IMG/VR virus record: IMGVR_UViG_648276648_000002
Length of the DNA stretch: 30,298 bases
Reading direction: 5' to 3' (one strand)
Source of the DNA: a virus
Taxonomy: Duplodnaviria; Heunggongvirae; Uroviricota; Caudoviricetes
Part shown: positions 1 to 30,298 of the stretch, in pieces
Numbering within the stretch: position 1 is the stretch's first letter
Layout of the letters: the number at the start of each line of letters is the position of its first letter
Notes under the pieces: generated by a model
What the model saw: the letters and a program-made list of their open reading frames with translations, nothing else
Database searches by the model: none
Told to the model about the DNA's origin: nothing
Position numbers and translations under genes: made by a program

Positions 1-264
1 CCGAGCAGGCGCTGGAGTTCTTTAATCTGCTTCATGGCGGCAGCAAGTTCAGAGGCAGGAACAACCTGTTCTCCGGCGGCGACAGCAGTAAGACTTCCTT
101 CCTGGTATTGCTTACGCCAGAGAAATAACTGGCTGGCTGCTACACCATGTTGCCGGGCAACGAGGGAGACCGTCATCCCCGGTTCAAAGCTCTGCTGAAC
201 AATTGCGATCTTTTCCTGTGTGGTACGCCGTCTGCGTTTCTCCGGCCCTAAGACATCAATCATC
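1..264 (-). CDS. insC: IS2 transposase OrfA (InsC), N-terminal 88 codons; partial at window edge
   Basis: Minus-strand ATG at 262-264 translates [87 protein letters not shown], which matches recalled IS2 InsC; in frame to the window edge. Confidence 0.85.
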
Positions 265-354
265 TGTTCTCCAATGACTAGTCTAAAAACTAGTATTAAG
301 ACTATCACTTAAATAAGTGATACTGGTTGTCTGGAGATTCAGGGGGCCAGTCTA
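1..354 (-). mobile_element. IS2: IS2 insertion sequence, partial (left inverted-repeat end inside window; rest runs off the 5' edge)
   Basis: Reverse complement of 264-354 matches the recalled IS2 left end (TAGACTGGCCCCCTGAATCTCCAGACAACCA...ACTAGTCATTGGAGAACAG ATG). Element boundary at 354 abuts integrase codon 112. Confidence 0.85.
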
Positions 355-688
355 TATGCATTCTGCTTACAGCAGAGTAAATCTTTGCCTCCGAGATATC
401 TTTAAGCCTTATACCCTCAAAATGTTCAAGCCAGAACTCAATCCGGCTTTTATCTGAATCGAGAGATTTTTTATCAGCTTTTTCCTCAAGCCATCTTAGG
501 CAGGCCTCTTCAAAAGTGACATCAGGTAAATCCCCTAGCTTTTCTACTCGCCAGAGTTCTGCTTTTCGCTTGTCGTGCAACTCCTGAGCTTGCCGCTTGT
601 CCTTTGTGCCAAGAGATTCCTTAATTCGTTTCCCGCCCGGGAGCGAATACGAGGCATACCATATTTCATTTCTGCGGAAGAGTGACAT
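355..688 (-). pseudogene. int: Phage integrase (tyrosine recombinase, Rac IntR-like) N-terminal 111 codons, truncated by the IS2 insertion
   Basis: ORF 305-688 translates [70 protein letters not shown]..., resembling the recalled IntR N-terminus. The frame passes into IS2 sequence after codon 111, so the listed ORF tail ([14 protein letters not shown]) is IS2-derived. Confidence 0.8.
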
Positions 689-915
689 TTTCTTTCCTCT
701 GTTATGCCATCACCCGCGCTCACCTGGACAGTATGCAGCGGAGACTGAAGCGCCGCAATGCAGGCTTGCCGTGTTGTGAGGTAAGGAGATTTTGGCTTGG
801 TTGGATCTTTACGTGTTGCCTGTAGGCGGCCTGTTCGTATCCAGTTGGTGGCGGTTGGTCTGGATATCTTAAGAAACTGACAGGCCTCATCGAGTGTGAG
901 GCTGTATGGCTCCAT
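544..915 (-). CDS. xis: Excisionase-like protein (Rac XisR/YdaQ-like); unusually long C-terminal extension overlapping int
   Basis: Internal Met of ORF 544-999 gives [57 protein letters not shown]..., an HTH excisionase-type N-terminus. ATG overlaps the upstream stop (TAATG). Where the protein really ends is uncertain. Confidence 0.55.
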
Positions 916-1220
916 TATTTCACCTCTTGCTGTGTCATTGTTGAAAAATGGATACCAGCTCGTTGCTGCCAGACGATCCAACCGAGAGTCATATCCCATG
1001 CCATGTATTCGTTATCGCCGTTTTTTGCTCTCCGACGATCTACTAAGTCACCGAAACGCTTTTCCATGAATAATTCATAGGCTTCGCGTTCATCTGGCTC
1101 TACTTCCAGAGATACGAGTGCGATTTCATAAGCACGGCGCTCAATATCGTCTCGAACATCTAGGCTGCTGATTCGTTCTTTGATTTCTTTAATCAGTCCT
1201 TTATTGGTAAATGTGGTCAT
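915..1220 (-). CDS. Early-left operon protein, 101 aa (YfdT-like, CPS-53/KpLE1 type)
   Basis: ORF 915-1220; acidic helical protein; TAATG start/stop coupling with both neighbours; same size and position as recalled K-12 YfdT. Confidence 0.6.
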   Translation of the reverse strand: MTTFTNKGLIKEIKERISSLDVRDDIERRAYEIALVSLEVEPDEREAYELFMEKRFGDLVDRRRAKNGDNEYMAWDMTLGWIVWQQRAGIHFSTMTQQEVK

Positions 1221-1582
1221 TATGCTCCAGCCTCCGGTGCTTTTGGCATTACTGCCCAGTGAGTGATATTGACGTTTTCAAGGTCCCCGACCTGAAATGT
1301 CCACTGCCATTCTCCGGTTTCTTTTTGTCCCCAGGTGTACCAGAGAGAACACCAGCCAATTAGCCAGCCTTCTCCGTTAGCATCGAATAACAAAACACTT
1401 TCATTTGCTGGTGGCAGTTCAGTTGACACTGGTATTGCTTTGTTTTCCTGTGCTGCACATTTAGCTTCAAGCGCATCGAATTTGCGCACTAGGTATTCAG
1501 CATCTGTTTCATTCACTTTCAGATCTCGCGGTACACATCTCCCACGAAGAAACCCTTCCATTTCGAAAACATTCATGCGCAT
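1220..1582 (-). CDS. Early-left operon protein, 120 aa, Trp-rich (YfdS-like; possibly DUF551)
   Basis: ORF 1220-1582, MRMNVFEMEGFLRGRCVPRDLKV...GWLIGWCSLWYTWGQKETGEWQWTFQ; coupled to both flanking genes. Confidence 0.6.
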   Translation of the reverse strand: MRMNVFEMEGFLRGRCVPRDLKVNETDAEYLVRKFDALEAKCAAQENKAIPVSTELPPANESVLLFDANGEGWLIGWCSLWYTWGQKETGEWQWTFQVGDLENVNITHWAVMPKAPEAGA

Positions 1583-2109
1583 TTGCGTAACTCCGATAAC
1601 TCGTTAAAACGTTCCATAAACATCCCGTAGGCATGGCCCGGTGCCAGTGGAATCACGTTGAACATCTCTGTTGCCGGGATGCCTTCCAGTACAGGCCAGA
1701 AAGAGCCATCATCAAGCCCGAGATCGCGGCGTTCGGTTGCCAGCATGATGAGATCGGCATATTTCACAGGCGTGCTCATAACCGGGGGTAACCCGTATTT
1801 CTCACGGATTACGGCGTCTATTTTTTCTTCCATCCGTTTATAGTCAGGAAGAAGGCGTTTCAGTGGCGCGGGGATGTCCTGACAATAAGCTTCTGTTGCA
1901 TCATGCATTAACGCTTCAAAAGCAAATTCCTGCGGTACCAGCTGGCTGCAAAGCACCGCATGTTGGGCGACGCTGTAGAAGTGTGAAAGATGTCCTGCAA
2001 AGCGACAGATATTTGAAAGGGAAACCGCGATATCGTTAATATCGATGTTGTCTTTATTTATCCTGTCATAATAAAAATGCTTCCCGGAAAAAGTTTTAAT
2101 AAATGACAT
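1573..2109 (-). CDS. yfdR: HD-domain phosphohydrolase, YfdR-like 5'-deoxynucleotidase (178 aa)
   Basis: Motifs H...HD...D (AQHAVLCS ... ALMHDATEAYCQDIP). Start moved to the internal ATG preceded by GGAG (GTGGAGAACAAAATG); size matches recalled YfdR. Confidence 0.75.
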   Translation of the reverse strand: MSFIKTFSGKHFYYDRINKDNIDINDIAVSLSNICRFAGHLSHFYSVAQHAVLCSQLVPQEFAFEALMHDATEAYCQDIPAPLKRLLPDYKRMEEKIDAVIREKYGLPPVMSTPVKYADLIMLATERRDLGLDDGSFWPVLEGIPATEMFNVIPLAPGHAYGMFMERFNELSELRKCA

Positions 2110-2237
2110 TTTGTTCTCCACGTTATATGCGCTGCACCGCGCTGAAATTTGGTTAAAGAAAAACCTCGCCATCAGGCGAATATTGAGTCAATTACGTTTC
2201 CATAAATGCCCCCGCAGGGGCATTTGCAGTAATGAAA

Positions 2238-3062
2238 TCAGGCGGTGAAAGTACCAATAAAGGTTTCTACTTTGCTGTCTTTGAACTTCTCAACAAGCAG
2301 ATCACGAAATTCGTTAGCCATTTCCTCCTGCACTGCTTCCAGCTGAATAATGCGTAGTACCAGTACAGGACGATCGCCAGTGATAATGCTGAGGCGTAAT
2401 TTAAACGGACGTTCTTTCAGACCTTCAAACGGAACGCATTTAAATTCAAATGCCACTGGCATAATGTCTTTGGTCTTCGCTTCGACAGACTCCATCAGGG
2501 AGCGTTTGCCGCTGAAGTCATTATCTTCAAAATCAGCGGTCTGGTTCGCTTCAATTGTGATTTTACGGATCGCCGCAGCCGCTTTGGTTGCCTGAATGGC
2601 GTCACCATTAGCATCAAAGCCCACAAGGTAGTCGGCCCAGTCTTCAATCCATTCTGCCAGTGACTTCTGGGAGTTACGCTCGCCGTTAACAGACAACAGG
2701 GCAGAGAACGGTGCTGTCTTTTTCAGTTTGAGAGTGGCGGTGTTATCTGCGTGACCTGGTTCATCAATAGTACCCAGGTTAAGCACACTGACGGCTCGCA
2801 TATTATCGGCATCGATAAAGCAGCGGGTGCCTTCATCTGCAAGATCTTTAGAATAACGGGTAAAGTCATCGATGCTGGCAGTGGAAAGCGCACCACGGAA
2901 ACGGAAGCGATTTAAATTAAGTTTTTCCAGATCATGAATGCGGAAATTCTCAGGCAATGCCACAGCATCGGCACCAATCTTACTGATAATTTCATTAACA
3001 CCCTGAGCAGAAATAAGGGCATGGATTTGATTAATTGCGGTTGCGTCTAAGTTCTGAGACAT
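2238..3062 (-). CDS. yfdQ: DUF2303/YfdQ-like phage protein (274 aa)
   Basis: ORF 2238-3062; size and operon position match recalled YfdQ of the yfdQRST cluster. Confidence 0.65.
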
Positions 3063-3127
3063 AATAAGTCCTCACTATATAAAGATATTCAGTGATGAGA
3101 TAAATAATCAGTTTATTAAGAACGATA

Positions 3128-3490
3128 TTAACGACCTGCTGCGCGGAGTTTTCCGTCAGGCTCACCGGCAAGAGTCAGTAATTGTCCCTGGTCTTCCTGC
3201 AGAATAGTCAGGCGACCACCGCGATTGACATACATCGGCGTTTCGGTGGTGTCTTCTTCGGAAATTTTCCCGCGGTTAGTCGGGCGAACATATGAGAGTT
3301 TGTGTTTGATTTTCACTCGGTTCTCATCAAACGGTTCGATTTCTAGGTTGAGCGAGACCTTACCTTTGGTTTTCGTGTTCATCACACCGGAAGCGACTTC
3401 ACTGAGAACTGCGCCGATTTTGGTTTCAAATACGCCGCCGTCCAGCTCCCCGATAAATGCCTGCACATCAGTACTGCGTTCGCTAGCCAT
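3128..3490 (-). CDS. Early-left operon protein, 120 aa (YfdP-like?); first gene of the leftward operon
   Basis: Internal ATG preceded by GAGGAG (GAGGAGCAGCAAAATG) within ORF 3128-3808; the upstream 106 codons of that ORF look non-coding. Confidence 0.6.
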   Translation of the reverse strand: MASERSTDVQAFIGELDGGVFETKIGAVLSEVASGVMNTKTKGKVSLNLEIEPFDENRVKIKHKLSYVRPTNRGKISEEDTTETPMYVNRGGRLTILQEDQGQLLTLAGEPDGKLRAAGR

Positions 3491-3959
3491 TTTGCTGCTC
3501 CTCATCATATCGACCCTGCAAGGTCGGTTAGTTTCTCCACAAAACAGAGAAGAACACCTGCGGTGACTGCCGCCCGGATGGATTGGGTTATGAGCCCGTC
3601 GTCCGGTGATGCTCTTCTCTGTTTTGTAAAAAGGACGGTACCAGCCGGAAGCAAGGGTACAAGCTGGTACCGCCAGGACTACACACAGCATAAAGTTGTG
3701 GTGCCGGGTGCCTCCCGGTGCCTGGCGAAGGTTGCACACCAGGCGGGTGGGTATCCACAGAAGGTCGACTGTCAGCCTCAACCTTAACCCGCGTGCGCTG
3801 AGCCGCATTCACCACAACGCTAAGGATTCTCTCTGGTTGAAAATACTTAGCTGTTATGTGCCTGCTTTTAGCCACATCAGGCGAGGTGGACCTAGTTATT
3901 CCCCAACAACAAGGATTTGGTTAATCTGGATATCCCCAACAACTAGCTGAGTATTCAAC
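3491..3959. other. GC-rich, hairpin-dense noncoding block; candidate structured RNA or leader/regulatory element
   Basis: No convincing ORF. 15-bp perfect inverted repeat ACAAAACAGAGAAGA (3539-3553) / TCTTCTCTGTTTTGT (3613-3627); a roughly 10-bp stem around GGTACCAGC / GCTGGTACC (about 3636-3671); CCGGG/CCCGG and GCCTGG/CCAGGC stems and GGTGCC repeats near 3697-3745. Confidence 0.4.
3900..3943. repeat. Direct repeat TCCCCAACAAC x2 (33-bp spacing) just upstream of the 3960 ORF; possible regulator-binding sites
   Basis: TCCCCAACAAC at 3900-3910 and 3933-3943, counted back from the ORF start at 3960. Confidence 0.4.
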
Positions 3960-4481
3960 GTGATAGCTGAACTGTCTGCGGCTATGGCCGCTATAAAGGA
4001 GACTGCCGGTCTTGCTAAGGTTATTAATGACGCGAAAACGGATGCAGAAGTTAAAGCTGCAACCATTGAACTCCAGAACAAACTAATCACGCTTCAGGCA
4101 GAATGCTTCTCTCTTGGCGATGCGATCCGCCTTCGTGATGAAGAGGTGATGCATCTCAAAGCAAAAATTGCAGAGTTTGAAGATTTTTGTGCCAAGGTAG
4201 AAGGATATGTCCTTGATCAGCTTGACTCTGGTGCTTTTGTTTACTCTAAAAATGAAATTGTGAGTGGAAAAGAAATAACTGTGCATCTGTGCCCACTTTG
4301 TTATTCCAAAAATATAAAATCGATACTTCATCCGCTTCCAGTAGGTAAAACTTCTCATTTTCTTACAAGCCGTTGCCTTCACTGTGAAAATAAATTTCTT
4401 ATGGAAAAAAATCCGATGTACGAACGACCAAGATCATTACGTGAGTTGGGGCGAGATCTGAATTCGCCTTGGATTCCTTAA
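3960..4481 (+). CDS. Uncharacterized 173-aa protein: N-terminal coiled-coil, C-terminal Cys4 zinc ribbon (CPLC...CLHC); AT-rich accessory gene in the rex-equivalent position
   Basis: Long ORF in AT-rich DNA, convergent with cI and the leftward operon, followed by a rho-independent terminator. GTG start at 3960 (first ATG at 3984); ribosome-binding site weak. Confidence 0.6.
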   Translation: MIAELSAAMAAIKETAGLAKVINDAKTDAEVKAATIELQNKLITLQAECFSLGDAIRLRDEEVMHLKAKIAEFEDFCAKVEGYVLDQLDSGAFVYSKNEIVSGKEITVHLCPLCYSKNIKSILHPLPVGKTSHFLTSRCLHCENKFLMEKNPMYERPRSLRELGRDLNSPWIP

Positions 4482-4523
4482 ATCTTGCATTGGTTGGATG
4501 ATACCCAGATTGTTAAAGAGCTA

Positions 4524-4546
4524 AGCGTCCTGTAGGGCGCTTTTTT
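4524..4546 (+). terminator. Rho-independent terminator downstream of the 3960-4481 ORF
   Basis: Hairpin AGCGTCC-TGTA-GGGCGCT followed by TTTTTT, about 43 nt after the stop codon. Confidence 0.7.
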
Positions 4547-4632
4547 GTTGCTAACGAATCATCCTGGACTTTATATGCCCCAGGCGGCTACTTCGTGGGC
4601 GTCCTGCCTGTTCGTTATCTTTGATATAAAAT

Positions 4633-4682
4633 CTAACTTAACTTAGTTATTATGGCAAGAGAAAACACCAAACTTTTCTTAG
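4633..4682. promoter_or_regulatory. Candidate left operator/promoter region (OL-like) downstream of cI
   Basis: CTAACTTAACTTAG (4633-4646) and CAAACTTTTCTTAG (4669-4682) share the CTAAC-N4-CTTAG pattern seen between cI and cro. Confidence 0.5.
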
Positions 4683-4711
4683 TTCGGTGCCTTAGTTAGA
4701 GAAGAGAGGCC

Positions 4712-5338
4712 TTAGAGTTCGTATTGAACTCCTTTGACTACACCAATGATAAGGCAATTACCATTGATAGGGATGTTGGGATACCGAGGATTTAATGGCA
4801 CTAAAAACTTTTGAGGGCCATCGATGACTAATTTTTTTACTGTAGCTTCGTTTGTTCCATCAAGTCGAGCGATGACTATTTTTCCATGACGAGGTTCTGC
4901 ATCTGGATCTACAATCACTGTTGCGCCTTCTGGTATTGTTGGGAGGCCATTAGGGTTAGTCATGGAGTCACCTTTAACCTCTAATGCAAATGAGTTATCA
5001 CCAACCTTTAATGATGTATCTACCCACTTGTCCACTTCACTAAACACTTCTGCTGCCCTGCACTCAGTAAACTGCCCAGCCTGAACCCACGATATTACAG
5101 GAACTCTGCGCATGTTTGTGACGAGTTTGCCTTCAAACTCAGCACCATAAAGAATGTAATCTATTGACGTATTGAAGAACTTCGCTAATTTCGAAAGTGC
5201 CTCCCCACCAGGGGTATTGATGTCTTTCTCCCAGTACCCCACAGCAACGTCGCTTACTCCACAAAATTTACCCAATTCTTTCTGGGACGTTCTGGTAACT
5301 CTTCTCAGAGCTTTTATACGCTGACCAACCGTTTCCAT
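4712..5338 (-). CDS. cI: CI-type prophage repressor (HTH-XRE N-domain, S24 LexA-like peptidase C-domain)
   Basis: 208 aa; HTH QKELGKFCGVSDVAVGYWE; Ala-Gly self-cleavage site (VQAGQF); GDSM serine motif; divergent from cro. Confidence 0.9.
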   Translation of the reverse strand: METVGQRIKALRRVTRTSQKELGKFCGVSDVAVGYWEKDINTPGGEALSKLAKFFNTSIDYILYGAEFEGKLVTNMRRVPVISWVQAGQFTECRAAEVFSEVDKWVDTSLKVGDNSFALEVKGDSMTNPNGLPTIPEGATVIVDPDAEPRHGKIVIARLDGTNEATVKKLVIDGPQKFLVPLNPRYPNIPINGNCLIIGVVKGVQYEL

Positions 5339-5360
5339 AGGAGCACCATTTCTTTAATTG

Positions 5361-5423
5361 CTAAGTAATCTTAGTTTTTATTGACCAAAGATAGATTTGT
5401 AATTAGCATCTAACAAAACTTAG
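5361..5423. promoter_or_regulatory. OR-like operator/promoter region between cI and cro (PR/PRM)
   Basis: Palindromic half-site pairs CTAAGTAATCTTAG (5361-5374) and CTAACAAAACTTAG (5410-5423); TTGACC (5381-5386) as a -35 candidate; GGAGG ribosome-binding site before cro. Confidence 0.6.
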
Positions 5424-5435
5424 TTTGGAGGGCGT

Positions 5436-5636
5436 ATGACAACTGACGATATCGAAAGCTACTTCGGCAGTATTGAGAAAGTTGCTGCTTTTTTCGGCAT
5501 AACAACTGAAGCCGTTTATCAGTGGCGAAACCGTCCGGGCCAGTTAATTCCAAAAGGACGTGCAGCAGAAGCTGCATATAGAACTTGCGGACGGTTGCCA
5601 TTTAAACCTGAGCTTTATGAAAAATCTAATGGATAA
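5436..5636 (+). CDS. cro: Cro-like small HTH regulator (YdaS-like)
   Basis: 66 aa, MTTDDIESYFGSIEKVAAFFGITTEAVYQWRNRPG; GGAGG ribosome-binding site; divergent from cI. Confidence 0.8.
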   Translation: MTTDDIESYFGSIEKVAAFFGITTEAVYQWRNRPGQLIPKGRAAEAAYRTCGRLPFKPELYEKSNG

Positions 5637-6231
5637 ATCGATTAACAGAAACCACAGAACGATGAGGCTAACCGTGGGTAAGCATCACTGGAAAGTAGAA
5701 AAACAGCCTGAGTGGTACGTGAAAGCTGTCAGAAAAACTATCGCAAAGTTGCCGGGTGGTTACGCTGAAGCAGCTGACTGGCTGGATGTAACAGAGAACG
5801 CATTATTTAACCGCCTTCGTGCCGATGGCGATCAGATTTTCCCGCTGGGATGGGCAATGATTTTGCAACGTGCTGGTGGAACTCACTTCATTGCTGACGC
5901 TGTGGCGCAGTCTGCAAATGGCGTCTTTGTGTCTCTTCCTGACGTCGAGGATGTGGACAACGCCGATATTAACCAGCGTCTGCTGGAAGTCATTGAACAG
6001 ATCGGCAGTTATTCAAAACAGATTCGTTCAGCAATCGAAGACGGTGTAGTGGAACCGCATGAGAAGACAGCAATTAACGACGAGCTGTATCTCTCAATTT
6101 CGAAGCTGCAGGAGCATGCAGCACTGGTCTGCAAAATCTTTTGCATTTCAGAAAGTAATGACGCCCGCGAGTGTGCAGCTCCGGGCGTCGTGGCGTCGAT
6201 TGCTTCTGGTTGTGGAGAAACTAACGCATGA
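5629..6231 (+). CDS. CII-like regulatory protein (YdaT/Phage_CP76-like); start codon uncertain
   Basis: ORF 5560-6231 in frame; candidate starts at 5617, 5629, 5662 (ATG) or 5674 (GTG after GAGG). Follows cro in the usual cro-cII order. Confidence 0.55.
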
Positions 6232-6566
6232 ACAGTTTAACAACACACTACCGTCGCTCGCAACTGATTGCGCTTCCTGTACCGGGTGGAAAAGCGAAGG
6301 TGGAATATTGCTATGCAGTGAATGTACCAGGTGACAGGGAAATTGTAACCCACAGCTTTGCAGAGTGGGCTGTGGGGGATTTCAACCGGCAGAAGGAGAC
6401 AGTCCTTTGCGACAAGTTAACCGCTGGTTCAAAGATCACTACGGAGTGCCCGTCAGAGTCATTCGTTGGGAACCGGAAACACAACGGGTTATCTACCTCC
6501 GCGAAGGCTATGAGCATGAGTGCTTCAGTCCGCTCGAACAGTTTCGTCGTAAATTCAGGGAAATAG
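6228..6566 (+). CDS. Small ORF coupled to the cII-like stop (ATGA); C-terminal half low-complexity and overlapped by a better ORF; possibly a frameshifted gene
   Basis: ORF 6228-6566; N-terminal ~60 aa protein-like, remainder Ser/Thr-rich. Confidence 0.3.
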
Positions 6567-6586
6567 AGGTCGGTCATGAGCACTAA
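6407..6586 (+). CDS. Small protein (~59 aa) coupled to the O-like gene start
   Basis: TTG start at 6407 preceded by AAGGAG (6393-6398) inside ORF 6365-6586; sequence [58 protein letters not shown]; stop overlaps the O-like start. Confidence 0.45.
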
Positions 6587-7517
6587 ATTAACCGGCTATG
6601 TATGGGATGGTTGCGCAGCGTCAGGCATGAAATTATCCAGCGTGGCAATTATGGCCCGCCTGGCTGATTTCAGTAATGACGAAGGTGTGTGCTGGCCATC
6701 GATTGAAACCATTGCCCGCCAGATTGGCGCGGGGATGAGTACCGTCAGAACGGCTATCGCACGGCTGGAAGCAGAAGGCTGGTTAACGCGTAAGGCGCGT
6801 CGCCAGGGTAACCGCAATGCGTCGAATGTTTATCAGCTTAACGTTGCGAAGCTTCAGGCAGCGGCATTTTCTCAACTGTCAGATTCTGACCCGTCAAAAT
6901 CTGACGCATCAAAATCTGACCCGTCAAAATTTGATGCGTCGAAATCTGGCAAAAAAGCGGGTTTTCACCCGTCAGAATCTGGCGGGGATCCGTCAGTAAA
7001 ATCAAAACATGATCCGTCAGATAAAAAACCTTCTCGTCCGGACTCTTCGCAACCGGACACGCAGACGGCTGAACAGGATTTTTTAACTCGCCATCCTGAT
7101 GCGGTTGTATTCAGCCCTAAAAAACGCCAGTGGGGGACGCAGGATGATTTGACCTGCGCACAGTGGCTCTGGAAAAAAATCATCGCCCTGTACGAGCAGG
7201 CTGCCGAATGTGACGGCGAGGTGGTTCGTCCCAAAGAACCGAACTGGACAGCCTGGGCAAACGAAATTCGCCTGATGTGTGTGCAGGATGGTCGTACTCA
7301 CAAACAAATCTGCGAGATTTACAGCCGCGTCAGCCGCGATCCGTTCTGGTGCCGTAACGTGCTCAGCCCGTCGAAGCTGCGGGAAAAATGGGATGAGCTT
7401 TCCCTGCGCTTATCGCCGTCCGTCAGCACGTACACAGAAAAACGCGAAGACCCGTACTTCAAAGCCAGTTACGACAATGTGGACTACAGCCAGATCCCGG
7501 CAGGATTCAGGGGGTGA
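6576..7517 (+). CDS. Replication initiator (lambda O-like, HTH N-domain) with internal iteron origin
   Basis: 313 aa; GAGG ribosome-binding site; N-terminal winged-HTH-like region; central repetitive SDSDPSKSDASKSDPSKFDASKS segment encoded by the iterons. Confidence 0.8.
   Translation: MSTKLTGYVWDGCAASGMKLSSVAIMARLADFSNDEGVCWPSIETIARQIGAGMSTVRTAIARLEAEGWLTRKARRQGNRNASNVYQLNVAKLQAAAFSQLSDSDPSKSDASKSDPSKFDASKSGKKAGFHPSESGGDPSVKSKHDPSDKKPSRPDSSQPDTQTAEQDFLTRHPDAVVFSPKKRQWGTQDDLTCAQWLWKKIIALYEQAAECDGEVVRPKEPNWTAWANEIRLMCVQDGRTHKQICEIYSRVSRDPFWCRNVLSPSKLREKWDELSLRLSPSVSTYTEKREDPYFKASYDNVDYSQIPAGFRG
6876..7025. repeat. Iteron array / candidate phage origin inside the initiator gene
   Basis: Repeated CCGTCAAAATCTGAC / GCATCAAAATCTGAC / CCGTCAGAATCTGG-type units, analogous to lambda ori within O. 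Confidence 0.65.
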
Positions 7518-8008
7518 GCATGAGTCTTTTGAATGACGTTCAGAAATTCATTGAAGCCCATCCGGGCTGTACTTCCGGAGACATTGCGGATGCTTTTGCA
7601 GGTTACTCACGGCAGCGCGTTCTGCAGTCAGCAAGCAAGTTACGTCAGAGTGGGCGTGTGGCTCACCGTTGTGAAGGAGATACACACAGACATTTCCCGC
7701 GCCTGACTGAGAGAGCGCAGGATCCGGAACCACAACCAGTTCGTGAAACCAGACCTGTGCGCAATTTCTATGTCGGCACTAACGACCCGCGGGTGATTTT
7801 GTGCCTGACCCGCCAGGCGGAAGAACTGGAGTCCAGGGGCTTATACCGTCGTGCTGCAACGGTGTGGATGGCGGCATTCCGTGAAAGCCACTCCCTGCCA
7901 GAACGAAACAATTTTCTGGCGCGTCGTGAACGGTGTTTACGGAAAAGCAGTAAGCGGGCTGCATCAGGTGAAGAGTGGTATCTCTCAGGGAATTACGTGG
8001 GGGCTTAA
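7514..8008 (+). CDS. PerC-family-like transcriptional regulator with N-terminal winged-helix-like region
   Basis: 164 aa; C-terminal segment LCLTRQAEELESRGLYRRAATVWMAAFRES...RNNFLARRERC resembles the recalled PerC/Pch family. Confidence 0.6.
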   Translation: MSMSLLNDVQKFIEAHPGCTSGDIADAFAGYSRQRVLQSASKLRQSGRVAHRCEGDTHRHFPRLTERAQDPEPQPVRETRPVRNFYVGTNDPRVILCLTRQAEELESRGLYRRAATVWMAAFRESHSLPERNNFLARRERCLRKSSKRAASGEEWYLSGNYVGA

Positions 8009-8661
8009 TGAGTAATAAATATTGCCAGGCGCTGGTGGAACTGCGGAACAAACCAGCCCATGAACTGAAGGAAGTGGGCGATCAGTGGCGCACGCCGGAC
8101 AACATTTTCTGGGGAATTAACACCCTGTTTGGCCCGTTTGTTCTGGATCTGTTCACTGACGGTGATAACGCCAAATGTGCTGCGTATTACACGGCGGAAG
8201 ACAACGCGCTGGCGCATGACTGGTCAGAACGCCTTGCGGAGCTTAAAGGTGCTGCCTTTGGTAATCCCCCATACAGCCGCGCCAGTCAGCATGAGGGGCA
8301 ATACATCACCGGCATGCGTTACATCATGAAGCATGCCAGTGCCATGCGTGATAAAGGCGGGCGCTATGTTTTCCTGATCAAAGCTGCCACCAGCGAAGTG
8401 TGGTGGCCGGAAGATGTAGATCATATTGCTTTTATTCGCGGGCGTATTGGTTTTGAACTGCCTGCCTGGTTTATCCCGAAGGATGAGAAGCAGGTGCCGA
8501 CAGGCGCTTTCTTCGCTGGTGCTATTGCTGTTTTCGACAAGACCTGGAAGGGACCGGCAATCAGCTACATCGGGCGCGATGAACTTGAGGCATGTGGTGA
8601 GGCCTTTCTGGCGCAGGTTCGCCAGCAGGCAGAAAAACTGGTCAGGGAGATGGCGGCATGA
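8008..8661 (+). CDS. Phage DNA N6-adenine methyltransferase (Dam-like)
   Basis: NPPY motif (FGNPPYS); ATG overlaps the upstream stop (TAATG) within ORF 7975-8661. Confidence 0.85.
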   Translation: MSNKYCQALVELRNKPAHELKEVGDQWRTPDNIFWGINTLFGPFVLDLFTDGDNAKCAAYYTAEDNALAHDWSERLAELKGAAFGNPPYSRASQHEGQYITGMRYIMKHASAMRDKGGRYVFLIKAATSEVWWPEDVDHIAFIRGRIGFELPAWFIPKDEKQVPTGAFFAGAIAVFDKTWKGPAISYIGRDELEACGEAFLAQVRQQAEKLVREMAA

Positions 8662-8984
8662 CGACGTTAACTCAATGCCAGCAGCAGGTGCTGGATATGC
8701 TGATTTCTTATCAGAAAGAACGTGGTTTCCCGCCAACCAATCAGGAGGTGGCAGCCATGCTGGGATACCGTTCGGTGAATGCAGCGCTGGAGCATCTTCG
8801 CGCACTGGAGAAAAAAGGCGTCATCACGATAAAGCGTGGCGTGGCCCGGGGTATCACGCTTCATACCACAGTGAAGGACGACGACAGCGAGGCAGCCGGG
8901 ATTATCCGCGCACTGCTTGCCGGTGAGGAAAACGCCAGGCTGCGTGCAACTCACTGGTTACATGAGAGGGGCCTGAAAGTATGA
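8658..8984 (+). CDS. LexA-N-terminal-like DNA-binding protein (108 aa)
   Basis: ORF 8658-8984; winged-helix-like segment QEVAAMLGYRSVNAALEHLRALEKKGVI; ATGA coupling upstream. Confidence 0.6.
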   Translation: MTTLTQCQQQVLDMLISYQKERGFPPTNQEVAAMLGYRSVNAALEHLRALEKKGVITIKRGVARGITLHTTVKDDDSEAAGIIRALLAGEENARLRATHWLHERGLKV

Positions 8985-9370
8985 AGCTTATCCTGCCTTT
9001 CCCGCCCAGCGTGAACACTTACTGGCGACACCCTAACAAAGGGGCGTTTGCAGGTAAGAGCCTGATAAGCGCGGCGGGGCGAAAATTCCAGAGCGCGGCG
9101 TGCGCAGCAATAGTTGAGCAGTTACGTCGTCTGCCGAAACCAACGTCGGCACCTGCTTCAGTGGAGATCGTGTTGTTTCCTCCGGATAACAGGATCCGCG
9201 ATCTGGACAACTATAACAAGGCGCTGTTTGACGCCCTGACCCACGCGGGGGTGTGGGAAGACGACAGTCAGGTGAAAAGAATGCTGGTGGAGTGGGGACC
9301 GGTTATCCCGGAAGGGAAGGTCGAGATCACTATCAGTAAGTACGAGAAAACGGCGGGTGCAGCTGCCTGA
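8981..9370 (+). CDS. rusA: Holliday-junction resolvase RusA
   Basis: 129 aa; RDLDNYNKALFDALTHAGVWEDDSQV matches the RusA catalytic region from memory. Confidence 0.9.
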   Translation: MKLILPFPPSVNTYWRHPNKGAFAGKSLISAAGRKFQSAACAAIVEQLRRLPKPTSAPASVEIVLFPPDNRIRDLDNYNKALFDALTHAGVWEDDSQVKRMLVEWGPVIPEGKVEITISKYEKTAGAAA

Positions 9371-9389
9371 TTAAGAGGAGAAACGAAGT

Positions 9390-10199
9390 ATGAATAATCT
9401 GATGGTCATTGATGGTATTGAAGTTCGTCGTGATGCTTATGGGCGTTACAGCCTGAACGATCTGCATCGCGCAGCAGTAGCATCTGGTGCAAATGCCAGA
9501 ACCAAGGAGCCAGGAAAGTTTCTTTCCAGCCAACAAACTGTTGAGCTTGTTCATGAATTAACCAACACCCAGAATTTGGGTGTTGACCCGGTGAGCGTGA
9601 TTCATGGGGGAAATGAACGGGGAACGTATGTCTGTAAGGAACTGGTGTATGCCTATGCAATGTGGATCAGCCCGTCATTCCATCTGAAGGTGATCCGTAC
9701 TTTCGATATGGTAACCAGCGCGCCGGAAAAGTTATCCGGACAGGCTGCTGACAAGATGCAGGCTGGCGTGATTCTGCTGGACTTTATGCGCCGGGAGTTA
9801 AATCTGTCTAACTCATCTGTGCTTGGGGCCTGTCAGAAACTCCAGGAGGCTGTTGGCTTACCGAATCTGGCACCGCGCTATGCCATTGATGCACCTGCTG
9901 ACGCGCCTGATGGCTCAAGCCGCCCGACGCTGTCGCTGAGTGCACTGCTGAAGCAGTATGGTATCCGCCTGACGGCTAATCAGGCATATCACCAGATGGC
10001 GAAGCTGGGGATCGTTGAACAACGCGAACGATACAGCCGTACCGCGATTAACAACATCAAAAAATTCTGGTCGCTGACAGCGAAAGGCTGCATGTTCGGC
10101 AAGAACATCACCAGTCCCGCAAATCCGCGCGAGACGCAGCCGCATTTCTTCGAATCCCGATTCCCTGAGCTGTTAAAGCTGCTCGATACCGTTCATTGA
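9390..10199 (+). CDS. KilA-N domain protein (antirepressor-like)
   Basis: 269 aa; N-terminal VIDGIEVRRDAYGRYSLNDLHRAA... is KilA-N-like; GAGGAG ribosome-binding site. Confidence 0.75.
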   Translation: MNNLMVIDGIEVRRDAYGRYSLNDLHRAAVASGANARTKEPGKFLSSQQTVELVHELTNTQNLGVDPVSVIHGGNERGTYVCKELVYAYAMWISPSFHLKVIRTFDMVTSAPEKLSGQAADKMQAGVILLDFMRRELNLSNSSVLGACQKLQEAVGLPNLAPRYAIDAPADAPDGSSRPTLSLSALLKQYGIRLTANQAYHQMAKLGIVEQRERYSRTAINNIKKFWSLTAKGCMFGKNITSPANPRETQPHFFESRFPELLKLLDTVH

Positions 10200-10200
10200 G

Positions 10201-11196
10201 GTGACCGTGAGAGCACTACTGACCCCTGAAATTGCCCCGCGTATGGGGATCGTATTGTTCAGGCCAGGTTCAGAGCTGATGCCCCTGTTTATGCAGGGGC
10301 GTGTCCTGCTGGAGCCTGAGCCGGAACGTTATTCATCTTTTGCCAGTGGTGCCGTTCCGGCTGCATCACAACCGCTGGCGGATGATCCTGCCGTTCGGGC
10401 CGTGTTCCGCAATGAGGCAGTGATCCGTCGTGCTGGTGGCGTGGAATGTCTTGAAAGCTGGTTACTTCGTGAAAAAGGCTGCCAGTGGCCTCATTCCGAC
10501 TGGCACAGCGAGAACATGACCACAATGCGACACGCGCCGGGCGCAATCCGTCTGTGCTGGCACTGCGATAACCAACTGCGCGATCAGTTCACGGAACGGC
10601 TGGAATCAATGGCAACGGATAACTGTGCCCGCTGGGTGTTGTCTGTTGTGCGTCGGGATCTCGGTTTTGATGACAGTCACGTTGTGACAATGCCGGAACT
10701 GTGCTGGTGGCTGATTCGTAATGATCTGGCGGATGCCTTACCGGAAAGTGCAGCCCGTAAGGCACTGAGATTACCGAAGCCTGTTGTGCCGTCTGTCACC
10801 CGGGAAAGTGACCTGGTGCCTTCGGTTCCTGCCACCAGCATCATCCAGGATAAAGCGAAAAAGGTGTTGGCGCTGAAAGTGGATCCGGAGTCGCCGGACT
10901 CTTTTATGTTACGCCCAAAACGTCGCCGCTGGGTTAATGAAAAGTACACGCGATGGGTTAAGACGCAGCCGTGCGCATGTTGTGGAAAACCTGCTGATGA
11001 TCCCCACCACCTGATAGGCCACGGTCAGGGTGGAATGGGGACAAAAGCGCATGACCTCTTTGTGTTGCCTTTGTGCAGAAAGCATCACGACGAGCTGCAT
11101 GCGGATAATGTGGCATTCGAAGAGAAGTATGGCTCCCAGCTGGAGCTGATATTTCGTTTTATCGATCGTGCGCTGGCGATTGGTGTGCTGGCCTGA
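10201..11196 (+). CDS. DUF968 (YdfU-like) protein with C-terminal Cys/His HNH-like motif
   Basis: 331 aa; C-terminal [43 protein letters not shown]. Confidence 0.7.
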
Positions 11197-11213
11197 TTTT
11201 GTGGAGAAAGTTG

Positions 11214-11597
11214 ATGCGTGATATTCAGATGGTTCTTGAGCGTTGGGGAGCGTGGGCGGCTAATAATCATGAAGATGTGACCTGGTCGTCCATTGCCGCC
11301 GGTTTTAAGGGATTAATTCCTTCAAAAGTAAAATCTCGCCCGCAATGTTGTGACGATGACGCTATGATCATTTGCGGGTGCATGGCCCGTCTGAAAAAGA
11401 ACAACAGCGATTTGCACGATTTATTAGTAGATTATTATGTAGTCGGTATGACATTCATGTCACTGGCAGGTAAGCATCGCTGCTCTGATGGTTATATCGG
11501 GAAAAGGTTACAGAAGGCTGAGGGCATAATTGAAGGGATGTTAATGGCATTAGATATCCGGTTAGAGATGGATATCGTTGTTAATAACTCTAATTAA
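11214..11597 (+). CDS. Q: Late antiterminator Q (phage 82/21-type)
   Basis: ATG at 11214 preceded by GGAGA within ORF 11199-11597; position immediately before the late/lysis region. Confidence 0.75.
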
Positions 11598-11613
11598 TAT
11601 GCCAATTGTTTAC

Positions 11614-11650
11614 TAAAAATTATTAAAAATGGGGCGTTGAGACGCCCCCA
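11614..11650 (-). terminator. Rho-independent terminator for the porin gene (minus strand)
   Basis: Minus-strand RNA: GGGGGCGUCUCAACGCCCC hairpin followed by AUUUUUAAUAAUUUUU. Confidence 0.7.
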
Positions 11651-11786
11651 AAAATAAAGGGTAATATATAACAGAAGGTTTATATAGTTAGAAGCAAGGT
11701 TGTGCTTCTAAAGGAAGTGGCTTGAGGGAGCCACTTATATGTTGGGGAGGCAACGCCTCCCGCAACATATCTTTTTCGTAATCAGA

Positions 11787-12884
11787 TTAGAACTGGTAAA
11801 CCAGACCTACAGCAACGATGTCATCAGTGCTTACACCGAGTGCTTTAGTGAAGTCATTTTTGTCAAGCAGGTTGATTTTGTAATCAACGAAAGTAGACAT
11901 ATTTTTGTTAAAGTAATAGGTTGCACCTACATCAACATATTTGACTAAGTCCTGATCGCCCCATACTCCAAGATCCTTACCTTTAGATTGCAGGTAAGCA
12001 ACGGACGGACGCAGACCGAAATCGAACTGATATTGTGCAACAGCTTCGAAGTTTTGGGCTTTATTAGCAACGAAGTGATCAGCAAATACAGTCATATTCT
12101 GGGTTTCAGAATAGGTAGTGGCCAGGTAAATGTTGTTAGCGTCATATTTCAGACCTGCGGCCCAAACTTCTGCATTTTTACCGGAAGCAAATACTTCAGG
12201 AAGAACTTTCCCTGCATTAACTTGAGTGTCGGTACGATCAGATTTCGCATAAGTTGCACCGATACCGAATCCTTCGTATTCATAGGTAGCAGAGAAACCG
12301 AAGCCATCACCGTTACCTTCAGTGTAGTTATCGAAATCGCTACGATCGTTTTTGCCTTGGTACTGAGCAGCAAAGTTCAGACCATCAACCAGACCAAAGA
12401 AGTCGTTGTTACGATAGGTTGCAACACCAGTTGCACGTTGAGTCATGAACACGTCGGTTTGAGTCCAAGTGTCACCACCGAATTCTGGCAGGACGTCAGT
12501 CCACGCACCGATGTCGTATGCTACACCGTAGTTACGGCCGTAATCGATGGAGCCGTAGTCACCGAATTTCAGGCCAGCGAAGGCAAGACGGGTTTTATCT
12601 TTGGAGGAACCTTGAGATTCAGCGCGGTTGCCTTTGAATTCATATTCCCACTGACCGAAACCAGTCAGTTGATCGTTGATTTGGGTTTCACCTTTGAAGC
12701 CAAGACGGGCATAAGTAGTATCACCATCATCTGCATCATTAGAGGAGAAGTAGTGCTTAGCATTAACTTTCCCGTACAGATCCAGCTTGTTACTGTCTTT
12801 ATTATAAATTTCAGCTGCCTGAGCAGACATCGCCATCAGTACTGATGCAGCTACAGCAGAAATTGCCACTGTTAATTTTTTCAT
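11787..12884 (-). CDS. nmpC: Outer-membrane general porin, OmpC/OmpF family (phage Lc/NmpC-type lysogenic-conversion porin); intact
   Basis: Signal peptide [23 protein letters not shown], then [16 protein letters not shown]..., ending in the C-terminal Phe typical of porins; start taken at the internal Met of ORF 11787-12944. Confidence 0.9.
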
Positions 12885-13253
12885 CGTGAGCCCTTTTTTT
12901 GAACTATTATTAAAAAATGATGTCACTGCGCGATAAATATTCATCTAATCAATGTGATTATTTCAAGATGTAAGTTTTGGTTTCTCGTTTGATTTGTGAA
13001 GTAGATCTCTATTTTTATCTGAACTTTTTTCTATCGAATCCTATTCATGGCTCTTGGCTGAATAAAAATAAATCTATTAGCCAATTTATATTAACGGCTG
13101 TTATTTATAAGCGCTCTATAATTTGAAGGTTCAATTTAAACCAGCTAAAAATAACACTGGAAATTATTTGTTGGTTATTTGTTGAGATTTGCTTATGTAT
13201 TTGTAGTGGTGTTTTCAATACTCGGTAGCATTCTCGCAAATATCATTTAGTGG

Positions 13254-13281
13254 TTTACGTACGTAAAAAATTGGTTATGCT
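13254..13281 (+). promoter_or_regulatory. Candidate late promoter (PR'-like) upstream of the lysis genes
   Basis: TTTACG - 16 bp - TATGCT; followed about 30 nt later by a terminator hairpin, as in lambdoid PR'-tR' arrangements. Confidence 0.3.
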
Positions 13282-13311
13282 GTTAAGAGTGGTTACTTCG
13301 TCACACAGCTT

Positions 13312-13336
13312 AAACCCGCCGTCGAGCGGGTTTTTC
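13312..13336 (+). terminator. Rho-independent terminator (tR'-like) between the candidate late promoter and the holin gene
   Basis: ACCCGC-CGTCGA-GCGGGT hairpin followed by TTTT, about 120 nt before the holin ATG. Confidence 0.6.
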
Positions 13337-13456
13337 CATTTTTTGAGTCTCGATATTAGCTGATAATCCAATACCTGAGTTATTCACTGACTCCGAGTCT
13401 GTTACGTTTCGTAGTATTCCCTCAATTTACACCCGCTTTGTCTGCGAGGTGGGGTT

Positions 13457-13672
13457 ATGAAATCCATGGATAAGTTAACAACGGGTGTCGCCTATGGCAC
13501 CTCAGCAGGTAGTGCCGGGTACTGGTTTTTACAGCTGCTAGATAAAGTCACGCCCTCACAGTGGGCGGCAATTGGAGTGCTGGGTAGCCTGGTATTTGGC
13601 CTGCTGACGTACCTGACAAACCTTTATTTCAAGATTAAAGAAGATAAGCGTAAGGCTGCGAGAGGTGAATAA
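13457..13672 (+). CDS. S: Holin (phage 21 S21-type pinholin)
   Basis: 71 aa, [55 protein letters not shown]... Confidence 0.9.
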
Positions 13673-14169
13673 TGTCGCCATCATTACGCAAGGCTGTAGC
13701 AGCTGCTATTGGTGGTGGGGCTGTTGCCATAGCGTCTGTGCTCATCACTGGTCCGAGTGGTGACGATGGTCTGGAAGGTGTCAGCTACATACCATATAAA
13801 GATATCGTTGGCGTATGGACTGTATGTCACGGGCATACAGGAAAAGACATCATTCCCGGTAAAACGTATACCGAAGCAGAATGCAAAGCCCTCCTGAATA
13901 AAGACCTTGCCACTGTCGCCAGACAAATTAACCCGTACATCAAAGTCGATATACCGGAAACAACGCGCGGCGCTCTTTACTCGTTCGTCTACAACGTGGG
14001 TGCTGGCAATTTCAGAATATCGACGCTTCTTCGCAAAATAAACCAGGGTGATATCAAAGGCGCATGTGATCAGCTACGTCGCTGGACATATGCTGGCGGT
14101 AAGCAATGGAAAGGTCTCATGACTCGTCGTGAGATTGAGCGTGAAATCTGTTTGTGGGGTCAGCAATGA
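13672..14169 (+). CDS. R: SAR endolysin (phage 21 R-type lysozyme)
   Basis: 165 aa; N-terminal signal-anchor-release helix ([18 protein letters not shown]); start overlaps the holin stop (TAATG). Confidence 0.9.
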
Positions 14170-14627
14170 ACAGAGTAACCGCGATTATCTCCGCTCTGGT
14201 TATCTGCATCATCGTCTGCCTGTCATGGGCTGTTAATCATTACCGTGATAACGCCATTACCTACAAAGCCCAGCGCGACAAAAATGCCAGAGAACTGAAG
14301 CTGGCGAACGCGGCAATTACTGACATGCAGATGCGCCAGCGTGATGTTGCTGCACTGGATGAAAAATACACGAAGGAGTTAGCTAATGCGAAAGCTGAAA
14401 ATGATGCTCTGCGTGATGATGTTGCCGCTGGTCGTCGTCGGTTGCACATCAAAGCAGTCTGTCAGTCAGTGCGTGAAGCCACCACCGCCTCCGGCGTGGA
14501 TAATGCAGCCTCCCCCCGACTGGCAGACACCGCTGAACGGGATTATTTCACCCTCAGAGAGAGGCTGATCACTATGCAAAAACAACTGGAAGGAACCCAG
14601 AAGTATATTAATGAGCAGTGCAGATAG
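14166..14627 (+). CDS. Rz: Spanin, inner-membrane subunit Rz
   Basis: Internal ATG of ORF 14154-14627; N-terminal transmembrane helix followed by coiled-coil. Confidence 0.9.
14386..14568 (+). CDS. Rz1: Spanin, outer-membrane lipoprotein Rz1, embedded in Rz in the +1 frame
   Basis: Lipobox LVVVGC, Pro-rich [15 protein letters not shown]; entirely inside Rz. Confidence 0.85.
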
Positions 14628-14658
14628 AGCTGCCCATATCGATGGGCAACTCATGCAA

Positions 14659-14952
14659 TTATTGTGAGCAATACACACGCGCTTCCAGCGGAGTATAAAT
14701 GCCTAAAGTAATAAAACCGAGCAATCCATTTACGAATGTTTGCTGGGTTTCTGTTTTAACAACATTTTCTGCGCCGCCACAAATTTTGGCTGCATCAACA
14801 GTTTTCTCCTGTCCAATTCCCGAAACGAAGAAGTGATGGGTGATGGTTTCCTTTGGTGTTACTGCTGTCGGTTTGTTTCCAACAGTAAACGTCTGTTGAG
14901 CACATCCTGTAATAAGCATTGCCAGAGCGGCAGAAAACAACATTTTTTTCAT
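14659..14952 (-). CDS. bor: Bor lipoprotein (serum-resistance protein)
   Basis: MKKMLFSAALAMLITGCAQQTFTV... with lipobox; start at the internal Met of ORF 14659-15000. Confidence 0.9.
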   Translation of the reverse strand: MKKMLFSAALAMLITGCAQQTFTVGNKPTAVTPKETITHHFFVSGIGQEKTVDAAKICGGAENVVKTETQQTFVNGLLGFITLGIYTPLEARVYCSQ

Positions 14953-15311
14953 CTTATTATCCTGCATTGTTAAAAACGGCAGAATCCTATGTGACAACAA
15001 TTAAACGATAGTTAAATGGATTGATGAAAATTAAAACTATATAGGTGGATGCTCAGCCTATTGGAGGAGGGGGGCACTCAGAATCCTGTGGAATGAAATA
15101 AACCGCTCTTTCTGTCCATTACCCTTTTAGCTGCGCTGTATCGTCGCCGTATTCCCGCATTAACCATGACCGTAGCCCGACGGGGAATTCCTTCTGCGTG
15201 AGTGTGCGGGAATAATCAAAAACGATGCACACCGGGTTTTACTGTGCTGACAGACGCAGGGTTACCCTCATAGTCGCTTTTCCGGTGCGATGGTGGAAGA
15301 AACCGGGATGT

Positions 15312-15506
15312 TTATTCATCATCACTTTGGATTGATGTACATGCTCTCTTTTCTGACGTTAGTCTCCGACGGCAGGCTTCAATGACCCAGGCTGAGAAAT
15401 TCCCAGACCCTTTTTGCTCAAGAGCGATGTTAATTTGTTCAATCATTTGGTTAGGAAAGCGGATGTTGCGGGTTGTTGTTCTGCGGGTTCTGTTCTTAGT
15501 TGACAT
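15312..15506 (-). CDS. YlcI-like small protein (64 aa); ribbon-helix-helix-like
   Basis: MSTKNRTRRTTTRNIRFPNQMIEQINIALEQKGSGNFSAWVIEACRRRL; position next to cos/terminase as for recalled DLP12 ylcI. Confidence 0.7.
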   Translation of the reverse strand: MSTKNRTRRTTTRNIRFPNQMIEQINIALEQKGSGNFSAWVIEACRRRLTSEKRACTSIQSDDE

Positions 15507-15649
15507 GAGGTTGCCCCGTATTCAGTGTCGCTGATTTGTATTGTCTGAAGTTGTTTTTACGTTAAGTTGATGCAGATCAATTAATACGATACCTGCGTCA
15601 TAATTGATTATTTGACGTGGTTTGATGGCGTAGATGCACGTTGTGACAT

Positions 15650-15894
15650 GTAGATGATAATTATTATCATTTTGCGGGTCCTTTCCGGCGATCCGACAGG
15701 TTACGGGGCGGCGACCTCGCGGGTTTTTGCTATTTATGAAAATTTTCCGGTTTAAGGTGTTTCCGTTCTTCTTCGTCGTAACTTAATGTTTTTATTTAAA
15801 ATAACCCCTGAAAAGAAAGGAAACGACAGGTGCTGAAAACGAACTTTTGGGCCTTTGTCGTTTCCTTTCTCTGTTTTTGGCCGTGGAATGAACA
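15650..15894 (+). promoter_or_regulatory. cos: cos region (cosQ/cosN/cosB) with inverted Nu1-binding R elements
   Basis: Lambda-like GGGCGGCGACCT at 15706-15717; inverted repeats GAAAGGAAACGACAGG / CCTTTGTCGTTTCCTTTC upstream of Nu1. Confidence 0.85.
15706..15717 (+). other. cosN: cosN 12-nt cohesive-end sequence
   Basis: GGGCGGCGACCT, 189 nt upstream of the Nu1 ATG. Confidence 0.85.
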
Positions 15895-16414
15895 ATGGAA
15901 GTCAACAAAAAGCAGCTGGCTGACATTTTCGGTGCGAGTATCCGTACCATTCAGAACTGGCAGGAACAGGGAATGCCCGTTCTGCGAGGCGGTGGCAAGG
16001 GTAATGAGGTGCTTTATGACTCTGCCGCCGTCATAAAATGGTATGCCGAAAGGGATGCTGAAATTGAGAACGAAAAGCTGCGCCGGGAGGTTGAAGAACT
16101 GCGGCAGGCCAGCGAGGCAGATCTCCAGCTAGGGACTATTGAGTACGAACGCCATCGACTTACGCGTGCGCAGGCCGACGCACAGGAACTGAAGAATGCC
16201 AGAGACTCCGCTGAAGTGGTGGAAACCGCATTCTGTACTTTCGTATTGTCGCGGATCGCAGGTGAAATTGCCAGTATTCTCGACGGGCTCCCCCTGTCGG
16301 TGCAGCGGCGTTTTCCGGAACTGGAAAACCGACATGTTGATTTCCTGAAACGGGATATCATCAAAGCCATGAACAAAGCAGCCGCGCTGGATGAACTGAT
16401 ACCGGGGTTGCTGA

Positions 16415-16440
<26 letters not shown>
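15895..16440 (+). CDS. nu1: Terminase small subunit Nu1
   Basis: 181 aa, MEVNKKQLADIFGASIRTIQNWQEQGMPVLRGGGKGNEVLYDSAAVIKWYAERD...; lambda Nu1 from memory. Confidence 0.95.
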
Positions 16441-20121
<3,681 letters not shown>

Positions 20122-20141
<20 letters not shown>

Positions 20142-21441
20142 TCTCCCGCATATTGCCAGCATGGCCTTTAATGAGCCGCTGATGCTTGAACCCGCCTATG
20201 CGCGGGTTTTCTTTTGTGCGCTTGCAGGCCAGCTTGGGATCAGCCGCCTGACGGATGCGGTGTCCGGCGACAGCCTGACTGCCCAGGAGGCACTCGCGAC
20301 GCTGGCATTATCCGGTGATGATGACGGACCACGACAGGCCCGCAGTTATCAGGTCATGAACGGCATCGCCGTGCTGCCGGTGTCCGGCACGCTGGTCAGC
20401 CGGACGCGGGCGCTGCAGCCGTACTCGGGGATGACCGGTTACAACGGCATTATCGCCCGTCTGCAACAGGCTGCCAGCGATCCGATGGTGGACGGCATTC
20501 TGCTCGATATGGACACGCCCGGCGGGATGGTGGCGGGGGCATTTGACTGCGCTGACATCATCGCCCGTGTGCGTGACATAAAACCGGTATGGGCGCTTGC
20601 CAACGACATGAACTGCAGTGCAGGTCAGTTGCTTGCCAGTGCCGCCTCCCGGCGTCTGGTCACGCAGACCGCCCGGACAGGCTCCATCGGCGTCATGATG
20701 GCTCACAGTAATTACGGTGCTGCGCTGGAGAAACAGGGTGTGGAAATCACGCTGATTTACAGCGGCAGCCATAAGGTGGATGGCAACCCCTACAGCCATC
20801 TTCCGGATGACGTCCGGGAGACACTGCAGTCCCGGATGGACGCAACCCGCCAGATGTTTGCGCAGAAGGTGTCGGCATATACCGGCCTGTCCGTGCAGGC
20901 TGTGCTGGATACCGAGGCTGCAGTGTACAGCGGTCAGGAGGCCATTGATGCCGGACTGGCTGATGAACTTGTTAACAGCACCGATGCGATCACCGTCATG
21001 CGTGATGCACTGGATGCACGTAAATCCCGTCTCTCAGGAGGGCGAATGACCAAAGAGACTCAATCAACAACTGTTTCAGCCACTGCTTCGCAGGCTGACG
21101 TTACTGACGTGGTGCCAGCGACGGAGGGCGAGAACGCCAGCGCGGCGCAGCCGGACGTGAACGCGCAGATCACCGCAGCGGTTGCGGCAGAAAACAGCCG
21201 CATTATGGGGATCCTCAACTGTGAGGAGGCTCACGGACGCGAAGAACAGGCACGCGTGCTGGCAGAAACCCCCGGTATGACCGTGAAAACGGCCCGCCGC
21301 ATTCTGGCCGCAGCACCACAGAGTGCACAGGCGCGCAGTGACACTGCGCTGGATCGTCTGATGCAGGGGGCACCGGCACCGCTGGCTGCAGGTAACCCGG
21401 CATCTGATGCCGTTAACGATTTGCTGAACACACCAGTGTAA
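20122..21441 (+). CDS. C: Head maturation protease / minor capsid protein C
   Basis: GTG start inside ORF 19987-21441 (VTAELRNLPHIASMAF...), 439 aa as in lambda gpC. Confidence 0.9.
20836..21441 (+). CDS. nu3: Scaffold protein Nu3 (in-frame internal start within C)
   Basis: In-frame ATG at codon 239 of C (MDATRQMFAQK...), same arrangement as lambda C/Nu3. Confidence 0.75.
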   Translation: MDATRQMFAQKVSAYTGLSVQAVLDTEAAVYSGQEAIDAGLADELVNSTDAITVMRDALDARKSRLSGGRMTKETQSTTVSATASQADVTDVVPATEGENASAAQPDVNAQITAAVAAENSRIMGILNCEEAHGREEQARVLAETPGMTVKTARRILAAAPQSAQARSDTALDRLMQGAPAPLAAGNPASDAVNDLLNTPV

Positions 21442-21450
21442 GGGATGTTT

Positions 21451-21783
21451 ATGACGAGCAAAGAAACCTTTACCCATTACCAGCCGCAGGGCAACAGTGA
21501 CCCGGCTCATACCGCAACCGCGCCCGGCGGATTGAGTGCGAAAGCGCCTGCAATGACCCCGCTGATGCTGGACACCTCCAGCCGTAAGCTGGTTGCGTGG
21601 GATGGCACCACCGACGGTGCTGCCGTTGGCATTCTTGCGGTTGCTGCTGACCAGACCAGCACCACGCTGACGTTCTACAAGTCCGGCACGTTCCGTTATG
21701 AGGATGTGCTCTGGCCGGAGGCTGCCAGCGACGAGACGAAAAAACGGACCGCGTTTGCCGGAACGGCAATCAGCATCGTTTAA
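21451..21783 (+). CDS. D: Capsid decoration protein D
   Basis: [27 protein letters not shown]...; 110 aa. Confidence 0.95.
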
Positions 21784-21838
21784 CCTGACCCTTCATCACT
21801 AAAGGCCGCCTGTGCGGCTTTTTTTACGGGATTTTTTT

Positions 21839-22864
21839 ATGTCGATGTACACAACCGCCCAACTGCTGGCGGCAAATGAGCAGAAATTTAAGTTTGATCC
21901 GCTGTTTCTGCGTCTCTTTTTCCGTGAGAGCTATCCCTTCACCACGGAGAAAGTCTATCTCTCACAAATTCCGGGACTGGTAAACATGGCGCTGTACGTT
22001 TCGCCGATTGTTTCCGGTGAGGTTATCCGTTCCCGTGGCGGCTCCACCTCTGAATTTACGCCGGGATATGTCAAGCCGAAGCATGAAGTGAATCCGCAGA
22101 TGACCCTGCGTCGCCTGCCGGATGAAGATCCGCAGAATCTGGCGGACCCGGCTTACCGCCGCCGTCGCATCATCATGCAGAACATGCGTGACGAAGAGCT
22201 GGCCATTGCTCAGGTCGAAGAGATGCAGGCAGTTTCTGCCGTGCTTAAGGGCAAATACACCATGACCGGTGAAGCCTTCGATCCGGTTGAGGTGGATATG
22301 GGCCGCAGTGAGGAGAATAACATCACGCAGTCCGGCGGCACGGAGTGGAGCAAGCGTGACAAGTCCACGTATGACCCGACCGACGATATCGAAGCCTACG
22401 CGCTGAACGCCAGCGGTGTGGTGAATATCATCGTGTTCGATCCGAAAGGCTGGGCGCTGTTCCGTTCCTTCAAAGCCGTCAAGGAGAAGCTGGATACCCG
22501 TCGTGGCTCTAATTCCGAGCTGGAGACAGCGGTGAAAGACCTGGGCAAAGCGGTGTCCTATAAGGGGATGTATGGCGATGTGGCCATCGTCGTGTATTCC
22601 GGACAGTACGTGGAAAACGGCGTCAAAAAGAACTTCCTGCCGGACAACACGATGGTGCTGGGGAACACTCAGGCACGCGGTCTGCGCACCTATGGCTGCA
22701 TTCAGGATGCGGACGCACAGCGCGAAGGCATTAACGCCTCTGCCCGTTACCCGAAAAACTGGGTGACCACCGGCGATCCGGCGCGTGAGTTCACCATGAT
22801 TCAGTCAGCACCGCTGATGCTGCTGGCTGACCCTGATGAGTTCGTGTCCGTACAACTGGCGTAA
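21839..22864 (+). CDS. E: Major capsid protein E
   Basis: MSMYTTAQLLAANEQKFKFDPLFLRLFFRESYPF...; 341 aa. Confidence 0.95.
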   Translation: MSMYTTAQLLAANEQKFKFDPLFLRLFFRESYPFTTEKVYLSQIPGLVNMALYVSPIVSGEVIRSRGGSTSEFTPGYVKPKHEVNPQMTLRRLPDEDPQNLADPAYRRRRIIMQNMRDEELAIAQVEEMQAVSAVLKGKYTMTGEAFDPVEVDMGRSEENNITQSGGTEWSKRDKSTYDPTDDIEAYALNASGVVNIIVFDPKGWALFRSFKAVKEKLDTRRGSNSELETAVKDLGKAVSYKGMYGDVAIVVYSGQYVENGVKKNFLPDNTMVLGNTQARGLRTYGCIQDADAQREGINASARYPKNWVTTGDPAREFTMIQSAPLMLLADPDEFVSVQLA

Positions 22865-22905
22865 TCATGGCCCTTCGGGGCCATTGTTTCTCTGTGGAGG
22901 AGTCC

Positions 22906-23304
22906 ATGACGAAAGATGAACTGATTGCCCGTCTCCGCTCGCTGGGTGAACAACTGAACCGTGATGTCAGCCTGACGGGGACGAAAGAAGAACTGGCGCT
23001 CCGTGTGGCAGAGCTGGAAGAGGAGCTTGATGACACGGATGAAACTGCCGGTCAGGACACCCCTCTCAGCCGGGAAAATGTGCTGACCGGACATGAAAAT
23101 GAGGTGGGATCAGCGCAGCCGGATACCGTGATTCTGGATACGTCTGAACTGGTCACGGTCGTGGCACTGGTGAAGCTGCATACTGATGCACTTCACGCCA
23201 CGCGGGATGAACCTGTGGCATTTGTGCTGCCGGGAACGGCGTTTCGTGTCTCTGCCGGTGTGGCAGCCGAAATGACAGAGCGCGGCCTGGCCAGAATGCA
23301 ATAA
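22906..23304 (+). CDS. FI: DNA-packaging protein FI
   Basis: MTKDELIARLRSLGEQLNRDVSLTG...; 132 aa. Confidence 0.9.
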   Translation: MTKDELIARLRSLGEQLNRDVSLTGTKEELALRVAELEEELDDTDETAGQDTPLSRENVLTGHENEVGSAQPDTVILDTSELVTVVALVKLHTDALHATRDEPVAFVLPGTAFRVSAGVAAEMTERGLARMQ

Positions 23305-23315
23305 CGGGAGGCGCT

Positions 23316-23669
23316 GTGGCTGATTTCGATAACCTGTTCGATGCTGCCATTGCCTGCGCCGATGAAACGATACGCGGGTACATGGGAACGTCAGCCACCA
23401 TGACATCCGGTGAGCAGTCCGGCGCAGTGATACGTGGTGTTTTTGATGACCCTGAAAATATCAGCTATGCCGGACAGGGCGTGCGCGTTGAAGGCTCCAG
23501 CCCGTCCCTGTTTGTCCGGACTGATGAGGTGCGGCAGCTGCGGCGTGGAGACACGCTGACCATCGGTGAGGAAAATTTCTGGGTAGATCGGGTTTCGCCG
23601 GATGATGGCGGAAGTTGTCATCTCTGGCTTGGACGGGGCGTACCGCCTGCCGTTAACCGTCGCCGCTGA
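23316..23669 (+). CDS. FII: Head completion protein FII
   Basis: 117 aa, MADFDNLFDAAIACADETIRGYMG... Confidence 0.9.
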   Translation: MADFDNLFDAAIACADETIRGYMGTSATMTSGEQSGAVIRGVFDDPENISYAGQGVRVEGSSPSLFVRTDEVRQLRRGDTLTIGEENFWVDRVSPDDGGSCHLWLGRGVPPAVNRRR

Positions 23670-23680
23670 AAGGGGGATGT

Positions 23681-24259
23681 ATGGCCATAAAAGGTCTTGA
23701 GCAGGCCGTTGAAAACCTCAGCCGTATCAGCAAAACGGCGGTGCCTGGTGCCGCCGCAATGGCCATTAACCGCGTTGCTTCATCCGCGATATCGCAGTCG
23801 GCGTCACAGGTTGCCCGTGAGACAAAGGTACGCCGGAAACTGGTAAAGGAAAGGGCCAGGCTGAAAAGGGCCACGGTCAAAAATCCGCAGGCCAGAATCA
23901 AAGTTAACCGGGGGGATTTGCCCGTAATCAAGCTGGGTAATGCGCGGGTTGTCCTTTCGCGCCGCAGGCGTCGTAAAAAGGGGCAGCGTTCATCCCTGAA
24001 AGGTGGCGGCAGCGTGCTTGTGGTGAGTAACCGTCGTATTCCCGGCGCGTTTATTCAGCAACTGAAAAATGGCCGGTGGCATGTCATGCAGCGTGTGGCC
24101 GGGAAAAACCGTTACCCCATTGATGTGGTGAAAATCCCGATGGCGGTGCCGCTGACCACGGCGTTTAAACAAAATATTGAGCGGATACGGCGTGAACGTC
24201 TTCCGAAAGAGCTGGGCTATGCGCTGCAGCATCAACTGAGGATGGTAATAAAGCGATGA
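23681..24259 (+). CDS. Z: Tail completion protein Z
   Basis: 192 aa; lambda gpZ-like. Confidence 0.9.
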   Translation: MAIKGLEQAVENLSRISKTAVPGAAAMAINRVASSAISQSASQVARETKVRRKLVKERARLKRATVKNPQARIKVNRGDLPVIKLGNARVVLSRRRRRKKGQRSSLKGGGSVLVVSNRRIPGAFIQQLKNGRWHVMQRVAGKNRYPIDVVKIPMAVPLTTAFKQNIERIRRERLPKELGYALQHQLRMVIKR

Positions 24260-24651
24260 AACATACTGAACTCCGTGCAGCCGTACTGGATGCACTGGAG
24301 AAGCATGACACCGGGGCGACGTTTTTTGATGGTCGCCCCGCTGTTTTTGATGAGGCGGATTTTCCGGCAGTTGCCGTTTATCTCACCGGCGCTGAATACA
24401 CGGGCGAAGAGCTGGACAGCGATACCTGGCAGGCGGAGCTGCATATCGAAGTTTTCCTGCCTGCTCAGGTGCCGGATTCAGAGCTGGATGCGTGGATGGA
24501 GTCCCGGATTTATCCGGTGATGAGCGATATCCCGGCACTGTCAGATTTGATCACCAGTATGGTGGCCAGCGGCTATGACTACCGGCGCGACGATGATGCG
24601 GGCCTGTGGAGTTCAGCCGATCTGACTTATGTCATTACCTATGAAATGTGA
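24256..24651 (+). CDS. U: Tail terminator protein U
   Basis: 131 aa; ATGA coupling with Z. Confidence 0.9.
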
Positions 24652-24658
24652 GGACGCT

Positions 24659-25399
24659 ATGCCTGTACCAAATCCTACAATGCCGGTGAAAGGTGCCGGG
24701 ACCACCCTGTGGGTTTATAAGGGGAGCGGTGACCCTTATGCGAATCCGCTTTCAGACGTTGACTGGTCGCGTCTGGCAAAAGTTAAAGACCTGACGCCCG
24801 GCGAACTGACCGCTGAGTCCTATGACGACAGCTATCTCGATGATGAAGATGCAGACTGGACTGCGACCGGGCAGGGGCAGAAATCTGCCGGAGATACCAG
24901 CTTCACGCTGGCGTGGATGCCCGGAGAGCAGGGGCAGCAGGCGCTGCTGGCGTGGTTTAATGAAGGCGATACCCGTGCCTATAAAATCCGCTTCCCGAAC
25001 GGCACGGTCGATGTGTTCCGTGGCTGGGTCAGCAGTATCGGTAAGGCGGTGACGGCGAAGGAAGTGATCACCCGCACGGTGAAAGTCACCAATGTGGGAC
25101 GTCCGTCGATGGCAGAAGATCGCAGCACGGTAACAGCGGCAACCGGCATGACCGTGACGCCTGCCAGCACCTCGGTGGTGAAAGGGCAGAGCACCACGCT
25201 GACCGTGGCCTTCCAGCCGGAGGGCGTAACCGACAAGAGCTTTCGTGCGGTGTCTGCGGATAAAACAAAAGCCACCGTGTCGGTCAGTGGTATGACCATC
25301 ACCGTGAACGGCGTTGCTGCAGGCAAGGTCAACATTCCGGTTGTATCCGGTAATGGTGAGTTTGCTGCGGTTGCAGAAATTACCGTCACCGCCAGTTAA
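24659..25399 (+). CDS. V: Major tail tube protein V (with C-terminal Ig-like domain)
   Basis: [22 protein letters not shown]...; internal Met of ORF 24629-25399; 246 aa. Confidence 0.95.
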
Positions 25400-25414
25400 T
25401 CCGGAGAGTCAGCG

Positions 25415-25837
25415 ATGTTCCTGAAAACCGAATCATTTGAACATAACGGTGTGACCGTCACGCTTTCTGAACTGTCAGCCCTGCAGCGCATTGAGCATCT
25501 CGCCCTGATGAAACGGCAGGCAGAACAGGCGGAGTCAGACAGCAACCGGAAGTTTACTGTGGAAGACGCCATCAGAACCGGCGCGTTTCTGGTGGCGATG
25601 TCCCTGTGGCATAACCATCCGCAGAAGACGCAGATGCCGTCCATGAATGAAGCCGTTAAACAGATTGAGCAGGAAGTGCTTACCACCTGGCCCACGGAGG
25701 CAATTTCTCATGCTGAAAACGTGGTGTACCGGCTGTCTGGTATGTATGAGTTTGTGGTGAATAATGCCCCTGAACAGACAGAGGACGCCGGGCCCGCAGA
25801 GCCTGTTTCTGCGGGAAAGTGTTCGACGGTGAGCTGA
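25415..25837 (+). CDS. G: Tail assembly chaperone G
   Basis: 140 aa; ends just after the slippery site. Confidence 0.9.
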   Translation: MFLKTESFEHNGVTVTLSELSALQRIEHLALMKRQAEQAESDSNRKFTVEDAIRTGAFLVAMSLWHNHPQKTQMPSMNEAVKQIEQEVLTTWPTEAISHAENVVYRLSGMYEFVVNNAPEQTEDAGPAEPVSAGKCSTVS

Positions 25838-26253
25838 GTTTTGCCCTGAAACTGGCGCGTGAGATGGGGCGACCCGACTGGCGTGCCATGCTTGCCGGGA
25901 TGTCATCCACGGAGTATGCCGACTGGCACCGCTTTTACAGTACCCATTATTTTCATGATGTTCTGCTGGATATGCACTTTTCCGGGCTGACGTACACCGT
26001 GCTCAGCCTGTTTTTCAGCGATCCGGATATGCATCCGCTGGATTTCAGTCTGCTGAACCGGCGCGAGGCTGACGAAGAGCCTGAAGATGATGTGCTGATG
26101 CAGAAAGCGGCAGGGCTTGCCGGAGGTGTCCGCTTTGGCCCGGACGGGAATGAAGTTATCCCCGCTTCCCCGGATGTGGCGGACATGACGGAGGATGACG
26201 TAATGCTGATGACAGTATCAGAAGGGATCGCAGGAGGAGTCCGGTATGGCTGA
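25415..26253 (+). CDS. GT: Tail assembly chaperone G-T fusion produced by programmed -1 frameshift
   Basis: Slippery heptamer G GGA AAG at 25813-25819 in the G frame; the T frame (ORF 25819-26253) is open in -1. Confidence 0.85.
25813..25819 (+). promoter_or_regulatory. Programmed -1 ribosomal frameshift slippery site (G GGA AAG)
   Basis: Located by codon phase from the G stop codon. Confidence 0.85.
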
Positions 26254-28807
26254 ACCGGTAGGCGATCTGGTCGTTGATTTAAGTCTGGATGCGGCCAGAT
26301 TTGACGAGCAGATGGCCAGAGTCAGGCGTCATTTTTCCGGTACGGAAAGTGATGCGAAAAAAACAGCGGCAGTCGTTGAACAGTCGCTGAGCCGACAGGC
26401 GCTGGCTGCACAGAAAGCGGGGATTTCCGTCGGGCAGTATAAAGCCGCCATGCGTATGCTGCCTGCACAGTTCACCGACGTGGCCACGCAGCTTGCAGGC
26501 GGGCAAAGTCCGTGGCTGATCCTGCTGCAACAGGGGGGGCAGGTGAAGGACTCCTTCGGCGGGATGATCCCCATGTTCAGGGGGCTTGCCGGTGCGATCA
26601 CCCTGCCGATGGTGGGGGCCACCTCGCTGGCGGTGGCGACCGGTGCGCTGGCGTATGCCTGGTATCAGGGCAACTCAACCCTGTCCGATTTCAACAAAAC
26701 GCTGGTCCTTTCCGGCAATCAGGCGGGACTGACGGCAGATCGTATGCTGGTCCTGTCCAGAGCCGGGCAGGCGGCAGGGCTGACGTTTAACCAGACCAGC
26801 GAGTCACTCAGCGCACTGGTTAAGGCGGGGGTAAGCGGTGAGGCTCAGATTGCGTCCATCAGCCAGAGTATGGCGCGTTTCTCCTCTGCATCCGGCGTGG
26901 AGGTGGACAAGGTCGCTGAAGCCTTCGGGAAGCTGACCACAGACCCGACGTCGGGGCTGACGGCGATGGCACGCCAGTTCCATAACGTGACGGCGGAGCA
27001 GATTGCGTATGTTGCTCAGTTGCAGCGTTCCGGCGATGAAGCCGGGGCATTGCAGGCGGCGAACGAGGCCGCAACGAAAGGGTTTGATGACCAGACCCGC
27101 CGCCTGAAAGAGAACATGGGCACGCTGGAGACCTGGGCAGGCAGGACTGCGCGGGCCTTCAAATCCATGTGGGATGCGGTGCTGGATATTGGTCGTCCTG
27201 ATACCGCGCAGGAGATGCTGATTAAGGCAGAGGCTGCGTTTAAGAAAGCAGACGACATCTGGAATCTGCGCAAGGATGATTATTTTGTTAACGATGAAGC
27301 GCGGGCGCGTTACTGGGATGATCGTGAAAAGGCCCGTCTTGCGCTTGAAGCCGCCCGAAAGAAGGCTGAGCAGCAGACTCAACAGGACAAAAATGCGCAG
27401 CAGCAGAGCGATACCGAAGCGTCACGGCTGAAATATACCGAAGAGGCGCAGAAGGCTTACGAACGGCTGCAGACGCCGCTGGAGAAATATACCGCCCGTC
27501 AGGAAGAACTGAACAAGGCACTGAAAGACGGGAAAATCCTGCAGGCGGATTACAACACGCTGATGGCGGCGGCGAAAAAGGATTATGAAGCGACGCTGAA
27601 AAAGCCGAAACAGTCCGGCGTGAAGGTGTCTGCGGGCGATCGTCAGGAAGACAGTGCTCATGCTGCCCTGCTGACGCTTCAGGCAGAACTCCGGACGCTG
27701 GAGAAGCATGCCGGAGCGAATGAGAAAATCAGCCAGCAGCGCCGGGATTTGTGGAAGGCAGAAAGTCAGTTCGCGGTACTGGAGGAGGCGGCACAACGTC
27801 GCCAGCTGTCCGCACAGGAGAAATCCCTGCTGGCGCATAAAGATGAGACGCTGGAGTACAAACGCCAGCTGGCTGCACTTGGCGACAAGGTTACGTATCA
27901 GGAGCGCCTGAACGCGCTGGCGCAGCAGGCGGATAAATTCGCACAGCAGCAACGGGCAAAACGGGCCGCCATTGATGCGAAAAGCCGGGGGCTGACTGAC
28001 CGGCAGGCAGAACGGGAAGCCACGGAACAGCGCCTGAAGGAACAGTATGGCGATAATCCGCTGGCGCTGAATAACGTCATGTCAGAGCAGAAAAAGACCT
28101 GGGCGGCTGAAGACCAGCTTCGCGGGAGCTGGATGGCAGGCCTGAAGTCCGGCTGGAGTGAGTGGGAAGAGAGCGCCATGGACAGTATGTCGCAGGTAAA
28201 AAGTGCAGCCACGCAGACCTTTGATGGTATTGCACAGAATATGGCGGCGATGCTGACCGGCAGTGAGCAGAACTGGCGCAGCTTCACCCGTTCCGTGCTG
28301 TCCATGATGACAGAAATTCTGCTTAAGCAGGCAATGGTGGGGATTGTCGGGAGTATCGGCAGCGCCATTGGCGGGGCTGTTGGTGGCGGCGCATCCGCGT
28401 CAGGCGGTACAGCCATTCAGGCCGCTGCGGCGAAATTCCATTTTGCAACCGGAGGATTTACGGGAACCGGCGGCAAATATGAGCCAGCGGGGATTGTTCA
28501 CCGTGGTGAGTTTGTCTTCACGAAGGAGGCAACCAGCCGGATTGGCATGGGGAATCTTTACCGGCTGATGCGCGGCTATGCCACCGGCGGTTATGTCGGT
28601 ACACCGGGCAGCATGGCGGACAGTCGGTCGCAGGCGTCCGGGACGTTTGAGCAGAATAACCATGTGGTGATTAACAACGACGGCACGAACGGTCAGATAG
28701 GGCCACAGGCGCTGAAGGCTGTTTATGACGTAGCCCGTAAGGCGGCAATGGATGTTGTGACCGGGCAGATGCGTGATGGTGGTCTGTTCTCCGGAGGTGG
28801 ACGATGA
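26246..28807 (+). CDS. H: Tail tape-measure protein H
   Basis: 853 aa; coiled-coil-rich; ATGA coupling to T and M. Confidence 0.95.
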   Translation: MAEPVGDLVVDLSLDAARFDEQMARVRRHFSGTESDAKKTAAVVEQSLSRQALAAQKAGISVGQYKAAMRMLPAQFTDVATQLAGGQSPWLILLQQGGQVKDSFGGMIPMFRGLAGAITLPMVGATSLAVATGALAYAWYQGNSTLSDFNKTLVLSGNQAGLTADRMLVLSRAGQAAGLTFNQTSESLSALVKAGVSGEAQIASISQSMARFSSASGVEVDKVAEAFGKLTTDPTSGLTAMARQFHNVTAEQIAYVAQLQRSGDEAGALQAANEAATKGFDDQTRRLKENMGTLETWAGRTARAFKSMWDAVLDIGRPDTAQEMLIKAEAAFKKADDIWNLRKDDYFVNDEARARYWDDREKARLALEAARKKAEQQTQQDKNAQQQSDTEASRLKYTEEAQKAYERLQTPLEKYTARQEELNKALKDGKILQADYNTLMAAAKKDYEATLKKPKQSGVKVSAGDRQEDSAHAALLTLQAELRTLEKHAGANEKISQQRRDLWKAESQFAVLEEAAQRRQLSAQEKSLLAHKDETLEYKRQLAALGDKVTYQERLNALAQQADKFAQQQRAKRAAIDAKSRGLTDRQAEREATEQRLKEQYGDNPLALNNVMSEQKKTWAAEDQLRGSWMAGLKSGWSEWEESAMDSMSQVKSAATQTFDGIAQNMAAMLTGSEQNWRSFTRSVLSMMTEILLKQAMVGIVGSIGSAIGGAVGGGASASGGTAIQAAAAKFHFATGGFTGTGGKYEPAGIVHRGEFVFTKEATSRIGMGNLYRLMRGYATGGYVGTPGSMADSRSQASGTFEQNNHVVINNDGTNGQIGPQALKAVYDVARKAAMDVVTGQMRDGGLFSGGGR

Positions 28808-29133
28808 AAACCTTCCGCTGGAAAGTGAAACCCGGTATGGATGTGGCTTCGGCCCCTTCTGTAAGAAAGGTGCGCTTTGGTGATGGCTGTTCCCAGCGAG
28901 CGTCTGCCGGGCTGAATGCCAACCTGAAAACGTACAGCGTGACGCTTTCTGTCCCCCGTGAGGAGGCCACGGTACTGGAGTCGTTTCTGGAAGAGCACGG
29001 GGGCTGGAAAGCCTTTCTGTGGACGCCGCCTTATGAGTGGCGGCAGATAAAGGTGACCTGCGCAAAATGGTCGTCGCGGGTCAGTATGCTGCGTGTTGAG
29101 TTCAGCGCAGAGTTTGAACAGGTGGTGAACTGA
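28804..29133 (+). CDS. M: Minor tail protein M
   Basis: 109 aa, MKTFRWKVKPGMDVASAPSVRKVRFGDGCSQRA... Confidence 0.9.
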   Translation: MKTFRWKVKPGMDVASAPSVRKVRFGDGCSQRASAGLNANLKTYSVTLSVPREEATVLESFLEEHGGWKAFLWTPPYEWRQIKVTCAKWSSRVSMLRVEFSAEFEQVVN

Positions 29134-29831
29134 TGCAGGATATCCGGCAGGAAACACTGAATGAATGCACCCGTGCGGAGCAGTCGGCCAGCGTGGTGCT
29201 CTGGGAAATCGACCTGACAGAGGTCGGTGGAGAACGTTATTTTTTCTGTAATGAGCAGAACGAAAAAGGTGAGCCGGTCACCTGGCAGGGGCGACAGTAT
29301 CAGCCGTATCCCATTCAGGGGAGTGGTTTTGAACTGAATGGCAAAGGCACCAGTACGCGCCCCACGCTGACGGTTTCTAACCTGTACGGTATGGTCACCG
29401 GGATGGCGGAAGATATGCAGAGTCTGGTCGGCGGAACGGTGGTCCGGCGTAAGGTTTACGCCCGTTTTCTGGATGCGGTGAACTTCGTCAACGGAAACAG
29501 TGACGCCGATCCGGAGCAGGAGGTGATCAGCCGTTGGCGCATTGAGCAGTGCAGCGAACTGAGCGCGGTGAGTGCCTCTTTTGTACTGTCCACGCCGACG
29601 GAAACGGACGGCGCTGTTTTTCCGGGACGTATCATGCTGGCCAACACCTGCACCTGGACCTATCGCGGCGATGAGTGCGGTTATCACGGTCCGGCTGTCG
29701 CGGATGAATATGACCAGCCAACGTCCGATATCACGAAGGATAAATGCAGCAAATGCCTGAGCGGTTGTAAGTTCCGCAATAACGTCGGCAACTTTGGCGG
29801 CTTCCTTTCCATTAACAAACTTTCGCAGTAA
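29133..29831 (+). CDS. L: Minor tail protein L
   Basis: 232 aa, MQDIRQETLNECTRAEQSASVVLWEIDLTEVGGERYFFCNEQ... Confidence 0.9.
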   Translation: MQDIRQETLNECTRAEQSASVVLWEIDLTEVGGERYFFCNEQNEKGEPVTWQGRQYQPYPIQGSGFELNGKGTSTRPTLTVSNLYGMVTGMAEDMQSLVGGTVVRRKVYARFLDAVNFVNGNSDADPEQEVISRWRIEQCSELSAVSASFVLSTPTETDGAVFPGRIMLANTCTWTYRGDECGYHGPAVADEYDQPTSDITKDKCSKCLSGCKFRNNVGNFGGFLSINKLSQ

Positions 29832-29836
29832 ATCCC

Positions 29837-30298
29837 ATGACACAGGCAGAATCAGCGATTCTGGCGCACGCCCGGCGATGTGCGCCAGCGGAGTCGTGCG
29901 GCTTCGTGGTAAGCACGCCGGAGGGGGAAAGATATTTCCCCTGCGTGAATATCTCCGGTGAGCCGGAGGCGTATTTCCGTATGTCGCCGGAAGACTGGCT
30001 GCAGGCAGAAATGCAGGGTGAGATTGTGGCGCTGGTCCACAGCCACCCCGGTGGTCTGCCCTGGCTGAGTGAGGCCGACCGGCGGCTGCAGGTGCAGAGT
30101 GATTTGCCGTGGTGGCTGGTCTGCCGGGGGACGATTCATAAGTTCCGCTGTGTGCCGCATCTCACCGGGCGGCGCTTTGAGCACGGGGTGACGGACTGTT
30201 ACACGCTGTTCCGGGATGCTTATCATCTGGCGGGGATTGAGATGCCGGATTTTCATCGCGAGGATGACTGGTGGCGTCACGGTCAGAATCTCTATCTG
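29837..30298 (+). CDS. K: Tail assembly protein K (JAB/MPN plus NlpC/P60), N-terminal 154 codons; truncated by the window end
   Basis: ATG at 29837; MTQAESAILAHARRCAPAESCGFVVSTPEGERYF... with HSHPGG motif; open to the last base. Confidence 0.85.
   Translation, partial: MTQAESAILAHARRCAPAESCGFVVSTPEGERYFPCVNISGEPEAYFRMSPEDWLQAEMQGEIVALVHSHPGGLPWLSEADRRLQVQSDLPWWLVCRGTIHKFRCVPHLTGRRFEHGVTDCYTLFRDAYHLAGIEMPDFHREDDWWRHGQNLYL

Follow-up and report, generated by a model that had tools for sequence, protein, structure and literature searches.

We find that the window, that is, the whole 30,298-nucleotide stretch analysed here (IMG/VR record IMGVR_UViG_648276648_000002), covers the leftmost 30 kb of a lambdoid prophage similar to PhiR29_1 in Escherichia coli M718, located at the argU (DLP12) site. 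By its sequence on both sides of the break, the integrase gene intD is interrupted between codons 111 and 112 by one IS2 element, as a simple insertion with no rearrangement. In our assessment, it is probable that this single insertion has grounded the prophage at argU and that the prophage is otherwise intact, remaining SOS-inducible but locked. Both ends of the window are assembly breaks of the M718 draft, with position 1 lying in IS2 and position 30298 in tail gene K. The features that carry the argument are listed in Table 1.

Table 1. Features of the M718 prophage window, with coordinates, strand and the matches on which each assignment is based
Feature	Position	Strand	Evidence
IS2 left 354 bp (IS3 family)	1..354	-	99.4% identity (2 mismatches) with bases 1-354 of the IS2 copy
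IS2 orfA, first 87 codons	1..263	-	ATG at 263, exits window leftward; Pfam HTH_Tnp_1, E 1.3e-19
Target-site duplication copy 1, 5 bp, GCATA on minus strand	355..359	-	copy 2 after IS2 right end in source scaffolds
intD 5' fragment, codons 1-111	356..688	-	100% identity to K-12 IntD residues 1-111
xis, P22-type excisionase, 123 aa	544..915	-	overlaps int 5' end; untouched by IS2; Pfam HTH_17
cI repressor, 208 aa, LexA-like	4712..5338	-	HTH_3 and Peptidase_S24, profile positions 1-115 of 116
cro	5436..5636	+	Pfam P22_Cro, E 4.4e-11; 100% identical to 12A homologue
O-like replication initiator, 313 aa	6576..7517	+	phrog_391 full-length, E 7.8e-135; 99.4% identical to PhiR29_1 O
Q antiterminator (QuuD type)	11214..11597	+	Pfam Phage_antitermQ, E 5.7e-54; full-length matches to 12A and PhiR29_1
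Lysis cassette: holin S, lysozyme R, Rz	13457..14627	+	full-length gapless vs PhiR29_1 S/R/Rz and 12A essD/rrrD/rzpD
cosN (GGGCGGCGACCT)	15706..15717	+	sole exact match in window; 178 bp upstream of Nu1 gene
Lambda-type packaging, head and tail genes, Nu1 through L and first 154 codons of K	15895..30298	+	full-length gapless vs 12A and PhiR29_1

The integrase frame starts with the ATG at 688 on the minus strand and continues for 111 codons down to base 356, followed by one extra base (355). The left inverted repeat of IS2 begins at base 354 and proceeds leftward as TAGACTGGCCCCCTGAATCTCC.... An earlier note on this DNA had described a 111-codon integrase frame entering the IS2 terminal repeat with OrfA reading away from it, and its coordinates proved right to the base. 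orfA is transcribed in the direction of int, and thus it reads away from the junction. The frame that is now read (305..688, minus strand) joins the 111 Int codons to 16 IS2-derived codons before reaching a stop, for a total of 127 aa. To identify the element, the 1331-bp IS2 copy in strain GPEC1054 was used as the reference; this copy has ATTGG on both flanks as its own 5-bp duplication. The right 471 bp of our element, present on scaffold L002, were 100% identical to the reference, and its imperfect terminal inverted repeats were IRL, TAGACTGGCCCC..., and IRR, ...GGGGCAAATCCA. Downstream of the gap in IS2, the gene corresponding to part of orfB encoded the rve and rve_3 transposase domains in both L002 and L003; the frameshift region that joins orfA and orfB falls inside this gap. 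By its near-identity to the reference, its terminal repeats, the combination of an HTH-bearing orfA with an rve-bearing orfB, and the 5-bp duplication, the element is assigned to IS2.

Past the right end of IS2, the remainder of int resumes as GCATAACAGAAAG.... The two junctions between int and IS2 read ...AGAATGCATA followed by TAGACTGG... at one end and ...GGGGCAAATCCA followed by GCATAACAGAAAG... at the other. The insertion is laid out as ...AGAATGCATA, IS2 and GCATAACAG..., in which GCATA is duplicated, the 5 bp being typical of IS2. Deleting IS2 and one duplicate in silico gave an uninterrupted 387-aa ORF with 99.5% identity to K-12 IntD (99.6% at the DNA level). At the far side of int, its stop codon (L003 12094) lies 15 bp before a tRNA-Arg(UCU) gene (anticodon tct, L003 12110-12186), which places attL here. 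The chromosome beyond attL contains fimZ, sfmF, and an IS1-interrupted sfmH, and folD also belongs to this left flank. The IS1 copy is itself split by an assembly gap and lies in the sfm adhesin gene about 2 kb past attL (L002 14775-15339; L003 14228-14800). The earlier note had proposed extending the sequence leftward in search of the second end of IS2, the duplicated target, attL and the missing 3' portion of int; all of these, including GCATA and 276 codons of 3' int, were located in the source scaffolds. The presence of all four marks the event as a simple insertion.

A more complicated history was weighed against this reading. Recombination between two IS2 copies, by inversion or deletion, could have moved the 3' part of int, or the junction could be an artefact of assembly. 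The interior of IS2, expected to be about 506 bp for a 1331-bp element, is filled with N in either scaffold version, and in L002 and L003 this tract starts exactly at window position 1, inside IS2. The two halves of int are joined on the strength of the scaffolding together with the matching GCATA duplication, and OU349840.1 shares its break points with the Broad scaffold and hence is not independent of it. However, the gap estimated by Broad (647 N) is close to the expected length, GCATA stands at both ends of IS2, and removal of the element restores the int frame exactly, whereas an exchange between separate IS2 copies should give flanks that differ. The contig with the junction is also present in three further assemblies. 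A rearranged or artefactual junction is exceedingly improbable on this evidence. The IS2::int junction is neither an assembly chimera nor a chance arrangement, and the simple insertion is retained below.

The occurrence of this allele was followed through public assemblies. Two scaffolds were 100% identical to window 1-10688, namely GL884110.1 (GCA_000176575.2) and OU349840.1, the latter named as an E. coli M718 genome assembly (PMC9233328). These share every contig break point, so they do not count as independent evidence and are probably one data set that was re-scaffolded. The IS2::int junction was also found in three further, separately assembled genomes, and an exact-protein look-up with the 127-aa fusion ORF returned five public contigs only. 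Among 5,426 complete RefSeq E. coli genomes, searched with a 1.3-kb probe and an 81-bp junction probe, none had the junction. Five hits with 100% coverage (H1-H5) were considered as the same junction and rejected, as their IS2 lies in the neighbouring yfdS and not in int. Contig L005 (98.9% identity) was considered as a second independent allele. All of its mismatches fall at the contig end within IS2 (window 146-205), so it was assigned to the same allele. IS hits in and around prophages of this type are frequent, with sfm, ompT and yfdS as examples: GPEC1054 has its IS2 in yfdS (L001), and ompT, at the right end of the related 12A prophage, is broken by another IS2 copy (L031 5636-7925).

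The interrupted gene encodes a DLP12/IntD-type (P22-like) tyrosine integrase at argU, an assignment that follows from the 99.5% identity of the reconstructed 387 aa to K-12 IntD. With strain 12A IntD as the tblastn query, residues 1-111 mapped to 688..356, and in relatives of the prophage the integrase is annotated as intD and located at argU. The earlier label of a Rac-type integrase had to be replaced, since the fragment matches DLP12 IntD of K-12 without a difference, IntR gave no significant match to it, and the site is argU, not ttcA. When IntR of Rac was compared with the N-terminal 111 residues, no significant match was obtained (E = 1.2). IntR and the integrase here share the tyrosine-recombinase class of E. 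coli lambdoid prophages. Nevertheless, IntR is only 22% identical to the reconstructed Int over 242 columns, all in the catalytic domain, and Rac integrates at ttcA while the prophage here is at argU. The fragment upstream of IS2 comprises the arm-binding part and some of the core-binding part, and the catalytic domain is absent from it. In the reconstructed protein, the catalytic Pfam Phage_integrase domain spans residues 184-355 and lies wholly downstream of the IS2 break. The first in-frame ATG of the 276-codon 3' piece is Met152, which opens a 236-aa ORF. Its product would have no arm-binding domain and only a minor part of the core-binding domain. Thus intD, although a member of the IntD family by its residues, is classed as a pseudogene, as no uninterrupted gene for the catalytic domain is left.

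Beside the interrupted int, the excisionase gene was found to be full length. Against phrog_2907 ('excisionase'), Xis matched profile positions 2-117 of 117 (E 1.1e-45), and it is conserved along its length (at least 80% covered) in 161 phage records, including epsilon34, in which it is annotated 'excisionase'. With its full-length ORF overlapping int, its HTH_17 domain and its conservation in phages, the product is a P22-type excisionase by homology. PGAP labels the gene 'incomplete' or as a partial HTH in S88 and 12A, and we considered it as a pseudogene on that account; the full-length profile match and the conservation in isolated phages led us to reject this. The label 'incomplete HTH domain protein' recurs in relatives (L026 12496-12561 and L027 1999-2061). 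P22/DLP12-type xis, which overlaps int with its 3' part, thus seems to be mis-annotated systematically.

The immunity region was also complete. Residues A87-G88, S125 and K168 of cI are invariant with lambda cI and LexA (A84-G85, S119, K156). With an HTH, a full S24 domain, the Ala-Gly site and the Ser/Lys dyad, cI is, by these motifs, a LexA-like self-cleaving repressor. The proteins of the operator/cI/cro region are 100% identical to those of strain 12A. According to the earlier note, cI keeps LexA-like self-cleavage motifs, and xis, cI, cro and the replication, lysis and structural genes all look intact. Both statements were borne out, the former by the complete S24 domain and the residues aligned to LexA and the latter by full-length, gapless matches to PhiR29_1 and 12A.

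Several further genes and elements were noted in the early regions. A 173-aa ORF (window 3960-4481, plus strand) matches phrog_1244, a family of unknown function, and has two CxxC pairs. It lies between cI and the early-left genes, where lambda has rexAB, and runs counter to the pL operon; it is only 59% identical to its 12A counterpart (non-allelic), in contrast to 99-100% for the flanking genes. This ORF may be an accessory or exclusion gene undergoing diversification. The early-left (pL) operon has an ORF-poor stretch (3495-3960), upstream of yfdP and downstream of ORF 3960-4481, which contains a full-length but sub-threshold match to STnc100 (RF02076) at window 3625-3848 on the minus strand (42.4 bits against a gathering threshold of 47, E 1.6e-7). 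The predicted fold of this stretch is far more stable than that of shuffled sequence (z = -6.2), and the stretch overlaps a hypothetical gene that is frameshifted in 12A (PGAP) and in the window. Over the whole window, Rfam at gathering thresholds and a tRNA scan returned nothing. The nin region encodes a PerC-family regulator (YfdN-like; phrog_1324 'transcriptional activator') at window 7514-8008 on the plus strand. In EPEC and EHEC, PerC/Pch homologues are known to activate the LEE island.

Gene content and order in the remainder of the window were those of a lambda-like phage. The structural genes, which also carry Pfam families, are arranged as Nu1, A, W, B, C/Nu3, D, E, FI, FII, Z, U, V, G, T, H, M, L and K, the last being cut by the window end. 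From int-xis through early-left, cI-cro-cII-O, nin, Q, lysis, cos and Nu1-A-W-B-C-D-E to the tail genes, the order is that of a lambda-like cos siphovirus, to judge from the gene-by-gene matches to PhiR29_1 and 12A. The lysis cassette has a lysogenic-conversion gene on either side: the gene for a porin of the OmpD/NmpC type (365 aa, window 11790-12884, minus strand) lies between Q and the holin gene, and bor, for an iss-like serum resistance lipoprotein (window 14662-14952, minus strand), follows Rz. Between bor and the cos region, 288 bp at window 15007-15294 replace about 1.28 kb that bears ybcV (DUF1398) and ybcW in PhiR29_1 and 12A; only about 110 bp of this replacement is related (83% identity).

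To extend the comparison, the prophage was aligned with isolated phages and with prophages in complete genomes. The closest isolated phage was PhiR29_1 (PV340556.1, 46.3 kb), which covered 95% of window 355-25000 at 96% identity. All 37 of the proteins compared matched at full length without gaps, and identity for essential genes was mostly 88-100% (FI 88.6%, others above 90%). The closest prophages in complete genomes were those of FDAARGOS_1059 and O111:H2 strain 12A. The latter, in which intD at argU is uninterrupted, was chosen for comparison. Full-length, gapless tblastn counterparts in the window were obtained for 43 of the 46 CDS compared, and the remainder comprised intD (stopping at residue 111), K (at the window end), and ybcV and ybcW (missing). 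At its right end, this prophage carries a Pin-type serine invertase, accessory genes and ompT, with no second tyrosine integrase; it is a relative and not the source.

The prophage was followed rightward through contigs, by way of the tape-measure protein, to 8.5 kb past the window end. Contig L019 is contiguous and 100% identical to all the source pieces, and its assembly also has the IS2::int junction. Aligned to L019, the neighbouring pieces at the K 'gap' share 97 bp and those at the J 'gap' 490 bp, so no sequence is hidden there, and K, I, J and lom are intact in L019. In the same contig, the side tail fibre gene (stf) has a TCA to TGA change at codon 137 (L019 19521, some 9.5 kb beyond the right edge of the window). 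The M718 scaffolds have a gap at the site of stf codon 137, and L020 has an intact stf of 1131 aa. The nonsense codon in L019 means that a second lesion, a non-essential one, may already exist in the IS2-bearing lineage. stf is dispensable in lambda.

These data bear on whether IS2 had any consequence. The prophage could have been inert already, either because its regulation was faulty or because something beyond the window, such as attR or the tail fibre region, was defective. The stf nonsense codon in an otherwise identical contig, the roughly 1 kb with ybcV and ybcW missing at 15007-15294, and the extent of the sequence seen, which reaches the start of tfa with the right end (attR) beyond it, are in keeping with such a defect. 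However, stf, ybcV and ybcW are accessory, and every essential gene seen for early functions, lysis and morphogenesis has its full length, most being 88-100% identical to those of an isolated, propagated phage. The identity of the operator, cI and cro proteins to those of 12A also speaks against a regulatory defect. A prophage that was inert before IS2 arrived is therefore very unlikely, and an otherwise functional prophage that IS2 has locked into the chromosome is the preferred reading.

The insertion probably locks the prophage in the chromosome. IS2 parts the arm-binding N-terminus of Int from the whole catalytic domain and, in view of the domain organisation of lambda-family integrases and of lambda genetics, functional Int would not be made. 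If functional Int is not made, recombination between attL and attR should be beyond the prophage's own means, despite the intact xis. Since the window's remaining modules are undamaged and cI retains its cleavage residues, SOS induction should derepress pL and pR and start replication in situ. The expected course would begin with RecA-stimulated cleavage of cI and derepression of pL and pR. Replication in situ would then co-amplify the flanking chromosome ('regional replication'), and Q-dependent late genes would be expressed, leading to cell lysis. With a single chromosomal cos site, infectious particles would be few or none. By analogy and with good precedent, we reasonably infer that the prophage cannot excise and that it would kill its host on SOS induction. 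The element would then be a prophage that was 'grounded' not long ago and has only begun to decay, and it would be a liability on induction; it should still confer immunity, and it carries accessory genes (porin, bor and the PerC-family regulator).

Mobility could nonetheless be regained from elsewhere. An IntD-like integrase supplied in trans, by another prophage or by a superinfecting PhiR29- or DLP12-type phage, could act together with the resident Xis, or int could be repaired by recombination with such a phage. The intact xis and attL would allow this, and suitable donors are widespread: IntD-type phages are common, with at least 80% of this prophage present in 257 complete E. coli genomes, and several isolated phages have the same xis-int module. 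In O157 Sakai, complementation between prophages has been documented for other functions (PMC2669165). On the other hand, the single argU site for IntD-type elements is already occupied, which makes a second resident copy unlikely, and the int-disrupted prophages of Sakai were not circularised in a strain with 18 prophages (PMC2669165). The 127-aa fragment could, from the domain structure of lambda Int, compete for arm sites. Rescue by trans-complementation or marker rescue is consequently unlikely, given the occupied argU and the unrescued int-defective prophages of Sakai, and we keep to the view that the prophage is locked.

It is also conceivable that the IS2-locked prophage is being maintained and is not simply a prophage that has yet to decay, serving an altruistic-lysis function or one like lateral transduction. 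The same allele in several isolates and the lack of a further essential lesion in about 39 kb form the basis for this reading, which we hold to be very unlikely. If it were maintained, the prophage could serve on induction as a stationary origin from which the adjacent chromosome is amplified, and it might package that DNA rightward from its single cos site toward ompT, envY and nfrA, and the 127-aa arm-binding fragment of Int could block rescue by related integrases. We continue with recent grounding by IS2 as the favoured explanation.

It is well known that insertion sequences disrupt prophage integrases, and equally well known how lambdoid prophages behave when they are defective in excision; this is an ordinary route to defectiveness. 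The specific IS2::intD allele appears undescribed in the literature searched, and it adds no new principle. Its value lies in showing cleanly, in a natural isolate, how prophage 'grounding' starts, with one IS insertion in int while the other genes seen are intact, and in offering a possible test case for the effect of an excision-defective, inducible cos prophage on its host and the flanking DNA. The annotation of such elements can also be corrected: the integrase is IntD (DLP12 type) and not Rac, the xis that PGAP calls 'partial' is full length, and the prophage is to be listed as excision-defective, not intact. The importance beyond annotation is small.

Among known systems, PhiR29_1 and its relatives (PhiR49_1, Kati, ev243 and 2G7b) have the same genome organisation and the same xis. 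Unlike the prophage here, they are isolated phages with an intact int; the hosts on record for PhiR29-like phages are ECOR13, E. coli C and K-12. PhiR29_1 also differs in its cI region (window 4617-5649 was unaligned) and in having ybcV and ybcW. DLP12 of K-12 shares the integrase and the tRNA-Arg(UCU) site beside fimZ, and its Q, porin, lysis genes and nohD are related. Its state is the reverse of that found here. DLP12 has an intact intD, but its xis is a pseudogene and its immunity and replication regions and all of its structural genes are lost, whereas in our prophage everything seen is intact save int.

The expected behaviour has a parallel in lambda. Lambda lysogens that are defective in excision (int or xis) replicate in situ on induction, co-amplify the flanking DNA and die with a very low phage yield. 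Those 'locked-in' lysogens are laboratory mutants, while the case here is a natural IS2 insertion in an IntD/P22-type module, for which the same behaviour would be expected by analogy. 'Grounded' prophages that arise through mutation of the recombinase have been reviewed (PMC6379469). Natural counterparts are found in O157 Sakai, where the int-disrupted lambdoid prophages Sp3, Sp11 and Sp12 yielded no circular forms, replication or packaging, and where 'regional replication' of the chromosomal DNA around induced or unexcised prophages was seen (PMC2669165). Sp3, Sp11 and Sp12 are likewise disrupted in int and predicted to be non-excisable, but their integrases and attachment sites differ from those here. 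The Sakai prophages also carry several further defects, including disrupted repressors in Sp11 and Sp12, which are thus not clean controls for the loss of int alone. In the M718 prophage, by comparison, int is the sole essential lesion seen.

Follow-up and report, generated by a model that had tools for sequence, protein, structure and literature searches.

[quoted passage not shown] YfdR contacts DnaA domain I at Phe46, competing with DiaA and DnaB, and yfdP is dispensable for the effect (PMC4776307). The effect was seen only with multicopy plasmids, a yfdQRST deletion was without a replication phenotype, and the possibility of an overexpression artefact is raised by the authors (PMC4776307). 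Lambdoid phages that carry yfdP, yfdQ, and an HD gene and no Rec module have also been described, and these use host RecBCD together with Chi (Zheng et al. 2025, PMC12315714). Phages of this LLS class typically have at least 8 Chi sites in the active orientation per whole genome, clustered towards the right end, and LLS proteins are reported to be 76 to 90% identical to those of ST64B (PMC12315714). The literature already covers the cassette genes and their names in K-12, the effect on DnaA, and the class lacking a Rec module; what is added here is a mosaic view in which yfdP-yfdQ, rather than the set of five genes, is the conserved unit.

The window is the whole 30,298-nt stretch of DNA that was analyzed. 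ORF calling placed five minus-strand ORFs of 120, 274, 178, 120, and 101 amino acids at 3490 to 915. BLASTP alignments with the proteins of K-12 MG1655 contained no gaps and gave 118/120 identities for YfdP, 272/274 for YfdQ, 174/178 for YfdR, 114/120 for YfdS, and 97/101 for YfdT (98, 99, 98, 95, and 96%, respectively), with the order and lengths of the CPS-53 genes. On this sequence evidence, the cassette is yfdPQRST itself and not merely similar to it. The sequence-only reading had recognized the cluster from gene sizes and order; that observation was confirmed, while the interpretation attached to it was partly supported. The features of the region are as follows.

4630..4658, minus strand: predicted leftward early promoter pL (promoter scan)
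3625..3848, minus strand: STnc100-like structured RNA or leader carrying its own terminator (hairpin plus U tail), between pL and yfdP
3128..3490, minus strand: yfdP, 120 aa, probable Pfam PF27127 family
2238..3062, minus strand: yfdQ, 274 aa, DUF2303/YfdQ family
2156..2224, minus strand: two hairpins in the yfdQ-yfdR gap (terminator scan)
1573..2109, minus strand: yfdR, 178 aa counted from the K-12 start (the open frame extends to 2172), HD-domain phosphohydrolase whose K-12 counterpart binds DnaA
1220..1582, minus strand: yfdS, 120 aa, DUF551 at the C terminus
915..1220, minus strand: yfdT, 101 aa, without a defined domain
544..915, minus strand: xis, excisionase, 123 aa (phrog_2907, E = 1e-45; Pfam HTH_17)
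355..688, minus strand: 5' fragment of intD (integrase), interrupted by an insertion sequence in window 1-354

The pN/pS ratio of the cassette was 0.11 against K-12 and 0.08 against SfV, indicating that these are real genes under purifying selection. The five genes had been described as tightly coupled. This holds for yfdR/yfdS, which overlap by 10 nt, and for yfdS/yfdT and yfdT/xis, which overlap by 1 nt each, but not for the promoter-proximal genes, where gaps of 65 nt (yfdP-yfdQ) and 128 nt (yfdQ-yfdR) were found. The two hairpins lie inside the latter gap and comprise a GC-rich stem (2224-2205) and a second stem (2179-2166) followed by a U tail (2164-2156). The RNA fold of this gap has an energy of -39.4 kcal/mol (z = -2.0), and the hairpins may be a partial terminator or a processing site.

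Of 5426 complete E. coli genomes, 3606 (about two thirds) contain the DNA from yfdP to yfdT, as do several phages. SfV (orf28-orf32), SfIV, Kati, and PhiR29 are 96.7 to 97.4% identical over the whole 3.1 kb, and mEp460 is 96.2% identical over 86% of it. The cassette is an ordinary copy of a prophage cluster that is well known in E. coli and that usually forms the early-left region of lambdoid prophages of the SfV/ST64B/LLS type. The finding in the window itself matters little, as few prophage segments of E. coli are as common as the cassette. CPS-53 (KplE1) of K-12 MG1655 has the same five genes in the same order and with the same lengths, but there ypdJ and torI (a different excisionase gene) come after the cluster, and the prophage sits at argW and has lost its immunity region. 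In the window prophage, a P22-type xis and intD follow the cluster, the site is the tRNA-Arg next to fimZ, and cI and cro are retained together with a complete set of late genes. The base shared by the xis start and the yfdT stop recurs in SfV, where xis overlaps the last cassette gene in the identical arrangement and encodes a protein 77% identical to that of the window. Between yfdP and cI the two are not alike: SfV has orf33, whereas the window has the STnc100-like RNA and a convergent gene.

The cassette lies between the immunity region (cI, 4712-5338) and xis/int. The predicted pL has a -35 element TTGCCA at 4658-4653, a 17-nt spacer, and a -10 element TAGATT at 4635-4630. A predicted operator lies at 4633-4646, with a weaker copy at 4667-4684. 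The palindrome CTAAG-N4-CTTAG, allowing at most one mismatch, has only three copies in the 30 kb, one at pL and two in the cI-cro gap (5361-5374 and 5410-5423), against 0.32 expected; none of 100 shuffles reached three. Because the cassette is downstream of a cI-repressed pL, it would be off in the lysogen and expressed upon induction or infection, a timing that we infer from the sequence. Between pL and yfdP lie the convergent plus-strand gene (3960-4481, 173 aa) and the terminator of the STnc100-like RNA (3848-3625), so expression from pL would need read-through. The RNA matches Rfam RF02076 over its full length (1-206) with 42.4 bits, below the gathering score of 47 (E = 7e-8), and it overlaps a RefSeq pseudogene, a frameshifted hypothetical protein, at window 3505-3815.

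Searches of Pfam, PHROG, and RefSeq assignments found no strand-annealing protein, exonuclease, SSB, or Gam between xis and cI, in agreement with the earlier statement that lambda-type recombination genes are missing from this slot. Recombination-related annotation in the near-identical prophage of LH50-c consists of RusA (window 8981-9370) and a "DNA breaking-rejoining protein" among the head-tail genes. The window contains 8 Chi sites in 30.3 kb against 1.09 expected (0 of 100 shuffles reached 8); six of the eight are on the plus (top) strand, and all lie within the early regions (1407-10839). The resulting density, 1 per 3.8 kb, differs little from the average over the E. coli chromosome, 1 per 4.6 kb (PMC12315714). 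Such enrichment counts for less in a defective prophage than in a free phage, since Chi sites could have been gained as part of the chromosome. The likeness to the LLS type extends to an early-left operon without recognizable recombination genes, the presence of yfdP, yfdQ, and an HD gene, and, tentatively, an enrichment of Chi sites, chiefly top-strand ones, towards the right of the phage map, but the window is 30 kb of a defective prophage with 6 top-strand Chi sites, against at least 8 per whole genome in that class. The suggestion that the cassette stands "instead of exo/bet/gam" was correct about the absence, but the absence is not evidence of functional replacement, and a class relying on RecBCD and Chi has been described (PMC12315714). 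The missing genes would not be replaced by the cassette, and phages of this type would rely on host RecBCD and their own Chi sites. A Gam-like inhibitor of RecBCD was also considered for YfdP-YfdQ and is disfavored, as LLS-type phages that carry the pair use Chi and grow better with RecBCD (PMC12315714).

The HD motif reported for the 178-aa protein is present. YfdR has H50, H69-D70, E73, D78, and D119. Five of these residues (H69, D70, E73, D78, D119) do not vary across four aligned sequences, namely YfdR, E. coli YfbR, and homologues from Klebsiella and Hafnia (50 to 64% identity). H50 is shared by the Klebsiella and Hafnia proteins and aligns with the matching histidine of PDB 2gz4 (Atu1052; E = 1e-13). 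YfbR and YfdR share an HD-x2-E-x4-D-x-P-x-P-x-K core and a downstream VK-x-AD motif. YfdR matches phrog_318, "deoxyribonucleoside 5' monophosphate phosphatase" (E = 9e-110), and is likewise named a deoxyribonucleoside 5'-monophosphate phosphatase in RefSeq, and the pN/pS of yfdR is 0.05 to 0.07. These observations, together with an activity of YfdR measured by Zimmerman 2008, as cited in PMC4776307, are what favors the view that YfdR works mainly as a 5'-deoxynucleotidase, altering the pools of dNMPs and deoxynucleosides while the phage grows, its DnaA binding being incidental. Against this view, YfdR falls below the cutoffs of the YfbR family (24.4 bits versus 25.9 for Pfam PF12917; 19.9 versus 122 for NCBIfam NF003009). 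Its BLASTP similarity to YfbR (33%) is confined to 40 residues around the HD motif, and it is closer to Agrobacterium Atu1052. As Zimmerman 2008 is cited in PMC4776307, nucleotide affinities of YfdR are far below those of YfbR and its function is elusive. Destruction of dNMPs would presumably counteract phage DNA synthesis, and in other lineages the slot holds an Rv2179c-like exonuclease or SSB, not a nucleotidase. We regard this account as unlikely, and the earlier proposal of a nucleotide-pool module is unsupported, YfdR being only a distant HD relative of YfbR. YfdR, in contrast to YfbR, binds DnaA (PMC4776307), and this binding is the only mechanism backed by experiment, in K-12. The most likely role of the cassette would therefore be a brake on initiation of the host chromosome during phage replication, in which YfdR would bind DnaA and, with YfdQ plus YfdS or YfdT, block oriC initiation at extra copies. 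The best explanation of the locus, which we hold with about even confidence, is a known SfV-type early-left cluster that is controlled by pL, is mosaic in structure, probably brakes host initiation, and does not replace the missing Rec module.

The distribution of the genes showed that the cassette is a mosaic and not one machine. In a genome scan with an Enterobacterales YfdQ alignment, which yielded 71 species-level loci biased to Enterobacterales, yfdQ was immediately preceded by yfdP in 68 of the 70 loci that could be assessed, which represent roughly 60 species, and immediately followed by yfdR in 50 of 69; homologues of yfdS and yfdT occurred in 4 of 71 loci each. Across 89 loci, of which 80 were E. 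coli viral contigs, P, Q, and R were nearly constant and S and T varied. Metagenomic phages, a Xanthomonas phage, and a Vibrio prophage carry the P-Q pair without R, S, or T. This pattern suggests that yfdP-yfdQ is an old pair in phages of several orders of Gammaproteobacteria, that yfdR encodes an HD protein that usually follows the pair in Enterobacterales, and that yfdS and yfdT are probably lineage-specific additions. Support for a single five-gene functional unit is weak or lacking. The DnaA effect does not require yfdP, and some phages carry the pair but no yfdR; this effect therefore cannot account for the best-conserved portion of the cassette.

YfdQ matches PF10065 (DUF2303) over residues 7 to 272 of 274 with 311 bits (cutoff, 26.6), and YfdP matches phrog_204 (E = 1e-49) and would belong to PF27127, to judge from a precomputed hit on a cluster representative that shares 98% identity with the window protein. 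YfdT matches phrog_660 (E = 1.5e-30), and YfdS residues 50 to 117 pass PF04448 (DUF551) marginally, with 23.5 bits against a cutoff of 22. Structure models of YfdP and YfdQ matched no known fold, including annealing-protein and Gam folds. The YfdQ family comprises more than 1800 clusters at 50% identity, with conserved His, Asp, and Arg positions that span the whole family. Domain fusions gave no functional clue, as all of the 150 listed representatives were single-domain proteins, those of full length measuring about 265 to 290 aa. PDB 9o7m, a YfdQ homologue for which our literature search found no paper and which is an unpublished entry, contains 36 YfdQ chains, which suggests that YfdQ forms a large assembly.

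A tentative reading of these data, for which we would not claim even chances, is that YfdP-YfdQ is a widespread new two-protein phage function that acts, independently of YfdR, on DNA or on the host replication machinery. If this is true, the requirement for yfdQ in DnaA inhibition in K-12 is a side view of that function. A more specific proposal is a hidden DNA-transaction module, in which the pair and a variable nuclease or HD partner act in recombination, replication restart, or DNA-end handling and partly replace Rec. In distant phages the pair adjoins YqaJ exonuclease and RecT (with or without SSB), ERF with YqaJ and SSB, or an Rv2179c-like exonuclease with SSB, and the last exonuclease lies within 5 kb in 25 of the 71 loci. 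The reported sensitivity of a yfdQ deletion to MMS and H2O2 (PMC4776307), the possible large assembly, and the family-wide conserved residues also point this way, but the pair co-occurs with complete recombination modules both in sampled loci and in ArgO145, the authors of the LLS study judge YfdP and YfdQ unlikely to be recombination proteins (PMC12315714), and the better growth of LLS with RecBCD argues against an inhibitor of that enzyme. We consider this proposal improbable. Early-left regions of lambdoid phages often carry accessory genes of the kind that would serve in defense, anti-defense, or interference with competing phages or cells, and YfdQ (or YfdM) of CPS-53, when produced, reportedly triggers plaque formation by the resident phage SW1 (preprint 10.1101/413146). 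The earlier suggestion that the cassette could act against a competitor is nevertheless unsupported. The five proteins and the neighboring 173-aa ORF gave zero matches to PADLOC-DB v2, domain and profile searches found no toxin-like or sensor domains in the five proteins, and the genes lie behind a repressor-controlled promoter and would be off in the lysogen, where defense would be needed. A defense role is therefore very unlikely. The brake on host initiation remains our preferred reading of the cassette, and the sharper question is the yfdP-yfdQ pair, which is outside the DnaA explanation, resembles no known fold, and is carried by most E. coli genomes. Solving its function, perhaps from PDB 9o7m, would annotate thousands of genomes.

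LH50-c is the closest genome; apart from the first 354 bases, which do not match, the window differs from it at four positions over the 9.9 kb compared. In LH50-c, yfdS has a stop at codon 93; one of the four differences leaves yfdS intact in the window. Identity to LH50-c and to other genomes begins exactly at window 355. The bases before it (window 1-354), which we take to be an IS2 end, are multicopy, with matches in 5111 of 5426 genomes at up to 43 places per genome.

Five minus-strand genes occupy the early-left arm of this defective prophage, and their products were aligned by pairwise BLASTP with those of K-12 MG1655:

3128-3490, minus strand: yfdP, 120 aa, 118/120 identical to K-12 YfdP
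2238-3062, minus strand: yfdQ, 274 aa, 272/274 identical to K-12 YfdQ
1573-2109, minus strand: yfdR, 178 aa from the K-12 start (frame open to 2172), 174/178 identical to K-12 YfdR
1220-1582, minus strand: yfdS, 120 aa, 114/120 identical to K-12 YfdS
915-1220, minus strand: yfdT, 101 aa, 97/101 identical to K-12 YfdT

All five alignments are gap free, and lengths and gene order are exactly those of yfdP-yfdT in the cryptic prophage CPS-53 of K-12. The five-gene cassette that a sequence-only reading had reported from sizes and order is confirmed. Because lengths, order, and gap-free near-identity agree, it is yfdPQRST itself, more than a look-alike. Differences from K-12 and phage SfV are mainly synonymous (pN/pS of 0.11 and 0.08, respectively), which indicates that the cassette genes are under purifying selection. 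The tight coupling described in that reading holds at the distal end, where yfdR and yfdS overlap by 10 nt and both yfdS/yfdT and yfdT/xis by 1 nt, but not at the proximal end, where gaps of 65 nt (yfdP-yfdQ) and 128 nt (yfdQ-yfdR) were found. The latter gap contains two predicted hairpins, one followed by a U-rich tail.

The cassette is widespread among complete E. coli genomes: its 3.1-kb DNA was matched in 3606 of 5426 (two thirds), and in 1755 the match spans 80% or more of the length. It is 96 to 97% identical at the DNA level to phages Kati, PhiR29, PhiR49, SfIV, SfV, mEp460, and several Stx2c phages. SfV numbers these genes orf32 to orf28, and its xis overlaps the last of them, as in the window. 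Given this abundance, and since everything central on the cassette has already been published, there is little new in it as such.

Our main addition to the published work is the mosaic structure that gene content points to. In nine distant contexts with YfdQ homologues of 31 to 61% identity (a Xanthomonas phage, metagenomic phages, and Vibrio, Klebsiella, and Hafnia prophages), a YfdP-family gene always lies immediately upstream and co-oriented (9/9), and the pair sits in the arm from the cI-like repressor to the integrase wherever both are visible. Its neighbors vary by context: ERF, YqaJ exonuclease, and SSB; YqaJ and RecT, with or without SSB; an Rv2179c-like exonuclease and SSB; or a YfdR homologue. 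A one-genome-per-species set yielded 71 loci from about 60 species, almost all labelled Enterobacterales apart from one Hahella and two other-labelled records. There, 68 of the 70 loci that could be assessed have yfdP immediately upstream of yfdQ, and 50 of 69 have yfdR immediately downstream; yfdS and yfdT homologues occur at 4 of 71 loci each, and 25 of 71 have an Rv2179c-like exonuclease no more than 5 kb away. In a set of 89 loci that includes 80 E. coli viral contigs, yfdP, yfdQ, and yfdR are nearly constant and yfdS and yfdT variable. On the basis of these counts, the distant contexts, and the variation among the 89 loci, the single five-gene unit that the cassette had been taken for is not supported; the conserved unit is YfdP-YfdQ, with YfdR a frequent Enterobacterales partner and YfdS and YfdT local additions. 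The YfdP-YfdQ pair is ubiquitous.

At the Xanthomonas phage MET23-P3 locus (OK913680.1, 7571-12706), the order is YfdP, YfdQ, two unknown genes, ERF, an unknown gene, YqaJ exonuclease, and SSB, so the pair heads a complete recombination module there. In the JGI metagenome phage contigs L085 to L087, very large opposite-strand genes (1433 to 4478 aa) stand beside YqaJ-RecT-YfdP-YfdQ, downstream of the YfdQ gene; two have helicase-type domains, one of those also ddrB-ParB.

The YfdQ family comprises 1815 clusters at 50% identity. All of the 150 representatives listed are single-domain proteins with no domain fusions, the full-length ones of about 265 to 290 aa, and positions conserved family-wide include R52, R54, H104, D106, E140, D141, R166, R223, R237, and E246. 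PDB entry 9o7m ("YfdQ Protein") has 36 chains and the sequence of a MET23-P3-type homologue; a literature search for this entry found no paper. According to a Wood laboratory preprint (10.1101/413146), YfdQ production triggers plaques of resident phage SW1, and greater sensitivity to MMS and H2O2 has been reported for cells with yfdQ deleted (PMC4776307). Such hints lean, if loosely, towards DNA or replication biology for YfdP/YfdQ and do not define a mechanism.

The statement that overexpression of the cluster was reported to interfere with DnaA-dependent initiation is accurate. The yfdQRST genes were isolated because, in multicopy, they suppress the over-initiation of an hda mutant (Noguchi and Katayama, Front Microbiol 2016, PMC4776307). 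Suppression needs yfdQ, yfdR, and either yfdS or yfdT, yfdP being dispensable; YfdR binds DnaA, with Phe46 of DnaA domain I important for binding; and extracts with excess YfdQRST inhibit oriC replication in vitro (PMC4776307). Gene deletion gave no replication phenotype, and the authors consider an overexpression artefact possible; citing SfV orf29-31, they propose a host-shutoff role analogous to that of lambda P (PMC4776307). Since suppression needs yfdQ and yfdR and not yfdP, and the pair also exists without YfdR, this work cannot explain the YfdP-YfdQ pair.

The cassette had also been read as a host-takeover or nucleotide-pool module. The HD motif is present in YfdR (H50, H69-D70, E73, D78, and D119), and H69, D70, E73, D78, and D119 are invariant between YfdR, YfbR, and Klebsiella and Hafnia homologues (50 to 64% identity). 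However, YfdR scored 24.4 bits against the Pfam YfbR-like family (cut-off, 25.9) and 19.9 against NCBIfam NF003009 (cut-off, 122), and BLASTP aligned it with YfbR over 40 residues only (33% identity). Among solved structures, its closest relative is Atu1052 (PDB 2gz4, E = 1e-13). By these scores, YfdR is related to the YfbR deoxynucleotidase only distantly. Its affinities for nucleotides are reported to fall far below those of YfbR, and its function "remains elusive" (PMC4776307, citing Zimmerman 2008). Distant kinship and low affinities together make the nucleotide-pool reading weak.

Expression of the cassette was considered from the region between yfdP and cro:

3848-3625, minus strand: STnc100-like structured RNA (Rfam RF02076), between pL and yfdP
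3960-4481, plus strand: 173-aa gene (phrog_1244), between cI and the cassette, convergent with the early-left operon
4523-4542: strong terminator of the 173-aa gene
4658-4630, minus strand: predicted leftward sigma-70-like promoter pL (promoter scan)
4633-4646, 5361-5374, and 5410-5423: CTAAG-N4-CTTAG palindromes, likely repressor operators (predicted OL and OR)
4667-4684: weaker palindrome copy
4712-5338: cI-type repressor (HTH and S24 peptidase)
5436-5636: P22-type cro

The predicted pL -10 region overlaps a CTAAG-N4-CTTAG palindrome. Three copies occur in the 30-kb window (one at pL, two in the cI-cro gap) versus 0.32 expected, and none of 100 shuffles reached three. This is the signature expected of OL/pL and OR, and it lends sequence support to the proposed leftward early operon. 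Lying downstream of a repressed pL, the cassette genes should be off in a lysogen. An action against competitors, or a defence role, is not supported: in addition to this predicted silence, none of the five proteins matched a PADLOC model.

The STnc100-like RNA matches the full RF02076 model at 42.4 bits, just below the gathering score of 47 (E = 7e-8), and overlaps a RefSeq "frameshifted hypothetical protein" (3505-3815). STnc100 and the PasD RNAs related to it have already been described as prophage sRNAs. Its 3' end forms a terminator-like hairpin with a U tail; therefore, pL-driven yfdP-T expression would need read-through or antitermination. No N-like antitermination gene was found. A 25-nt inverted repeat (3539-3563/3603-3627) follows the RNA just upstream of yfdP. 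In the 173-aa protein, the N-terminal half is a predicted coiled coil and the C-terminal half contains CxxC...CxxC; the protein has no PADLOC or significant Pfam match. In Klebsiella prophages, a 157-aa gene is placed and oriented likewise, and the 173-aa gene may be a lysogen-expressed accessory gene.

The reported absence of lambda-type recombination genes holds: Pfam, PHROGs, and RefSeq annotation gave no match to an exonuclease, strand-annealing protein, SSB, or RecBCD inhibitor from xis to cI. In the rest of the near-identical prophage of E. coli LH50-c, RusA is the only recombination-related annotation besides a head-tail "DNA breaking-rejoining protein." [quoted passage not shown] 2025, PMC12315714). 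In LLS, the type phage of this class, the early-left operon includes homologues of yfdP, yfdQ, and an HD phosphatase, which the authors consider unlikely recombination proteins because ArgO145 pairs the same cluster with a full Rec module (PMC12315714). Chi (GCTGGTGG) occurs 8 times in the 30.3-kb window versus 1.09 expected (0/100 shuffles reached 8), with 6/8 sites on the plus strand, which is the phage map's top strand. All eight lie within 1407-10839, in the early regions on the right-hand side of the linear phage genome, and the late-gene part (11-30 kb) has none despite its higher G+C content. This pattern is the one reported for the no-Rec-module, high-Chi class, and the window would fit there, with the caveat, raised by the authors, that a defective prophage could acquire Chi as the chromosome does (PMC12315714); the window's density of 1 per 3.8 kb differs little from the 1 per 4.6 kb of the chromosome. 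The earlier interpretation is partly supported: it is right on what the cassette is, on the published DnaA work, and on the lack of Red genes, whereas a nucleotide-pool role, action against competitors, and a single five-gene unit are not supported.

The genome closest to the window is LH50-c, whose prophage lies at the tRNA-Arg gene adjoining fimZ. That the window comes from this strain is ruled out by its first 354 bases and its intact yfdS; in LH50-c, yfdS is a RefSeq pseudogene because codon 93 (window 1306) is TAG (stop) instead of CAG (Gln). Other single-base differences are at window positions 432, 6131, and 8787. Bases 1 to 354 are part of a multicopy element, matched in 5111 of 5426 genomes, with as many as 43 places in a single genome, and in plasmids too; we take it to be IS2, left end, together with the beginning of the first ORF. 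Because this element cuts the integrase gene intD at 355, leaving about 112 codons, the prophage is probably unable to excise. LH50-c lacks the insertion, yet its intD has an internal stop.

Follow-up and report, generated by a model that had tools for sequence, protein, structure and literature searches.

STnc100 and its homologs are catalogued RNAs of Stx and other lambdoid prophages, whose canonical loci have the genes for Q (PF03589), holin, endolysin, and spanin as neighbors, and whose canonical members carry an A/T-rich -10-like sequence directly before the closing helix P1. Copies of STnc100 are expressed in EDL933, one of them verified by Northern blot (PMC5331693), and EcOnc27/sRNA103, which overlaps STnc100, is bound by Hfq (PMC7873438, PMC12711010). 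PasD, an abundant small RNA in RIL-seq, is a structural homolog of STnc100 (bioRxiv 10.64898/2026.05.13.724894). The family is also found in P1/P7 and upstream of porin genes on chromosomes. A second point of reference is the put RNA, which spans about 70 nt, forms two stems with the conserved CGAACGGCGCG...UAAACCAUGCGUCGG...UCAGGAUGA, and starts at +1 to +3 of PL. It suppresses terminators downstream via the zinc-binding domain of the RNA polymerase beta' subunit, and rpoC mutations in that domain, such as Y75N, block its action. For our comparisons, putL and putR were read from HK022, and the HK639 putL-like RNA was taken from its GenBank feature annotation.

Here, we analyzed a window of 30,298 nucleotides from a virus of the Caudoviricetes (IMG/VR record IMGVR_UViG_648276648_000002), to which all coordinates refer, with a focus on a GC-rich block at 3491-3959. 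Judged by sequence comparison, the center of this block belongs, as a divergent member, to the STnc100/PasD family of prophage RNAs, which is already catalogued. The block is real but largely ordinary, namely a small-RNA gene of a known family followed by a terminator and two more conserved hairpins. Its unusual features are the early-left location, rather than one between Q and the lysis genes, and the finding of no promoter of its own.

The early-left leader and its coding potential

The block is the noncoding, minus-strand leader of the early-left (PL) operon. Read along the minus strand, it comprises a 5' hairpin (3851-3819), the STnc100-type core (3818-3695), an intrinsic terminator (3674-3628), a long hairpin (3627-3539), a small hairpin (3526-3511), and the yfdP ribosome-binding site. 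A promoter scan predicted PL on the minus strand at 4658-4630 (TTGCCA, 17 nt, TAGATT), overlapped by OL operators whose repeats are common to OR, and from the predicted PL start it is approximately 770 nt to the start of the core. PL is the sole promoter-like site identified upstream: the scan detected no sigma-70-like promoter on the minus strand within 3850-4630, and inspection of 3852-3960 by hand revealed poor hexamers only, with no RNA-specific promoter placed. The core opens the early-left operon, with cI/PL before it and yfdP after it, and lies outside the late region, where Q or stx precedes and the lysis genes follow the canonical copies. After the RNA leader, the conserved early-left genes begin with yfdP (3490-3128, minus strand; named by PGAP at the identical E. 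coli locus, phrog_204), which has a GAGGAG Shine-Dalgarno sequence at 3503-3498 and an ATG at 3490-3488.

The preliminary description had portrayed the block as noncoding, densely structured, and part of a leftward transcription unit between OL/PL and the first early-left gene, all of which proved correct. Its remark that no N-like gene is visible agrees with the published account of SfII, SfIV, and SfV (PMC3851460), as the interval between PL and yfdP contains no small arginine-rich ORF that could serve as the N-like first PL gene of a lambda-type nut/N system, and SfV orf33, which occupies the equivalent slot, is acidic and not arginine-rich. The block was also said to be far richer in GC than its flanks. 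Its GC maximum (0.585 at 3601-3800) does stand above yfdP (0.485-0.49) and the AT-rich neighbors (0.35-0.42), but other parts of the window reach 0.56-0.59 as well, and to that extent the claim was overstated.

Among the complete E. coli genomes searched, about half contain the block (2860 of 5426), and it is deleted from CPS-53 of K-12 MG1655. The order of repressor, RNA, and early-left genes recurs in E. coli, Shigella, Salmonella, Buttiauxella, and Pantoea prophages, and the repressors and downstream genes differ among the prophages that carry the early-left RNA. A degenerate copy of the core occupies the same site in mEp460 and an Stx2a phage, and the long hairpin, the terminator, and yfdP are common to mEp460, cdtI, and Stx2c phages. 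The family occupies a second, early-left niche besides its P1/P7 and porin-gene sites.

The block lies next to a 173-aa coiled-coil and zinc-ribbon ORF (3960-4481, plus strand), from which it diverges across a common 110-bp spacer with two 14-nt direct repeats, and it had been suggested to encode a small-RNA partner of this gene, which might be an antitoxin, guide, or regulator. The small-RNA part of this suggestion stood, in that the block belongs to the STnc100/PasD family, but the partnership itself is improbable in the extreme: the RNA is present without the ORF in SfV, SfII, ST64B, and Buttiauxella prophages and, in these and SfIV, has other neighbors or none, so that the two occur independently in the loci examined. 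Similarity to most relatives stops before the ORF, which belongs to phrog_1244, a family of unknown function, and gave no Pfam or PADLOC match.

The block might alternatively be what is left of a frameshifted protein gene, which is how PGAP treats the identical E. coli locus (pseudogene over window 3505-3815, minus strand; labeled 'hypothetical protein, frameshifted'). Hypothetical proteins are annotated across the block in several phage records, and a 226-aa ORF continues in frame into yfdP. However, a nucleotide alignment with the ST64B homolog (77% identical to the block) revealed neither the codon-phase bias nor the frame-preserving indels expected of a protein-coding pseudogene, as the 95 substitutions are spread evenly over the codon phases (31/32/32) and all five internal indels break the frame (0/5 multiples of three). 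Moreover, the ORFs across the block vary in frame and length among the homologs, the opposite-strand ORFs, whether annotated or naively called, are unrelated and have nothing in common but WCRVPPG, the translated reverse complement of the invariant RNA motif, and the helices are maintained by compensatory changes. At the level of sequence comparison, the phase, indel, and covariation tests refute a gene remnant, to which we assign a negligible probability; the earlier impression of no credible ORF was borne out, whereas the suggestion of a decayed gene was rejected. The locus is now labeled a frameshifted pseudogene or hypothetical protein, and the proper label would be an STnc100/PasD-family structured RNA.

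Structure and covariation of the STnc100-type core

All the stems that had been listed from the sequence are present and fold much better than shuffled sequence. These include an inverted repeat at 3539-3563/3603-3627 (25-nt arms, 84% complementary, outer 15 nt perfect), a perfect 10-nt stem enclosing two GGTACC sites (3636-3645/3663-3672), a CCGGG/CCCGG stem at 3704-3708/3714-3718, and a GCCTGG/CCAGGC stem at 3720-3725/3739-3744, alongside a direct repeat, CCGGGTGCCT/CCCGGTGCCT, within 3704-3723. Each module was folded as minus-strand RNA against dinucleotide shuffles (200 for the core). The core reached -56.6 kcal/mol (z -3.1), with 0/200 shuffles equally good, and the corresponding values were -10.4 kcal/mol (z -4.8) for the 5' hairpin (P0), -23.0 kcal/mol (z -4.0) for the terminator hairpin, -49.1 kcal/mol (z -8.6) for the long hairpin, and -8.5 kcal/mol (z -2.5) for the small hairpin.

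A covariance-model search against Rfam, which the preliminary description had named as a check, matched STnc100 (RF02076) in a permissive scan of the window at 42.4 bits (E 1.7e-7), with model positions 1-206 wholly matched; at gathering thresholds the whole window gave no match, the curated STnc100 cut-off of 47 bits not being reached. The DicF, Phe_leader, and snoRNA matches of the permissive scan were dismissed as chance. Relatives of the element in SfV, SfIV, and ST64B scored 39.5, 38.4, and 35.1 bits, respectively, against the STnc100 model. The invariant 22-mer of the family, CACCGGGAGGCACCCGGCACCA, is exact in the window at 3720-3699 and is preceded 91 nt upstream by TGGTGAAT, a distance for which the family range is 62-108 nt.

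The core spans 124 nt of the minus strand and, according to the Rfam match and covariation, consists of five helices and a pseudoknot. The 9-bp closing helix P1 (3818-3810/3703-3695; GUUGUGGUG/CACCACAAC) is followed by an AAU junction (3809-3807) and by P2 (3806-3804/3793-3791), P3 (3790-3787/3748-3745), P4 (3744-3739/3725-3720), and P5 (3718-3714/3708-3704), and the segment after P3 (3785-3779) pairs with the P4 loop (3734-3728) in the pseudoknot, of which we found no published description. P0, a 13-bp hairpin directly 5' of the core, was delineated from its inverted repeat, its fold, and ST64B. The closing helix GUGGUG...CACCAC, the AAU junction, and the invariant hairpin and 22-mer of STnc100 are all found here, and P2, P3, P4, and the pseudoknot can be drawn on the window, where the alignment to R1, our own covariance model of the element, places them alike. 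R1 scores the window at 83.4 bits, with the window in its training set, and ST64B, which is outside the training set, at 78.4 bits.

Covariation computed on 85 sequences supports the core fold, including the pseudoknot. Within the core, 88.2% of the cells were paired, compared with 39-43% in slid controls, the covariation score was 0.348 (0.06-0.08 in the controls), and 365 cells were doubly changed (90-125 in the controls). The pseudoknot alone was paired in 77.4% of cells (18-39% in the controls), a level matched by 0/500 shuffles. P4 is rich in G-U pairs (GU 35 and AU 29 at one pair), a frequency compatible with only the minus strand. Compensatory stem changes, which had likewise been named as a check, were found both in this covariation and in the alignment with Salmonella phage ST64B, from which P0, the core, the terminator, and both downstream hairpins are judged to be kept by compensatory change. 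Here, P0 is retained with a C-G to A-U change, P4 carries a compensatory change, the long hairpin combines compensatory with pair-improving changes, and the position of the small hairpin is taken by a hairpin of different sequence, again with compensatory changes.

Possible roles of the leader RNA

Downstream of the core, a single-stranded linker of 20 nt (UUUAUGCUGUGUGUAGUCCU, 3694-3675, minus strand) leads to the intrinsic terminator, in which a 12-13-bp stem (3674-3662/3646-3634) encloses an unusually large loop of 15-17 nt and is followed by CUUUUU. As in STnc100, a predicted 3' Rho-independent terminator would end the RNA. Its hairpin and U-tract are retained in ST64B, where a hairpin of unrelated sequence is followed by the same CCUUUUUACA (CCUUUUU after the hairpin). 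The linker sequence is the same in the window and ST64B though the adjacent terminator stem is wholly replaced, and if the RNA base-pairs, the linker would be the likeliest seed. Across the family, a hairpin and T-tract occur within 200 nt after the core in 85 of 117 copies (~70%), mostly at 30-110 nt. The long hairpin that follows comprises 89 nt, with 25-nt arms, a perfect outer 15 bp, and a branched top, and the small hairpin lies 8 nt upstream of the yfdP Shine-Dalgarno sequence.

With moderate confidence, we propose that the most likely role of the element is that of an Hfq-type small RNA freed at the terminator, while the terminator and hairpins would damp or process the yfdP-int transcript. 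Since no sigma-70-like promoter was found immediately 5' of it, the RNA probably arises from PL activity following induction, or else from read-through. In this model, polymerases stopping at the terminator would yield an RNA of ~225 nt (3851 to ~3628), whose stable 5' domain, single-stranded linker, and U-tailed terminator hairpin would give it the build of Hfq-dependent small RNAs, and whose targets in trans may be mRNAs of the host or the phage. Polymerases reading through would continue into yfdP-yfdQ-yfdR-xis-int, and the terminator would double as an early-left attenuator. The long duplex before the yfdP start would be a plausible site for RNase III or translation control, by analogy with the lambda N leader, and the conserved pseudoknotted core may act as a stability domain or a protein-binding site.

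In our assessment, the experimental support for the small-RNA proposal is all borrowed from the late-region relatives, for which alone a discrete, Hfq-associated RNA of about 200 nt is known (PMC5331693, PMC7873438), and several observations count against it. The Rfam score falls short of the cut-off (42.4 vs 47 bits), no promoter was found for an independent small-RNA gene, and the loop of the terminator is unusually large. Some family copies without a terminator lead directly into terB (in P7) or into kdgM-type porin genes, and in this respect they are closer in appearance to a leader that acts in cis than to a free small RNA. In addition, a five-helix pseudoknotted core with invariant junctions would exceed the needs of a plain base-pairing small RNA, and its elaborate, invariant character suggests a binding partner.

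Alternatively, the leader may be a riboswitch-like sensor or attenuator, with the core binding a protein, ion, or metabolite and gating the early-left genes in cis, so that binding sets whether transcription stops at the next terminator or the downstream gene gets translated. We regard this role as possible, if unlikely. The core is aptamer-like, combining invariant nucleotides at the junctions with five helices, a pseudoknot, and helix sequences free to covary, and the region after it varies as expression platforms do, with the terminator in ~70% of copies. The element is always inside an operon, with the next real 3' gene co-oriented in the annotated examples; the P7 terB ORF begins 38 nt after the motif, and at ~20 loci in Kosakonia, Enterobacter, and Klebsiella the core precedes kdgM-type porin genes as a 5' leader, at a distance of 120-225 nt. 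However, we found no conserved alternative pairing between core and terminator, as the sole candidate in the window (CGCCAGG/CCUGGCG) is not kept in ST64B, and the terminators, 10-60 nt from P1, are seemingly autonomous. By a naive ORF call, the next ORF is on the opposite strand in 31 of 105 copies, and the relatives accumulate as discrete Hfq-bound RNAs (PMC7873438).

Antitermination and a second RNA next to PL

The preliminary description had also raised a processive antiterminator like the put elements of HK022, in which the nascent RNA would bind RNA polymerase and render it terminator-resistant in an N-less early-left operon. Although the phage group lacks N (PMC3851460), with no arginine-rich small ORF in the PL-yfdP interval, and the element is positioned after PL and ahead of the first conserved early gene, such a role is not supported for this block and appears very unlikely. 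Terminator-like hairpins do lie on the path from PL to yfdP in SfV and ST64B, but the element in both phages is downstream of such a terminator and cannot, for that reason, help polymerase past it. Neither by eye nor by covariance model was any similarity in sequence or architecture to HK022 putL/putR or the HK639 putL-like RNA detectable, and R1 has no match in HK022 or HK639. The element lacks the two-stem, ~70-nt consensus, begins well away from the early promoter (~770 nt after the PL start), and ends in its own strong hairpin and U-tract, and most family copies come after Q, a position at which antitermination by an RNA would be redundant. A better-placed candidate for antitermination is found at 4617-4552.

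This conserved 66-nt RNA (4617-4552, minus strand) starts ~6 nt after the predicted PL start and comprises a closing stem (4617-4611/4558-4552), the invariant block AGGCAGGACGCCCACGAAGUAGCC, and a hairpin (4584-4580/4567-4563), then GAUGA. It is present in 51 phage records of many genera and in over 120 IMG/VR contigs, is conserved in phages ranging from those of Escherichia to those of Yersinia, Pectobacterium, and Aeromonas, and usually has a co-oriented CI-type repressor as its upstream neighbor. Its covariation score was 0.673, compared with at most 0.15 in slid controls; it had no Rfam match in the permissive window scan, and a full-text literature search for the PL-leader sequence found no paper. 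By position, the PL-proximal RNA is a better candidate for a put-like role than the STnc100-type block. Homology to put was rejected, with only CGAAC and CAGGAUGA shared and its covariance model, R2, missing put of HK022 and HK639. A strict scan, which misses large-loop, weak, and all Rho-dependent terminators, detected intrinsic terminators downstream of this RNA in the sense direction at 9 of 94 non-redundant loci and in antisense at 29 of 94, leaving the antitermination argument from downstream terminators unsupported.

The early-left leader of N-less lambdoid phages bears two conserved RNAs, which bear on the old question of how int, xis, and recombination genes are expressed without N. 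A speculative scenario, which we consider rather improbable, is that N-less SfV/ST64B-type lambdoid phages may run their early-left operon by RNA alone, with the RNA at 4617-4552 representing a new put-like, polymerase-modifying, or anti-Rho leader class and the STnc100-type core a second, cis-acting checkpoint and not an ordinary trans small RNA.

Comparison with known systems

With riboswitch leaders, the family shares a conserved, pseudoknotted, multi-helix core, variable downstream platforms, and a 5' leader position before kdgM-type porin genes and P7 terB; it differs in having no known ligand and no conserved switching helix that joins core and terminator. Like HK022 putL/putR and the HK639 putL-like RNA, the element is a cis-encoded structured RNA in the early-left transcript of an N-less lambdoid phage, whereas its 124-nt, five-helix pseudoknotted fold, its distance from PL, and its own terminator set it apart. 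The near-perfect duplex at 3627-3539 resembles the RNase III hairpin of the lambda N leader (and sib) in lying within the PL transcript before the ribosome-binding site of the first gene, but it has no sequence relation to that hairpin and comes after a terminator.

In detail, the element resembles STnc100, PasD1, PasD2, and EcOnc27/sRNA103 of Stx and other lambdoid prophages, with which the element shares the GUGGUG/CACCAC closing helix, the AAU junction, a GCGG-containing P2 loop, the invariant CCGGG-AGGCA-CCCGG hairpin, the overall length, the 3' intrinsic terminator, and a prophage location inside an operon and on the operon's strand. In contrast to these known members, the element scores below the Rfam gathering threshold, forms P2 from GCG/CGC instead of CCCC/GGGG, carries an additional hairpin 5' of the core, and lacks a -10-like box ahead of P1. 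Finally, it heads the early-left operon, whereas the known members are flanked by Q or stx and by the lysis genes, and it is trailed by two further conserved hairpins before the next gene.

Identity and fold of the RNA

The block at 3491–3959 carries, on its minus strand, a diverged representative of an RNA family already known, here in a new position. In the covariance-model check that the preliminary description had proposed, a permissive Rfam scan matched the entire STnc100 model (RF02076) to 3848–3625 (minus strand; 42.4 bits, E = 1.7e-7), which falls below the curated STnc100 cut-off of 47 bits; at the gathering threshold, Rfam returned no match. The same sub-threshold STnc100 match was obtained at the homologous position in SfV, SfIV and ST64B, and the most conserved 22-mer of the family is present exactly in the window (3720–3699). 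STnc100 is a small RNA that prophages carry in multiple copies; EDL933 has 11, of which one is Northern-verified (PMC5331693). Immediately 3′ of stx2B, it overlaps with EcOnc27/sRNA103, an sRNA that binds Hfq (PMC7873438, PMC12711010, PMC12370729), and it has been structurally linked to PasD in a 2026 preprint (10.64898/2026.05.13.724894).

Scanning one genome per species with the 22-mer yielded 110 stretches across Enterobacteriaceae, in almost all of which TGGTGAAT lies 62–108 nt upstream of the 22-mer. Our alignment of 85 family sequences, non-redundant at 93% identity, revealed a well-supported fold of greater complexity than previously described. Helix P1 (GUGGUG/CACCAC, extended in many members) is followed by an AAU junction and by P2, which is mostly CCCC/GGGG, GCG/CGC in the window, and CUUUC/GAAAG or CCA/UGG in others; P3 closes a variable insert, P4 forms a hairpin directly 5′ of the motif, P5 is an invariant CCGGG-AGGCA-CCCGG, and a pseudoknot joins the 5–7 nt after P3 with the P4 loop. 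Since P5 and the 3′ strand of P1 served as the search key, they are invariant by construction, and the alignment was made by sequence only, so that counts for the variable parts are underestimates, if anything. Over the whole structure, 88.2% of the cells were paired (39–43% in slid controls), 365 cells had changed on both sides (90–125 in controls), and the covariation score of 0.348 (0.06–0.08 in controls) was reached by 0 of 500 shuffles. The pseudoknot alone, of which no mention was found in the preprint linking STnc100 to PasD, gave 77.4% paired cells against 18–39% in slid controls and a score of 0.558 against at most 0.175, again reached by 0 of 500 shuffles.

Threaded on the minus strand of the window, the core comprises P1 (3818–3810/3703–3695), P2 (3806–3804/3793–3791), P3 (3790–3787/3748–3745), P4 (3744–3739/3725–3720), P5 (3718–3714/3708–3704) and a 7-bp pseudoknot (AAGGUUG with CAACCUU, 3785–3779/3734–3728). 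A covariance model built from our alignment placed the nested helices at the same positions and found one copy in the window. It scored 78.4 bits on ST64B, which lies outside the training set and is without the exact 22-mer, while searches of HK022 and HK639 gave no match. A degenerate copy was detected in the corresponding place of mEp460 (23 bits; locus L007, 3349–3495) and the Stx2a phage WGPS2 (14.6 bits; locus L008, 3349–3495), where P1, the AAU junction and P2 are kept, P5 is altered to CCGG-AGAUCAGCA-CCGG, and the downstream terminator, long hairpin and yfdP are ~95% identical to the window.

Coding potential and structural modules

PGAP labels the identical E. coli locus as a frameshifted hypothetical-protein pseudogene (window 3505–3815, minus strand), and ORFs are drawn across the block in several phage records. 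Between the block and ST64B (77% identity), the 95 substitutions split 31/32/32 by codon phase, and none of the five internal indels preserves the frame. The frame of the longest ORF varies among homologues, and unrelated opposite-strand ORFs have only WCRVPPG in common, the translated reverse complement of the conserved RNA motif. The flat phase counts, frame-breaking indels and shifting frames speak against a protein-gene remnant, which had been offered as one option; the original impression that there is no credible ORF held, and the block is noncoding. The database ORFs overlying the RNA (window 3505–3815, minus, and 3696–3950, plus; SfIV gp34/gp35; comparison loci L010, L030, L038 and L057) are probably annotation artefacts propagated by homology.

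The stems listed in the preliminary description were all found at the coordinates given there, and all modules, as minus-strand RNA, were far more stable than dinucleotide shuffles: the 5′ hairpin P0 (3851–3819; −10.4 kcal/mol, z −4.8), the core (3818–3695; −56.6 kcal/mol, z −3.1), the terminator hairpin (−23.0 kcal/mol, z −4.0), the long hairpin (3627–3539; −49.1 kcal/mol, z −8.6) and a small hairpin (3526–3511; −8.5 kcal/mol, z −2.5). GC content, described as far above that of the flanks, is indeed raised (0.585 at 3601–3800), an elevation not unique within the window. Comparison with ST64B shows every module to be under structural selection, and the stem-preserving changes that had been suggested as a check do occur: the base of P0 is kept via a C–G to A–U exchange, P4 carries a C–G to U–A exchange, and the long hairpin combines a G–C to A–U exchange with several pairing-improving changes. 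The terminator stem differs wholly in sequence while the hairpin is retained, followed by CCUUUUUACA; the small hairpin before the Shine–Dalgarno sequence has the same shape with a different sequence, and the core–terminator linker is conserved in sequence. Terminator, long hairpin and yfdP stay together even in phages with a degenerate core.

Locus and genomic settings of the family

The window belongs to the SfV/SfIV/ST64B type of lambdoid prophages, and E. coli LH50-c carries an identical prophage beside a tRNA-Arg gene. The minus-strand order is cI (4712–5338), OL/PL, a convergent plus-strand 173-aa coiled-coil and zinc-ribbon ORF (3960–4481; phrog_1244) with its terminator (4523–4542), the block, yfdP, yfdQ, yfdR, yfdS, yfdT, xis and int. 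Operator repeats of type CTAAGTnnnnCTTAGTT, also present in OR, overlap the predicted PL (4658–4630, minus; TTGCCA, 17 nt, TAGATT). Because the 173-aa ORF and its terminator converge on PL, PL transcripts must pass this terminator in reverse and traverse the entire gene in antisense before reaching the RNA. The ORF had no match in Pfam or PADLOC; two 14-nt direct repeats (3900–3913, TCCCCAACAACAAG; 3933–3946, TCCCCAACAACTAG), 33 nt apart in the spacer between it and the RNA, may be a promoter or operator of this moron.

In the identical E. coli locus (L003), integrase and yfdS contain internal stops (2076–3239 and 3771–4133; window 305–999 and 1220–1582) and the xis-like gene is truncated; this prophage is probably defective. 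An IsrK and C4-antisense RNA pair lies in the right operon, beside an antirepressor-type gene, in SfV (L004, 6028–6216), ST64B (L005, 5732–5920), mEp460 (L007, 823–1011) and the Stx2a phage (L008, 768–956); neither RNA is found in the window. K-12 CPS-53 (L242, 5248–5604) has kept yfdP–yfdT and lost the whole RNA leader, just the last ~20 nt before the yfdP start remaining, fused to an inverted replication-gene fragment; K-12 data are therefore unusable for studying this RNA.

Most family copies are housed in late regions, with Q (PF03589), DUF1367, DUF968 and RusA upstream and holins, endolysins, spanins or morons downstream; in 933W, stxB and the nanS-p-like gene flank the RNA. The sub-group with a GCG-type P2, including the window, recurs early-left in E. 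coli, Buttiauxella and Pantoea, 3′ of a co-oriented CI-type repressor and 5′ of yfdP/yfdQ/yfdR or other genes. Of 117 copies, 85 are followed by a hairpin with a T-tract at a distance of up to 200 nt. Tandem cores occur in some genomes (loci L029, L051, L074, L078, L101 and L111), those of L029 (3538/3758) being ~220 nt apart with one terminator each. Phage P7 (L240, 2402–2533) has a full core (79.4 bits with the family model) in the C1-controlled ban operon, with two tRNA genes on its 5′ side and terB (tciA) 38 nt beyond its 3′ side, no terminator intervening; phage P1 carries a near-identical motif, and N15 gave a weak, non-significant 25-nt partial match (88% identity, E ~2). At ~20 chromosomal loci in Kosakonia, Enterobacter, Klebsiella and Raoultella (L013, L024, L027, L034, L036, L041 and ~14 more), a full core precedes a KdgM-family porin gene, ~120–225 nt upstream of the ORF and often without a terminator, with a 586-aa secreted protein after the porin and a divergent LuxR-type regulator upstream. 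These loci, apparently not part of phages, hint that the fold is also used for regulation in cis.

Proposed function and comparison with put RNAs

Identity, strand, fold and conservation of the modules are shown by the comparisons above, and the function is inferred. Given the stable 5′ domain, the conserved single-stranded linker, the U-tailed terminator and the Hfq-bound relatives, the most economical reading is a small RNA that acts in trans after release at 3628. The main rival, a cis-acting sensor or attenuator, is suggested by the aptamer-like core and the varied downstream arrangements, although no conserved switching helix accompanies them. As for the trans-acting small RNA, its terminator could double as an attenuator of yfdP–int, and the long duplex, by comparison with the lambda N leader, may serve as a site for RNase III or for control of translation. 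No promoter was found directly upstream of the RNA, so the window copy is probably made from PL and would hence appear on induction, whereas late-region copies have a −10-like box immediately before P1. The earlier idea of a small-RNA partner of the zinc-ribbon ORF was half right: the element belongs to a small-RNA family (STnc100/PasD), and the partnership did not hold up.

A put-like antitermination RNA, initially the favoured reading, is unlikely. HK022 putL and putR, taken from the genome with their numbering checked against the cryo-EM paper (PMC9378689), and the HK639 RNA annotated as a 'putL-like antiterminator RNA' do not resemble the block, which, unlike put, is distant from PL and ends in its own terminator; in SfV and ST64B, the RNA lies downstream of another terminator-like hairpin. 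On these grounds, membership of the put family was rejected.

A second conserved RNA of 66 nt (4617–4552, minus strand) lies immediately 3′ of PL, near +6 of the transcript predicted from there. The window has one copy; the element is also conserved in 51 phage records (Escherichia, Shigella, Salmonella, Klebsiella, Citrobacter, Pantoea, Yersinia, Pectobacterium, Providencia and Aeromonas) and in >120 IMG/VR contigs, and has no Rfam match. Its closing stem covaries freely (ACGAA/UUCGU, GCGAA/UUCGC, GUCAUC/GAUGAC, CCACC/GGUGG) and is accompanied by an invariant 24-nt block, a 5-bp hairpin of at least eight different sequences with a GGCRUAYGAA loop, and a 3′ GAUGA element. Across 99 distinct sequences, paired cells amount to 88.9% (slid controls, 19–42%) and the covariation score to 0.673 (controls, at most 0.15), with two-sided changes at 11 of 12 pairs. 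Upstream, the closest ORF points the same way in 108 of 116 loci (median gap 147 nt) and mostly encodes a CI-type repressor (85 unique proteins: HTH_3 50, Peptidase_S24 30, Phage_CI_repr 15). In prophages of E. coli, Shigella, Salmonella, Buttiauxella and Pantoea, a model of this RNA detected it 5′ of the STnc100-type RNA, and the model had no match in HK022, HK639 or mEp460; in 26 IMG/VR loci, the STnc100 core motif follows 0.5–1.05 kb downstream on the same strand. A strict scan for downstream intrinsic terminators found them in sense orientation at 9 of 94 loci and in antisense at 29 of 94. There is thus no sense-strand excess; the RNA has the position of putL and no detectable homology to put, and a put-like function of this RNA is therefore hypothetical only. 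By its position, it is nonetheless a better-placed candidate than the block for a role as leader, put-like or otherwise.

Follow-up and report, generated by a model that had tools for sequence, protein, structure and literature searches.

A divergent Rip1-family gene, probably for abortive infection, in the sieB position of an Escherichia coli prophage

The present study asks what is encoded by a single gene that runs against its neighbors between the repressor gene cI and the early-left genes of a tailed-phage genome. The window, i.e. the whole stretch of 30,298 nucleotides that was analyzed (Caudoviricetes, IMG/VR record IMGVR_UViG_648276648_000002), is 100% identical to a prophage of E. coli LH50-c that adjoins tRNA-Arg. 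The annotation there calls the gene product hypothetical protein WP_000559913.1, a name of which no mention was found in the literature searched. The early-left genes of this prophage are of the CPS-53/SfV type, and its packaging and head genes (Nu1, gpA, a lambda-family portal, an S49 protease and major capsid protein E) are lambda-like. An earlier note, made from the letters of the window without database searches, had guessed at phage exclusion or abortive infection for the gene, and homology to the Rip1 family now supports this as the most likely function. We read the ORF as a divergent Rip1-family member which, arguing from homology for its action, is probably a single-protein abortive-infection defense of the prophage that works through a ring-templated membrane pore.

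As had been claimed, the ORF is opposite in strand to its surroundings. It is the only plus-strand gene between yfdP–yfdT and cI, with yfdP, yfdQ, yfdR, yfdS and yfdT to its left and the gene for a 208-aa LexA/cI-type repressor to its right, all on the minus strand (Table 1). The start codon, previously unclear, is now settled as the GTG at 3960 from the N-termini of homologues, which are mostly MIAEL or MITEL with a few MVDI, from codons 2–8, where differences from the PhiR29_1 allele are mostly synonymous, and from motif spacing, in that among the matches listed all alleles of the window's clade in other viral contigs start 95–96 nt past a conserved upstream motif. Identity with PhiR29_1 drops from about 99% to about 70% precisely at 3945–3960. 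An ATG start at 3984 was ruled out by the same synonymous changes and N-termini. The 242-aa annotation in PhiR29_1 was rejected as an over-extension because the flank into which it reaches is conserved non-coding sequence, found also upstream of unrelated cargo, because a TGA lies in frame at 3948–3950, upstream of the GTG, and because homologues mostly start with MIAEL or MITEL. Base composition, on which the gene had been thought more AT-rich than both flanks, bears this out on one side: the ORF has 41.4% GC, which is the 5.7th percentile among 522-bp segments of the stretch, against 53.2% in the left flank and 52.3% in the whole window, but on the right AT content is as high as in the ORF in cI (43.2% GC), in cro (43.3%) and in the operator region (33.7%), and therefore the compositional contrast is one-sided.

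Table 1. Window positions of the gene, the parts of its product and the surrounding elements (aa, residues of the product; AF2, AlphaFold2).
Feature	Position	Strand	Basis and details
STnc100/PasD-like prophage sRNA	3625..3848	-	Rfam RF02076, 42.4 bits (gathering 47), E 6e-8, full model length
Conserved block GTGCCTGCTTTTAGCCACATCAGGCGAGGTGG, 32 nt	3858..3889	+	Alignments
Candidate promoter/leader	3899..3943	+	Direct repeats TCCCCAACAAC at 3900-3910 and 3933-3943 flank the candidate -10
Candidate -10 TAATCT	3922-3927	+	Alignment; weak -35 TTCCCC at 3899-3904
rip1-like CDS	3960..4481	+	ORF list; 173 aa, GTG start, TAA stop
N-terminal helical half, aa 2-79	3963..4196	+	AF2 helices 2-24 and 28-79
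C-terminal beta/zinc-ribbon domain, aa 84-150	4209..4409	+	AF2 strands
Zinc-ribbon Cys111, Cys114, Cys139, Cys142	codons 4290, 4299, 4374, 4383	+	Alignment
Clade-specific C-terminal tail, aa 151-173	4410..4478	+	Alignments; short helix 160-166
boxA-like GCTCTTTAACAA	4510..4521	- (pL-sense)	Directly past the hairpin; sole exact match in the window
Intrinsic terminator	4523..4548	+	Hairpin 4523-4542, 8-bp stem, loop of 4, then T6
OL/pL region	4630..4684	-	Promoter-like site overlapping operators
pL-like promoter TTGCCA-17-TAGATT	4658..4630	-	Promoter scan; overlaps the 4633 operator
Operator CTAACTTAACTTAG	4633-4646	OL	Motif scan
Operator CAAACTTTTCTTAG	4669-4682	OL	Motif scan

The protein had not been assignable to any family from its sequence alone; profile searches and structure prediction now place it in a known one with a solved structure. 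Searches of Pfam, NCBIfam and PADLOC returned weak coiled-coil noise, and PADLOC-DB 2023, which predates Rip1, gave one weak below-threshold match, to typeIV_DinG (E 0.023). In PHROGs the protein matches phrog_1244, annotated as function unknown, at E 2.7e-52, and the Rip1 protein of phage HK446 matches the same group at E 2.2e-53. There were 167 homologues at E ≤ 1e-3 in a 90%-clustered database, with named sources mostly in Enterobacterales, and the named homologues among them are all labelled hypothetical or uncharacterised. In a 50%-clustered library, a clade profile built from 36 of the 167 matched 2494 cluster representatives (E ≤ 1e-3), 774 of them at E ≤ 1e-10, and against the PDB it matched one solved structure, chain L of 9oox, which is Rip1 (E 3.7e-20; residues 5–151 of the window protein against 15–160). 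The single sequence also matches this chain, by phmmer at E 1.8e-9 and by BLASTP at E 2e-13. The entry, a cryo-EM structure with 12 Rip1 chains, shows HK446 Rip1 bound to the small terminase of T6. An AlphaFold2 model from the homologue alignment had a pLDDT of 91.9, and in Foldseek searches with it significant matches in the PDB were limited to the Rip1 chains 9oox_L and 9oox_M.

The likeness to Rip1, both that of HK446 and that of Pseudomonas aeruginosa prophages, thus comprises phrog_1244 and near full-length homology of sequence and fold, and in addition a size of about 165–175 aa, an N-terminal helical half, a C-terminal Cys4 zinc ribbon (CxxC...CxxC) and the status of a stand-alone, single opposite-strand accessory gene of a prophage. 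The equivalents in Pseudomonas Mu-like phages, JBD30_030 and orf25 of DMS3/D3112, were matched at 29–30% identity (E 1e-12); JBD30_030 lies on the opposite strand, flanked by two phage genes, of which that for a 165-aa protein matches DUF1804/HTH in Pfam and that for a 549-aa protein has no match there. In a 142-member alignment, identity of the window protein is 24% to HK446 Rip1 and 31% to JBD30_030, and between these two it is 30%. With 24–31% identity to the two reference proteins the window protein therefore belongs to a clade apart from characterized Rip1, from which it also differs by a tail of some 20 additional residues and by Cys49, which is invariant in the clade and absent from HK446 Rip1. 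The protein is thus a divergent member of the Rip1 family, a placement for which its sequence and fold, the conserved cysteines and the genomic slot give good support.

The helical N-terminal half and C-terminal Cys4 zinc ribbon that had been proposed are borne out by the AlphaFold2 model and by conservation of the cysteines. Cys111, 114, 139 and 142 do not vary among the 36 sequences of the clade alignment and are kept in 142, 142, 141 and 140 of 142 diverse members, respectively, including HK446 Rip1 and JBD30_030. The N-terminal half consists of an Ala/Gly-rich first helix followed by a long second helix. A transmembrane segment is usually taken at a 19-residue hydropathy of about 1.6; the maximum in the window protein is 1.06, compared with 1.28 in HK446 Rip1. 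Amphipathicity of the first helix is modest (muH up to 0.34), with hydropathy and moment comparable to those of HK446 Rip1 and JBD30_030. Within the clade, identity to the window protein is 73–82% in the N-terminal helices and 30–47% in the C-terminal parts (zinc ribbon and tail), and entropy peaks lie between the cysteine pairs and in the tail. HK446 Rip1 ends 4 residues past the end of its alignment at window residue 151; the tail of the window protein is modeled with a pLDDT of 62–83. By analogy with the review of Rip1, the helical half is presumed to be the pore-forming part, and the C-terminal domain, the variable half, is presumed to be the ring-sensing part. Conserved N-terminal helices joined to a variable ribbon and tail would fit a constant effector with a diversifying sensor.

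The gene had been assigned to the slot that carries rex in lambda, but the arrangement of operators does not agree with this. Four copies of the operator motif CTAAS-N4-CTTAG were found in the 30 kb of the window, where 0.03 are expected by chance, two of them (5361 and 5410) between cI and cro and two (4633 and 4669) between cI and the ORF. With the second pair of operators and a pL-like promoter separating it from cI, the ORF lies past pL and runs antisense to early-left transcription. Immunity-specific sequence starts at about 4617 and co-varies rightwards with cI type among related phages. On the lambda map rexAB lies between cI and OL and is co-transcribed with cI, whereas sieB lies past pL and N on the opposite strand, and HK446 rip1 has the same position as lambda sieB. 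The window gene occupies the sieB position, not the rex slot. RexAB, expressed by the prophage from its immunity region, is an abortive-infection system with the membrane as its site of action. It has two components, whereas the window gene is single, and RexAB-type membership was rejected on the location of the ORF beyond OL/pL, its opposite strand and the lack of homology to RexA or RexB. SieB of lambda and P22 (PF14163), a prophage-expressed abortive-infection gene, shares slot, orientation and a homologous upstream region of about 105 nt with the window gene, but is an integral membrane protein and unrelated: the window protein had no match to PF14163 at E ≤ 10, and its maximum hydropathy is below the value usual for transmembrane segments. 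HK446 rip1 shares both the slot downstream of pL and a homologous upstream region; the window prophage differs from HK446 in having no N gene between pL and the slot, and no N-like ORF was found in it between pL and yfdP.

About 105 nt upstream of the ORF align with the sequences upstream of lambda sieB, HK446 rip1, the rip1-like gene of 689R2 and an unrelated cargo of 689R6 (window 3858–3943, lambda locus 455–600, HK446 locus 3340–3460). The features in common are the 32-nt block GTGCCTGCTTTTAGCCACATCAGGCGAGGTGG, two CCCCWACAR direct repeats 33–34 nt apart and, between them, a TAAnnT hexamer, of which the T, the A and the final T are invariant in the five-sequence alignment and 50–70% conserved in 72 unique upstream sequences. 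The 32-nt block and the repeats precede every plus-strand cargo examined in the slot. Scans for consensus sigma-70 sites upstream of the ORF found no plus-strand promoter, and the candidate pair TAATCT/TTCCCC is put forward from the alignment as an inference only. The upstream element is a candidate promoter, leader or sas-like antisense RNA, P22 sieB being controlled by a cis-antisense RNA, sas. Within it GCCTG/CAGGC and CCAC/GTGG could pair in pseudoknot-like fashion.

Downstream, the clean terminator seen earlier is real and strand-specific, but it belongs to a common flank and not to this gene exclusively. In folds of the RNA from 4505–4560 the plus strand gave -15.6 kcal/mol with an 8-bp stem, whereas the minus strand gave -10.4 kcal/mol and has no U tract, and thus the hairpin terminates plus-strand transcription only. 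It lies within the right flank (4505–4616), which is 99% identical in PhiR29_1, where the allele is divergent, and also aligns near-identically in 689R6, where the cargo is unrelated; SfV is without the hairpin. The adjoining GCTCTTTAACAA presumably resembles the rrn/lambdoid boxA consensus, and hairpin and 12-mer together may also act in antitermination of the early-left leader, as a nutL-like or rrn-type site.

Several features of the prophage outside the gene were recorded. Conserved non-coding sequence in the left flank, between yfdP and the rip1-like gene, contains an STnc100-like element that was matched also in 689R6 and SfV; it is below the Rfam gathering threshold, at which a scan of the window gave no match. 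A pseudogene annotated by PGAP as a frameshifted hypothetical protein (3505–3815) covers this stretch and may be a misannotated RNA, and a 2026 preprint ties STnc100 to PasD sRNAs. In 689R2 the rip1-like gene is immediately preceded by an RprA-like Rfam match (2790–2903, minus strand; 50.2 bits, gathering 70, E 8.5e-4), in the place taken by the STnc100-like element in the window. The window also carries a 25-nt inverted repeat, 84% complementary with a 39-nt spacer (3539–3627), immediately in front of yfdP, with the sRNA-like element on its far side. Upstream of the lysis genes (lysozyme 13672–14169, Rz 14154–14627) and on the other strand lies a gene for a 385-aa Gram-negative porin (11787–12944, minus strand; Porin_1, E 6e-157), by appearance a prophage accessory gene of the nmpC type. 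The O-like replication protein (313 aa, 6576–7517) contains the repeat SDSDPSKSDASKSDPSKFDASKS at about 6870–6960, which implies short tandem DNA repeats in its gene, as expected for origin iterons. In the LH50-c locus there are internal stops in the integrase (126–1289; window about 1–1000) and in yfdS (1821–2183; window 1220–1582) and the excisionase-like gene is partial, so that the prophage may not excise; the rip1-like gene is intact.

Comparison of the slot across related phages revealed differing cargo, including SieB, alleles of Rip1 and others. A scan of IMG/VR for the 32-nt block gave at least 120 loci, 118 of them with at least 400 nt downstream, and among the matches listed 98 of these 118 assessable loci had a plus-strand ORF of at least 50 aa starting 30–220 nt past the motif. 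In raw locus counts, redundancy included, the cargo among the matches listed was SieB at no fewer than 26 loci (clusters of 18 and 8; E 1e-23 to 1e-29 against PF14163), a 144-aa phrog_5286-like protein at 22 or more, Rip1-family proteins at 19 or more confirmed by profile (a BLAST cluster of 21), a predicted membrane protein of 159–166 aa at six or more, and small miscellaneous ORFs at the rest. Of the 19 Rip1-family loci among these matches, 11 belong to the window clade, 5 to that of HK446 and 3 to neither. Cargos other than SieB and Rip1 occupy 2060–2672 in 689R6, 2192–2488 in SfV, where orf33 is phrog_3195, and other IMG/VR loci; the 144-aa protein is accompanied by a 67-aa phrog_1744 protein on the other strand. 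None of phrog_5286/phrog_1744, phrog_3195 and the 159–166-aa membrane protein is in PADLOC 2023, and all are candidate defense genes.

The earlier suggestion of a horizontally exchanged accessory gene agrees with the relation between the window and PhiR29_1, whose flanks are 98–99% identical with a deeply diverged allele between them. The two alleles have a dS of about 1.5, which is saturated, and a dN/dS of 0.25, a coding-like substitution pattern, and with near-identical flanks this points to cassette exchange under purifying selection. The exact allele is found in 53–54 of 5426 complete E. coli genomes (about 1%), and the flank sequence in 2893.

How such a protein may act can be drawn from Rip1 (ring interacting pore 1), for which the primary source is Patel et al. 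(2026, Nature 651:1060), used here as summarised in a review (PMC13434031) and a meeting report. According to these summaries, Rip1 is a prophage protein, non-toxic alone, with homologues widespread in proteobacterial prophages, and its members protect lysogens by forming pores once phage ring proteins trigger them. Escape mutations fall in the portal of Pseudomonas phages and the small terminase of E. coli phages. The N-terminal part is described as an amphipathic helix and ring contact as made by the C-terminal half, with 12 Rip1 monomers surrounding an 11-mer small terminase, and the pore permeabilises liposomes and cells, such that the infected cell dies prematurely (PMC13434031). For the allele in the window we infer lysogen expression, trigger, pore formation and defense phenotype by homology. 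In a lysogen, with pL repressed, the gene would be transcribed from the sieB-type upstream region to the plus-strand terminator, and before infection the protein would be inactive and monomeric, either soluble or peripheral. Once a heterologous phage entered late expression, its small terminase or portal ring would be bound by the variable beta/zinc-ribbon domain and would template a ring of Rip1, as 12 Rip1 chains surround the 11-mer small terminase in 9oox. The conserved N-terminal helices, so gathered, would form an inner-membrane pore and the cell would be permeabilised ahead of progeny maturation. It may be speculated that after induction antisense pL transcription through the gene damps it in the prophage's own lytic growth.

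An alternative explanation, which we consider unlikely, is a Rip1-family protein that makes no pore but sequesters the incoming terminase or portal ring and blocks packaging, or that serves packaging or lysis timing of its own prophage. The link to Rip1 is one of homology, at low identity and with a C-terminal tail in which the clade differs from HK446 Rip1, and the prophage has ring formers of its own (Nu1 small terminase, 15895–16440; lambda-type portal, 18540–20141). However, the helical half, which is the pore part in Rip1, is the best conserved part of the protein in the clade and aligns with Rip1, and the gene sits in an exchangeable accessory slot shared with SieB, away from the packaging genes. 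It is less probable still that the gene is an inactive or decaying passenger of a defective prophage, as might be thought from the annotation of integrase and yfdS as pseudogenes in the identical LH50-c locus; the ORF itself is intact, at least 99% identical in 53 genomes, and has kept all four cysteines under a dN/dS of 0.25 with saturated dS.

Other zinc-bearing proteins offer partial parallels to the ring-templated pore that we favor. RAZR (PD-T7-4) is a zinc-finger sensor activated by assembling around large phage rings such as the portal (Zhang et al. 2026, PMC13017515). It resembles Rip1 in the principle of zinc-finger sensing of phage ring proteins, but its effector is a HEPN RNase (DUF4145) and not a pore, and no match of sequence or fold to the window protein was seen. 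A regulator like CdsZ, CT398 (PDB 4ilo) or FlgZ, with coiled coil and zinc ribbon and with an ATPase or sigma factor of host or phage as its binding partner, would share this general architecture but is very improbable, as those are secretion and flagellar regulators with unlike biology, and the CdsZ-type assignment (NF047363) was rejected at 11.9 bits against an NCBIfam cutoff of 275 (E 0.11), i.e. with no significant sequence relationship. That the ORF is spurious, in a region antisense to the early-left transcript that would be non-coding pL leader or belong to an antisense 99-aa ORF (4083–4382), is refuted by the 167 and 2494 homologues at E ≤ 1e-3 in the 90%- and 50%-clustered databases, the confident fold prediction and the coding-like substitution pattern.

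Beyond the Rip1-type gene itself, we tentatively offer a wider reading, in which the sieB position would be a plug-in defense hotspot with a shared expression platform, the uncharacterized cargos would be new anti-phage genes, and the window clade would sense a ring trigger different from that of HK446 and Pseudomonas Rip1. The platform would be the upstream block of about 105 nt with its direct repeats and, in some phages, the terminator overlapping the boxA-like site; the candidate anti-phage genes would be the 144-aa phrog_5286 protein with the 67-aa phrog_1744 protein, phrog_3195 and a 164-aa membrane protein.

The gene is not a new system but a divergent member of the known Rip1 family, and present understanding of the mechanism is unchanged; the novelty that remains is modest and consists of a clade with an extra tail and of the diversity of cargo in the sieB slot. 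The assignment gives a likely function to the hypothetical protein WP_000559913.1, present in about 1% of complete E. coli genomes, and widens the Rip1 family to a clade 24–31% identical to the references compared, which might serve to trace how trigger specificity is set by the variable zinc-ribbon domain. Rip1 alleles, SieB and several other genes are also shown to replace one another downstream of a single conserved element in the early-left operon, and this element is a simple sequence handle for finding more candidates for prophage defense.

Follow-up and report, generated by a model that had tools for sequence, protein, structure and literature searches.

Genes and features at the ymfM locus

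The window, meaning the whole stretch of DNA that was analyzed (30,298 nucleotides), carries an e14/SfII-like lambdoid prophage whose early-right operon has the gene order cro, ymfL (cII-like), ymfM, DUF4222, and an O-like replication initiator. All genes and motifs located below are on the plus strand, unless described as antisense. The cII-like regulator gene ymfL (5674 to 6231) matches Pfam Phage_CP76 and scores 166 bits against NCBIfam phage_reg_YmfL (cut-off, 90). The initiator gene (6576 to 7517) is of the HTH_36/DnaD_N type according to Pfam and the RefSeq annotation and contains iteron-like tandem repeats at 6885 to 6948. RefSeq supports the annotations of ymfL, DUF4222, and the initiator at a locus that is 99.8% identical. 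A promoter and terminator scan brought up nothing notable within the overlapping-gene feature, and an Rfam scan of 5300 to 7700 gave a single spurious microRNA match, on the iterons.

The ymfM open reading frame (ORF) extends from 6228 to 6566 and encodes 112 amino acids, from an ATG at 6228 to 6230 to a TAG at 6564 to 6566. Its start overlaps the ymfL stop codon (TGA, 6229 to 6231) in an ATGA junction and is preceded by the Shine-Dalgarno (SD) sequence GGAG (6214 to 6217), 10 nt 5' of the ATG. The motif GGAGAAACTAACGC-ATGAAC at this start is kept in nearly all lineages, also where the flanks diverge. The ymfM region is identical at 354 of 359 nt to the e14 locus of Escherichia coli K-12, and the synteny matches as well, with a ymfK-like repressor gene, ymfT, and ymfL upstream and a replication gene downstream. 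On identity and gene order, the ORF is the ortholog of K-12 e14 b1148, "cell division inhibitor YmfM," which also has 112 residues; the two loci differ in the downstream initiator, which is intact here and present as the fragment oweE in e14. The ORF is matched over its full length by phrog_1170, and a profile search of the ymfM frame returned no Pfam or NCBIfam match.

The part of ymfM that is not overlapped by DUF4222 (6228 to 6406), called here the N-module, is a conserved protein core by its dN/dS (0.15 to 0.45) and by its polymorphism, since 8 of the 10 polymorphic sites are at codon position 3 of the ymfM frame. AlphaFold2 (AF2) models it with three strands and two helices (pLDDT, 57 to 73), and the model of the whole YmfM protein has low confidence (pLDDT, 53). 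The N-module family comprises 117 cluster representatives, stand-alone genes among them; stand-alone homologs have 58 to 67 amino acids, and short YmfM-type proteins of 58 to 78 amino acids are known. The ymfM core of about 60 residues is folded and selected, and it constitutes the entire protein in some relatives. The N-module also gave weak profile matches to the Ig-like repeats of DUF7507.

The DUF4222 gene (6407 to 6586) lies in the -1 frame relative to ymfM and encodes 59 amino acids, from a TTG at 6407 to 6409 to a TAA at 6584 to 6586. Its SD sequence, AAGGAG (6393 to 6398), falls within ymfM codons and is separated from the TTG by an 8-nt spacer; a purine-rich SD is found 5' of the DUF4222 start in every lineage compared. 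The product scores 68.7 bits (E value, 3e-19) against Pfam PF13973 (DUF4222), for which the cut-off is 27 bits, over profile positions 1 to 52 of 53, and it also matches phrog_1343. Its dN/dS ranges from 0.02 to 0.3, with dS saturated, and all 8 polymorphic sites are synonymous. AF2 predicts a small five-stranded SH3/Tudor-like barrel (pLDDT, 84), a compact folded domain such as the family members share. By dN/dS and the pattern of polymorphism, ymfM and DUF4222 are each shown to be under purifying selection.

Like other members of the PF13973 family, the gene fits the model over its full length and occupies the usual place directly 5' of the initiator; stand-alone DUF4222 genes lie directly upstream of O-like genes in phages of Serratia and Yersinia and in other phages. 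In the clade studied here, the gene differs from them in being almost wholly overlapped by a second frame, whereas the distant members stand alone and have 2 to 5 stops in their +1 frame. The overlap of ymfM and DUF4222 spans 160 nt (6407 to 6566), in which ymfM residues 61 to 112 are read in the +1 frame of DUF4222. At the other end, the DUF4222 and initiator ORFs overlap by 11 nt.

An earlier note on this DNA, made from its letters alone, had described much of this arrangement. The labels "cII-like" and "initiator" that it gave to the neighbors agree with the profile matches, and the frame beginning at 6228 and coupled to the cII-like stop, the AAGGAG-led TTG frame of 59 amino acids, and an overlap of about 160 nt are all as found here. 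The note also had the stop of the second frame overlapping the initiator ATG. This detail needs correction, as the ATG occupies 6576 to 6578 and the TAA lies 6 nt after it. The stop codon that abuts the initiator SD is that of ymfM, not that of DUF4222.

The junction of the ymfM TAG with this SD (GAGG, 6566 to 6569) occupies 6564 to 6569, and the stop lies 9 nt ahead of the initiator ATG. Wherever the gene downstream is of the initiator type, the ymfM stop is found 9 nt 5' of the next ATG, and its position remains constant regardless of the length of the DUF4222 C terminus.

The ymfM frame across DUF4222

The ymfM frame is open across DUF4222 in all 119 related loci, representing 86 distinct sequences, and likewise in 14 further distinct sequences. 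The long-overlap arrangement thereby covers about 100 distinct sequences from more than 10 enterobacterial genera, with not one premature stop in the tail. As a null for an open +1 frame, we resampled synonymous codons while keeping the DUF4222 amino acids fixed. The +1 frame was open in 2 to 8% of the trials (mean, 3.7%, or about 0.04 per sequence). The other frames fitted this null reasonably well, the +2 frame being open in none of 35 lineages and the antisense -0 frame in 24 of 35 (null, 0.3 to 0.48).

Serine and threonine make up 29% of the 52 C-terminal residues of YmfM, so the description of the later part of this frame as Ser/Thr-rich in the earlier note is accurate, although a similar share is expected from DUF4222 codons translated in the +1 frame (0.23 ± 0.05 under the null; 0.29 observed). 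The composition of the tail is within about 1 standard deviation of the null, and its identity between lineages is about that of the null. All 8 single-nucleotide polymorphisms in the overlap are synonymous in DUF4222 and nonsynonymous in ymfM. AF2 assigns a pLDDT of <50 to residues 67 to 112, which are therefore predicted to be disordered. Testing the tail for amino acid constraint revealed none, the synonymous rate of DUF4222 being saturated and not reduced. These data show that the amino acid sequence of the tail is free to vary. The short YmfM-type proteins found elsewhere also imply that a tail is not intrinsically needed by the N-module family.

Three fourfold-degenerate sites in DUF4222 are informative about openness, since an A or G at these positions would create TGA or TAA in the ymfM frame. 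The first is the third base of the Val4 codon (GTT before AAC, 6416 to 6418), where a purine would yield a ymfM stop; only T or C occurs in 58 distinct sequences, whereas the codon at this position is CTG or TTA in DUF4222 genes that stand alone. At the Val18 codon (GTC before ATT, 6458 to 6460), the third base underwent six T-C interchanges on the tree and never became a purine; the stand-alone DUF4222 copy of phiNP has GTG there. The Val28 codon (GTT before ATC, 6488 to 6490) likewise ends in T or C only (57 sequences), and the homologous position in Serratia phage BZS1 reads GTG ATT. In total, the three stop-risk sites showed 0 purine/pyrimidine changes, compared with 2 to 6 at each of 14 fourfold sites that served as controls on that tree. 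A two-state maximum-likelihood model gave a P value of about 1e-8 for the stop-risk sites (still 7e-3 when the fitted rate was cut to one quarter), and a rank test gave 1/680; the neighbor-joining tree under these tests is approximate, since the lineages recombine. In addition, the numbers of purine-ending codons at Val16 and of ATA at Ile19 fit only a following codon that starts with C. GTR-A and CTR-A are not generally avoided in the flanking ORFs, where 52% and 63%, respectively, are purine ending. The signal of stop avoidance comes mainly from the three Val/Leu codons, together with the conditional patterns at two others, and some other constraint on these bases is formally conceivable in its place. 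From this pattern of substitutions, we conclude that selection acts against stops in the part of the ymfM frame that overlaps DUF4222; the long overlap is conserved and appears to be maintained by selection. A point on the other side comes from the Entomohabitans prophage L121, which has lost DUF4222 and the tail together through a deletion of 122 nt.

Taken as a whole, the comparisons make it probable that ymfM and DUF4222 are two real overlapping genes on the same strand, that selection keeps the ymfM frame clear of stops, and that the sequence of the tail is free to vary. One could instead suppose that both genes are real and that the 52-codon tail is a neutral accident, produced by a lost stop, a +1 frame open by chance, and shared ancestry. 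Such an accident would account for the unselected look of the amino acid sequence and composition, and it accords with the short N-module proteins that work in other phages and with the DUF4222 gene of YeP2, the +1 frame of which is mostly open by chance; furthermore, the lineages are related and recombining and hence nonindependent. However, it does not explain why three stop-risk sites lack any purine/pyrimidine change in a gene whose fourfold sites are saturated, why the Val16 and Ile19 patterns agree with stop avoidance, or why about 100 distinct sequences contain no premature stop in the tail. As the P values of about 1e-8 to 7e-3 disfavor it, we regard a neutral tail as unlikely.

Single-gene readings of the locus

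A different reading, implied by the PGAP annotation, is that DUF4222 is the sole real gene and that the ymfM frame is spurious. Indeed, PGAP/RefSeq carries DUF4222 alone in thousands of E. coli genomes, and the ymfM frame has no profile match in Pfam or NCBIfam. Yet the N-module has a dN/dS of <0.5 with third-position polymorphism of its own, its SD is conserved, as is its ATG, which is coupled to the stop of ymfL, its family of 117 representatives includes stand-alone genes, and an overexpression phenotype has been published for the ymfM ORF. We consider a spurious ymfM frame very improbable.

The earlier note had wavered between a frameshifted gene and overlapping genes. Separate coding signs and the conserved overlap bear out the second possibility, and the first did not hold up. 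A single continuous ORF joining the N-module and DUF4222 was found in none of the 119 related loci, and when 22 further loci and protein databases were included, sporadic variants were all that came up, each of them different. Recombination at the junction has combined four types of N-module with variants of DUF4222, and in a sister lineage (L144 to L147) the N-module gene encodes 66 to 67 amino acids and stops some 20 nt past the start of a separate DUF4222 gene. A first scan of viral contigs retrieved near-identical copies only and added little diversity. Fused proteins do occur in databases (P0184, P0217, and P0230), but they are sporadic indel variants with indels at differing positions or at a run of five G residues (6374 to 6378), an indel hot spot at which sporadic frameshift variants arise. 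Among the variants at this run, P0184 is a fusion of the N-module and DUF4222, and P0182, P0185, and P0196 are 63-amino-acid products of the third frame. We had also entertained the "63-amino-acid family" phrog_20047 as a natural short YmfM, and we rejected it because its database counterparts are such third-frame products of G-run indels.

Expression of a fusion through a programmed -1 ribosomal frameshift, or through slippage on the G run, would fit the geometry of the locus, as ymfM has DUF4222 in its -1 frame, which is open from 6335 in the window. The fused database proteins and the presence in type-D relatives of G_GGG_GGC where a slip would be productive point the same way. However, the slippery motif that the earlier note proposed to look for near 6395 to 6410 is missing; no X_XXY_YYZ heptamer exists there or elsewhere along the window's ymfM frame, and none is conserved among the 14 lineages scanned. 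The DUF4222 frame is closed 3 to 18 nt before its start in the Klebsiella-type, mEp390-type, and L039 relatives, and folding of 6360 to 6450 gave no stimulatory RNA structure (z = 0.24 versus shuffles). Moreover, every lineage has an SD and a start that belong to DUF4222 itself, and a fusion would leave the 160-nt open +1 frame unexplained. Programmed -1 frameshifting cassettes are known from dnaX and from the phage tail chaperone genes G/GT. The ymfM locus resembles them in that the second ORF lies in the -1 frame and overlaps the 3' part of the upstream ORF, but it differs in having no slippery heptamer, stimulatory structure, or conserved open fusion frame and in the own SD and start of the downstream ORF. 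Frameshifting is therefore a highly implausible explanation.

Least credible of all, and refuted by the comparative data, is a decaying pseudogene, in which a frameshift mutation split one ancestral gene for the N-module and DUF4222: decay is common in prophages and rare single-frame fused variants exist, but in more than 10 genera, and with four types of N-module, a split locus is the norm, purifying selection persists on both parts, the genes are separate and adjacent in the sister lineage, DUF4222 occurs alone in distant phages, and the fused variants are rare and each different.

An antisense ORF (6311 to 6583), annotated in some Klebsiella phage records, was likewise discarded; it is a shadow ORF, open in 24 of 35 lineages against a null of 0.3 to 0.5.

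A possible role for translation of the tail

With two overlapping genes as the preferred reading, translation of ymfM would start at the ATG at 6228, coupled to the ymfL stop, and the strong SD and TTG embedded in ymfM would direct separate translation of DUF4222 into a conserved small beta-barrel protein. Having no stop near the DUF4222 start, the ymfM frame would continue for 52 more codons and end exactly at the ribosome-binding site (RBS) of the initiator. We infer that what matters is that ribosomes complete translation of the ymfM frame. On the one hand, termination 9 nt 5' of the initiator ATG could couple translation of the initiator to that of ymfM; on the other hand, YmfM could need a disordered tail, of immaterial exact sequence, for its stability or activity. 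These two options are about equally likely.

RNA folding at the initiator start found no structure that sequesters its RBS (z = 0.76), an observation that counts against coupling, which would favor one.

The e14 ymfM gene was reported to be the long-sought SfiC, an inhibitor of Z-ring formation, and filamentation was reported for the e14 ymfM ORF cloned in pBAD24, in which the two frames were not separated (Ansari et al., bioRxiv 10.1101/2020.11.19.390815). Judging from the coordinates, the pBAD-ymfM insert would carry the SD, the start, and 53 of the 59 codons of DUF4222. The embedded DUF4222 frame is unmentioned both in that paper and in the K-12 annotation. Tentatively, the tail might stay open solely so that it is translated, as a sequence-independent bridge that takes ribosomes over DUF4222 and frees them at the initiator RBS; we put this forward as a speculative idea that may well prove wrong. 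If the bridge were real, synthesis of the initiator, and hence replication of the prophage, would be tied to the cII-ymfM message. As a related matter, the SfiC phenotype might need DUF4222 or both products. The published assignment of filamentation leaves it unspecified whether YmfM or DUF4222 is the acting product.

Relation to known overlapping genes and to current annotations

Well-known phage genes that overlap or are embedded on the same strand include Rz/Rz1 of lambda and those of phiX174, and an odd composition and predicted disorder are typical of overprinted sequence. As in these systems, two frames share one strand at the ymfM locus, one of them constrained and the other compositionally odd and predicted to be disordered. 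In contrast to them, the embedded gene here is the older and conserved one, the overprinted part is a C-terminal extension of the upstream gene, and this extension is selected for openness and not for its amino acid sequence. The locus is also a clean natural case of a frame selected to stay open while the encoded sequence is unselected. This pattern bears on the origins of overlapping genes and on the way in which such genes can escape standard dN/dS-based detection.

The searchable literature yielded no ribosome-profiling or peptide data for the locus and no mention of the overlap. The region is present in 2,708 of 5,426 complete E. coli genomes, about half of them. The curated K-12 annotation has ymfM only, and PGAP has DUF4222 only; as each annotation tradition keeps one frame, every database lacks one of two apparently selected genes.

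Two overlapping frames between ymfL and the initiator gene

The window carries, at 4712-8008, the immunity and replication region of an e14/SfII/SfIV-type lambdoid prophage. A LexA-like repressor gene (4712-5338, minus strand), a cro-like gene (5436-5636) and the cII-like gene ymfL (5674-6231; Pfam Phage_CP76, NCBIfam YmfL) precede the two frames studied here; an O-like initiator gene (6576-7517; HTH_36/DnaD_N) and a PerC/YfdN gene (7514-8008) follow them. Frame A (ATG 6228 to TAG 6566, 112 aa), whose ATG shares two bases with the ymfL stop (ATGA), and frame B (AAGGAG 6393-6398, TTG 6407, TAA 6584-6586, 59 aa) share 160 nt (6407-6566). The earlier note had described these frames, their starts, the AAGGAG and the overlap of about 160 nt correctly but had the frame B stop overlapping the initiator ATG; that stop lies 6 nt beyond ATG 6576, and the initiator Shine-Dalgarno (SD) sequence is abutted by the stop of frame A, not of frame B.

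Frame A is ymfM, as the e14 prophage of E. coli K-12 is identical at 354 of 359 nt, and frame B clearly belongs to Pfam DUF4222 (68.7 bits versus a cut-off of 27). The curated K-12 record carries a 339-nt ORF, b1148 "cell division inhibitor YmfM," as the sole annotation in the interval. PGAP-annotated RefSeq genomes, K-12 re-annotations included, place the 59-aa DUF4222 protein alone between ymfL and the initiator gene, and most phage GenBank records give the 112-aa ORF alone. None of the records examined from these three sources keeps both frames. The region is present in 2,708 of 5,426 complete E. coli genomes.

The e14 ymfM ORF cloned in pBAD24 was found to cause filamentation and Z-ring loss independently of SulA, SlmA, and MinC, and sfiC was identified as ymfM (Ansari et al., bioRxiv 10.1101/2020.11.19.390815). 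The text of that paper makes no mention of a second frame within ymfM. Judging from the coordinates, the pBAD24 insert would include the DUF4222 SD, the TTG start, and 53 of the 59 codons; therefore, in our reading, the published phenotype is not assigned to one frame. Our literature search found no paper describing the ymfM/DUF4222 overlap, nor translation data for the locus. Separately, ymfM and DUF4222 were each known before, and their coexistence, together with the evidence for a selected overlap, appears to be undescribed. We regard the locus as a pair of phage genes that overlap on the same strand. Its moderate interest lies in the named K-12 gene, in the systematic conflict between annotations, and in an unusual selection mode in which a frame is kept open and its sequence is free.

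Two constrained genes rather than one broken gene

We compared 119 related loci (86 distinct sequences) from E. coli, Shigella, Klebsiella, Citrobacter, Enterobacter, Kluyvera, Kosakonia, Phytobacter, Buttiauxella, and Silvania and from one Pantoea phage; 22 more loci were added later. A single frameshifted gene, one of two options left by the earlier note, is wrong, since none of the 119 loci has one ORF covering both DUF4222 and the part of ymfM 5' of it (N-module, 6228-6406). The other option, two overlapping genes, was right: each part is constrained in its own frame, and the overlap is selected. The N-module had a dN/dS of 0.15-0.45 in three sequence types, 8 of its 10 polymorphic sites among E. 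coli haplotypes were its own third codon positions, and its SD and start (GGAG-N10-ATGAAC) were conserved despite differing flanks, so by these measures it behaves as coding sequence in its own frame. Purifying selection was stronger on DUF4222 (dN/dS of 0.02-0.3), for which all eight polymorphic sites of the overlap are synonymous and whose start is preceded by a purine-rich SD in all lineages. The two parts recombine independently: the conserved junction links DUF4222 variants to N-modules of at least four types. Together, these comparative data show two genes, both constrained.

A profile search of 1.84 billion representatives returned a small N-module family (117 clusters) with many proteins of 58-67 aa. 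One lineage with such short proteins, the IMG/VR contigs L144-L147, keeps the order cII, N-module, DUF4222, O; its N-module gene (about 1501-1704; 66-67 aa) stops ∼20 nt past the start of the DUF4222-like gene (about 1685-1867), whose stop and the O start together form ATGA. This sister lineage likely represents the arrangement before extension. In more distant phages, for example Serratia BZS1, Yersinia YeP2, EKP1, and CharmingMan, the DUF4222 gene stands alone and immediately precedes an O-like gene.

Selection keeps the ymfM frame open across DUF4222

The ymfM frame, which is the +1 frame of DUF4222, was stop-free over the first 160-169 nt of DUF4222 in all loci with this arrangement (119 of 119, and 14 further distinct sequences). 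The exceptions to the long ORF, L142/L143 and L121, did not involve a stop within the tail (ymfM residues 61-112): L142/L143 have an upstream frameshift in the N-module. L121 (2501-2737, in a prophage of Entomohabitans teleogrylli) lacks 122 nt compared with the window, a deletion that took out both the DUF4222 core and the tail. What is left is 16 codons of DUF4222 and an N-module ORF of 78 aa, which terminates at the old DUF4222 stop and overlaps the start of the initiator gene.

When synonymous codons were resampled with the DUF4222 protein fixed and local codon usage, the +1 frame was open in 2-8% of trials. This null describes other frames reasonably: the +2 frame was predicted open in 1-3% and observed open in 0 of 35 lineages, and the antisense -0 frame in 30-48% and 24 of 35. 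The antisense ORF across DUF4222 (6311-6583, minus strand, 90 aa), which some Klebsiella phage records (L004, L006) list as a CDS, is broken in 11 of 35 lineages; given the 30-48% predicted by the null, it is a shadow ORF.

For a stop to arise in the +1 frame, a DUF4222 codon must be NTA or NTG and the next base must be A or G. Because relatedness could mimic conservation, we compared sites on the same tree. Three fourfold sites are always at risk, Val/Leu4-Asn5 (6416-18), Val18-Ile19 (6458-60), and Val28-Ile29 (6488-90). Across 58 distinct sequences they carried T or C only, with 0 purine/pyrimidine changes by parsimony, although the Val18 site alone underwent six T<->C changes; 14 control fourfold sites in the same gene had 2-6 purine/pyrimidine changes each (rank probability, 1/680). 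Under a two-state likelihood model with its rate estimated from the control sites, the pattern at the three sites had a P of about 1e-8, and of 7e-3 even when that rate was cut to one quarter. At conditional sites, purine-ending Val16 and ATA Ile19 occurred in numbers compatible only with a next codon starting with C, and Arg2, after the DUF4222 start codon, was never AGR. No general avoidance of GTR-A or CTR-A was seen in flanking ORFs (52% and 63% purine-ending). At such positions, stand-alone DUF4222 genes do use CTG/TTA, GTA, and GTG, and their +1 frame contains 2-5 stops; in the one exception, YeP2, which has no upstream N-module, that frame is open by chance. These substitution patterns show that the overlap is maintained by selection, which guards the ymfM frame against stops, not against amino-acid change.

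The tail sequence is not under selection. DUF4222 synonymous sites are saturated between lineages, and each SNP in the overlap is nonsynonymous for the tail. The tails of diverged lineages have an identity of 0.35-0.48, compared with 0.31-0.42 ± 0.06 for independently randomised synonymous codons, and tail Ser+Thr content (29%) is close to the null (23 ± 5%). AlphaFold predicted three strands and two helices for the N-module (pLDDT of 57-73), and residues 67-112 had a pLDDT of <50. The N-module profile (residues 13-63, about 6264-6416) gave weak multi-stretch matches to Ig-like DUF7507 repeats of large surface proteins (for example, LPVTGGEVIYCFAVTNTGDITLTHH), which could reflect remote homology or convergence.

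Possible roles of the extended frame

We infer that finishing translation of the ymfM frame matters, for which two readings are about equally likely. Termination of ymfM at the initiator SD would couple initiator synthesis to ymfM. In loci with an initiator-type gene downstream, the ymfM stop is fixed at 9 nt before that gene's ATG, and the DUF4222 stop lies a variable 20 to 101 nt beyond the ymfM stop, often too far downstream to couple the initiator. In four relatives with a Rha- or Ash-type gene downstream, the ymfM frame has no stop and runs into that gene, giving ORFs of 280-390 codons (L014, 742-1911; L015, 698-1537; L039, 1349-2503; L128, phage ST64B sb41, 698-1915) that join the N-module, DUF4222 read in its +1 frame, and Rha/Ash; PGAP places the Rha/Ash start inside this ORF, and the long form is annotated in ST64B. 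The fixed stop and this read-through fit coupling, but folding found no structure sequestering the initiator ribosome-binding site. Alternatively, YmfM would benefit from a disordered tail whose composition needs to be only roughly set. The short N-module proteins of other phages and the L121 deletion show that the N-module family has no intrinsic need for the tail.

Programmed frameshifting and fusion proteins

We tested directly whether programmed -1 frameshifting joins the N-module to DUF4222, which does lie in the -1 frame of ymfM. The slippery motif that the earlier note proposed to look for near 6395-6410 was not found: the ymfM frame contains no X_XXY_YYZ heptamer anywhere in the window, and none is conserved in 14 lineages. 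Folding of the junction was no stronger than that of shuffled sequence (z = 0.24), and the DUF4222 frame is closed 3-18 nt 5' of its start in Klebsiella-type, mEp390-type, and other relatives, leaving no room for a conserved fusion.

Single-frame N-module-DUF4222 fusions exist in databases (P0184, P0217, P0230, P0151, P0085, and P0178), with a junction that differs in each or lies at a G-run, and they are rare compared to thousands of normal copies. Within ymfM, indels recur at the G5 run (6374-6378), a hot spot whose database variants enter either the DUF4222 frame (fusion P0184, with 14 member sequences) or the third frame, where they yield 63-aa products. It is to such third-frame products that the 63-aa "family" phrog_20047 corresponds. 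Type-D relatives have G6 (L015, about 832-838), a formal -1 slippery heptamer, G_GGG_GGC, at a productive position, and 44 contigs carry a fused form, P0230. The G-run variants may reflect real variation, sequencing error, or low-level slippage.

A possible link to replication initiation

DUF4222 genes, near and distant (window 6407-6586; L124-L127), lie directly 5' of a replication-initiator gene, and the pairs usually appear coupled by translation. This position and coupling suggest a replication-linked role for the uncharacterised DUF4222 family.

Inside the O-like initiator gene, 6885-6948 holds four to five copies of a 15-nt direct repeat (consensus TCTGACCCGTCAAAA), which can also be read as a 30-nt unit and which caused a spurious Rfam mir-5880 match. 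By sequence, the repeats look like iterons of a phage origin, and their location within the initiator gene is like that in lambda O.

Follow-up and report, generated by a model that had tools for sequence, protein, structure and literature searches.

YfdN, encoded at the lambda ren position of lambdoid prophages, joins a predicted winged helix to a PerC-type core

Among the closest described relatives of the protein analyzed here are PerC of EPEC (pMAR2) and PchA, PchB and PchC of the EHEC prophages, which like YfdN are carried on mobile elements and share with it a homologous three-helix core of about 55 residues (Pfam PF06069). Activation of ler has been shown for PerC and PchA/B/C only. The Pch proteins relieve silencing by H-NS, StpA, Hha and YdgT and bind AT-rich DNA (PMC4764244), although Fukui et al reported being unable to co-precipitate H-NS with PchA, which counts against taking the Pch mechanism as settled (PMC4764244). 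PchD, PchE and the PerC-like proteins of PICIs (EcCIMP1_025 and those of EcCIEDL933 and EcCICFT073) belong to the PerC family but do not behave as LEE activators; their genes adjoin replication genes of the mobile element, with pchE following primase and SSB genes in Sp7. A further set of small proteins, the ANR proteins (Aar, Rnr; NF033650), is predicted to be three-helical, has an A-x3-E ... A-x3-W-x2-A pattern in common with the YfdN core and acts by binding AraC-type activators and H-NS. The rnr gene examined here is likewise an early-region prophage gene, and the prophage appears Mu-like from the genes around it.

We analyzed a stretch of 30,298 nt of tailed-phage DNA (IMGVR_UViG_648276648_000002), hereafter the window, in which an initial annotation had pointed to an open reading frame at 7514–8008. 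This reading frame is real, lies on the plus strand and in its RefSeq form encodes 164 aa from a GTG at 7514 to a TAA stop at 8006–8008. An in-frame ATG at 7520, located 3' of the Shine-Dalgarno-like stretch GGGGGTGAG, gives a protein of 162 aa and coincides with the 'MSL...' N-terminus of diverged homologues. Because of the Shine-Dalgarno-like stretch and this shared N-terminus, ATG 7520 is probably the actual start and at least as likely as GTG 7514, and the residue numbers of the domains below refer to the 162-aa form. The gene is yfdN. Its DNA is 100% identical to yfdN of E. coli LH50-c, annotated as 'PerC family transcriptional regulator' (WP_021535260.1), and the protein matches PHROG 1324 'transcriptional activator' with E = 2.7e-77. 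Since the label was already present in RefSeq, PHROG and the literature, where yfdN is named 'the K12 unique PerC homologue' (PMC5931665), the identification is already known and nothing new. YfdN of the K-12 cryptic prophage CPS-53 (KpLE1) and the phage orthologues, such as orf40 of SfV, the 'PerC transcriptional activator family protein' of SfII and the 'transcriptional activator' of ST64B, are the same gene with the same neighbours and differ from the present copy only as alleles; identity is 93–100% to E. coli and Shigella phage copies and 69% to ST64B. The gene occurs in 2681 of 5426 complete E. coli genomes (49%) and in 56 phage records, including SfV, SfII, SfIV, ST64B, mEp460 and Stx2c phages.

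The initial annotation also proposed that the C-terminal half carries a segment resembling PerC/Pch activators and the N-terminal half an additional winged helix, and the comparisons bore out the former at the level of sequence families and the latter on the predicted fold. A profile search against the PerC family was significant, with PF06069 matching residues 98–149 at E = 4.2e-8 and 33.8 bits, above the gathering cut-off of 22.6 bits, and the C-terminal fragment alone scored 35.7 bits. EPEC PerC aligned with YfdN by BLASTP at 37% identity over 46 aa, and in hhalign the YfdN C-domain family matched an alignment of PerC, PchA, PchE and their relatives with a probability of 99.4% (E = 6.7e-22, 57 columns). 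Judged from these alignments, the similarity of the cores is homology, far above chance. The match is partial, as YfdN covers only positions 5–56 of the 90 in the PerC model (34–36 bits), whereas PerC, PchA and PchE span positions 1–89/90 with 143–153 bits. On this ground YfdN is without the entire C-terminal half of PerC/Pch (model positions 57–90), and the part common to both is the core of about 55 residues. PerC and Pch are single-domain proteins of 89–104 aa, and the PchD, PchE and PICI proteins are likewise full-length, single-domain PerC proteins without a winged helix (PchE, 90 aa, matches the whole model with 152.8 bits). YfdN, at 162–164 aa, is larger than the small single-domain type (about 90–105 aa) and adds a winged helix, a linker and an L-A-G-x-Y-V-G tail.

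The core occupies residues 90–149 (7787–7966, plus strand) with helices at 90–105, 109–122 and 126–149, and is strongly basic, with a mean net charge of +5.2. It carries the motif A100-x2-L-E-x-(K/R)-G-L-x-R-R-A-A-x-x-W-x-x-A plus C139, which PerC and Pch have in common with YfdN as L-E-x-K/R-G-L/F-Y-R-R-A-A-x-x-W and a conserved Cys. Across 42 homologues, down to 23% identity, the two-domain architecture is preserved and L103, R111 and A112 are invariant. The core may form a single TPR-like hairpin with a capping helix, which is offered as a lead only. A search of solved structures by sequence with the YfdN family profile gave nothing meaningful (best SIL1, E = 1) and Foldseek found no match for the C-domain in the PDB or among viral models. 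Behind the core, a conserved peptide W-Y-L-S-G-N-Y-V-G (residues 153–161; 7976–8002, plus strand) lies in a predicted-disordered tail (pLDDT <50 at residues 149–162), and its family consensus is L-A-G-x-[YF]-x-G. In the YfdN alignment (A1) L155, G157, Y159, V160 and G161 are invariant, and in the alignment of diverged homologues (A2) 38 of the 42 sequences retain G157 and 37 retain G161, while the peptide is absent from PerC, PchA and PchE.

For residues 1–60 (7520–7699, plus strand) the AlphaFold2 model gives an H-H-H-beta-beta topology with pLDDT of about 90, comprising helices at 3–13, 19–25 and 31–44 and a beta hairpin at 47–52/55–60, in agreement with a MarR/ArsR-like winged helix. Foldseek against the PDB and viral models agrees, with generic winged-helix matches only, at weak E-values of 0.02–0.1. 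No Pfam family, winged-helix or other, matched residues 1–67 at E ≤ 1, and matches of the N-domain to PHROG and NCBIfam families were weak; the winged-helix call therefore rests on the predicted fold and not on membership of a sequence family. The domain is only mildly basic, with a mean charge of +2.5, which speaks somewhat against DNA binding. We considered a duplication of the HTH of the upstream replication protein, which would imply iteron binding, and rejected it as BLASTP returned no alignment between the two. The two domains are connected by a linker (residues 61–89; 7700–7786, plus strand) that is predicted to be disordered, with pLDDT <50 at residues 63–83, and that varies in length and sequence in both alignments.

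Lambda Ren, a protein of 96 aa, is said to let the phage escape Rex exclusion, as the label of its PHROG family also indicates. The initial annotation assigned the present gene to the nin region, which is approximately right: yfdN lies between the replication gene and Q, directly 3' of the replication genes in the early rightward operon, and this is the position of lambda ren. Small winged-helix proteins encoded at this position (PHROG 142 and PHROG 1687) have the same place in the operon as YfdN, and the YfdN N-domain is clearly homologous to the ones in Hafnia phage Meifeng and Klebsiella phage 2b. Gp24 of Meifeng is a two-domain YfdN homologue (hhalign 96.9%, E = 1.6e-10), ARB15602 of 2b is a homologue of the N-domain only (97.4%, E = 1e-11), and both genes directly follow O-like and P-like genes. 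ARB15602 matches the Ren-like PHROG 142 at E = 8.3e-7 and so gives a transitive link between the YfdN N-domain and Ren. Direct comparison is weak, with E = 0.012–0.02 for YfdN against PHROG 142 and a probability of 19% (E = 1.2e-3) against lambda Ren in hhalign, and unlike YfdN, lambda Ren has no PerC-type domain.

Stop and start codons overlap on both sides of yfdN. Upstream, the stop codon of the replication-initiator gene (6576–7517, plus strand) overlaps the yfdN GTG; its product has an HTH_36 N-terminal domain and a C-terminal domain 39% identical to that of lambda O. A 15-nt iteron-like tandem repeat of 4.3 copies lies within this gene (6885–6948, plus strand) and is a probable replication origin, in parallel to lambda, where the ori iterons lie inside gene O. 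Downstream, the ATG of a DNA N6-adenine methyltransferase gene (Dam, PF05869; 8008–8661, plus strand) overlaps the yfdN stop in the sequence TAATG, and is followed in the same coupled block of early genes by a protein consisting of a LexA DNA-binding domain only (8658–8984, plus strand) and RusA (8981–9370, plus strand). Hence yfdN is translationally coupled into an early operon running from the replication gene through yfdN to the methyltransferase gene, while pchA is found outside the early operon, close to the Sp4 lysis genes. Promoter- and terminator-like sites occurred at the same frequency as in shuffled sequence, and none was found in or beside yfdN on its strand. The order of replication gene, YfdN-like gene and methyltransferase gene is kept in independent metagenomic and genomic loci where the YfdN relatives are only 23–35% identical: an initiator-type gene is directly upstream in all five independent loci with upstream sequence, a methyltransferase gene is directly 3' in seven of seven, all of one phage lineage, and the LexA-like and rusA genes are conserved in four (L005, L006, L008, L010). 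The GC content of yfdN is 54%, phage-typical and similar to the neighbouring genes, compared to 35% for perC. From its position in the operon, the translational coupling, the phage-typical GC and the conserved synteny it follows that yfdN is a backbone early gene and not an accessory 'moron'. Its function is nevertheless dispensable in at least one phage, because in Klebsiella phage P7641 a methyltransferase gene comes directly after a replication gene of 72% identity, with no YfdN-like gene in between.

Taken together, we favour the reading of YfdN as an early regulator intrinsic to the phage and encoded where lambda has ren, with a PerC-type core that modulates a nucleoprotein or regulator complex, and give it a probability of roughly 45%. 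As a backbone early gene of SfV-, ST64B- and CPS-53-type lambdoid prophages, yfdN would be expressed from the early rightward operon after induction, between the initiator and the orphan methyltransferase genes. The winged helix would place YfdN on particular DNA, and the PerC-type core, possibly together with the tail peptide, may then alter a nucleoprotein or regulator complex at that DNA, by analogy with Pch displacing the silencing complexes of H-NS, StpA and Hha. This would serve the lytic programme of the phage itself or takeover of the host, and effects on host virulence genes would be a strain-dependent side effect. The identity of the gene, the domain anatomy, the homology of the core, the place in the operon and the conservation are shown by the comparisons above, and in this scheme we infer that YfdN binds DNA, which proteins it acts with and which genes it acts on. 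Under nitric oxide stress yfdN of CFT073 was up-regulated 12.6-fold alongside other prophage genes (PMC5320621), and over-expression of K-12 yfdN gave glycogen-deficient cells, a changed host phenotype (PMC2853380).

The initial annotation went further and suggested a regulator of the Pch type that could cross-regulate host virulence, in which case YfdN expressed from the prophage would switch on ler (LEE1). For this we found no support but several counter-indications, and we regard it as very improbable. It is true that the core is homologous to PerC/Pch, that PerC and PchA/B/C activate LEE1 (PMC5931665; PMC4764244) and that Uhlich et al considered the risk from yfdN large enough to remove the gene from the ler::lacZ reporter strain they used (PMC5931665). 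However, the C-terminal half of PerC (only positions 5–56 of 90 are matched) is absent from YfdN, PchD had no effect on ler and PchE less than 2-fold (PMC5931665), and of the PICI-borne PerC-like proteins one represses LEE1 and others were reported to be without effect (PMC11773190). The EHEC LEE1 promoter was reported to be active in K-12, a strain that carries yfdN, only when pch was supplied (PMC4764244). A ler activator also sits poorly with a coupled backbone gene of phage-typical GC that is found in 49% of complete E. coli genomes and is a K-12 gene (PMC5931665). Membership of the PerC family does not predict ler activation, and the label 'PerC family' on YfdN should not be taken as 'ler activator', because YfdN has only the core domain in common with PerC and the effects within the family differ in sign. 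An opposite role, in which the core contacts a host regulator (H-NS, Ler or an activator of the AraC family) protein to protein and thereby lowers the expression of genes for adhesion, biofilm or virulence in the manner of ANR or PchE, is somewhat less improbable, though still doubtful. Among the PerC-type proteins tested the YfdN core is the best sub-threshold match to the NCBIfam model ANR_neg_reg (23.8 bits, E = 2.9e-5), and of the seven residues in the published ANR signature on three helices (A10, E14, A22, W26, A29, W43, R47; PMC4983702) five fit by eye as A100, E104, A112, W116 and A119. A conserved R (135/136) and C139 of YfdN fit the end of the signature, again by eye. ANR proteins bind AggR, H-NS and Ler, PchE represses csgD and curli, and the authors of the study on the PICI protein that is annotated as PerC and represses LEE1 noted its similarity to ANR (PMC11773190). 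Against it, the ANR scores of YfdN (NF033650; 23.0–23.8 bits, E = 3–5e-5) are below the curated cut-off of 32, hhalign with the ANR protein Rnr gave a probability of 3% (E = 0.014), no aromatic residue is in register with W43, and ANR proteins are single-domain, without the extra winged helix and tail peptide of YfdN. Membership of the ANR family was consequently rejected for want of a score above the cut-off or hhalign support against Rnr, and only the resemblance is kept.

Other explanations start from the place of the gene. Given its place at lambda ren, immediately behind the replication genes, YfdN might be a counter-exclusion or anti-defence protein that acts early and with which the phage overcomes abortive infection or exclusion by a resident prophage, as is said of lambda Ren and Rex. 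The N-domain link to the Ren-like PHROG, weak directly and stronger via ARB15602, is consistent with this, as is the divergence of YfdN, which is the fastest in the module: 23–33% identity, a pattern typical of proteins that interact with host or defence factors, compared to 50% for the replication protein (three of four loci, the fourth having a different one), 39–48% for the LexA-like protein and 78–81% for RusA and Dam. Yet fast divergence fits a specificity-determining DNA-binding regulator too, the direct similarity to lambda Ren is weak, and the PADLOC models, which cover defence and not anti-defence proteins, did not match YfdN; we consider the proposal unlikely. It is less likely still that YfdN is a partner or controller of the downstream orphan methyltransferase, acting on its timing, targeting or expression. 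Here the overlap is suggestive, since in seven of seven independent loci, as in the window, the YfdN-like gene is overlapped at its 3' end by a methyltransferase gene, and these genes belong to three Pfam families (Dam PF05869, MT-A70 PF05063 and MethyltransfD12 PF02086). The two genes stay neighbours even in L012, which has lost the left half of the module, and in L013, where the LexA-like and rusA genes are missing; furthermore, a dam promoter was annotated within the yfdN homologue orf40 by the authors of the SfV study. P7641 keeps the methyltransferase gene in place without YfdN, however, and none is annotated after gp24 of Meifeng, so the link is not obligate. The slot may also be a mere hot-spot for methyltransferase cassettes in this lineage, and the evidence comes from a handful of loci in one phage lineage. 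The least probable of these readings makes YfdN a replication accessory in place of lambda P, for example an adaptor that recruits the helicase for the O-like initiator. The C-terminal domain of lambda O binds P, yfdN directly follows the gene of an initiator with such a domain (39% identical), and the operon in the window has no P-, DnaC- or DnaB-like gene. We reject YfdN as a P substitute or helicase loader because P7641 has the same type of initiator without YfdN and Meifeng carries a YfdN homologue alongside both an O-like and a P-like gene; in addition, the homologies of YfdN are to regulators and not to replication proteins.

A more speculative extension, which we think improbable, is that YfdN-type proteins are not 'PerC activators' but a distinct two-domain class that works for the phage in early lytic growth, through counter-silencing or evasion of exclusion and defence, and is functionally tied to the orphan methyltransferase whose gene always comes next in this lineage. 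Each member would combine the winged helix found at the ren position with a three-helix core of the PerC/ANR type and a conserved docking peptide at the C-terminus. If so, the very fast divergence of YfdN (23–33% identity, compared to 50–80% for neighbouring genes) would reflect specificity switching or an arms race, and lambda Ren, PerC/Pch and ANR proteins would each be a piece of a single modular phage early-gene toolkit, some parts of which were later co-opted for virulence regulation.

Returning to the preferred reading of a phage-intrinsic early regulator, the importance of the gene as a finding is small, since it is a common E. coli prophage gene, present in about half of the complete genomes, that has already been catalogued. 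The defined two-domain architecture and the fixed place in the operon nonetheless offer a route to the function of a very common prophage gene, and work on YfdN could clarify how the PerC/Pch/ANR core acts. As regards the window as a whole, its best match was 97–98% identical over 96–97% of the 25 kb tested. Close relatives of the whole prophage were found in a human O111:H2 isolate and in avian O78, otter and cheese isolates.

The open reading frame at 7514-8008 (+ strand, GTG start, 164 aa) was identified as yfdN. At the DNA level it shows 100% identity to E. coli LH50-c yfdN, and of 5426 complete E. coli genomes 2681 carry a copy that is at least 80% identical (for nearly all of them, at least 95%). 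The name comes from the K-12 cryptic prophage CPS-53, RefSeq calls the product 'PerC family transcriptional regulator', and the protein, a member of PHROG 1324 ('transcriptional activator'), is encoded in 56 deposited phage genomes, including SfV (orf40), SfII, SfIV, ST64B, mEp460 and many Stx2c phages. As both the annotation and the name already exist, and the family assignment has been published, nothing in the observation is new at the level on which the initial annotation put it. We found no functional study of yfdN in the literature, where the gene turns up in screens only: over-expression gave a glycogen-deficient phenotype (PMC2853380), and under nitric oxide stress CFT073 yfdN was up-regulated 12.6-fold alongside other prophage genes (PMC5320621). 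One study, which names yfdN 'the K12 unique PerC homologue', removed the gene from its ler::lacZ reporter strain as a precautionary step and not for assay (PMC5931665). Whole-prophage relatives (96-98% identity) come from an O111:H2 human isolate and from avian O78, otter and cheese isolates.

Two start codons are plausible. RefSeq places the start at GTG 7514, which overlaps the upstream stop codon (GTGA), and homologous loci have parallel ATGA overlaps. The in-frame ATG at 7520, six bases further 3', follows GGGGGTGAG and has the better Shine-Dalgarno spacing. Because the N-terminus of diverged homologues ('MSL...') coincides with ATG 7520, a 162-aa product appears at least as likely as one of 164 aa, and residues are numbered here on the 162-aa form.

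The same four parts were seen in an alignment of 20 close homologues and in one of 42 diverged homologues, down to 23% identity. The diverged set came from searching 1.84 billion representative proteins, among which only 147 clusters reached E ≤ 0.001. Residues 1-60 form a winged helix in the predicted model, in agreement with the initial annotation, and this is a fold assignment because the N-terminal half matched no named HTH sequence family at E ≤ 1. In the family, the third helix and the first wing strand prefer basic residues at positions 36, 40 and 49. A variable linker, predicted to be disordered (about residues 61-89), leads to a three-helix core (residues 90-149) with a mean net charge of +5.2, in which every sequence of the diverged alignment has L103, R111 and A112, and almost every one A100, A113 and C139. 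The C-terminal tail is predicted to be disordered and carries a conserved peptide that reads W-Y-L-S-G-N-Y-V-G in the window, where the family pattern is L-A-G-x-[YF]-x-G. Taken jointly, we regard the identity of YfdN and its domain anatomy as very nearly certain.

The PerC-like character of the C-terminal half, also noted initially, was borne out by a Pfam PF06069 match at residues 98-149 (E = 4.2e-8, 33.8 bits vs a gathering score of 22.6). For comparison we used EPEC PerC (pMAR2) and PchA and PchE of O157:H7 Sakai, which score 143-153 bits across the whole 90-position model, whereas YfdN reaches 34-36 bits and covers just positions 5-56. When the C-domain family was aligned with the PerC/Pch family by hhalign, PerC residues 3-59 paired with YfdN residues 95-151 (probability 99.4%, E = 6.7e-22, 57 columns). 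By these profile comparisons the two cores are therefore certainly homologous. The C-terminal half of PerC/Pch is however absent from YfdN, and the winged helix and tail peptide are absent from PerC/Pch, so YfdN is a distant family member of different build.

The gene has an early-operon position. On the + strand, a CII-like gene (5560-6231), an unnamed ORF with no Pfam match (6228-6566, in the position of the DUF4222 gene of LH50-c) and the replication initiator Rep (6576-7517) precede it, and genes for a Dam methyltransferase (8008-8661), a LexA-DNA-binding-domain-only protein (8658-8984), RusA (8981-9370), a KilA-N protein (9390-10199), DUF968 (10201-11196) and the Q antiterminator (11199-11597) follow. 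Stop and start codons overlap with the neighbours on both sides of yfdN, its GC content (54%, perC 35%) is similar to theirs, and on its strand no promoter- or terminator-like sites were found in or beside the gene, the counts being those expected from shuffled sequence. Contigs encoding homologues 23-35% identical gave seven independent contexts (L005; L006/L007; L008; L009; L010/L011; L012; L013). The same kind of initiator lies upstream in all five contexts having upstream sequence, and a DNA methyltransferase gene overlapping the YfdN-like stop codon lies directly downstream in all seven (L005 485-1144, L006 5444-6268, L008 4163-5050, L010 4429-5637, L012 4255-5106 and L013 4447-5331, for example). 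These methyltransferases belong to three Pfam families (Dam PF05869, MT-A70 PF05063 and MethyltransfD12 PF02086). The YfdN-like gene diverges fastest in the early block, with 23-33% identity to the window protein (7520-8005 vs L005, L006, L008 and L010). The corresponding figures are about 50% for Rep in three loci, the remaining one of the four having another kind of Rep, 39-48% for the LexA-like protein and 78-81% for RusA and for Dam of the same family. Taken together, the overlaps, GC content, conserved synteny and fast divergence therefore mark yfdN as a backbone early gene with quickly varying sequence, and not an accessory virulence 'moron'.

The C-terminal domain of the initiator shares 39% identity with its lambda O counterpart, yet the operon in the window contains no P-like gene, and YfdN was for this reason considered as a P substitute. 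This was ruled out by two phages: in Klebsiella phage P7641 a 72%-identical initiator is followed directly by the methyltransferase, with no YfdN-like gene, and Hafnia phage Meifeng encodes a two-domain homologue of YfdN, gp24 (hhalign 96.9%, E = 1.6e-10), placed after its O-like and P-like genes. In Klebsiella phage 2b the O-like and P-like genes precede a 100-aa homologue of the N-domain only (97.4%, E = 1e-11). The slot of both homologues is that of ren in lambda, so the most fitting description of YfdN is a winged-helix protein of the ren position joined to a PerC-type core. This architecture with its tail peptide, and the constant methyltransferase adjacency, are what the present analysis adds, together with a caution on the PerC label that is given below.

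As for function, we tentatively favour, at roughly one in three, that the winged helix would tether YfdN to specific DNA, where the basic core, perhaps with the tail peptide, would remodel a complex of nucleoid proteins or regulators; this would take place early in lytic growth, to the benefit of the phage itself. Pch binds AT-rich DNA at many sites and activates LEE1 only through relief of H-NS/StpA/Hha/YdgT silencing (PMC4764244). PchE hardly affects ler (PMC5931665) but acts as a repressor of csgD and curli, and a PICI PerC-like protein represses LEE1 (PMC11773190). For YfdN, the label 'PerC family' thus does not imply a ler activator; cross-regulation of host virulence, which the initial annotation had added to its otherwise sound domain reading, found no support and met several counter-indications, and we consider ler activation improbable. 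An ANR-like or PchE-like negative modulator is somewhat easier to envisage, though still unlikely. ANR proteins bind to AraC-type activators, H-NS and Ler and exert their effect in this way, and an ANR resemblance was seen by others in another PerC-annotated protein (PMC11773190). YfdN, PerC, PchA and PchE all gave sub-threshold matches to the NCBIfam ANR model, the best being YfdN (23.8 bits vs a cut-off of 32), and by eye five of seven published ANR signature residues (PMC4983702) align with it; the YfdN profile gave no significant match to one real ANR, Rnr, and at the sequence level the likeness is a resemblance only.

An anti-exclusion factor like Ren is equally unlikely. The phage 2b homologue matches a Ren-like PHROG at 8.3e-7, and the YfdN N-domain itself resembles lambda Ren weakly (PHROG E = 0.012, hhalign probability 19%). 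The methyltransferase adjacency, which reflects either non-orthologous replacement at a fixed place or a functional link, would suit a partner of that enzyme, a role we rate below the Ren-like one and only slightly above ler activation. Least probable of all is a replication accessory; such a role would suit the place beside the initiator, and P7641 has its initiator without YfdN.

Several minor observations were made in these loci. The last ~18 initiator residues (A-S-Y-x-D-V-D-Y-S-Q-I-P-x-G-F-R-G; window 7464-7517, L008 3693-3747, also L010 and another locus, L014) are conserved across initiators without BLASTP similarity otherwise (window vs L008). Because 7 of 21 codons are changed synonymously, the peptide itself appears to be under selection, and it may be a docking tail, presumably loosely like the acidic I-P-F tail of SSB. 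Inside the replication gene, a 15-nt tandem repeat (4.3 copies of TCTGACCCGTCAAAA, 6885-6948) encodes the low-complexity run DPSKSDASKSDPSKFDASKS and by analogy with lambda gene O probably represents origin iterons. The LexA-like protein (108 aa) matches PF01726 only (E = 2.5e-19, whole 65-position model), is without a peptidase domain and is conserved throughout the related loci (39-48% identity). An uncleavable competitor at SOS boxes would be a possible role for it. A second methyltransferase, of cytosine-C5 type, adjoins the first in L011 and L013. Many database entries (P0019/P0021, P0023/24/32/37, P0038/39/45 and P0121) fuse the Rep N-terminus to the YfdN C-terminus (234 aa), YfdN to Dam (238-382 aa) or YfdN to RusA (204-206 aa); such fusions probably arose as decaying prophages acquired deletions or frameshifts, or reflect gene-calling artefacts. 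The pchE gene (L003 21772-22044) lies just 3' of primase and SSB genes in Sakai prophage Sp7, a small, satellite-looking element, and rnr (L018 1501-1734) lies in the apparent early region of a Mu-like prophage, judged by its neighbours (AAA ATPase, DUF3164, DUF2786); PerC/ANR-type genes generally seem to adjoin replication modules of mobile elements. Just 3' of Q the GC content falls sharply to 39-41% (11250-12000). A 385-aa ORF (11787-12944, - strand) lies there, and a porin is among the features listed for related prophages under the match. An AT-rich region such as this is an expected target of H-NS silencing, and an early protein with anti-silencing activity might act on it.

Follow-up and report, generated by a model that had tools for sequence, protein, structure and literature searches.

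The KilA-N gene and the DUF968 (YdfU-family) gene that lie between rusA and the antiterminator gene Q of a lambdoid E. coli prophage, found at the argU/DLP12 site, are genome neighbours and not a dedicated two-part system. We analysed the window, which is the whole stretch of 30,298 nt, and established for the DUF968 protein how its domains are arranged, which fold class it belongs to, which residues are conserved and what genes surround it. Our preferred reading, to which we assign a probability of roughly 0.55, is that these are two separate delayed-early ('nin-region') genes, the first encoding a KilA-N DNA binder or regulator and the second a metal-dependent DNA nickase.

Gene order between rusA and Q

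As initially described, both ORFs are present on the + strand between rusA and Q. The two genes and their landmarks are as follows.

4712-5338: repressor, 4 kb from the KilA-N gene
8981..9370, + strand: rusA, Holliday-junction resolvase (Pfam RusA, E = 6e-15), the upstream neighbour
9390..10199, + strand: KilA-N protein gene, 269 aa, from the ORF list (ATG at 9390; RBS AAGAGGAG at 9373-9380)
10207..11196, + strand: DUF968/YdfU-family gene, 329 aa (GTG start at 10207)
11214..11597, + strand: antiterminator Q gene of the QuuD type (Pfam Phage_antitermQ, E = 5.7e-54; RefSeq name quuD), the immediate downstream neighbour
15895 (start): terminase small subunit, of a lambda Nu1/A-type terminase

The genes form a rightward and tightly packed operon in the order dam, lexA-DBD, rusA, kilA-N, DUF968 and Q. 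The terminase genes lie 4.7 kb beyond the DUF968 gene, with Q, a porin gene and the lysis cassette in between. The initial annotation used a DUF968 ORF of 331 aa (10201-11196). Translation almost certainly begins instead at the GTG at 10207, which we prefer because it is used by RefSeq and most homologues and has a GAGG 5 nt upstream. This GAGG overlaps the KilA-N stop codon, suggesting that the two genes are translationally coupled. The Q gene starts at the ATG at 11214, not at 11199.

Scans of the region gave no convincing internal signals, with 4 promoter-like sites compared to 7.0 expected by chance and 9 terminator-like sites compared to 5.2 expected, which is near chance. Rfam found no RNA families within 7500-14000, and the repeat search returned only short, chance-level repeats, Chi sites aside.

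We then used a 14-sequence DUF968 alignment to build a survey of loci. DUF968 lies directly before Q in nearly all of the 80 loci, across at least four Q families, and rusA is found within about 2 kb upstream of it in most of them. Published neighbourhood and fusion data also tie DUF968 to RusA, Erf and Rad52 (PMC5714182, PMC4118853). Separately, the protein database holds RusA-KilA-N and KilA-N-DUF968 'fusion' proteins; we dismissed these as frameshift or gene-calling artefacts because each is represented by one or few entries and the window encodes the genes in different frames. Both genes are common: among 5426 complete E. coli genomes, a near-full-length KilA-N gene is present in 2114 and a near-complete copy of the DUF968 allele in 2363 (about 40% each).

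Domains and proposed function of the DUF968 protein

The DUF968 protein appears to consist of an N-terminal zinc domain, a variable linker, disordered in part, with the basic motif RPKRRRW at its end, and a C-terminal HNH nuclease domain. Its features are located as follows.

10378..10686, + strand: core of the unannotated N-terminal domain (residues 58-160), with three helices, a beta-hairpin and then helices
10480-10566, + strand: putative structural zinc site, C92-x7-[C/H]100-x16-C117-x2-[H/C]120
10912..11193, + strand: C-terminal His-Me (HNH) finger domain (residues 236-329), beginning with the basic motif RPKRRRW
10972-11100, + strand: Cys/His cluster C256 to H298, flagged in the initial annotation

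The protein matches Pfam DUF968 (PF06147) with 269.9 bits (cut-off 27.8) over residues 162-328 of the 331-aa ORF. The whole protein scores 26.6 bits against HNHc_6 (PF16784), exactly at the cut-off, in a match covering only positions 123-184 of the 204-position profile, and its C-terminal fragment scores 29.6 bits. PHROGs labels the family 'HNH endonuclease', and DUF968 was classed as a His-Me (HNH) finger in 2017 (PMC5714182). NCBIfam gave no matches for either of the two proteins, and a sequence search of PDB chains with both returned nothing significant. The predicted structure is of moderate quality (mean pLDDT 67; residues 1-55, 197-245 and 274-283 are poor), but its C-terminal domain (pLDDT 80-91) matches Ref, Cap5, IscB, YbcO, McrA and Gme HNH. 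The model thus predicts a beta-beta-alpha-metal His-Me finger fold, probably a zinc-knuckle domain of the YbcO/HNHc_6/Ref branch.

We scored conservation over 30 diverse homologues at 25-50% identity. The catalytic-type residues, which fit the His-Me pattern of a catalytic His closing strand 1 plus polar metal ligands on the helix, are retained in most of them (H267 in 26/30, H268 in 27/30, D283 in 30/30, H294 in 26/30 and H298 in 26/30), as are the zinc-knuckle ligands of the CxxC...Cxx[C/H] pattern (C256 in 30/30, C259 in 23/30, C290 in 25/30 and [H/C]293 in 23/30). The HH pair is absent from 3 of the 30, and individual knuckle ligands are absent from 5 to 7 (C259 from 7, C290 from 5 and position 293 from 7), the second and third knuckle Cys being missing together in most homologues that lack knuckle ligands. 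Since some homologues lack the HH pair or knuckle ligands, catalysis may not be family-wide. The 43-residue C-terminal string quoted in the initial annotation is found in the ORF translation, and the HNH-like Cys/His cluster that the annotation proposed is real, the HNH assignment having already been published (PMC5714182). The cluster is kept among homologues down to 25-50% identity and therefore passes the test of conservation that the annotation itself had set.

Newly described here is another Cys/His site, conserved more strictly than the first, in the unannotated N-terminal 160 residues. Of the 30 diverse homologues, 29, 30, 30 and 30 have Cys or His at its four successive ligand positions, where C and H interchange. 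Pfam has no match for residues 1-162, and the model is folded over residues 60-195 (pLDDT 72-92). The idea that this domain is a degenerate copy of the protein's own C-terminal HNH domain met with weak signals: comparison of the two gave a non-significant hhalign probability of 3%, and an 8-column match between its LCWHHDN and the LCRWHHQ of Ref had a probability of 15%. A NinB/Orf-like N-domain, an idea that came from Curtis 2014 (for Gram-positive DUF968) and from the Gp16 paper (PMC12817073), was rejected for this protein because neither its N-terminal nor its middle segment aligned to lambda NinB by hhalign with a probability above 0.4%.

The HNH domain connects the protein to two characterized nucleases. 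[quoted passage not shown] A profile-profile comparison matches it to the DUF968 protein (E = 1.8e-5), although sequence identity is low and the C-terminal 107 residues score below the cut-off of the Ref Pfam model (18.3 versus 26.9 bits, E = 0.0026). H294 aligns with H134 of Ref, and the Ref variant H134/153A has reduced activity (PMC4713147). The second is Gp16 of Staphylococcus phage PhiNM1 (HNHc_6, PF16784), whose HNH domain is homologous (hhalign probability 94.9%, E = 4.8e-8) and which was experimentally shown to be a nickase that binds RecA (NAR 2026, PMC12817073).

We infer a nuclease activity, its substrate and a RecA link for the DUF968 protein as follows. It would act during lytic growth, alongside RusA, as a metal-dependent nickase on branched or RecA-bound recombination or replication intermediates. 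It would thereby fill the role of Rap/NinG in lambda, which is a His-Me finger protein. By analogy to P1 Ref and PhiNM1 Gp16, host RecA may stimulate it. A recombination or replication accessory was among the roles initially suggested for these genes, and it is the best-supported of them. The same annotation called the proteins poorly characterised, which is fair: our literature search found no experimental paper on, and no measured activity for, any enterobacterial YdfU/DUF968 protein.

The DUF968 gene itself carries a cluster of Chi sites.

10432..10439, + strand: Chi site GCTGGTGG, encoded by a conserved A-G-G peptide
10703..10710, + strand: Chi site encoded by a conserved C-W-W (TGC TGG TGG), the right-most + strand Chi in the window
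10832..10839, - strand: third intragenic Chi site, oriented oppositely

We observed, for the first time here, that this cluster is maintained through synonymous codon choice. Across 80 homologous genes, GCTGGTGG is the coding sequence for 43 of 87 A-G-G peptides, and the Cys codon of C-W-W motifs is TGC in 72 of 75 cases, compared to 481 of 665 other Cys codons in the same genes. A scan of ten early-region ORFs (308-7514) detected no Red, Erf, RecT or Gam. A bolder version of our proposal, which is tentative and in its full form unlikely, is that YdfU-family proteins are nickases directed to D-loops or RecA filaments, with the N-terminal Cys/His domain recognising RecA or DNA structure. Together with RusA and the Chi cluster in their own gene, they would make up a minimal recombination or replication-restart module that depends on host RecA and RecBCD and replaces Red/Gam in many enterobacterial lambdoid phages.

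Among the alternatives, the one that survives best, though we consider it unlikely, argues by analogy that the DUF968 protein is a host-takeover or toxicity nuclease. It would damage or condense host DNA, halt host replication and push the cell to lysis, as reported for PhiNM1 Gp16 and P1 Ref, and its main role would not be the processing of phage recombination intermediates. The protein belongs to the same His-Me finger branch as Gp16 and Ref, both of which are toxic if produced on their own and boost lytic growth (PMC12817073, PMC4713147), and its gene is located in a delayed-early operon. Yet the gene is tied to rusA and not to early host-shutoff genes. Moreover, the gene is intact in cryptic prophages such as Qin, which is awkward for a highly toxic protein unless its expression is kept under tight repression; its survival in Qin also counts against our preferred reading, as it could point to a host-level rather than a lytic role.

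It is quite unlikely that the DUF968 protein is instead a zinc-finger protein with no catalytic activity but a DNA-binding or regulatory role in Q expression or late transcription. Such a protein would account for the position of its gene directly before Q, of whichever family, and the two zinc-type clusters, the loss of the HH pair in some family members and the annotation of one member as 'phage transcriptional regulator' (PMC5714182) are consistent with it. However, the catalytic-type residues are present in about 87-100% of the diverse homologues, and the closest structures are active nucleases.

The KilA-N protein and the interchangeable upstream slot

The KilA-N protein is predicted to be a two-domain DNA-binding protein.

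9408..9716, + strand: KilA-N DNA-binding domain (residues 7-109)
9927..10196, + strand: C-terminal domain (residues 180-269), with no family assignment

Its N-terminal domain matches Pfam KilA-N (PF04383) with 79.2 bits (cut-off 23.8, residues 7-109) and has the APSES/KilA-N fold. The 'transcriptional regulator' family phrog_129 matches the full length of the protein, a BFVD fold search returned KilA-N-type proteins only, and the RefSeq entry is WP_001061444.1 ('KilA-N domain-containing protein', strain YJ6). The C-terminal domain is better conserved than the N-terminal one and includes an invariant NITSP.NPRETQPHFFES stretch; compared to ANT/KilAC, it gave no signal in three profile comparisons. 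The protein is most likely a site-specific DNA binder or a regulator in lytic growth.

The gene upstream of DUF968 varies. Among 78 loci from different Enterobacterales, this slot holds a Rha+ANT gene in 32, a KilA-N gene in 12 and an ORF6N gene in 7, while rusA directly abuts DUF968 in about 9. The KilA-N protein would thus occupy a place that Rha+ANT or ORF6N proteins take in related phages. We found no co-variation between the DUF968 N-terminus and the class of the upstream gene. That DUF968 is fixed before Q whatever the Q family, while the slot upstream is interchangeable, is an observation new to this work, and this interchangeability shows that KilA-N and DUF968 are not a dedicated pair.

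These data bear on a two-gene system, in which the KilA-N protein would direct the nuclease to its target or control it, for instance within a module for defence or inter-phage conflict. The genes are adjacent and probably translationally coupled, each is carried by about 40% of the complete E. coli genomes, a Bro/KilA/Rha/ORF6N-class gene of some kind lies upstream of DUF968 in 51 of the 78 loci, and BstA, a prophage protein of abortive infection, offers a precedent with its KilA-N-like domain (PMC8585504). We nevertheless judge such a system improbable, as KilA-N itself is upstream in so few loci and the DUF968 N-terminus does not follow the class of its neighbour, while BstA adjoins a repressor gene outside the nin region. 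The functional unit of KilA-N protein and nuclease that was initially envisaged is not supported on these counts. The inter-phage conflict idea has no direct support, since neither protein is a known defence family in PADLOC: the DUF968 protein has no match there and the KilA-N protein only a weak partial match to the candidate PDC-S22 (E = 1.6e-5).

Finally, phage HNH genes often encode homing endonucleases or proteins that partner terminase (PMC12817073) and the DUF968 gene sits at a mosaic junction where partners vary on both sides, but a selfish homing-type endonuclease or a packaging HNH protein assisting terminase is very improbable, as homing genes are typically sporadic whereas this position is fixed in almost every locus examined, the terminase genes are of the lambda Nu1/A type and 4.7 kb away and not adjacent as for HK97 gp74, and the Ref branch is reported to have no homology to terminase-associated HNH proteins (PMC4330346).

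Significance and comparison with known systems

Both genes were already catalogued and are very common, and the HNH assignment was already published. The practical value of our analysis is mainly a negative one: KilA-N and DUF968 do not make up a new system and are best handled as two unconnected genes. Few E. coli prophage proteins annotated without a function are as widespread as YdfU/DUF968, and K-12 carries a paralogue. Its ties to Ref and to Gp16, which was characterised only recently, provide a concrete and cheaply testable biochemical hypothesis. If it is true, a 'y-gene' gains a function, and insight is gained into recombination in lambdoid phages without Red/Gam.

The KilA-N protein is of the same class as Roi (HK022, Stx phages) and the shuffled family that combines Bro-N, KilA-N, Rha or ORF6N modules with ANT. 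Like this group, its gene has a late nin-region position, immediately ahead of Q or of the final nin gene, and it joins an N-terminal DNA-binding module to a different C-terminal module. Unlike them, its N-module is KilA-N and not Bro-N or Rha, and its C-domain has no detectable similarity to ANT/KilAC. Like BstA, it is prophage-encoded and two-domained with a KilA-N-type N-terminus (PMC8585504). However, the bstA gene adjoins the repressor gene and is expressed in lysogens, whereas the KilA-N gene here is in the rightward lytic nin operon, and PADLOC returned no BstA match for its product.

A full-length homologue of the DUF968 protein is K-12 YdfU of the Qin prophage (Pfam DUF968, PF06147; His-Me finger group 7, Jablonska et al. 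2017), which is 57% identical over the full length and about 93% identical over the last 110 residues. The two proteins share the same three-part architecture, and both genes are directly upstream of a Q gene. YdfU is a different allele, divergent in its N-terminal and middle regions, and in Qin the genes upstream of ydfU have been lost (rem, hokD and relBE follow). YbcO of DLP12 (PDB 3G27, DUF1364) is a small, single-domain protein with an 81-residue chain that lacks the N-terminal zinc domain and the linker.

Ref has a disordered, basic N-terminus of 76 residues that is involved in its RecA dependence. The DUF968 protein has instead a folded 160-residue Cys/His domain and a linker, its basic segment being limited to the short RPKRRRW before the HNH domain. 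Gp16 has a NinB/Orf-like N-domain that the DUF968 protein lacks, its gene adjoins ssb and replication genes rather than Q, and the hosts of the two are only distantly related. The two proteins nevertheless both carry a CxxC...CxxH zinc knuckle, and both genes belong to early or delayed-early blocks for DNA metabolism in which rusA is also found.

Operon setting of the KilA-N and DUF968 genes

The window is a lambda-like prophage, and the equivalent gene arrangement in strain YJ6 adjoins a tRNA-Arg gene and intD (the DLP12 site). The initial annotation had picked out a KilA-N gene followed by a DUF968 gene and quoted a C-terminal peptide of the latter; the pair and the peptide are present, Pfam confirms both families, and both reported reading frames are real, with one start misplaced by 6 nt. 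The start codons were verified against the sequence, and DUF968 begins with the GTG at 10207, as in RefSeq and most homologues, preceded by a GAGG ribosome binding site that overlaps the KilA-N stop codon. The rightward operon is tightly packed from dam through Q, and past Q come an opposite-strand porin gene and then the lysis genes.

Genes of the prophage discussed here
4712-5338, S24 repressor of the early region (Pfam)
7975-8661, +, Dam methylase
8658-8984, +, LexA-DNA-binding-domain-only protein, 108 aa (Pfam LexA_DNA_bind, residues 1-65, E 2.5e-19)
8981-9370, +, RusA
9390-10199, +, KilA-N protein (Pfam KilA-N, 79 bits)
10207-11196, +, DUF968 protein (Pfam DUF968, 270 bits)
11214-11597, +, Q, QuuD type
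11787-12944, -, OmpC/NmpC-like porin gene (named ompC by RefSeq in strain YJ6)

The porin gene region between Q and the lysis cassette is low in GC (about 0.42-0.44), and the porin gene appears to match the lysogenic-conversion porin known from DLP12 and from PA-2-type phages. Directly 5′ of rusA, the LexA-DNA-binding-domain-only protein has no S24 cleavage domain, and such a gene again precedes rusA in 40 of 80 related loci; judged by its domain content, it might be an uncleavable LexA-box binder in a lytic operon, re-repressing SOS genes. Ten early-region ORFs (308-7514) scanned by Pfam include YfdQ (DUF2303), a YfdR-like HD protein, DUF551, a CII-like protein and an HTH_36 protein; among these ten, Pfam recognised neither a recombination gene of the Red, Erf, RecT or Gam kind nor a DnaB/DnaC-type replication protein or P-type gene.

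We classified the neighbouring genes at 80 DUF968 loci, which come from a range of Enterobacterales species. An antiterminator Q gene lies downstream in nearly every locus. By sequence these Q genes form five clusters, and Q-type Pfam models recognise four of them (Phage_antitermQ, Antiterm, Phage_antiter_Q, and DUF1133, the last cluster also giving a weaker Phage_antitermQ match). In most loci rusA is found no more than about 2 kb upstream.

Gene class upstream of DUF968, counted among 78 loci
Rha+ANT, 32 loci
KilA-N type as in the window, 12 loci
rusA directly, about 9 loci
ORF6N with a weak ANT match, 7 loci
92-aa ORF, 5 loci
624-aa ORF resembling a cytosine methylase (putative), 4 loci

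Because Q is nearly constant downstream while the upstream gene varies, DUF968 is the fixed 'last nin gene before Q', and the slot ahead of it takes any of several interchangeable Bro/KilA/Rha/ORF6N-class cassettes, the KilA-N gene among them; Roi holds a similar place in Stx phages (PMC3430580). In 51 of 78 loci the gene between rusA and DUF968 encodes a two-domain DNA-binding protein (Rha+ANT, KilA-N or ORF6N); these proteins are not homologous to each other, and their recurrence suggests that some protein of the Rha/KilA-N/ORF6N class is needed there.

Domains of the DUF968 protein

Profile comparison matched the C-terminal domain of DUF968 to Ref, the RecA-dependent HNH endonuclease of phage P1 (E 1.8e-5), and to Gp16, the RecA-interacting nickase of Staphylococcus phage ΦNM1 and a Pfam HNHc_6 protein (probability 94.9%, E 4.8e-8); the Ref Pfam model scored below threshold on the DUF968 protein. 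Cleavage by Ref is confined to DNA bound by RecA, and during SOS the enzyme enhances the lytic cycle of P1 (PMC4713147, PMC4330346). Gp16, described in 2026, is a RecA-binding nickase; it inhibits the growth of the host and favours replication of the phage (PMC12817073).

The C-terminal Cys/His cluster flagged by the initial annotation, whose conservation it had named as a refutation test, is conserved in 30 full-length homologues of 25-50% identity drawn from an exhaustive representative search, and the nuclease-fold reading therefore stands. The putative catalytic or metal-binding residues are H267 (26/30), H268 (27/30), D283 (30/30), H294 (26/30) and H298 (26/30), and the zinc-knuckle ligands are C256 (30/30), C259 (23/30), C290 (25/30) and [H/C]293 (23/30). 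Homologues without a knuckle ligand (5 to 7 of 30) have mostly lost the second and third Cys together while keeping the HH pair, which is lost in three others.

Residues 1-162 match no Pfam family, and their predicted structure runs from three helices through a β-hairpin into further helices. They contain a second Cys/His cluster, C-x7-[C/H]-x16-C-x2-[H/C] (10480-10566, +; residues 92-120), whose positions C92, [C/H]100, C117 and [H/C]120 are Cys or His, with interchange, in 29-30 of the 30 homologues and fall within a conserved LCWH[H/C]DN motif. Kept more strictly than the C-terminal cluster, it has the sequence pattern expected of a structural zinc site. The N-domain resembles the protein's own HNH domain and the LCRWHH motif of Ref only faintly and not significantly, and the His closing its first strand is not conserved among the 30 homologues; should the domain descend from an HNH finger, it probably has no activity.

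Alleles and Chi sites

Both genes are real, and public databases already list them under families whose function is unknown, where they are labelled 'KilA-N domain-containing protein' and 'DUF968 domain-containing protein' by RefSeq and 'transcriptional regulator' and 'HNH endonuclease', respectively, by PHROGs. The nuclease fold of DUF968, a His-Me (HNH) finger, was published in 2017, and Jablonska et al. (PMC5714182) give RusA, Q and antirepressor genes as its neighbours. The additions here are modest, namely the relation to Ref and Gp16, a second zinc site and the cluster of Chi sites, and they make the function of DUF968 testable.

Both genes are widespread. The 2.8-kb block is matched by 121 phage records, among them cdtI, mEp460, SfII, Ayreon and several Stx phages. 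Of 5426 complete E. coli genomes, 2363 carry the DUF968 allele and 2114 the KilA-N gene, each with at least 80% coverage; copies in strain LH50-c are 100% identical. YdfU of the K-12 Qin prophage shares 57% identity with the DUF968 protein. A common E. coli allele (ST131 included; hits P0030, P0042, P0050 and P0066) is strongly diverged from the window protein over its first ~118 residues and near-identical from about residue 120 onward, a pattern that points to a putative recombination junction within the gene, close to the zinc site of the N-domain.

The window carries eight Chi sites (GCTGGTGG; 1407+, 5872+, 8031+, 8387-, 9283+, 10432+, 10703+ and 10832-) against a chance expectation of 1.09 for its whole length. 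All lie left of 10840, in the early half of the prophage, with none in 10840-30298, and three fall inside the DUF968 gene; across the 80 loci, Chi density is 2.4 per kb in this gene versus 0.64 per kb in the flanks. Two of the sites in the gene are encoded by the conserved peptides C-W-W and A-G-G. In counts taken from related sequences rather than independent events, C-W-W uses TGC in 72 of 75 cases, compared with 72% TGC elsewhere in the same genes, and A-G-G is spelt GCTGGTGG in 43 of 87. Synonymous codon choice at both peptides favours Chi, and synonymous sites should be well mixed at 50-70% protein identity. In terms of lambda biology, a RecBCD that entered at the right end of a cos cut and moved leftward would find the first correctly oriented Chi within the DUF968 gene. 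This position fits a RecA/RecBCD-linked role without proving one.

Proposed role and known systems

What the analysis shows is the architecture, the fold class, the conserved residues and the place in the operon beside rusA and Q. From them we infer, with a probability of roughly 0.55, that the DUF968 protein would be a metal-dependent nickase that acts during the lytic cycle on DNA that is branched or bound by RecA. The role would parallel that of lambda Rap/NinG, also a His-Me finger protein (group 24, PMC5714182), and the lack of Pfam-recognised Red, Erf, RecT and Gam genes among the ten ORFs scanned in 308-7514 is supporting context. RecA could stimulate the protein as it does Ref and Gp16; RecA dependence specifically is improbable.

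Host-takeover toxicity is one less likely alternative, to be read beside both the growth inhibition by Gp16 and its promotion of phage replication. A true two-gene system, the functional unit originally proposed, would accord with the frequent co-travel of the KilA-N and DUF968 genes within E. coli. This is linkage, not evidence of a system: the KilA-N type is upstream in 12 of 78 loci, its slot is interchangeable, and DUF968 N-terminal divergence does not follow the upstream gene class. The two genes are functionally separate. A suggested defence role also fails to find backing in PADLOC, where DUF968 matches no defence family and the KilA-N protein gives only a weak, partial match to candidate PDC-S22. 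A homing or packaging HNH enzyme is a further, unlikely alternative, given the fixed place before Q. An inert regulatory zinc-finger protein is likewise unlikely; it would account for the two Cys/His clusters, and the conservation of the catalytic-type residues speaks against it.

Compared with known systems, BstA, a KilA-N-like defence protein, is encoded beside a repressor gene. A NinB/Orf-like N-domain was ruled out for DUF968 (hhalign 0.4% or less); in this the DUF968 protein differs from Gp16 and likewise from the Gram-positive proteins of Curtis et al. 2014 (PMC4118853).

Follow-up and report, generated by a model that had tools for sequence, protein, structure and literature searches.

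The best described relatives of the locus analyzed here are the porin genes lc of phage PA-2 and nmpC of DLP12 (qsr′), a prophage remnant in the chromosome of Escherichia coli K-12. Lc is one of the major outer-membrane proteins of PA-2 lysogens (Schnaitman 1975, cited in PMC8065619), whose published phenotype, according to PMC8065619 and PMC12197685, is the replacement of host porins by the phage porin. In both DLP12 and PA-2, the transcript of the phage porin gene is described as carrying a 167-nt RNA, IpeX (statements in PMC12197685, PMC10690425 and PMC5069750), which is cited as lowering host OmpC and OmpF (PMC12197685). The name nmpC denotes an ompD-like gene of E. coli, and nmpC mRNA is a target of RybB in this species (PMC3333887).

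The stretch of DNA analyzed in this study (the window; 30,298 nt) comprises a complete lambdoid genome, with early genes, repressor/cro, replication genes, a nin-like region, Q, the porin gene, the lysis genes, bor, and terminase, head and tail genes. Its closest chromosomal relatives match it at about 97% over 25 kb. One related prophage was examined, that of H96 (FDAARGOS_1059), and it lies beside tRNA-Arg (argU) and fimZ, i.e. at the annotated locus of DLP12 in K-12. The porin gene is located on the opposite strand between the Q antiterminator and an S21-type lysis cassette, as is typical of the NmpC/Lc cassettes of lambdoid phages. We consider it very probable that this gene is an intact NmpC/Lc allele carried by a self-contained reverse-strand moron of a DLP12/PA-2-type lambdoid prophage, with Q on one side of it and the late promoter pR′ on the other. 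Features of the region are summarized in Table 1.

Table 1. Features distinguished in and around the porin cassette (positions are those of the window).
Feature	Position	Strand	Remarks
Q antiterminator, quuD type	11214-11597	plus	127 aa; Phage_antitermQ, E = 6e-54; 99.2% nucleotide identity to K-12 quuD
Porin intrinsic terminator	11621-11648	minus	GGGGCGTCTCAACGCCCC then ATTTTTAATA; 7-bp GC-rich stem (11631-11648), 4-nt loop
Structured porin 3′UTR, IpeX region of the literature	11622-11786	minus	~165 nt; three strong stem-loops and the terminator
Porin coding sequence	11787-12884	minus	365 aa; ATG start, TAA stop; mature protein 11790-12815, stop codon 11787-11789
Unoccupied IS5 target TTAG	11845-11848		Site where K-12 nmpC is broken after codon 346
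Porin signal peptide	12816-12884	minus	23 aa, before AE; equals sig_peptide of PA-2 lc in J02580
Putative RybB target site CAGUGGC	12865-12871	minus	Codons 5-7; perfect complement of the RybB 5′ seed
AT-rich upstream and 5′UTR region of the porin	12885-13250	minus	29.8% GC versus 52.3% in the whole window; holds the putative promoter
Putative CRP-binding site	12992-13012	minus	misc_binding of J02580; 21/21 bases identical; 108-128 nt upstream of the ATG
Late promoter pR′ (inferred)	13254-13281	plus	-35 TTTACG (13254-13259), 16-nt spacer, -10 TATGCT (13276-13281)
pR′ leader and terminator tR′	13284-13345	plus	Leader AAGAGTGGTTACTTCGTCACACAG; stem 13312-13333 and T tract; from a terminator scan
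Holin, S21/EssD type	13457-13672	plus	P21-type dual start MKSM; Phage_holin_2_1, E = 2e-35; first lysis gene
Lysozyme	13672-14169		
Rz	14154-14627		
Rz1	14386-14568		
bor	from 14659	minus	

The porin precursor carries a cleavable N-terminal signal peptide of the Sec type, which ends in A-x-A and is followed by AEIYNK. The N-terminus of the mature protein (AEIYNKD) aligns with residue 1 of solved OmpC chains, and its C-terminus (...VGLVYQF) ends in the Phe residue that serves as a β-barrel assembly signal. The loop-3 constriction motif PEFGG(D) is kept, and the aligned basic Arg/Lys positions of OmpF and OmpC are present; based on the OmpF structure, we take the latter to be pore-lining residues. 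The start codon at 12884 is preceded, 6 nt upstream, by an AAGGG Shine-Dalgarno sequence and agrees with the annotated start of PA-2 lc. Since both of these favour 12884, a longer product initiated at the in-frame ATG at 12944 (385 aa) is unlikely.

In K-12, nmpC is split by IS5 after codon 346, with the target sequence TTAG on both sides of the element. After in silico removal of IS5 and one copy of the TTAG duplication, the K-12 gene differs from the coding sequence of the window at 2 of 1098 nt. Both differences are synonymous, so the encoded protein is 100% identical to NmpC of DLP12 (b0553). In contrast to the K-12 gene, the window copy is unbroken and contains the TTAG sequence once. The protein also shares 361 of 365 residues (98.9%) with Lc of PA-2, the four substitutions being R99H, Q149G, A151T and V154F (window residue first, PA-2 residue last). 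The 365-aa alignments with Lc and with IS5-excised NmpC contain no gap, stop or frameshift, and the match to the excised K-12 gene, together with the single TTAG, leaves no room for a hidden frameshift or insertion.

These results bear out the preliminary description of this DNA, in which a complete and uninterrupted porin gene with a signal peptide and a C-terminal Phe was noted on the opposite strand. An overlooked internal frameshift, for which that description had allowed, does not occur in either alignment. The arrangement of PA-2 lc and DLP12 nmpC, as well as the inactivation of the K-12 copy by an insertion sequence, had also been named there, and both agree with the identities given above and with the gene order given below.

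Similarity to the two reference systems extends beyond the coding sequence. The segment between Q and the porin stop codon (11598-11786) shows no differences from either PA-2 or K-12 DLP12. In DLP12 the 3′UTR with its terminator is identical, the region upstream of the gene is 99.1% identical, and the neighbouring genes are those of the window (quuD, essD, rrrD, rzpD/rzoD, borD, ylcI and nohD). Unlike in DLP12, ybcV and ybcW are absent from the bor-ylcI interval of the window, whose prophage is of full length, whereas DLP12 is a remnant. In PA-2 (J02580), the signal peptide, both annotated CRP-like sites and the position relative to the lysis genes are the same as in the window. The lc coding sequence differs at 22 nt, all but one of which fall within a patch (12425-12597) that includes the four amino acid substitutions, and the porin-S spacer is 96.3% identical (21 substitutions and 17 gap columns, with a 16-nt indel).

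The gene order Q-porin-S is common to J02580 (PA-2), OL657227 (434B) and the DLP12 region of NC_000913. The 1.86-kb block extending from the end of Q to the start of S shows 99.6% identity to that of 434B, 99.4% to that of mEp332 and 96.9% to that of PA-2 (J02580). The 434B copy of the block carries IS5, annotated as “IS5 insertion after codon 346”. According to the same annotation, the block is a region of 434 nonhomology with the left crossover in the ylcG homolog, and the holin gene encodes antiholin S71 and holin S68.

The porin is covered end to end by the Pfam family Porin_1 (PF00267), with profile positions 1-337 of 337 aligned to residues 29-365 (E = 4.7e-157; 523 bits, cut-off 23.7). 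The same family contains OmpC, OmpF, PhoE and OmpN, as well as OmpD of Salmonella. OmpC, OmpF and OmpN share with the window porin a signal peptide, the PEFGG loop-3 motif and the C-terminal YQF; the window porin differs from them as a phage-borne paralogue with indels in the surface loops L4 to L8. Among proteins of solved structure it is closest to OmpC and OmpK36 (E about 1e-137), which align over the full mature chain, and the 66.5% identity to solved OmpC suggests a trimeric 16-strand β-barrel. Several phage records label this porin OmpC or OmpD. On sequence grounds, the right name for the gene is NmpC/Lc, and nothing in the sequence speaks against this identification.

The interval between the porin stop codon and the terminator is strongly structured. 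Its predicted fold has a minimum free energy of -63.1 kcal/mol (z = -8.6), and none of 200 shuffled sequences was as stable. The last hairpin of this fold is the terminator, which is kept in all compared phages with changes confined to the loop; its stem falls inside the span 11614-11650, for which a strong terminator of the gene's own had been predicted earlier. The primary IpeX paper, by Castillo-Keller in 2006, reportedly placed ipeX in the untranslated stretch that runs from the nmpC stop codon to the terminator, and reportedly found that OmpC is not inhibited in PA-2 lysogens unless the lc 3′UTR is present. In the window this interval has the PA-2 and DLP12 sequence without any change, and its length of ~165 nt fits the reported 167 nt. 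It is best read as the IpeX region and not as spacer, the exact boundaries of IpeX being drawn from secondary citations.

A scan of the whole window against Rfam at gathering thresholds matched no family, so IpeX gained no support from a curated model, and no ipeX feature is listed in the annotation of NC_000913. In an alignment of eight 3′UTR sequences there were few differing positions, many of them in loops. With so little variation across phages, a covariation test of the stems has no power.

In most lambdoid phages pR′ abuts Q. In the window, the sequence resembling a late promoter is found on the far side of the porin gene. Compared hexamer for hexamer, it corresponds to the “putative late promoter” of VT2-Sakai (TTTACG-16-TATGCT versus TTTACG-16-TATCAT). 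For the aligned bases, the VT2-Sakai annotation names a putative late promoter, which overlaps the end of Q, a Q-utilisation site and a terminator. About 280 Stx-phage records contain a match to the segment 13253-13335, with an identity of roughly 77-78%, and among the annotated matches listed it is located at Q or immediately behind it. PPyecE_EH1910, which has a related Q and no porin, carries this leader and terminator 38 nt after the Q stop codon. The leader 12-mer AAGAGTGGTTAC was found in all nine porin-carrying loci (9/9) and in both porin-less loci (L014 and L016), while the Q-porin spacer always occurs together with the porin (36/36 phage records).

The simplest reading of this pattern is that a porin cassette (about 11598-13250) separates Q from pR′ as an insertion, does not belong to the late operon and is transcribed in the direction away from pR′. 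Being upstream of pR′ and on the opposite strand, the porin gene would be independent of late transcription. The position between Q and the holin gene, proposed in the preliminary description, therefore holds and can be refined to a position between Q and pR′ by homology to the late regions of Stx phages and PPyecE. The implicit assumption that the porin lies within the late transcription unit does not stand, since the predicted pR′ is situated beyond the upstream region of the porin, beside the holin gene S.

The start of Q was set at 11214, which is the start of K-12 quuD (the mechanically delimited open reading frame begins with TTG at 11199). Placement of pR′ by comparison with phage 21 was dropped because the window Q and Q21, the structure of which is known, are no more than distant relatives (E = 2.5e-8). 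In the PA-2 record (1986), the bases equivalent to 13288-13308 are labelled as a second CRP site. This site coincides with the conserved pR′ leader and may have been misassigned.

A long AT-rich region upstream of the porin gene had been noticed earlier, and the GC content of 12885-13250 agrees with that observation (Table 1). A scan of the minus strand of this segment for consensus sigma-70 sequences found no porin promoter. The upstream CRP site of the cassette, on which the reported catabolite-sensitive expression of Lc is based, is present by sequence, and this first of the two PA-2 sites appears well placed for a porin promoter. For the putative RybB target within codons 5-7, the predicted duplex has an energy of -13.9 kcal/mol; 24 of 500 shuffled sequences performed as well, which makes this weak evidence. 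The preliminary description had further suggested that an expressed phage porin can replace host porins. The suggestion agrees with the phenotype published for PA-2 lysogens (cited in PMC8065619 and PMC12197685), whose known mechanism also involves IpeX; the role of this RNA was not mentioned in that description.

Three other explanations of the locus were weighed. According to one of them, the gene is a chromosomal host porin, i.e. an orthologue of ompC, ompD or ompN, which merely lies beside phage genes. The OmpC and OmpD labels in phage records are in line with this, as is the score against the NCBIfam “porin OmpC” subfamily model (529.8, cut-off 484), but the scores against the equivalog models remain below their cut-offs (PhoE, 502 versus 599; OmpF, 474 versus 583), and identity over the whole mature length to the K-12 porins is only 66.5% for OmpC (b2215), 62.4% for OmpF and 68.2% for OmpN. 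Moreover, the gene is enclosed in a complete lambdoid genome, with Q on one side and the lysis cassette on the other, and the Q-porin-S block is packaged in 36 sequenced phages. A host origin of this kind can be practically dismissed. Another explanation concerns the late promoter, which would directly follow Q, as it does in most lambdoid phages; in that case late transcripts would cover the entire porin gene in antisense, and a plus-strand hairpin (11737-11770) followed by CTTTTTCG would represent tR′. The spacer does contain a TAATAT hexamer (11662-11667) and, further on, this hairpin with its T run, and it is perfectly conserved. However, a candidate promoter at this site would need a 19-nt spacer, and the homology to promoters, leaders and terminators of the 933W/VT2-Sakai type lies at 13254-13335, not between Q and the porin. 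In a porin-less phage, this leader and terminator come immediately after Q, and the Q-porin spacer has been found solely with the porin, as expected for a part of the porin transcript. In addition, published reporters of the DLP12 lysis cassette take the nmpC-essD interval as the regulatory region, their forward primer being 12812-12831. We regard a pR′ adjacent to Q as improbable. For the reverse primer of these reporters there is no match in the window within 2 mismatches, and the amplicon is at odds with the stated span of -121/+650; the start of the lysis promoter can therefore not be derived from them.

The remaining explanation accepts the identity and position of the gene and holds that it is intact but silent, i.e. 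“quiescent” owing to H-NS silencing through the AT-rich upstream region, with no phenotype of the lysogen under ordinary conditions. A GC content of 29.8% would favour such silencing, the consensus scan revealed no promoter, and nmpC is called quiescent in E. coli B in the title of Prilipov et al. 1998 (cited in PMC3333887). Against this, related copies are expressed in lysogens. In LF82 lysogenic for the Perceval prophage, expression of nmpC exceeds the local background 10-fold (PMC9928086), and the matches carrying this porin module include Perceval (OV696612). In CFT073, RNA and protein of the two nmpC copies both rise strongly at 37 °C (PMC12890032), and Lc is a major outer-membrane protein of PA-2 lysogens, as cited from Schnaitman 1975 in PMC8065619. 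The coding sequence, signal peptide, CRP site and 3′UTR of the window copy are all intact, which is consistent with function but is no proof of it. On balance a silent gene seems unlikely, though less so than the two former explanations, and an intact NmpC/Lc moron located between Q and pR′ is the reading followed below.

Matches to the porin block were found in 3727 of 5426 complete E. coli genomes, with query coverage of at least 80% in 2465 of them, and the block is present in 36 phage records. Among the E. coli matches listed (25), all are in a single piece and annotated “porin”. An NmpC/Lc porin cassette with an IpeX 3′UTR is already known and, being common in E. coli, ordinary. As intact copies are common, the absence of an insertion sequence is normal outside K-12 laboratory strains.

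No other part of the Q-to-S block diverges across phages as much as the porin coding sequence. Its nucleotide identity is 85.5-88.5% in four of the five other phages compared (97.3% in the fifth, Turner), while Q, the 3′UTR, the spacer and S of those four phages show 92.5-99.5% identity. Amino acid changes and indels are clustered in the surface loops L4-L8, where OmpC, OmpF and OmpN also have indels. Such a pattern of variation is expected for a surface-exposed receptor and antigen.

Other lambdoid morons located near Q or the lysis genes (bor, lom and stx; LpxR in 434; Blc in Lambda_ev087) are likewise self-contained, with their own promoter and terminator. Similarly to the porin gene, they are set between functional modules, and they are expressed from the prophage, as the porin would be; in the window, bor follows the lysis genes on the minus strand. 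The stx genes are Q-dependent and lie downstream of pR′, in contrast to the window porin, which is encoded upstream of pR′ on the opposite strand.

Judging from the literature on these systems, the lysogen would transcribe the cassette from its own promoter within the AT-rich upstream region, in a CRP-dependent and temperature-responsive manner. The product would be exported and would assemble as a trimeric 16-strand general diffusion pore, and the 3′UTR of its transcript (IpeX) would lower OmpC and OmpF post-transcriptionally. Since IpeX lowers the two host porins, the phage porin would partly replace them, changing phage-receptor and permeability properties of the cell. With IpeX in its 3′UTR, the cassette would combine a porin that takes the place of the host porins with the means to remove them. 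Late transcription would not cross the porin gene, because pR′ is placed on the far side of the cassette; only read-through from pR past Q would probably run antisense into it during lytic growth.

A broader reading can be proposed tentatively, and we consider it more doubtful than not. It holds jointly that the gap between Q and pR′ is a recurrent docking site for reverse-strand genes of outer-membrane proteins, that the porin and IpeX form a two-part device, that antisense read-through from pR shuts the porin off at induction, and that the second “CRP site” of PA-2 is the pR′ leader/Q-utilisation segment. Examples named for such a docking site are the porin of the window and, possibly, the Blc lipocalin of Lambda_ev087 and LpxR of 434. 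If true, this reading would be a modest refinement of the wiring of a known cassette and would leave the identity of the gene unchanged.

The practical value of the analysis lies in annotation: the gene can be named NmpC/Lc, its 3′UTR can be added as IpeX, and pR′/tR′ can be placed at 13254-13345. The effects of the porin switch have been described for PA-2 and DLP12 since the 1970s-2000s, and in this respect the locus has little discovery value. Lysogens with an intact nmpC/lc gene can show a different major porin and reduced OmpC and OmpF, and such a switch may affect susceptibility to OmpC- and OmpF-dependent phages and colicins, permeability to beta-lactams, heat tolerance and surface antigenicity.

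The predicted late promoter pR′, with its leader and terminator tR′, lies approximately 1.65 kb downstream of Q, immediately ahead of the holin gene (coordinates of this and the other features are summarized in the table below). In phage VT2-Sakai, the homologous segment is annotated as late promoter, qut and terminator and abuts Q; its counterpart also abuts Q in PPyecE_EH1910, a phage without a porin gene. Abutment in both of these phages argues that the whole porin cassette is an insertion separating Q from pR′.

The 1986 GenBank record of the phage PA-2 locus contains a second “CRP binding site” (L001 1730-1750), which corresponds to 13288-13308 of the window and thus falls on the conserved pR′ leader, AGTGGTTACTTCGTCACACAG. 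The same leader is found 3′ of Q in Stx phages, and the annotated site could represent an element for Q utilisation or pausing instead of a CRP site.

The Q-to-S block, i.e. from Q to the holin gene, was compared between the window and five other phages. In four of these, the porin coding sequence (11787-12884) was its most divergent segment (85.5-88.5% nucleotide identity), while the flanks share 92.5-99.5% identity with the window. The changes among the compared phages, including a length difference of five codons, are concentrated in predicted surface loops L4-L8. The window differs from PA-2 at 22 positions of this gene; these are grouped around 12425-12597, a pattern resembling a recombination patch.

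The nmpC gene is a reported target of the host sRNA RybB (PMC3333887). A perfect seed match is present in the porin gene of the window; it is only marginally above shuffled controls (24/500). Two long ORFs antisense to this gene are most likely artefacts of porin codon usage.

Features of the window and of two other lambdoid phages (reverse strand, −)
Feature	Position	Strand	Remarks
KilA-N domain gene	9390-10199		intact
DUF968/HNH-like gene	10201-11196		next after KilA-N gene, directly upstream of Q
Antisense ORF, 69 aa	11739-11948	+	“ORF1” of the PA-2 record; overlaps porin gene
Antisense ORF, 285 aa	11988-12845	+	overlaps porin gene
Candidate RybB pairing site	12865-12871	−	porin codons 5-7; perfect 7-nt complement to RybB 5′ seed
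pR′ (inferred), leader, tR′	13254-13345		homology to annotated late-promoter regions
Lysis cassette	13457-14627		phage 21 type
Rz1	14386-14568		embedded within Rz gene
YlcI-like gene	15312-15506	−	
LpxR lipid A deacylase gene	592-1551 (L002, phage 434B)	−	LpxR of 434
Blc lipocalin gene	2050-2574 (L017, Lambda_ev087)	−	

In the lysis cassette, the pinholin has a dual start (MKSM...), and the N-terminus of the lysozyme, whose counterpart in 434B is annotated as a SAR endolysin, resembles a signal-anchor-release segment. Further downstream (14659-15900), bor is followed directly by the YlcI-like gene and then by a nohD-like terminase gene, whereas both K-12 DLP12 and strain FDAARGOS_1059 carry ybcV/ybcW between bor and ylcI. 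Upstream of Q, the KilA-N gene is intact, but in the closest chromosomal relative its reading frame is interrupted by a stop codon. Further upstream, that relative carries an annotated PerC-family regulator and an N6-adenine methyltransferase.

Different envelope genes, both on the reverse strand, directly follow Q or a Q remnant in other lambdoid phages, i.e. blc in Lambda_ev087 and lpxR in 434. This suggests that the post-Q position may be a recurrent site of outer-membrane-modifying cargo.
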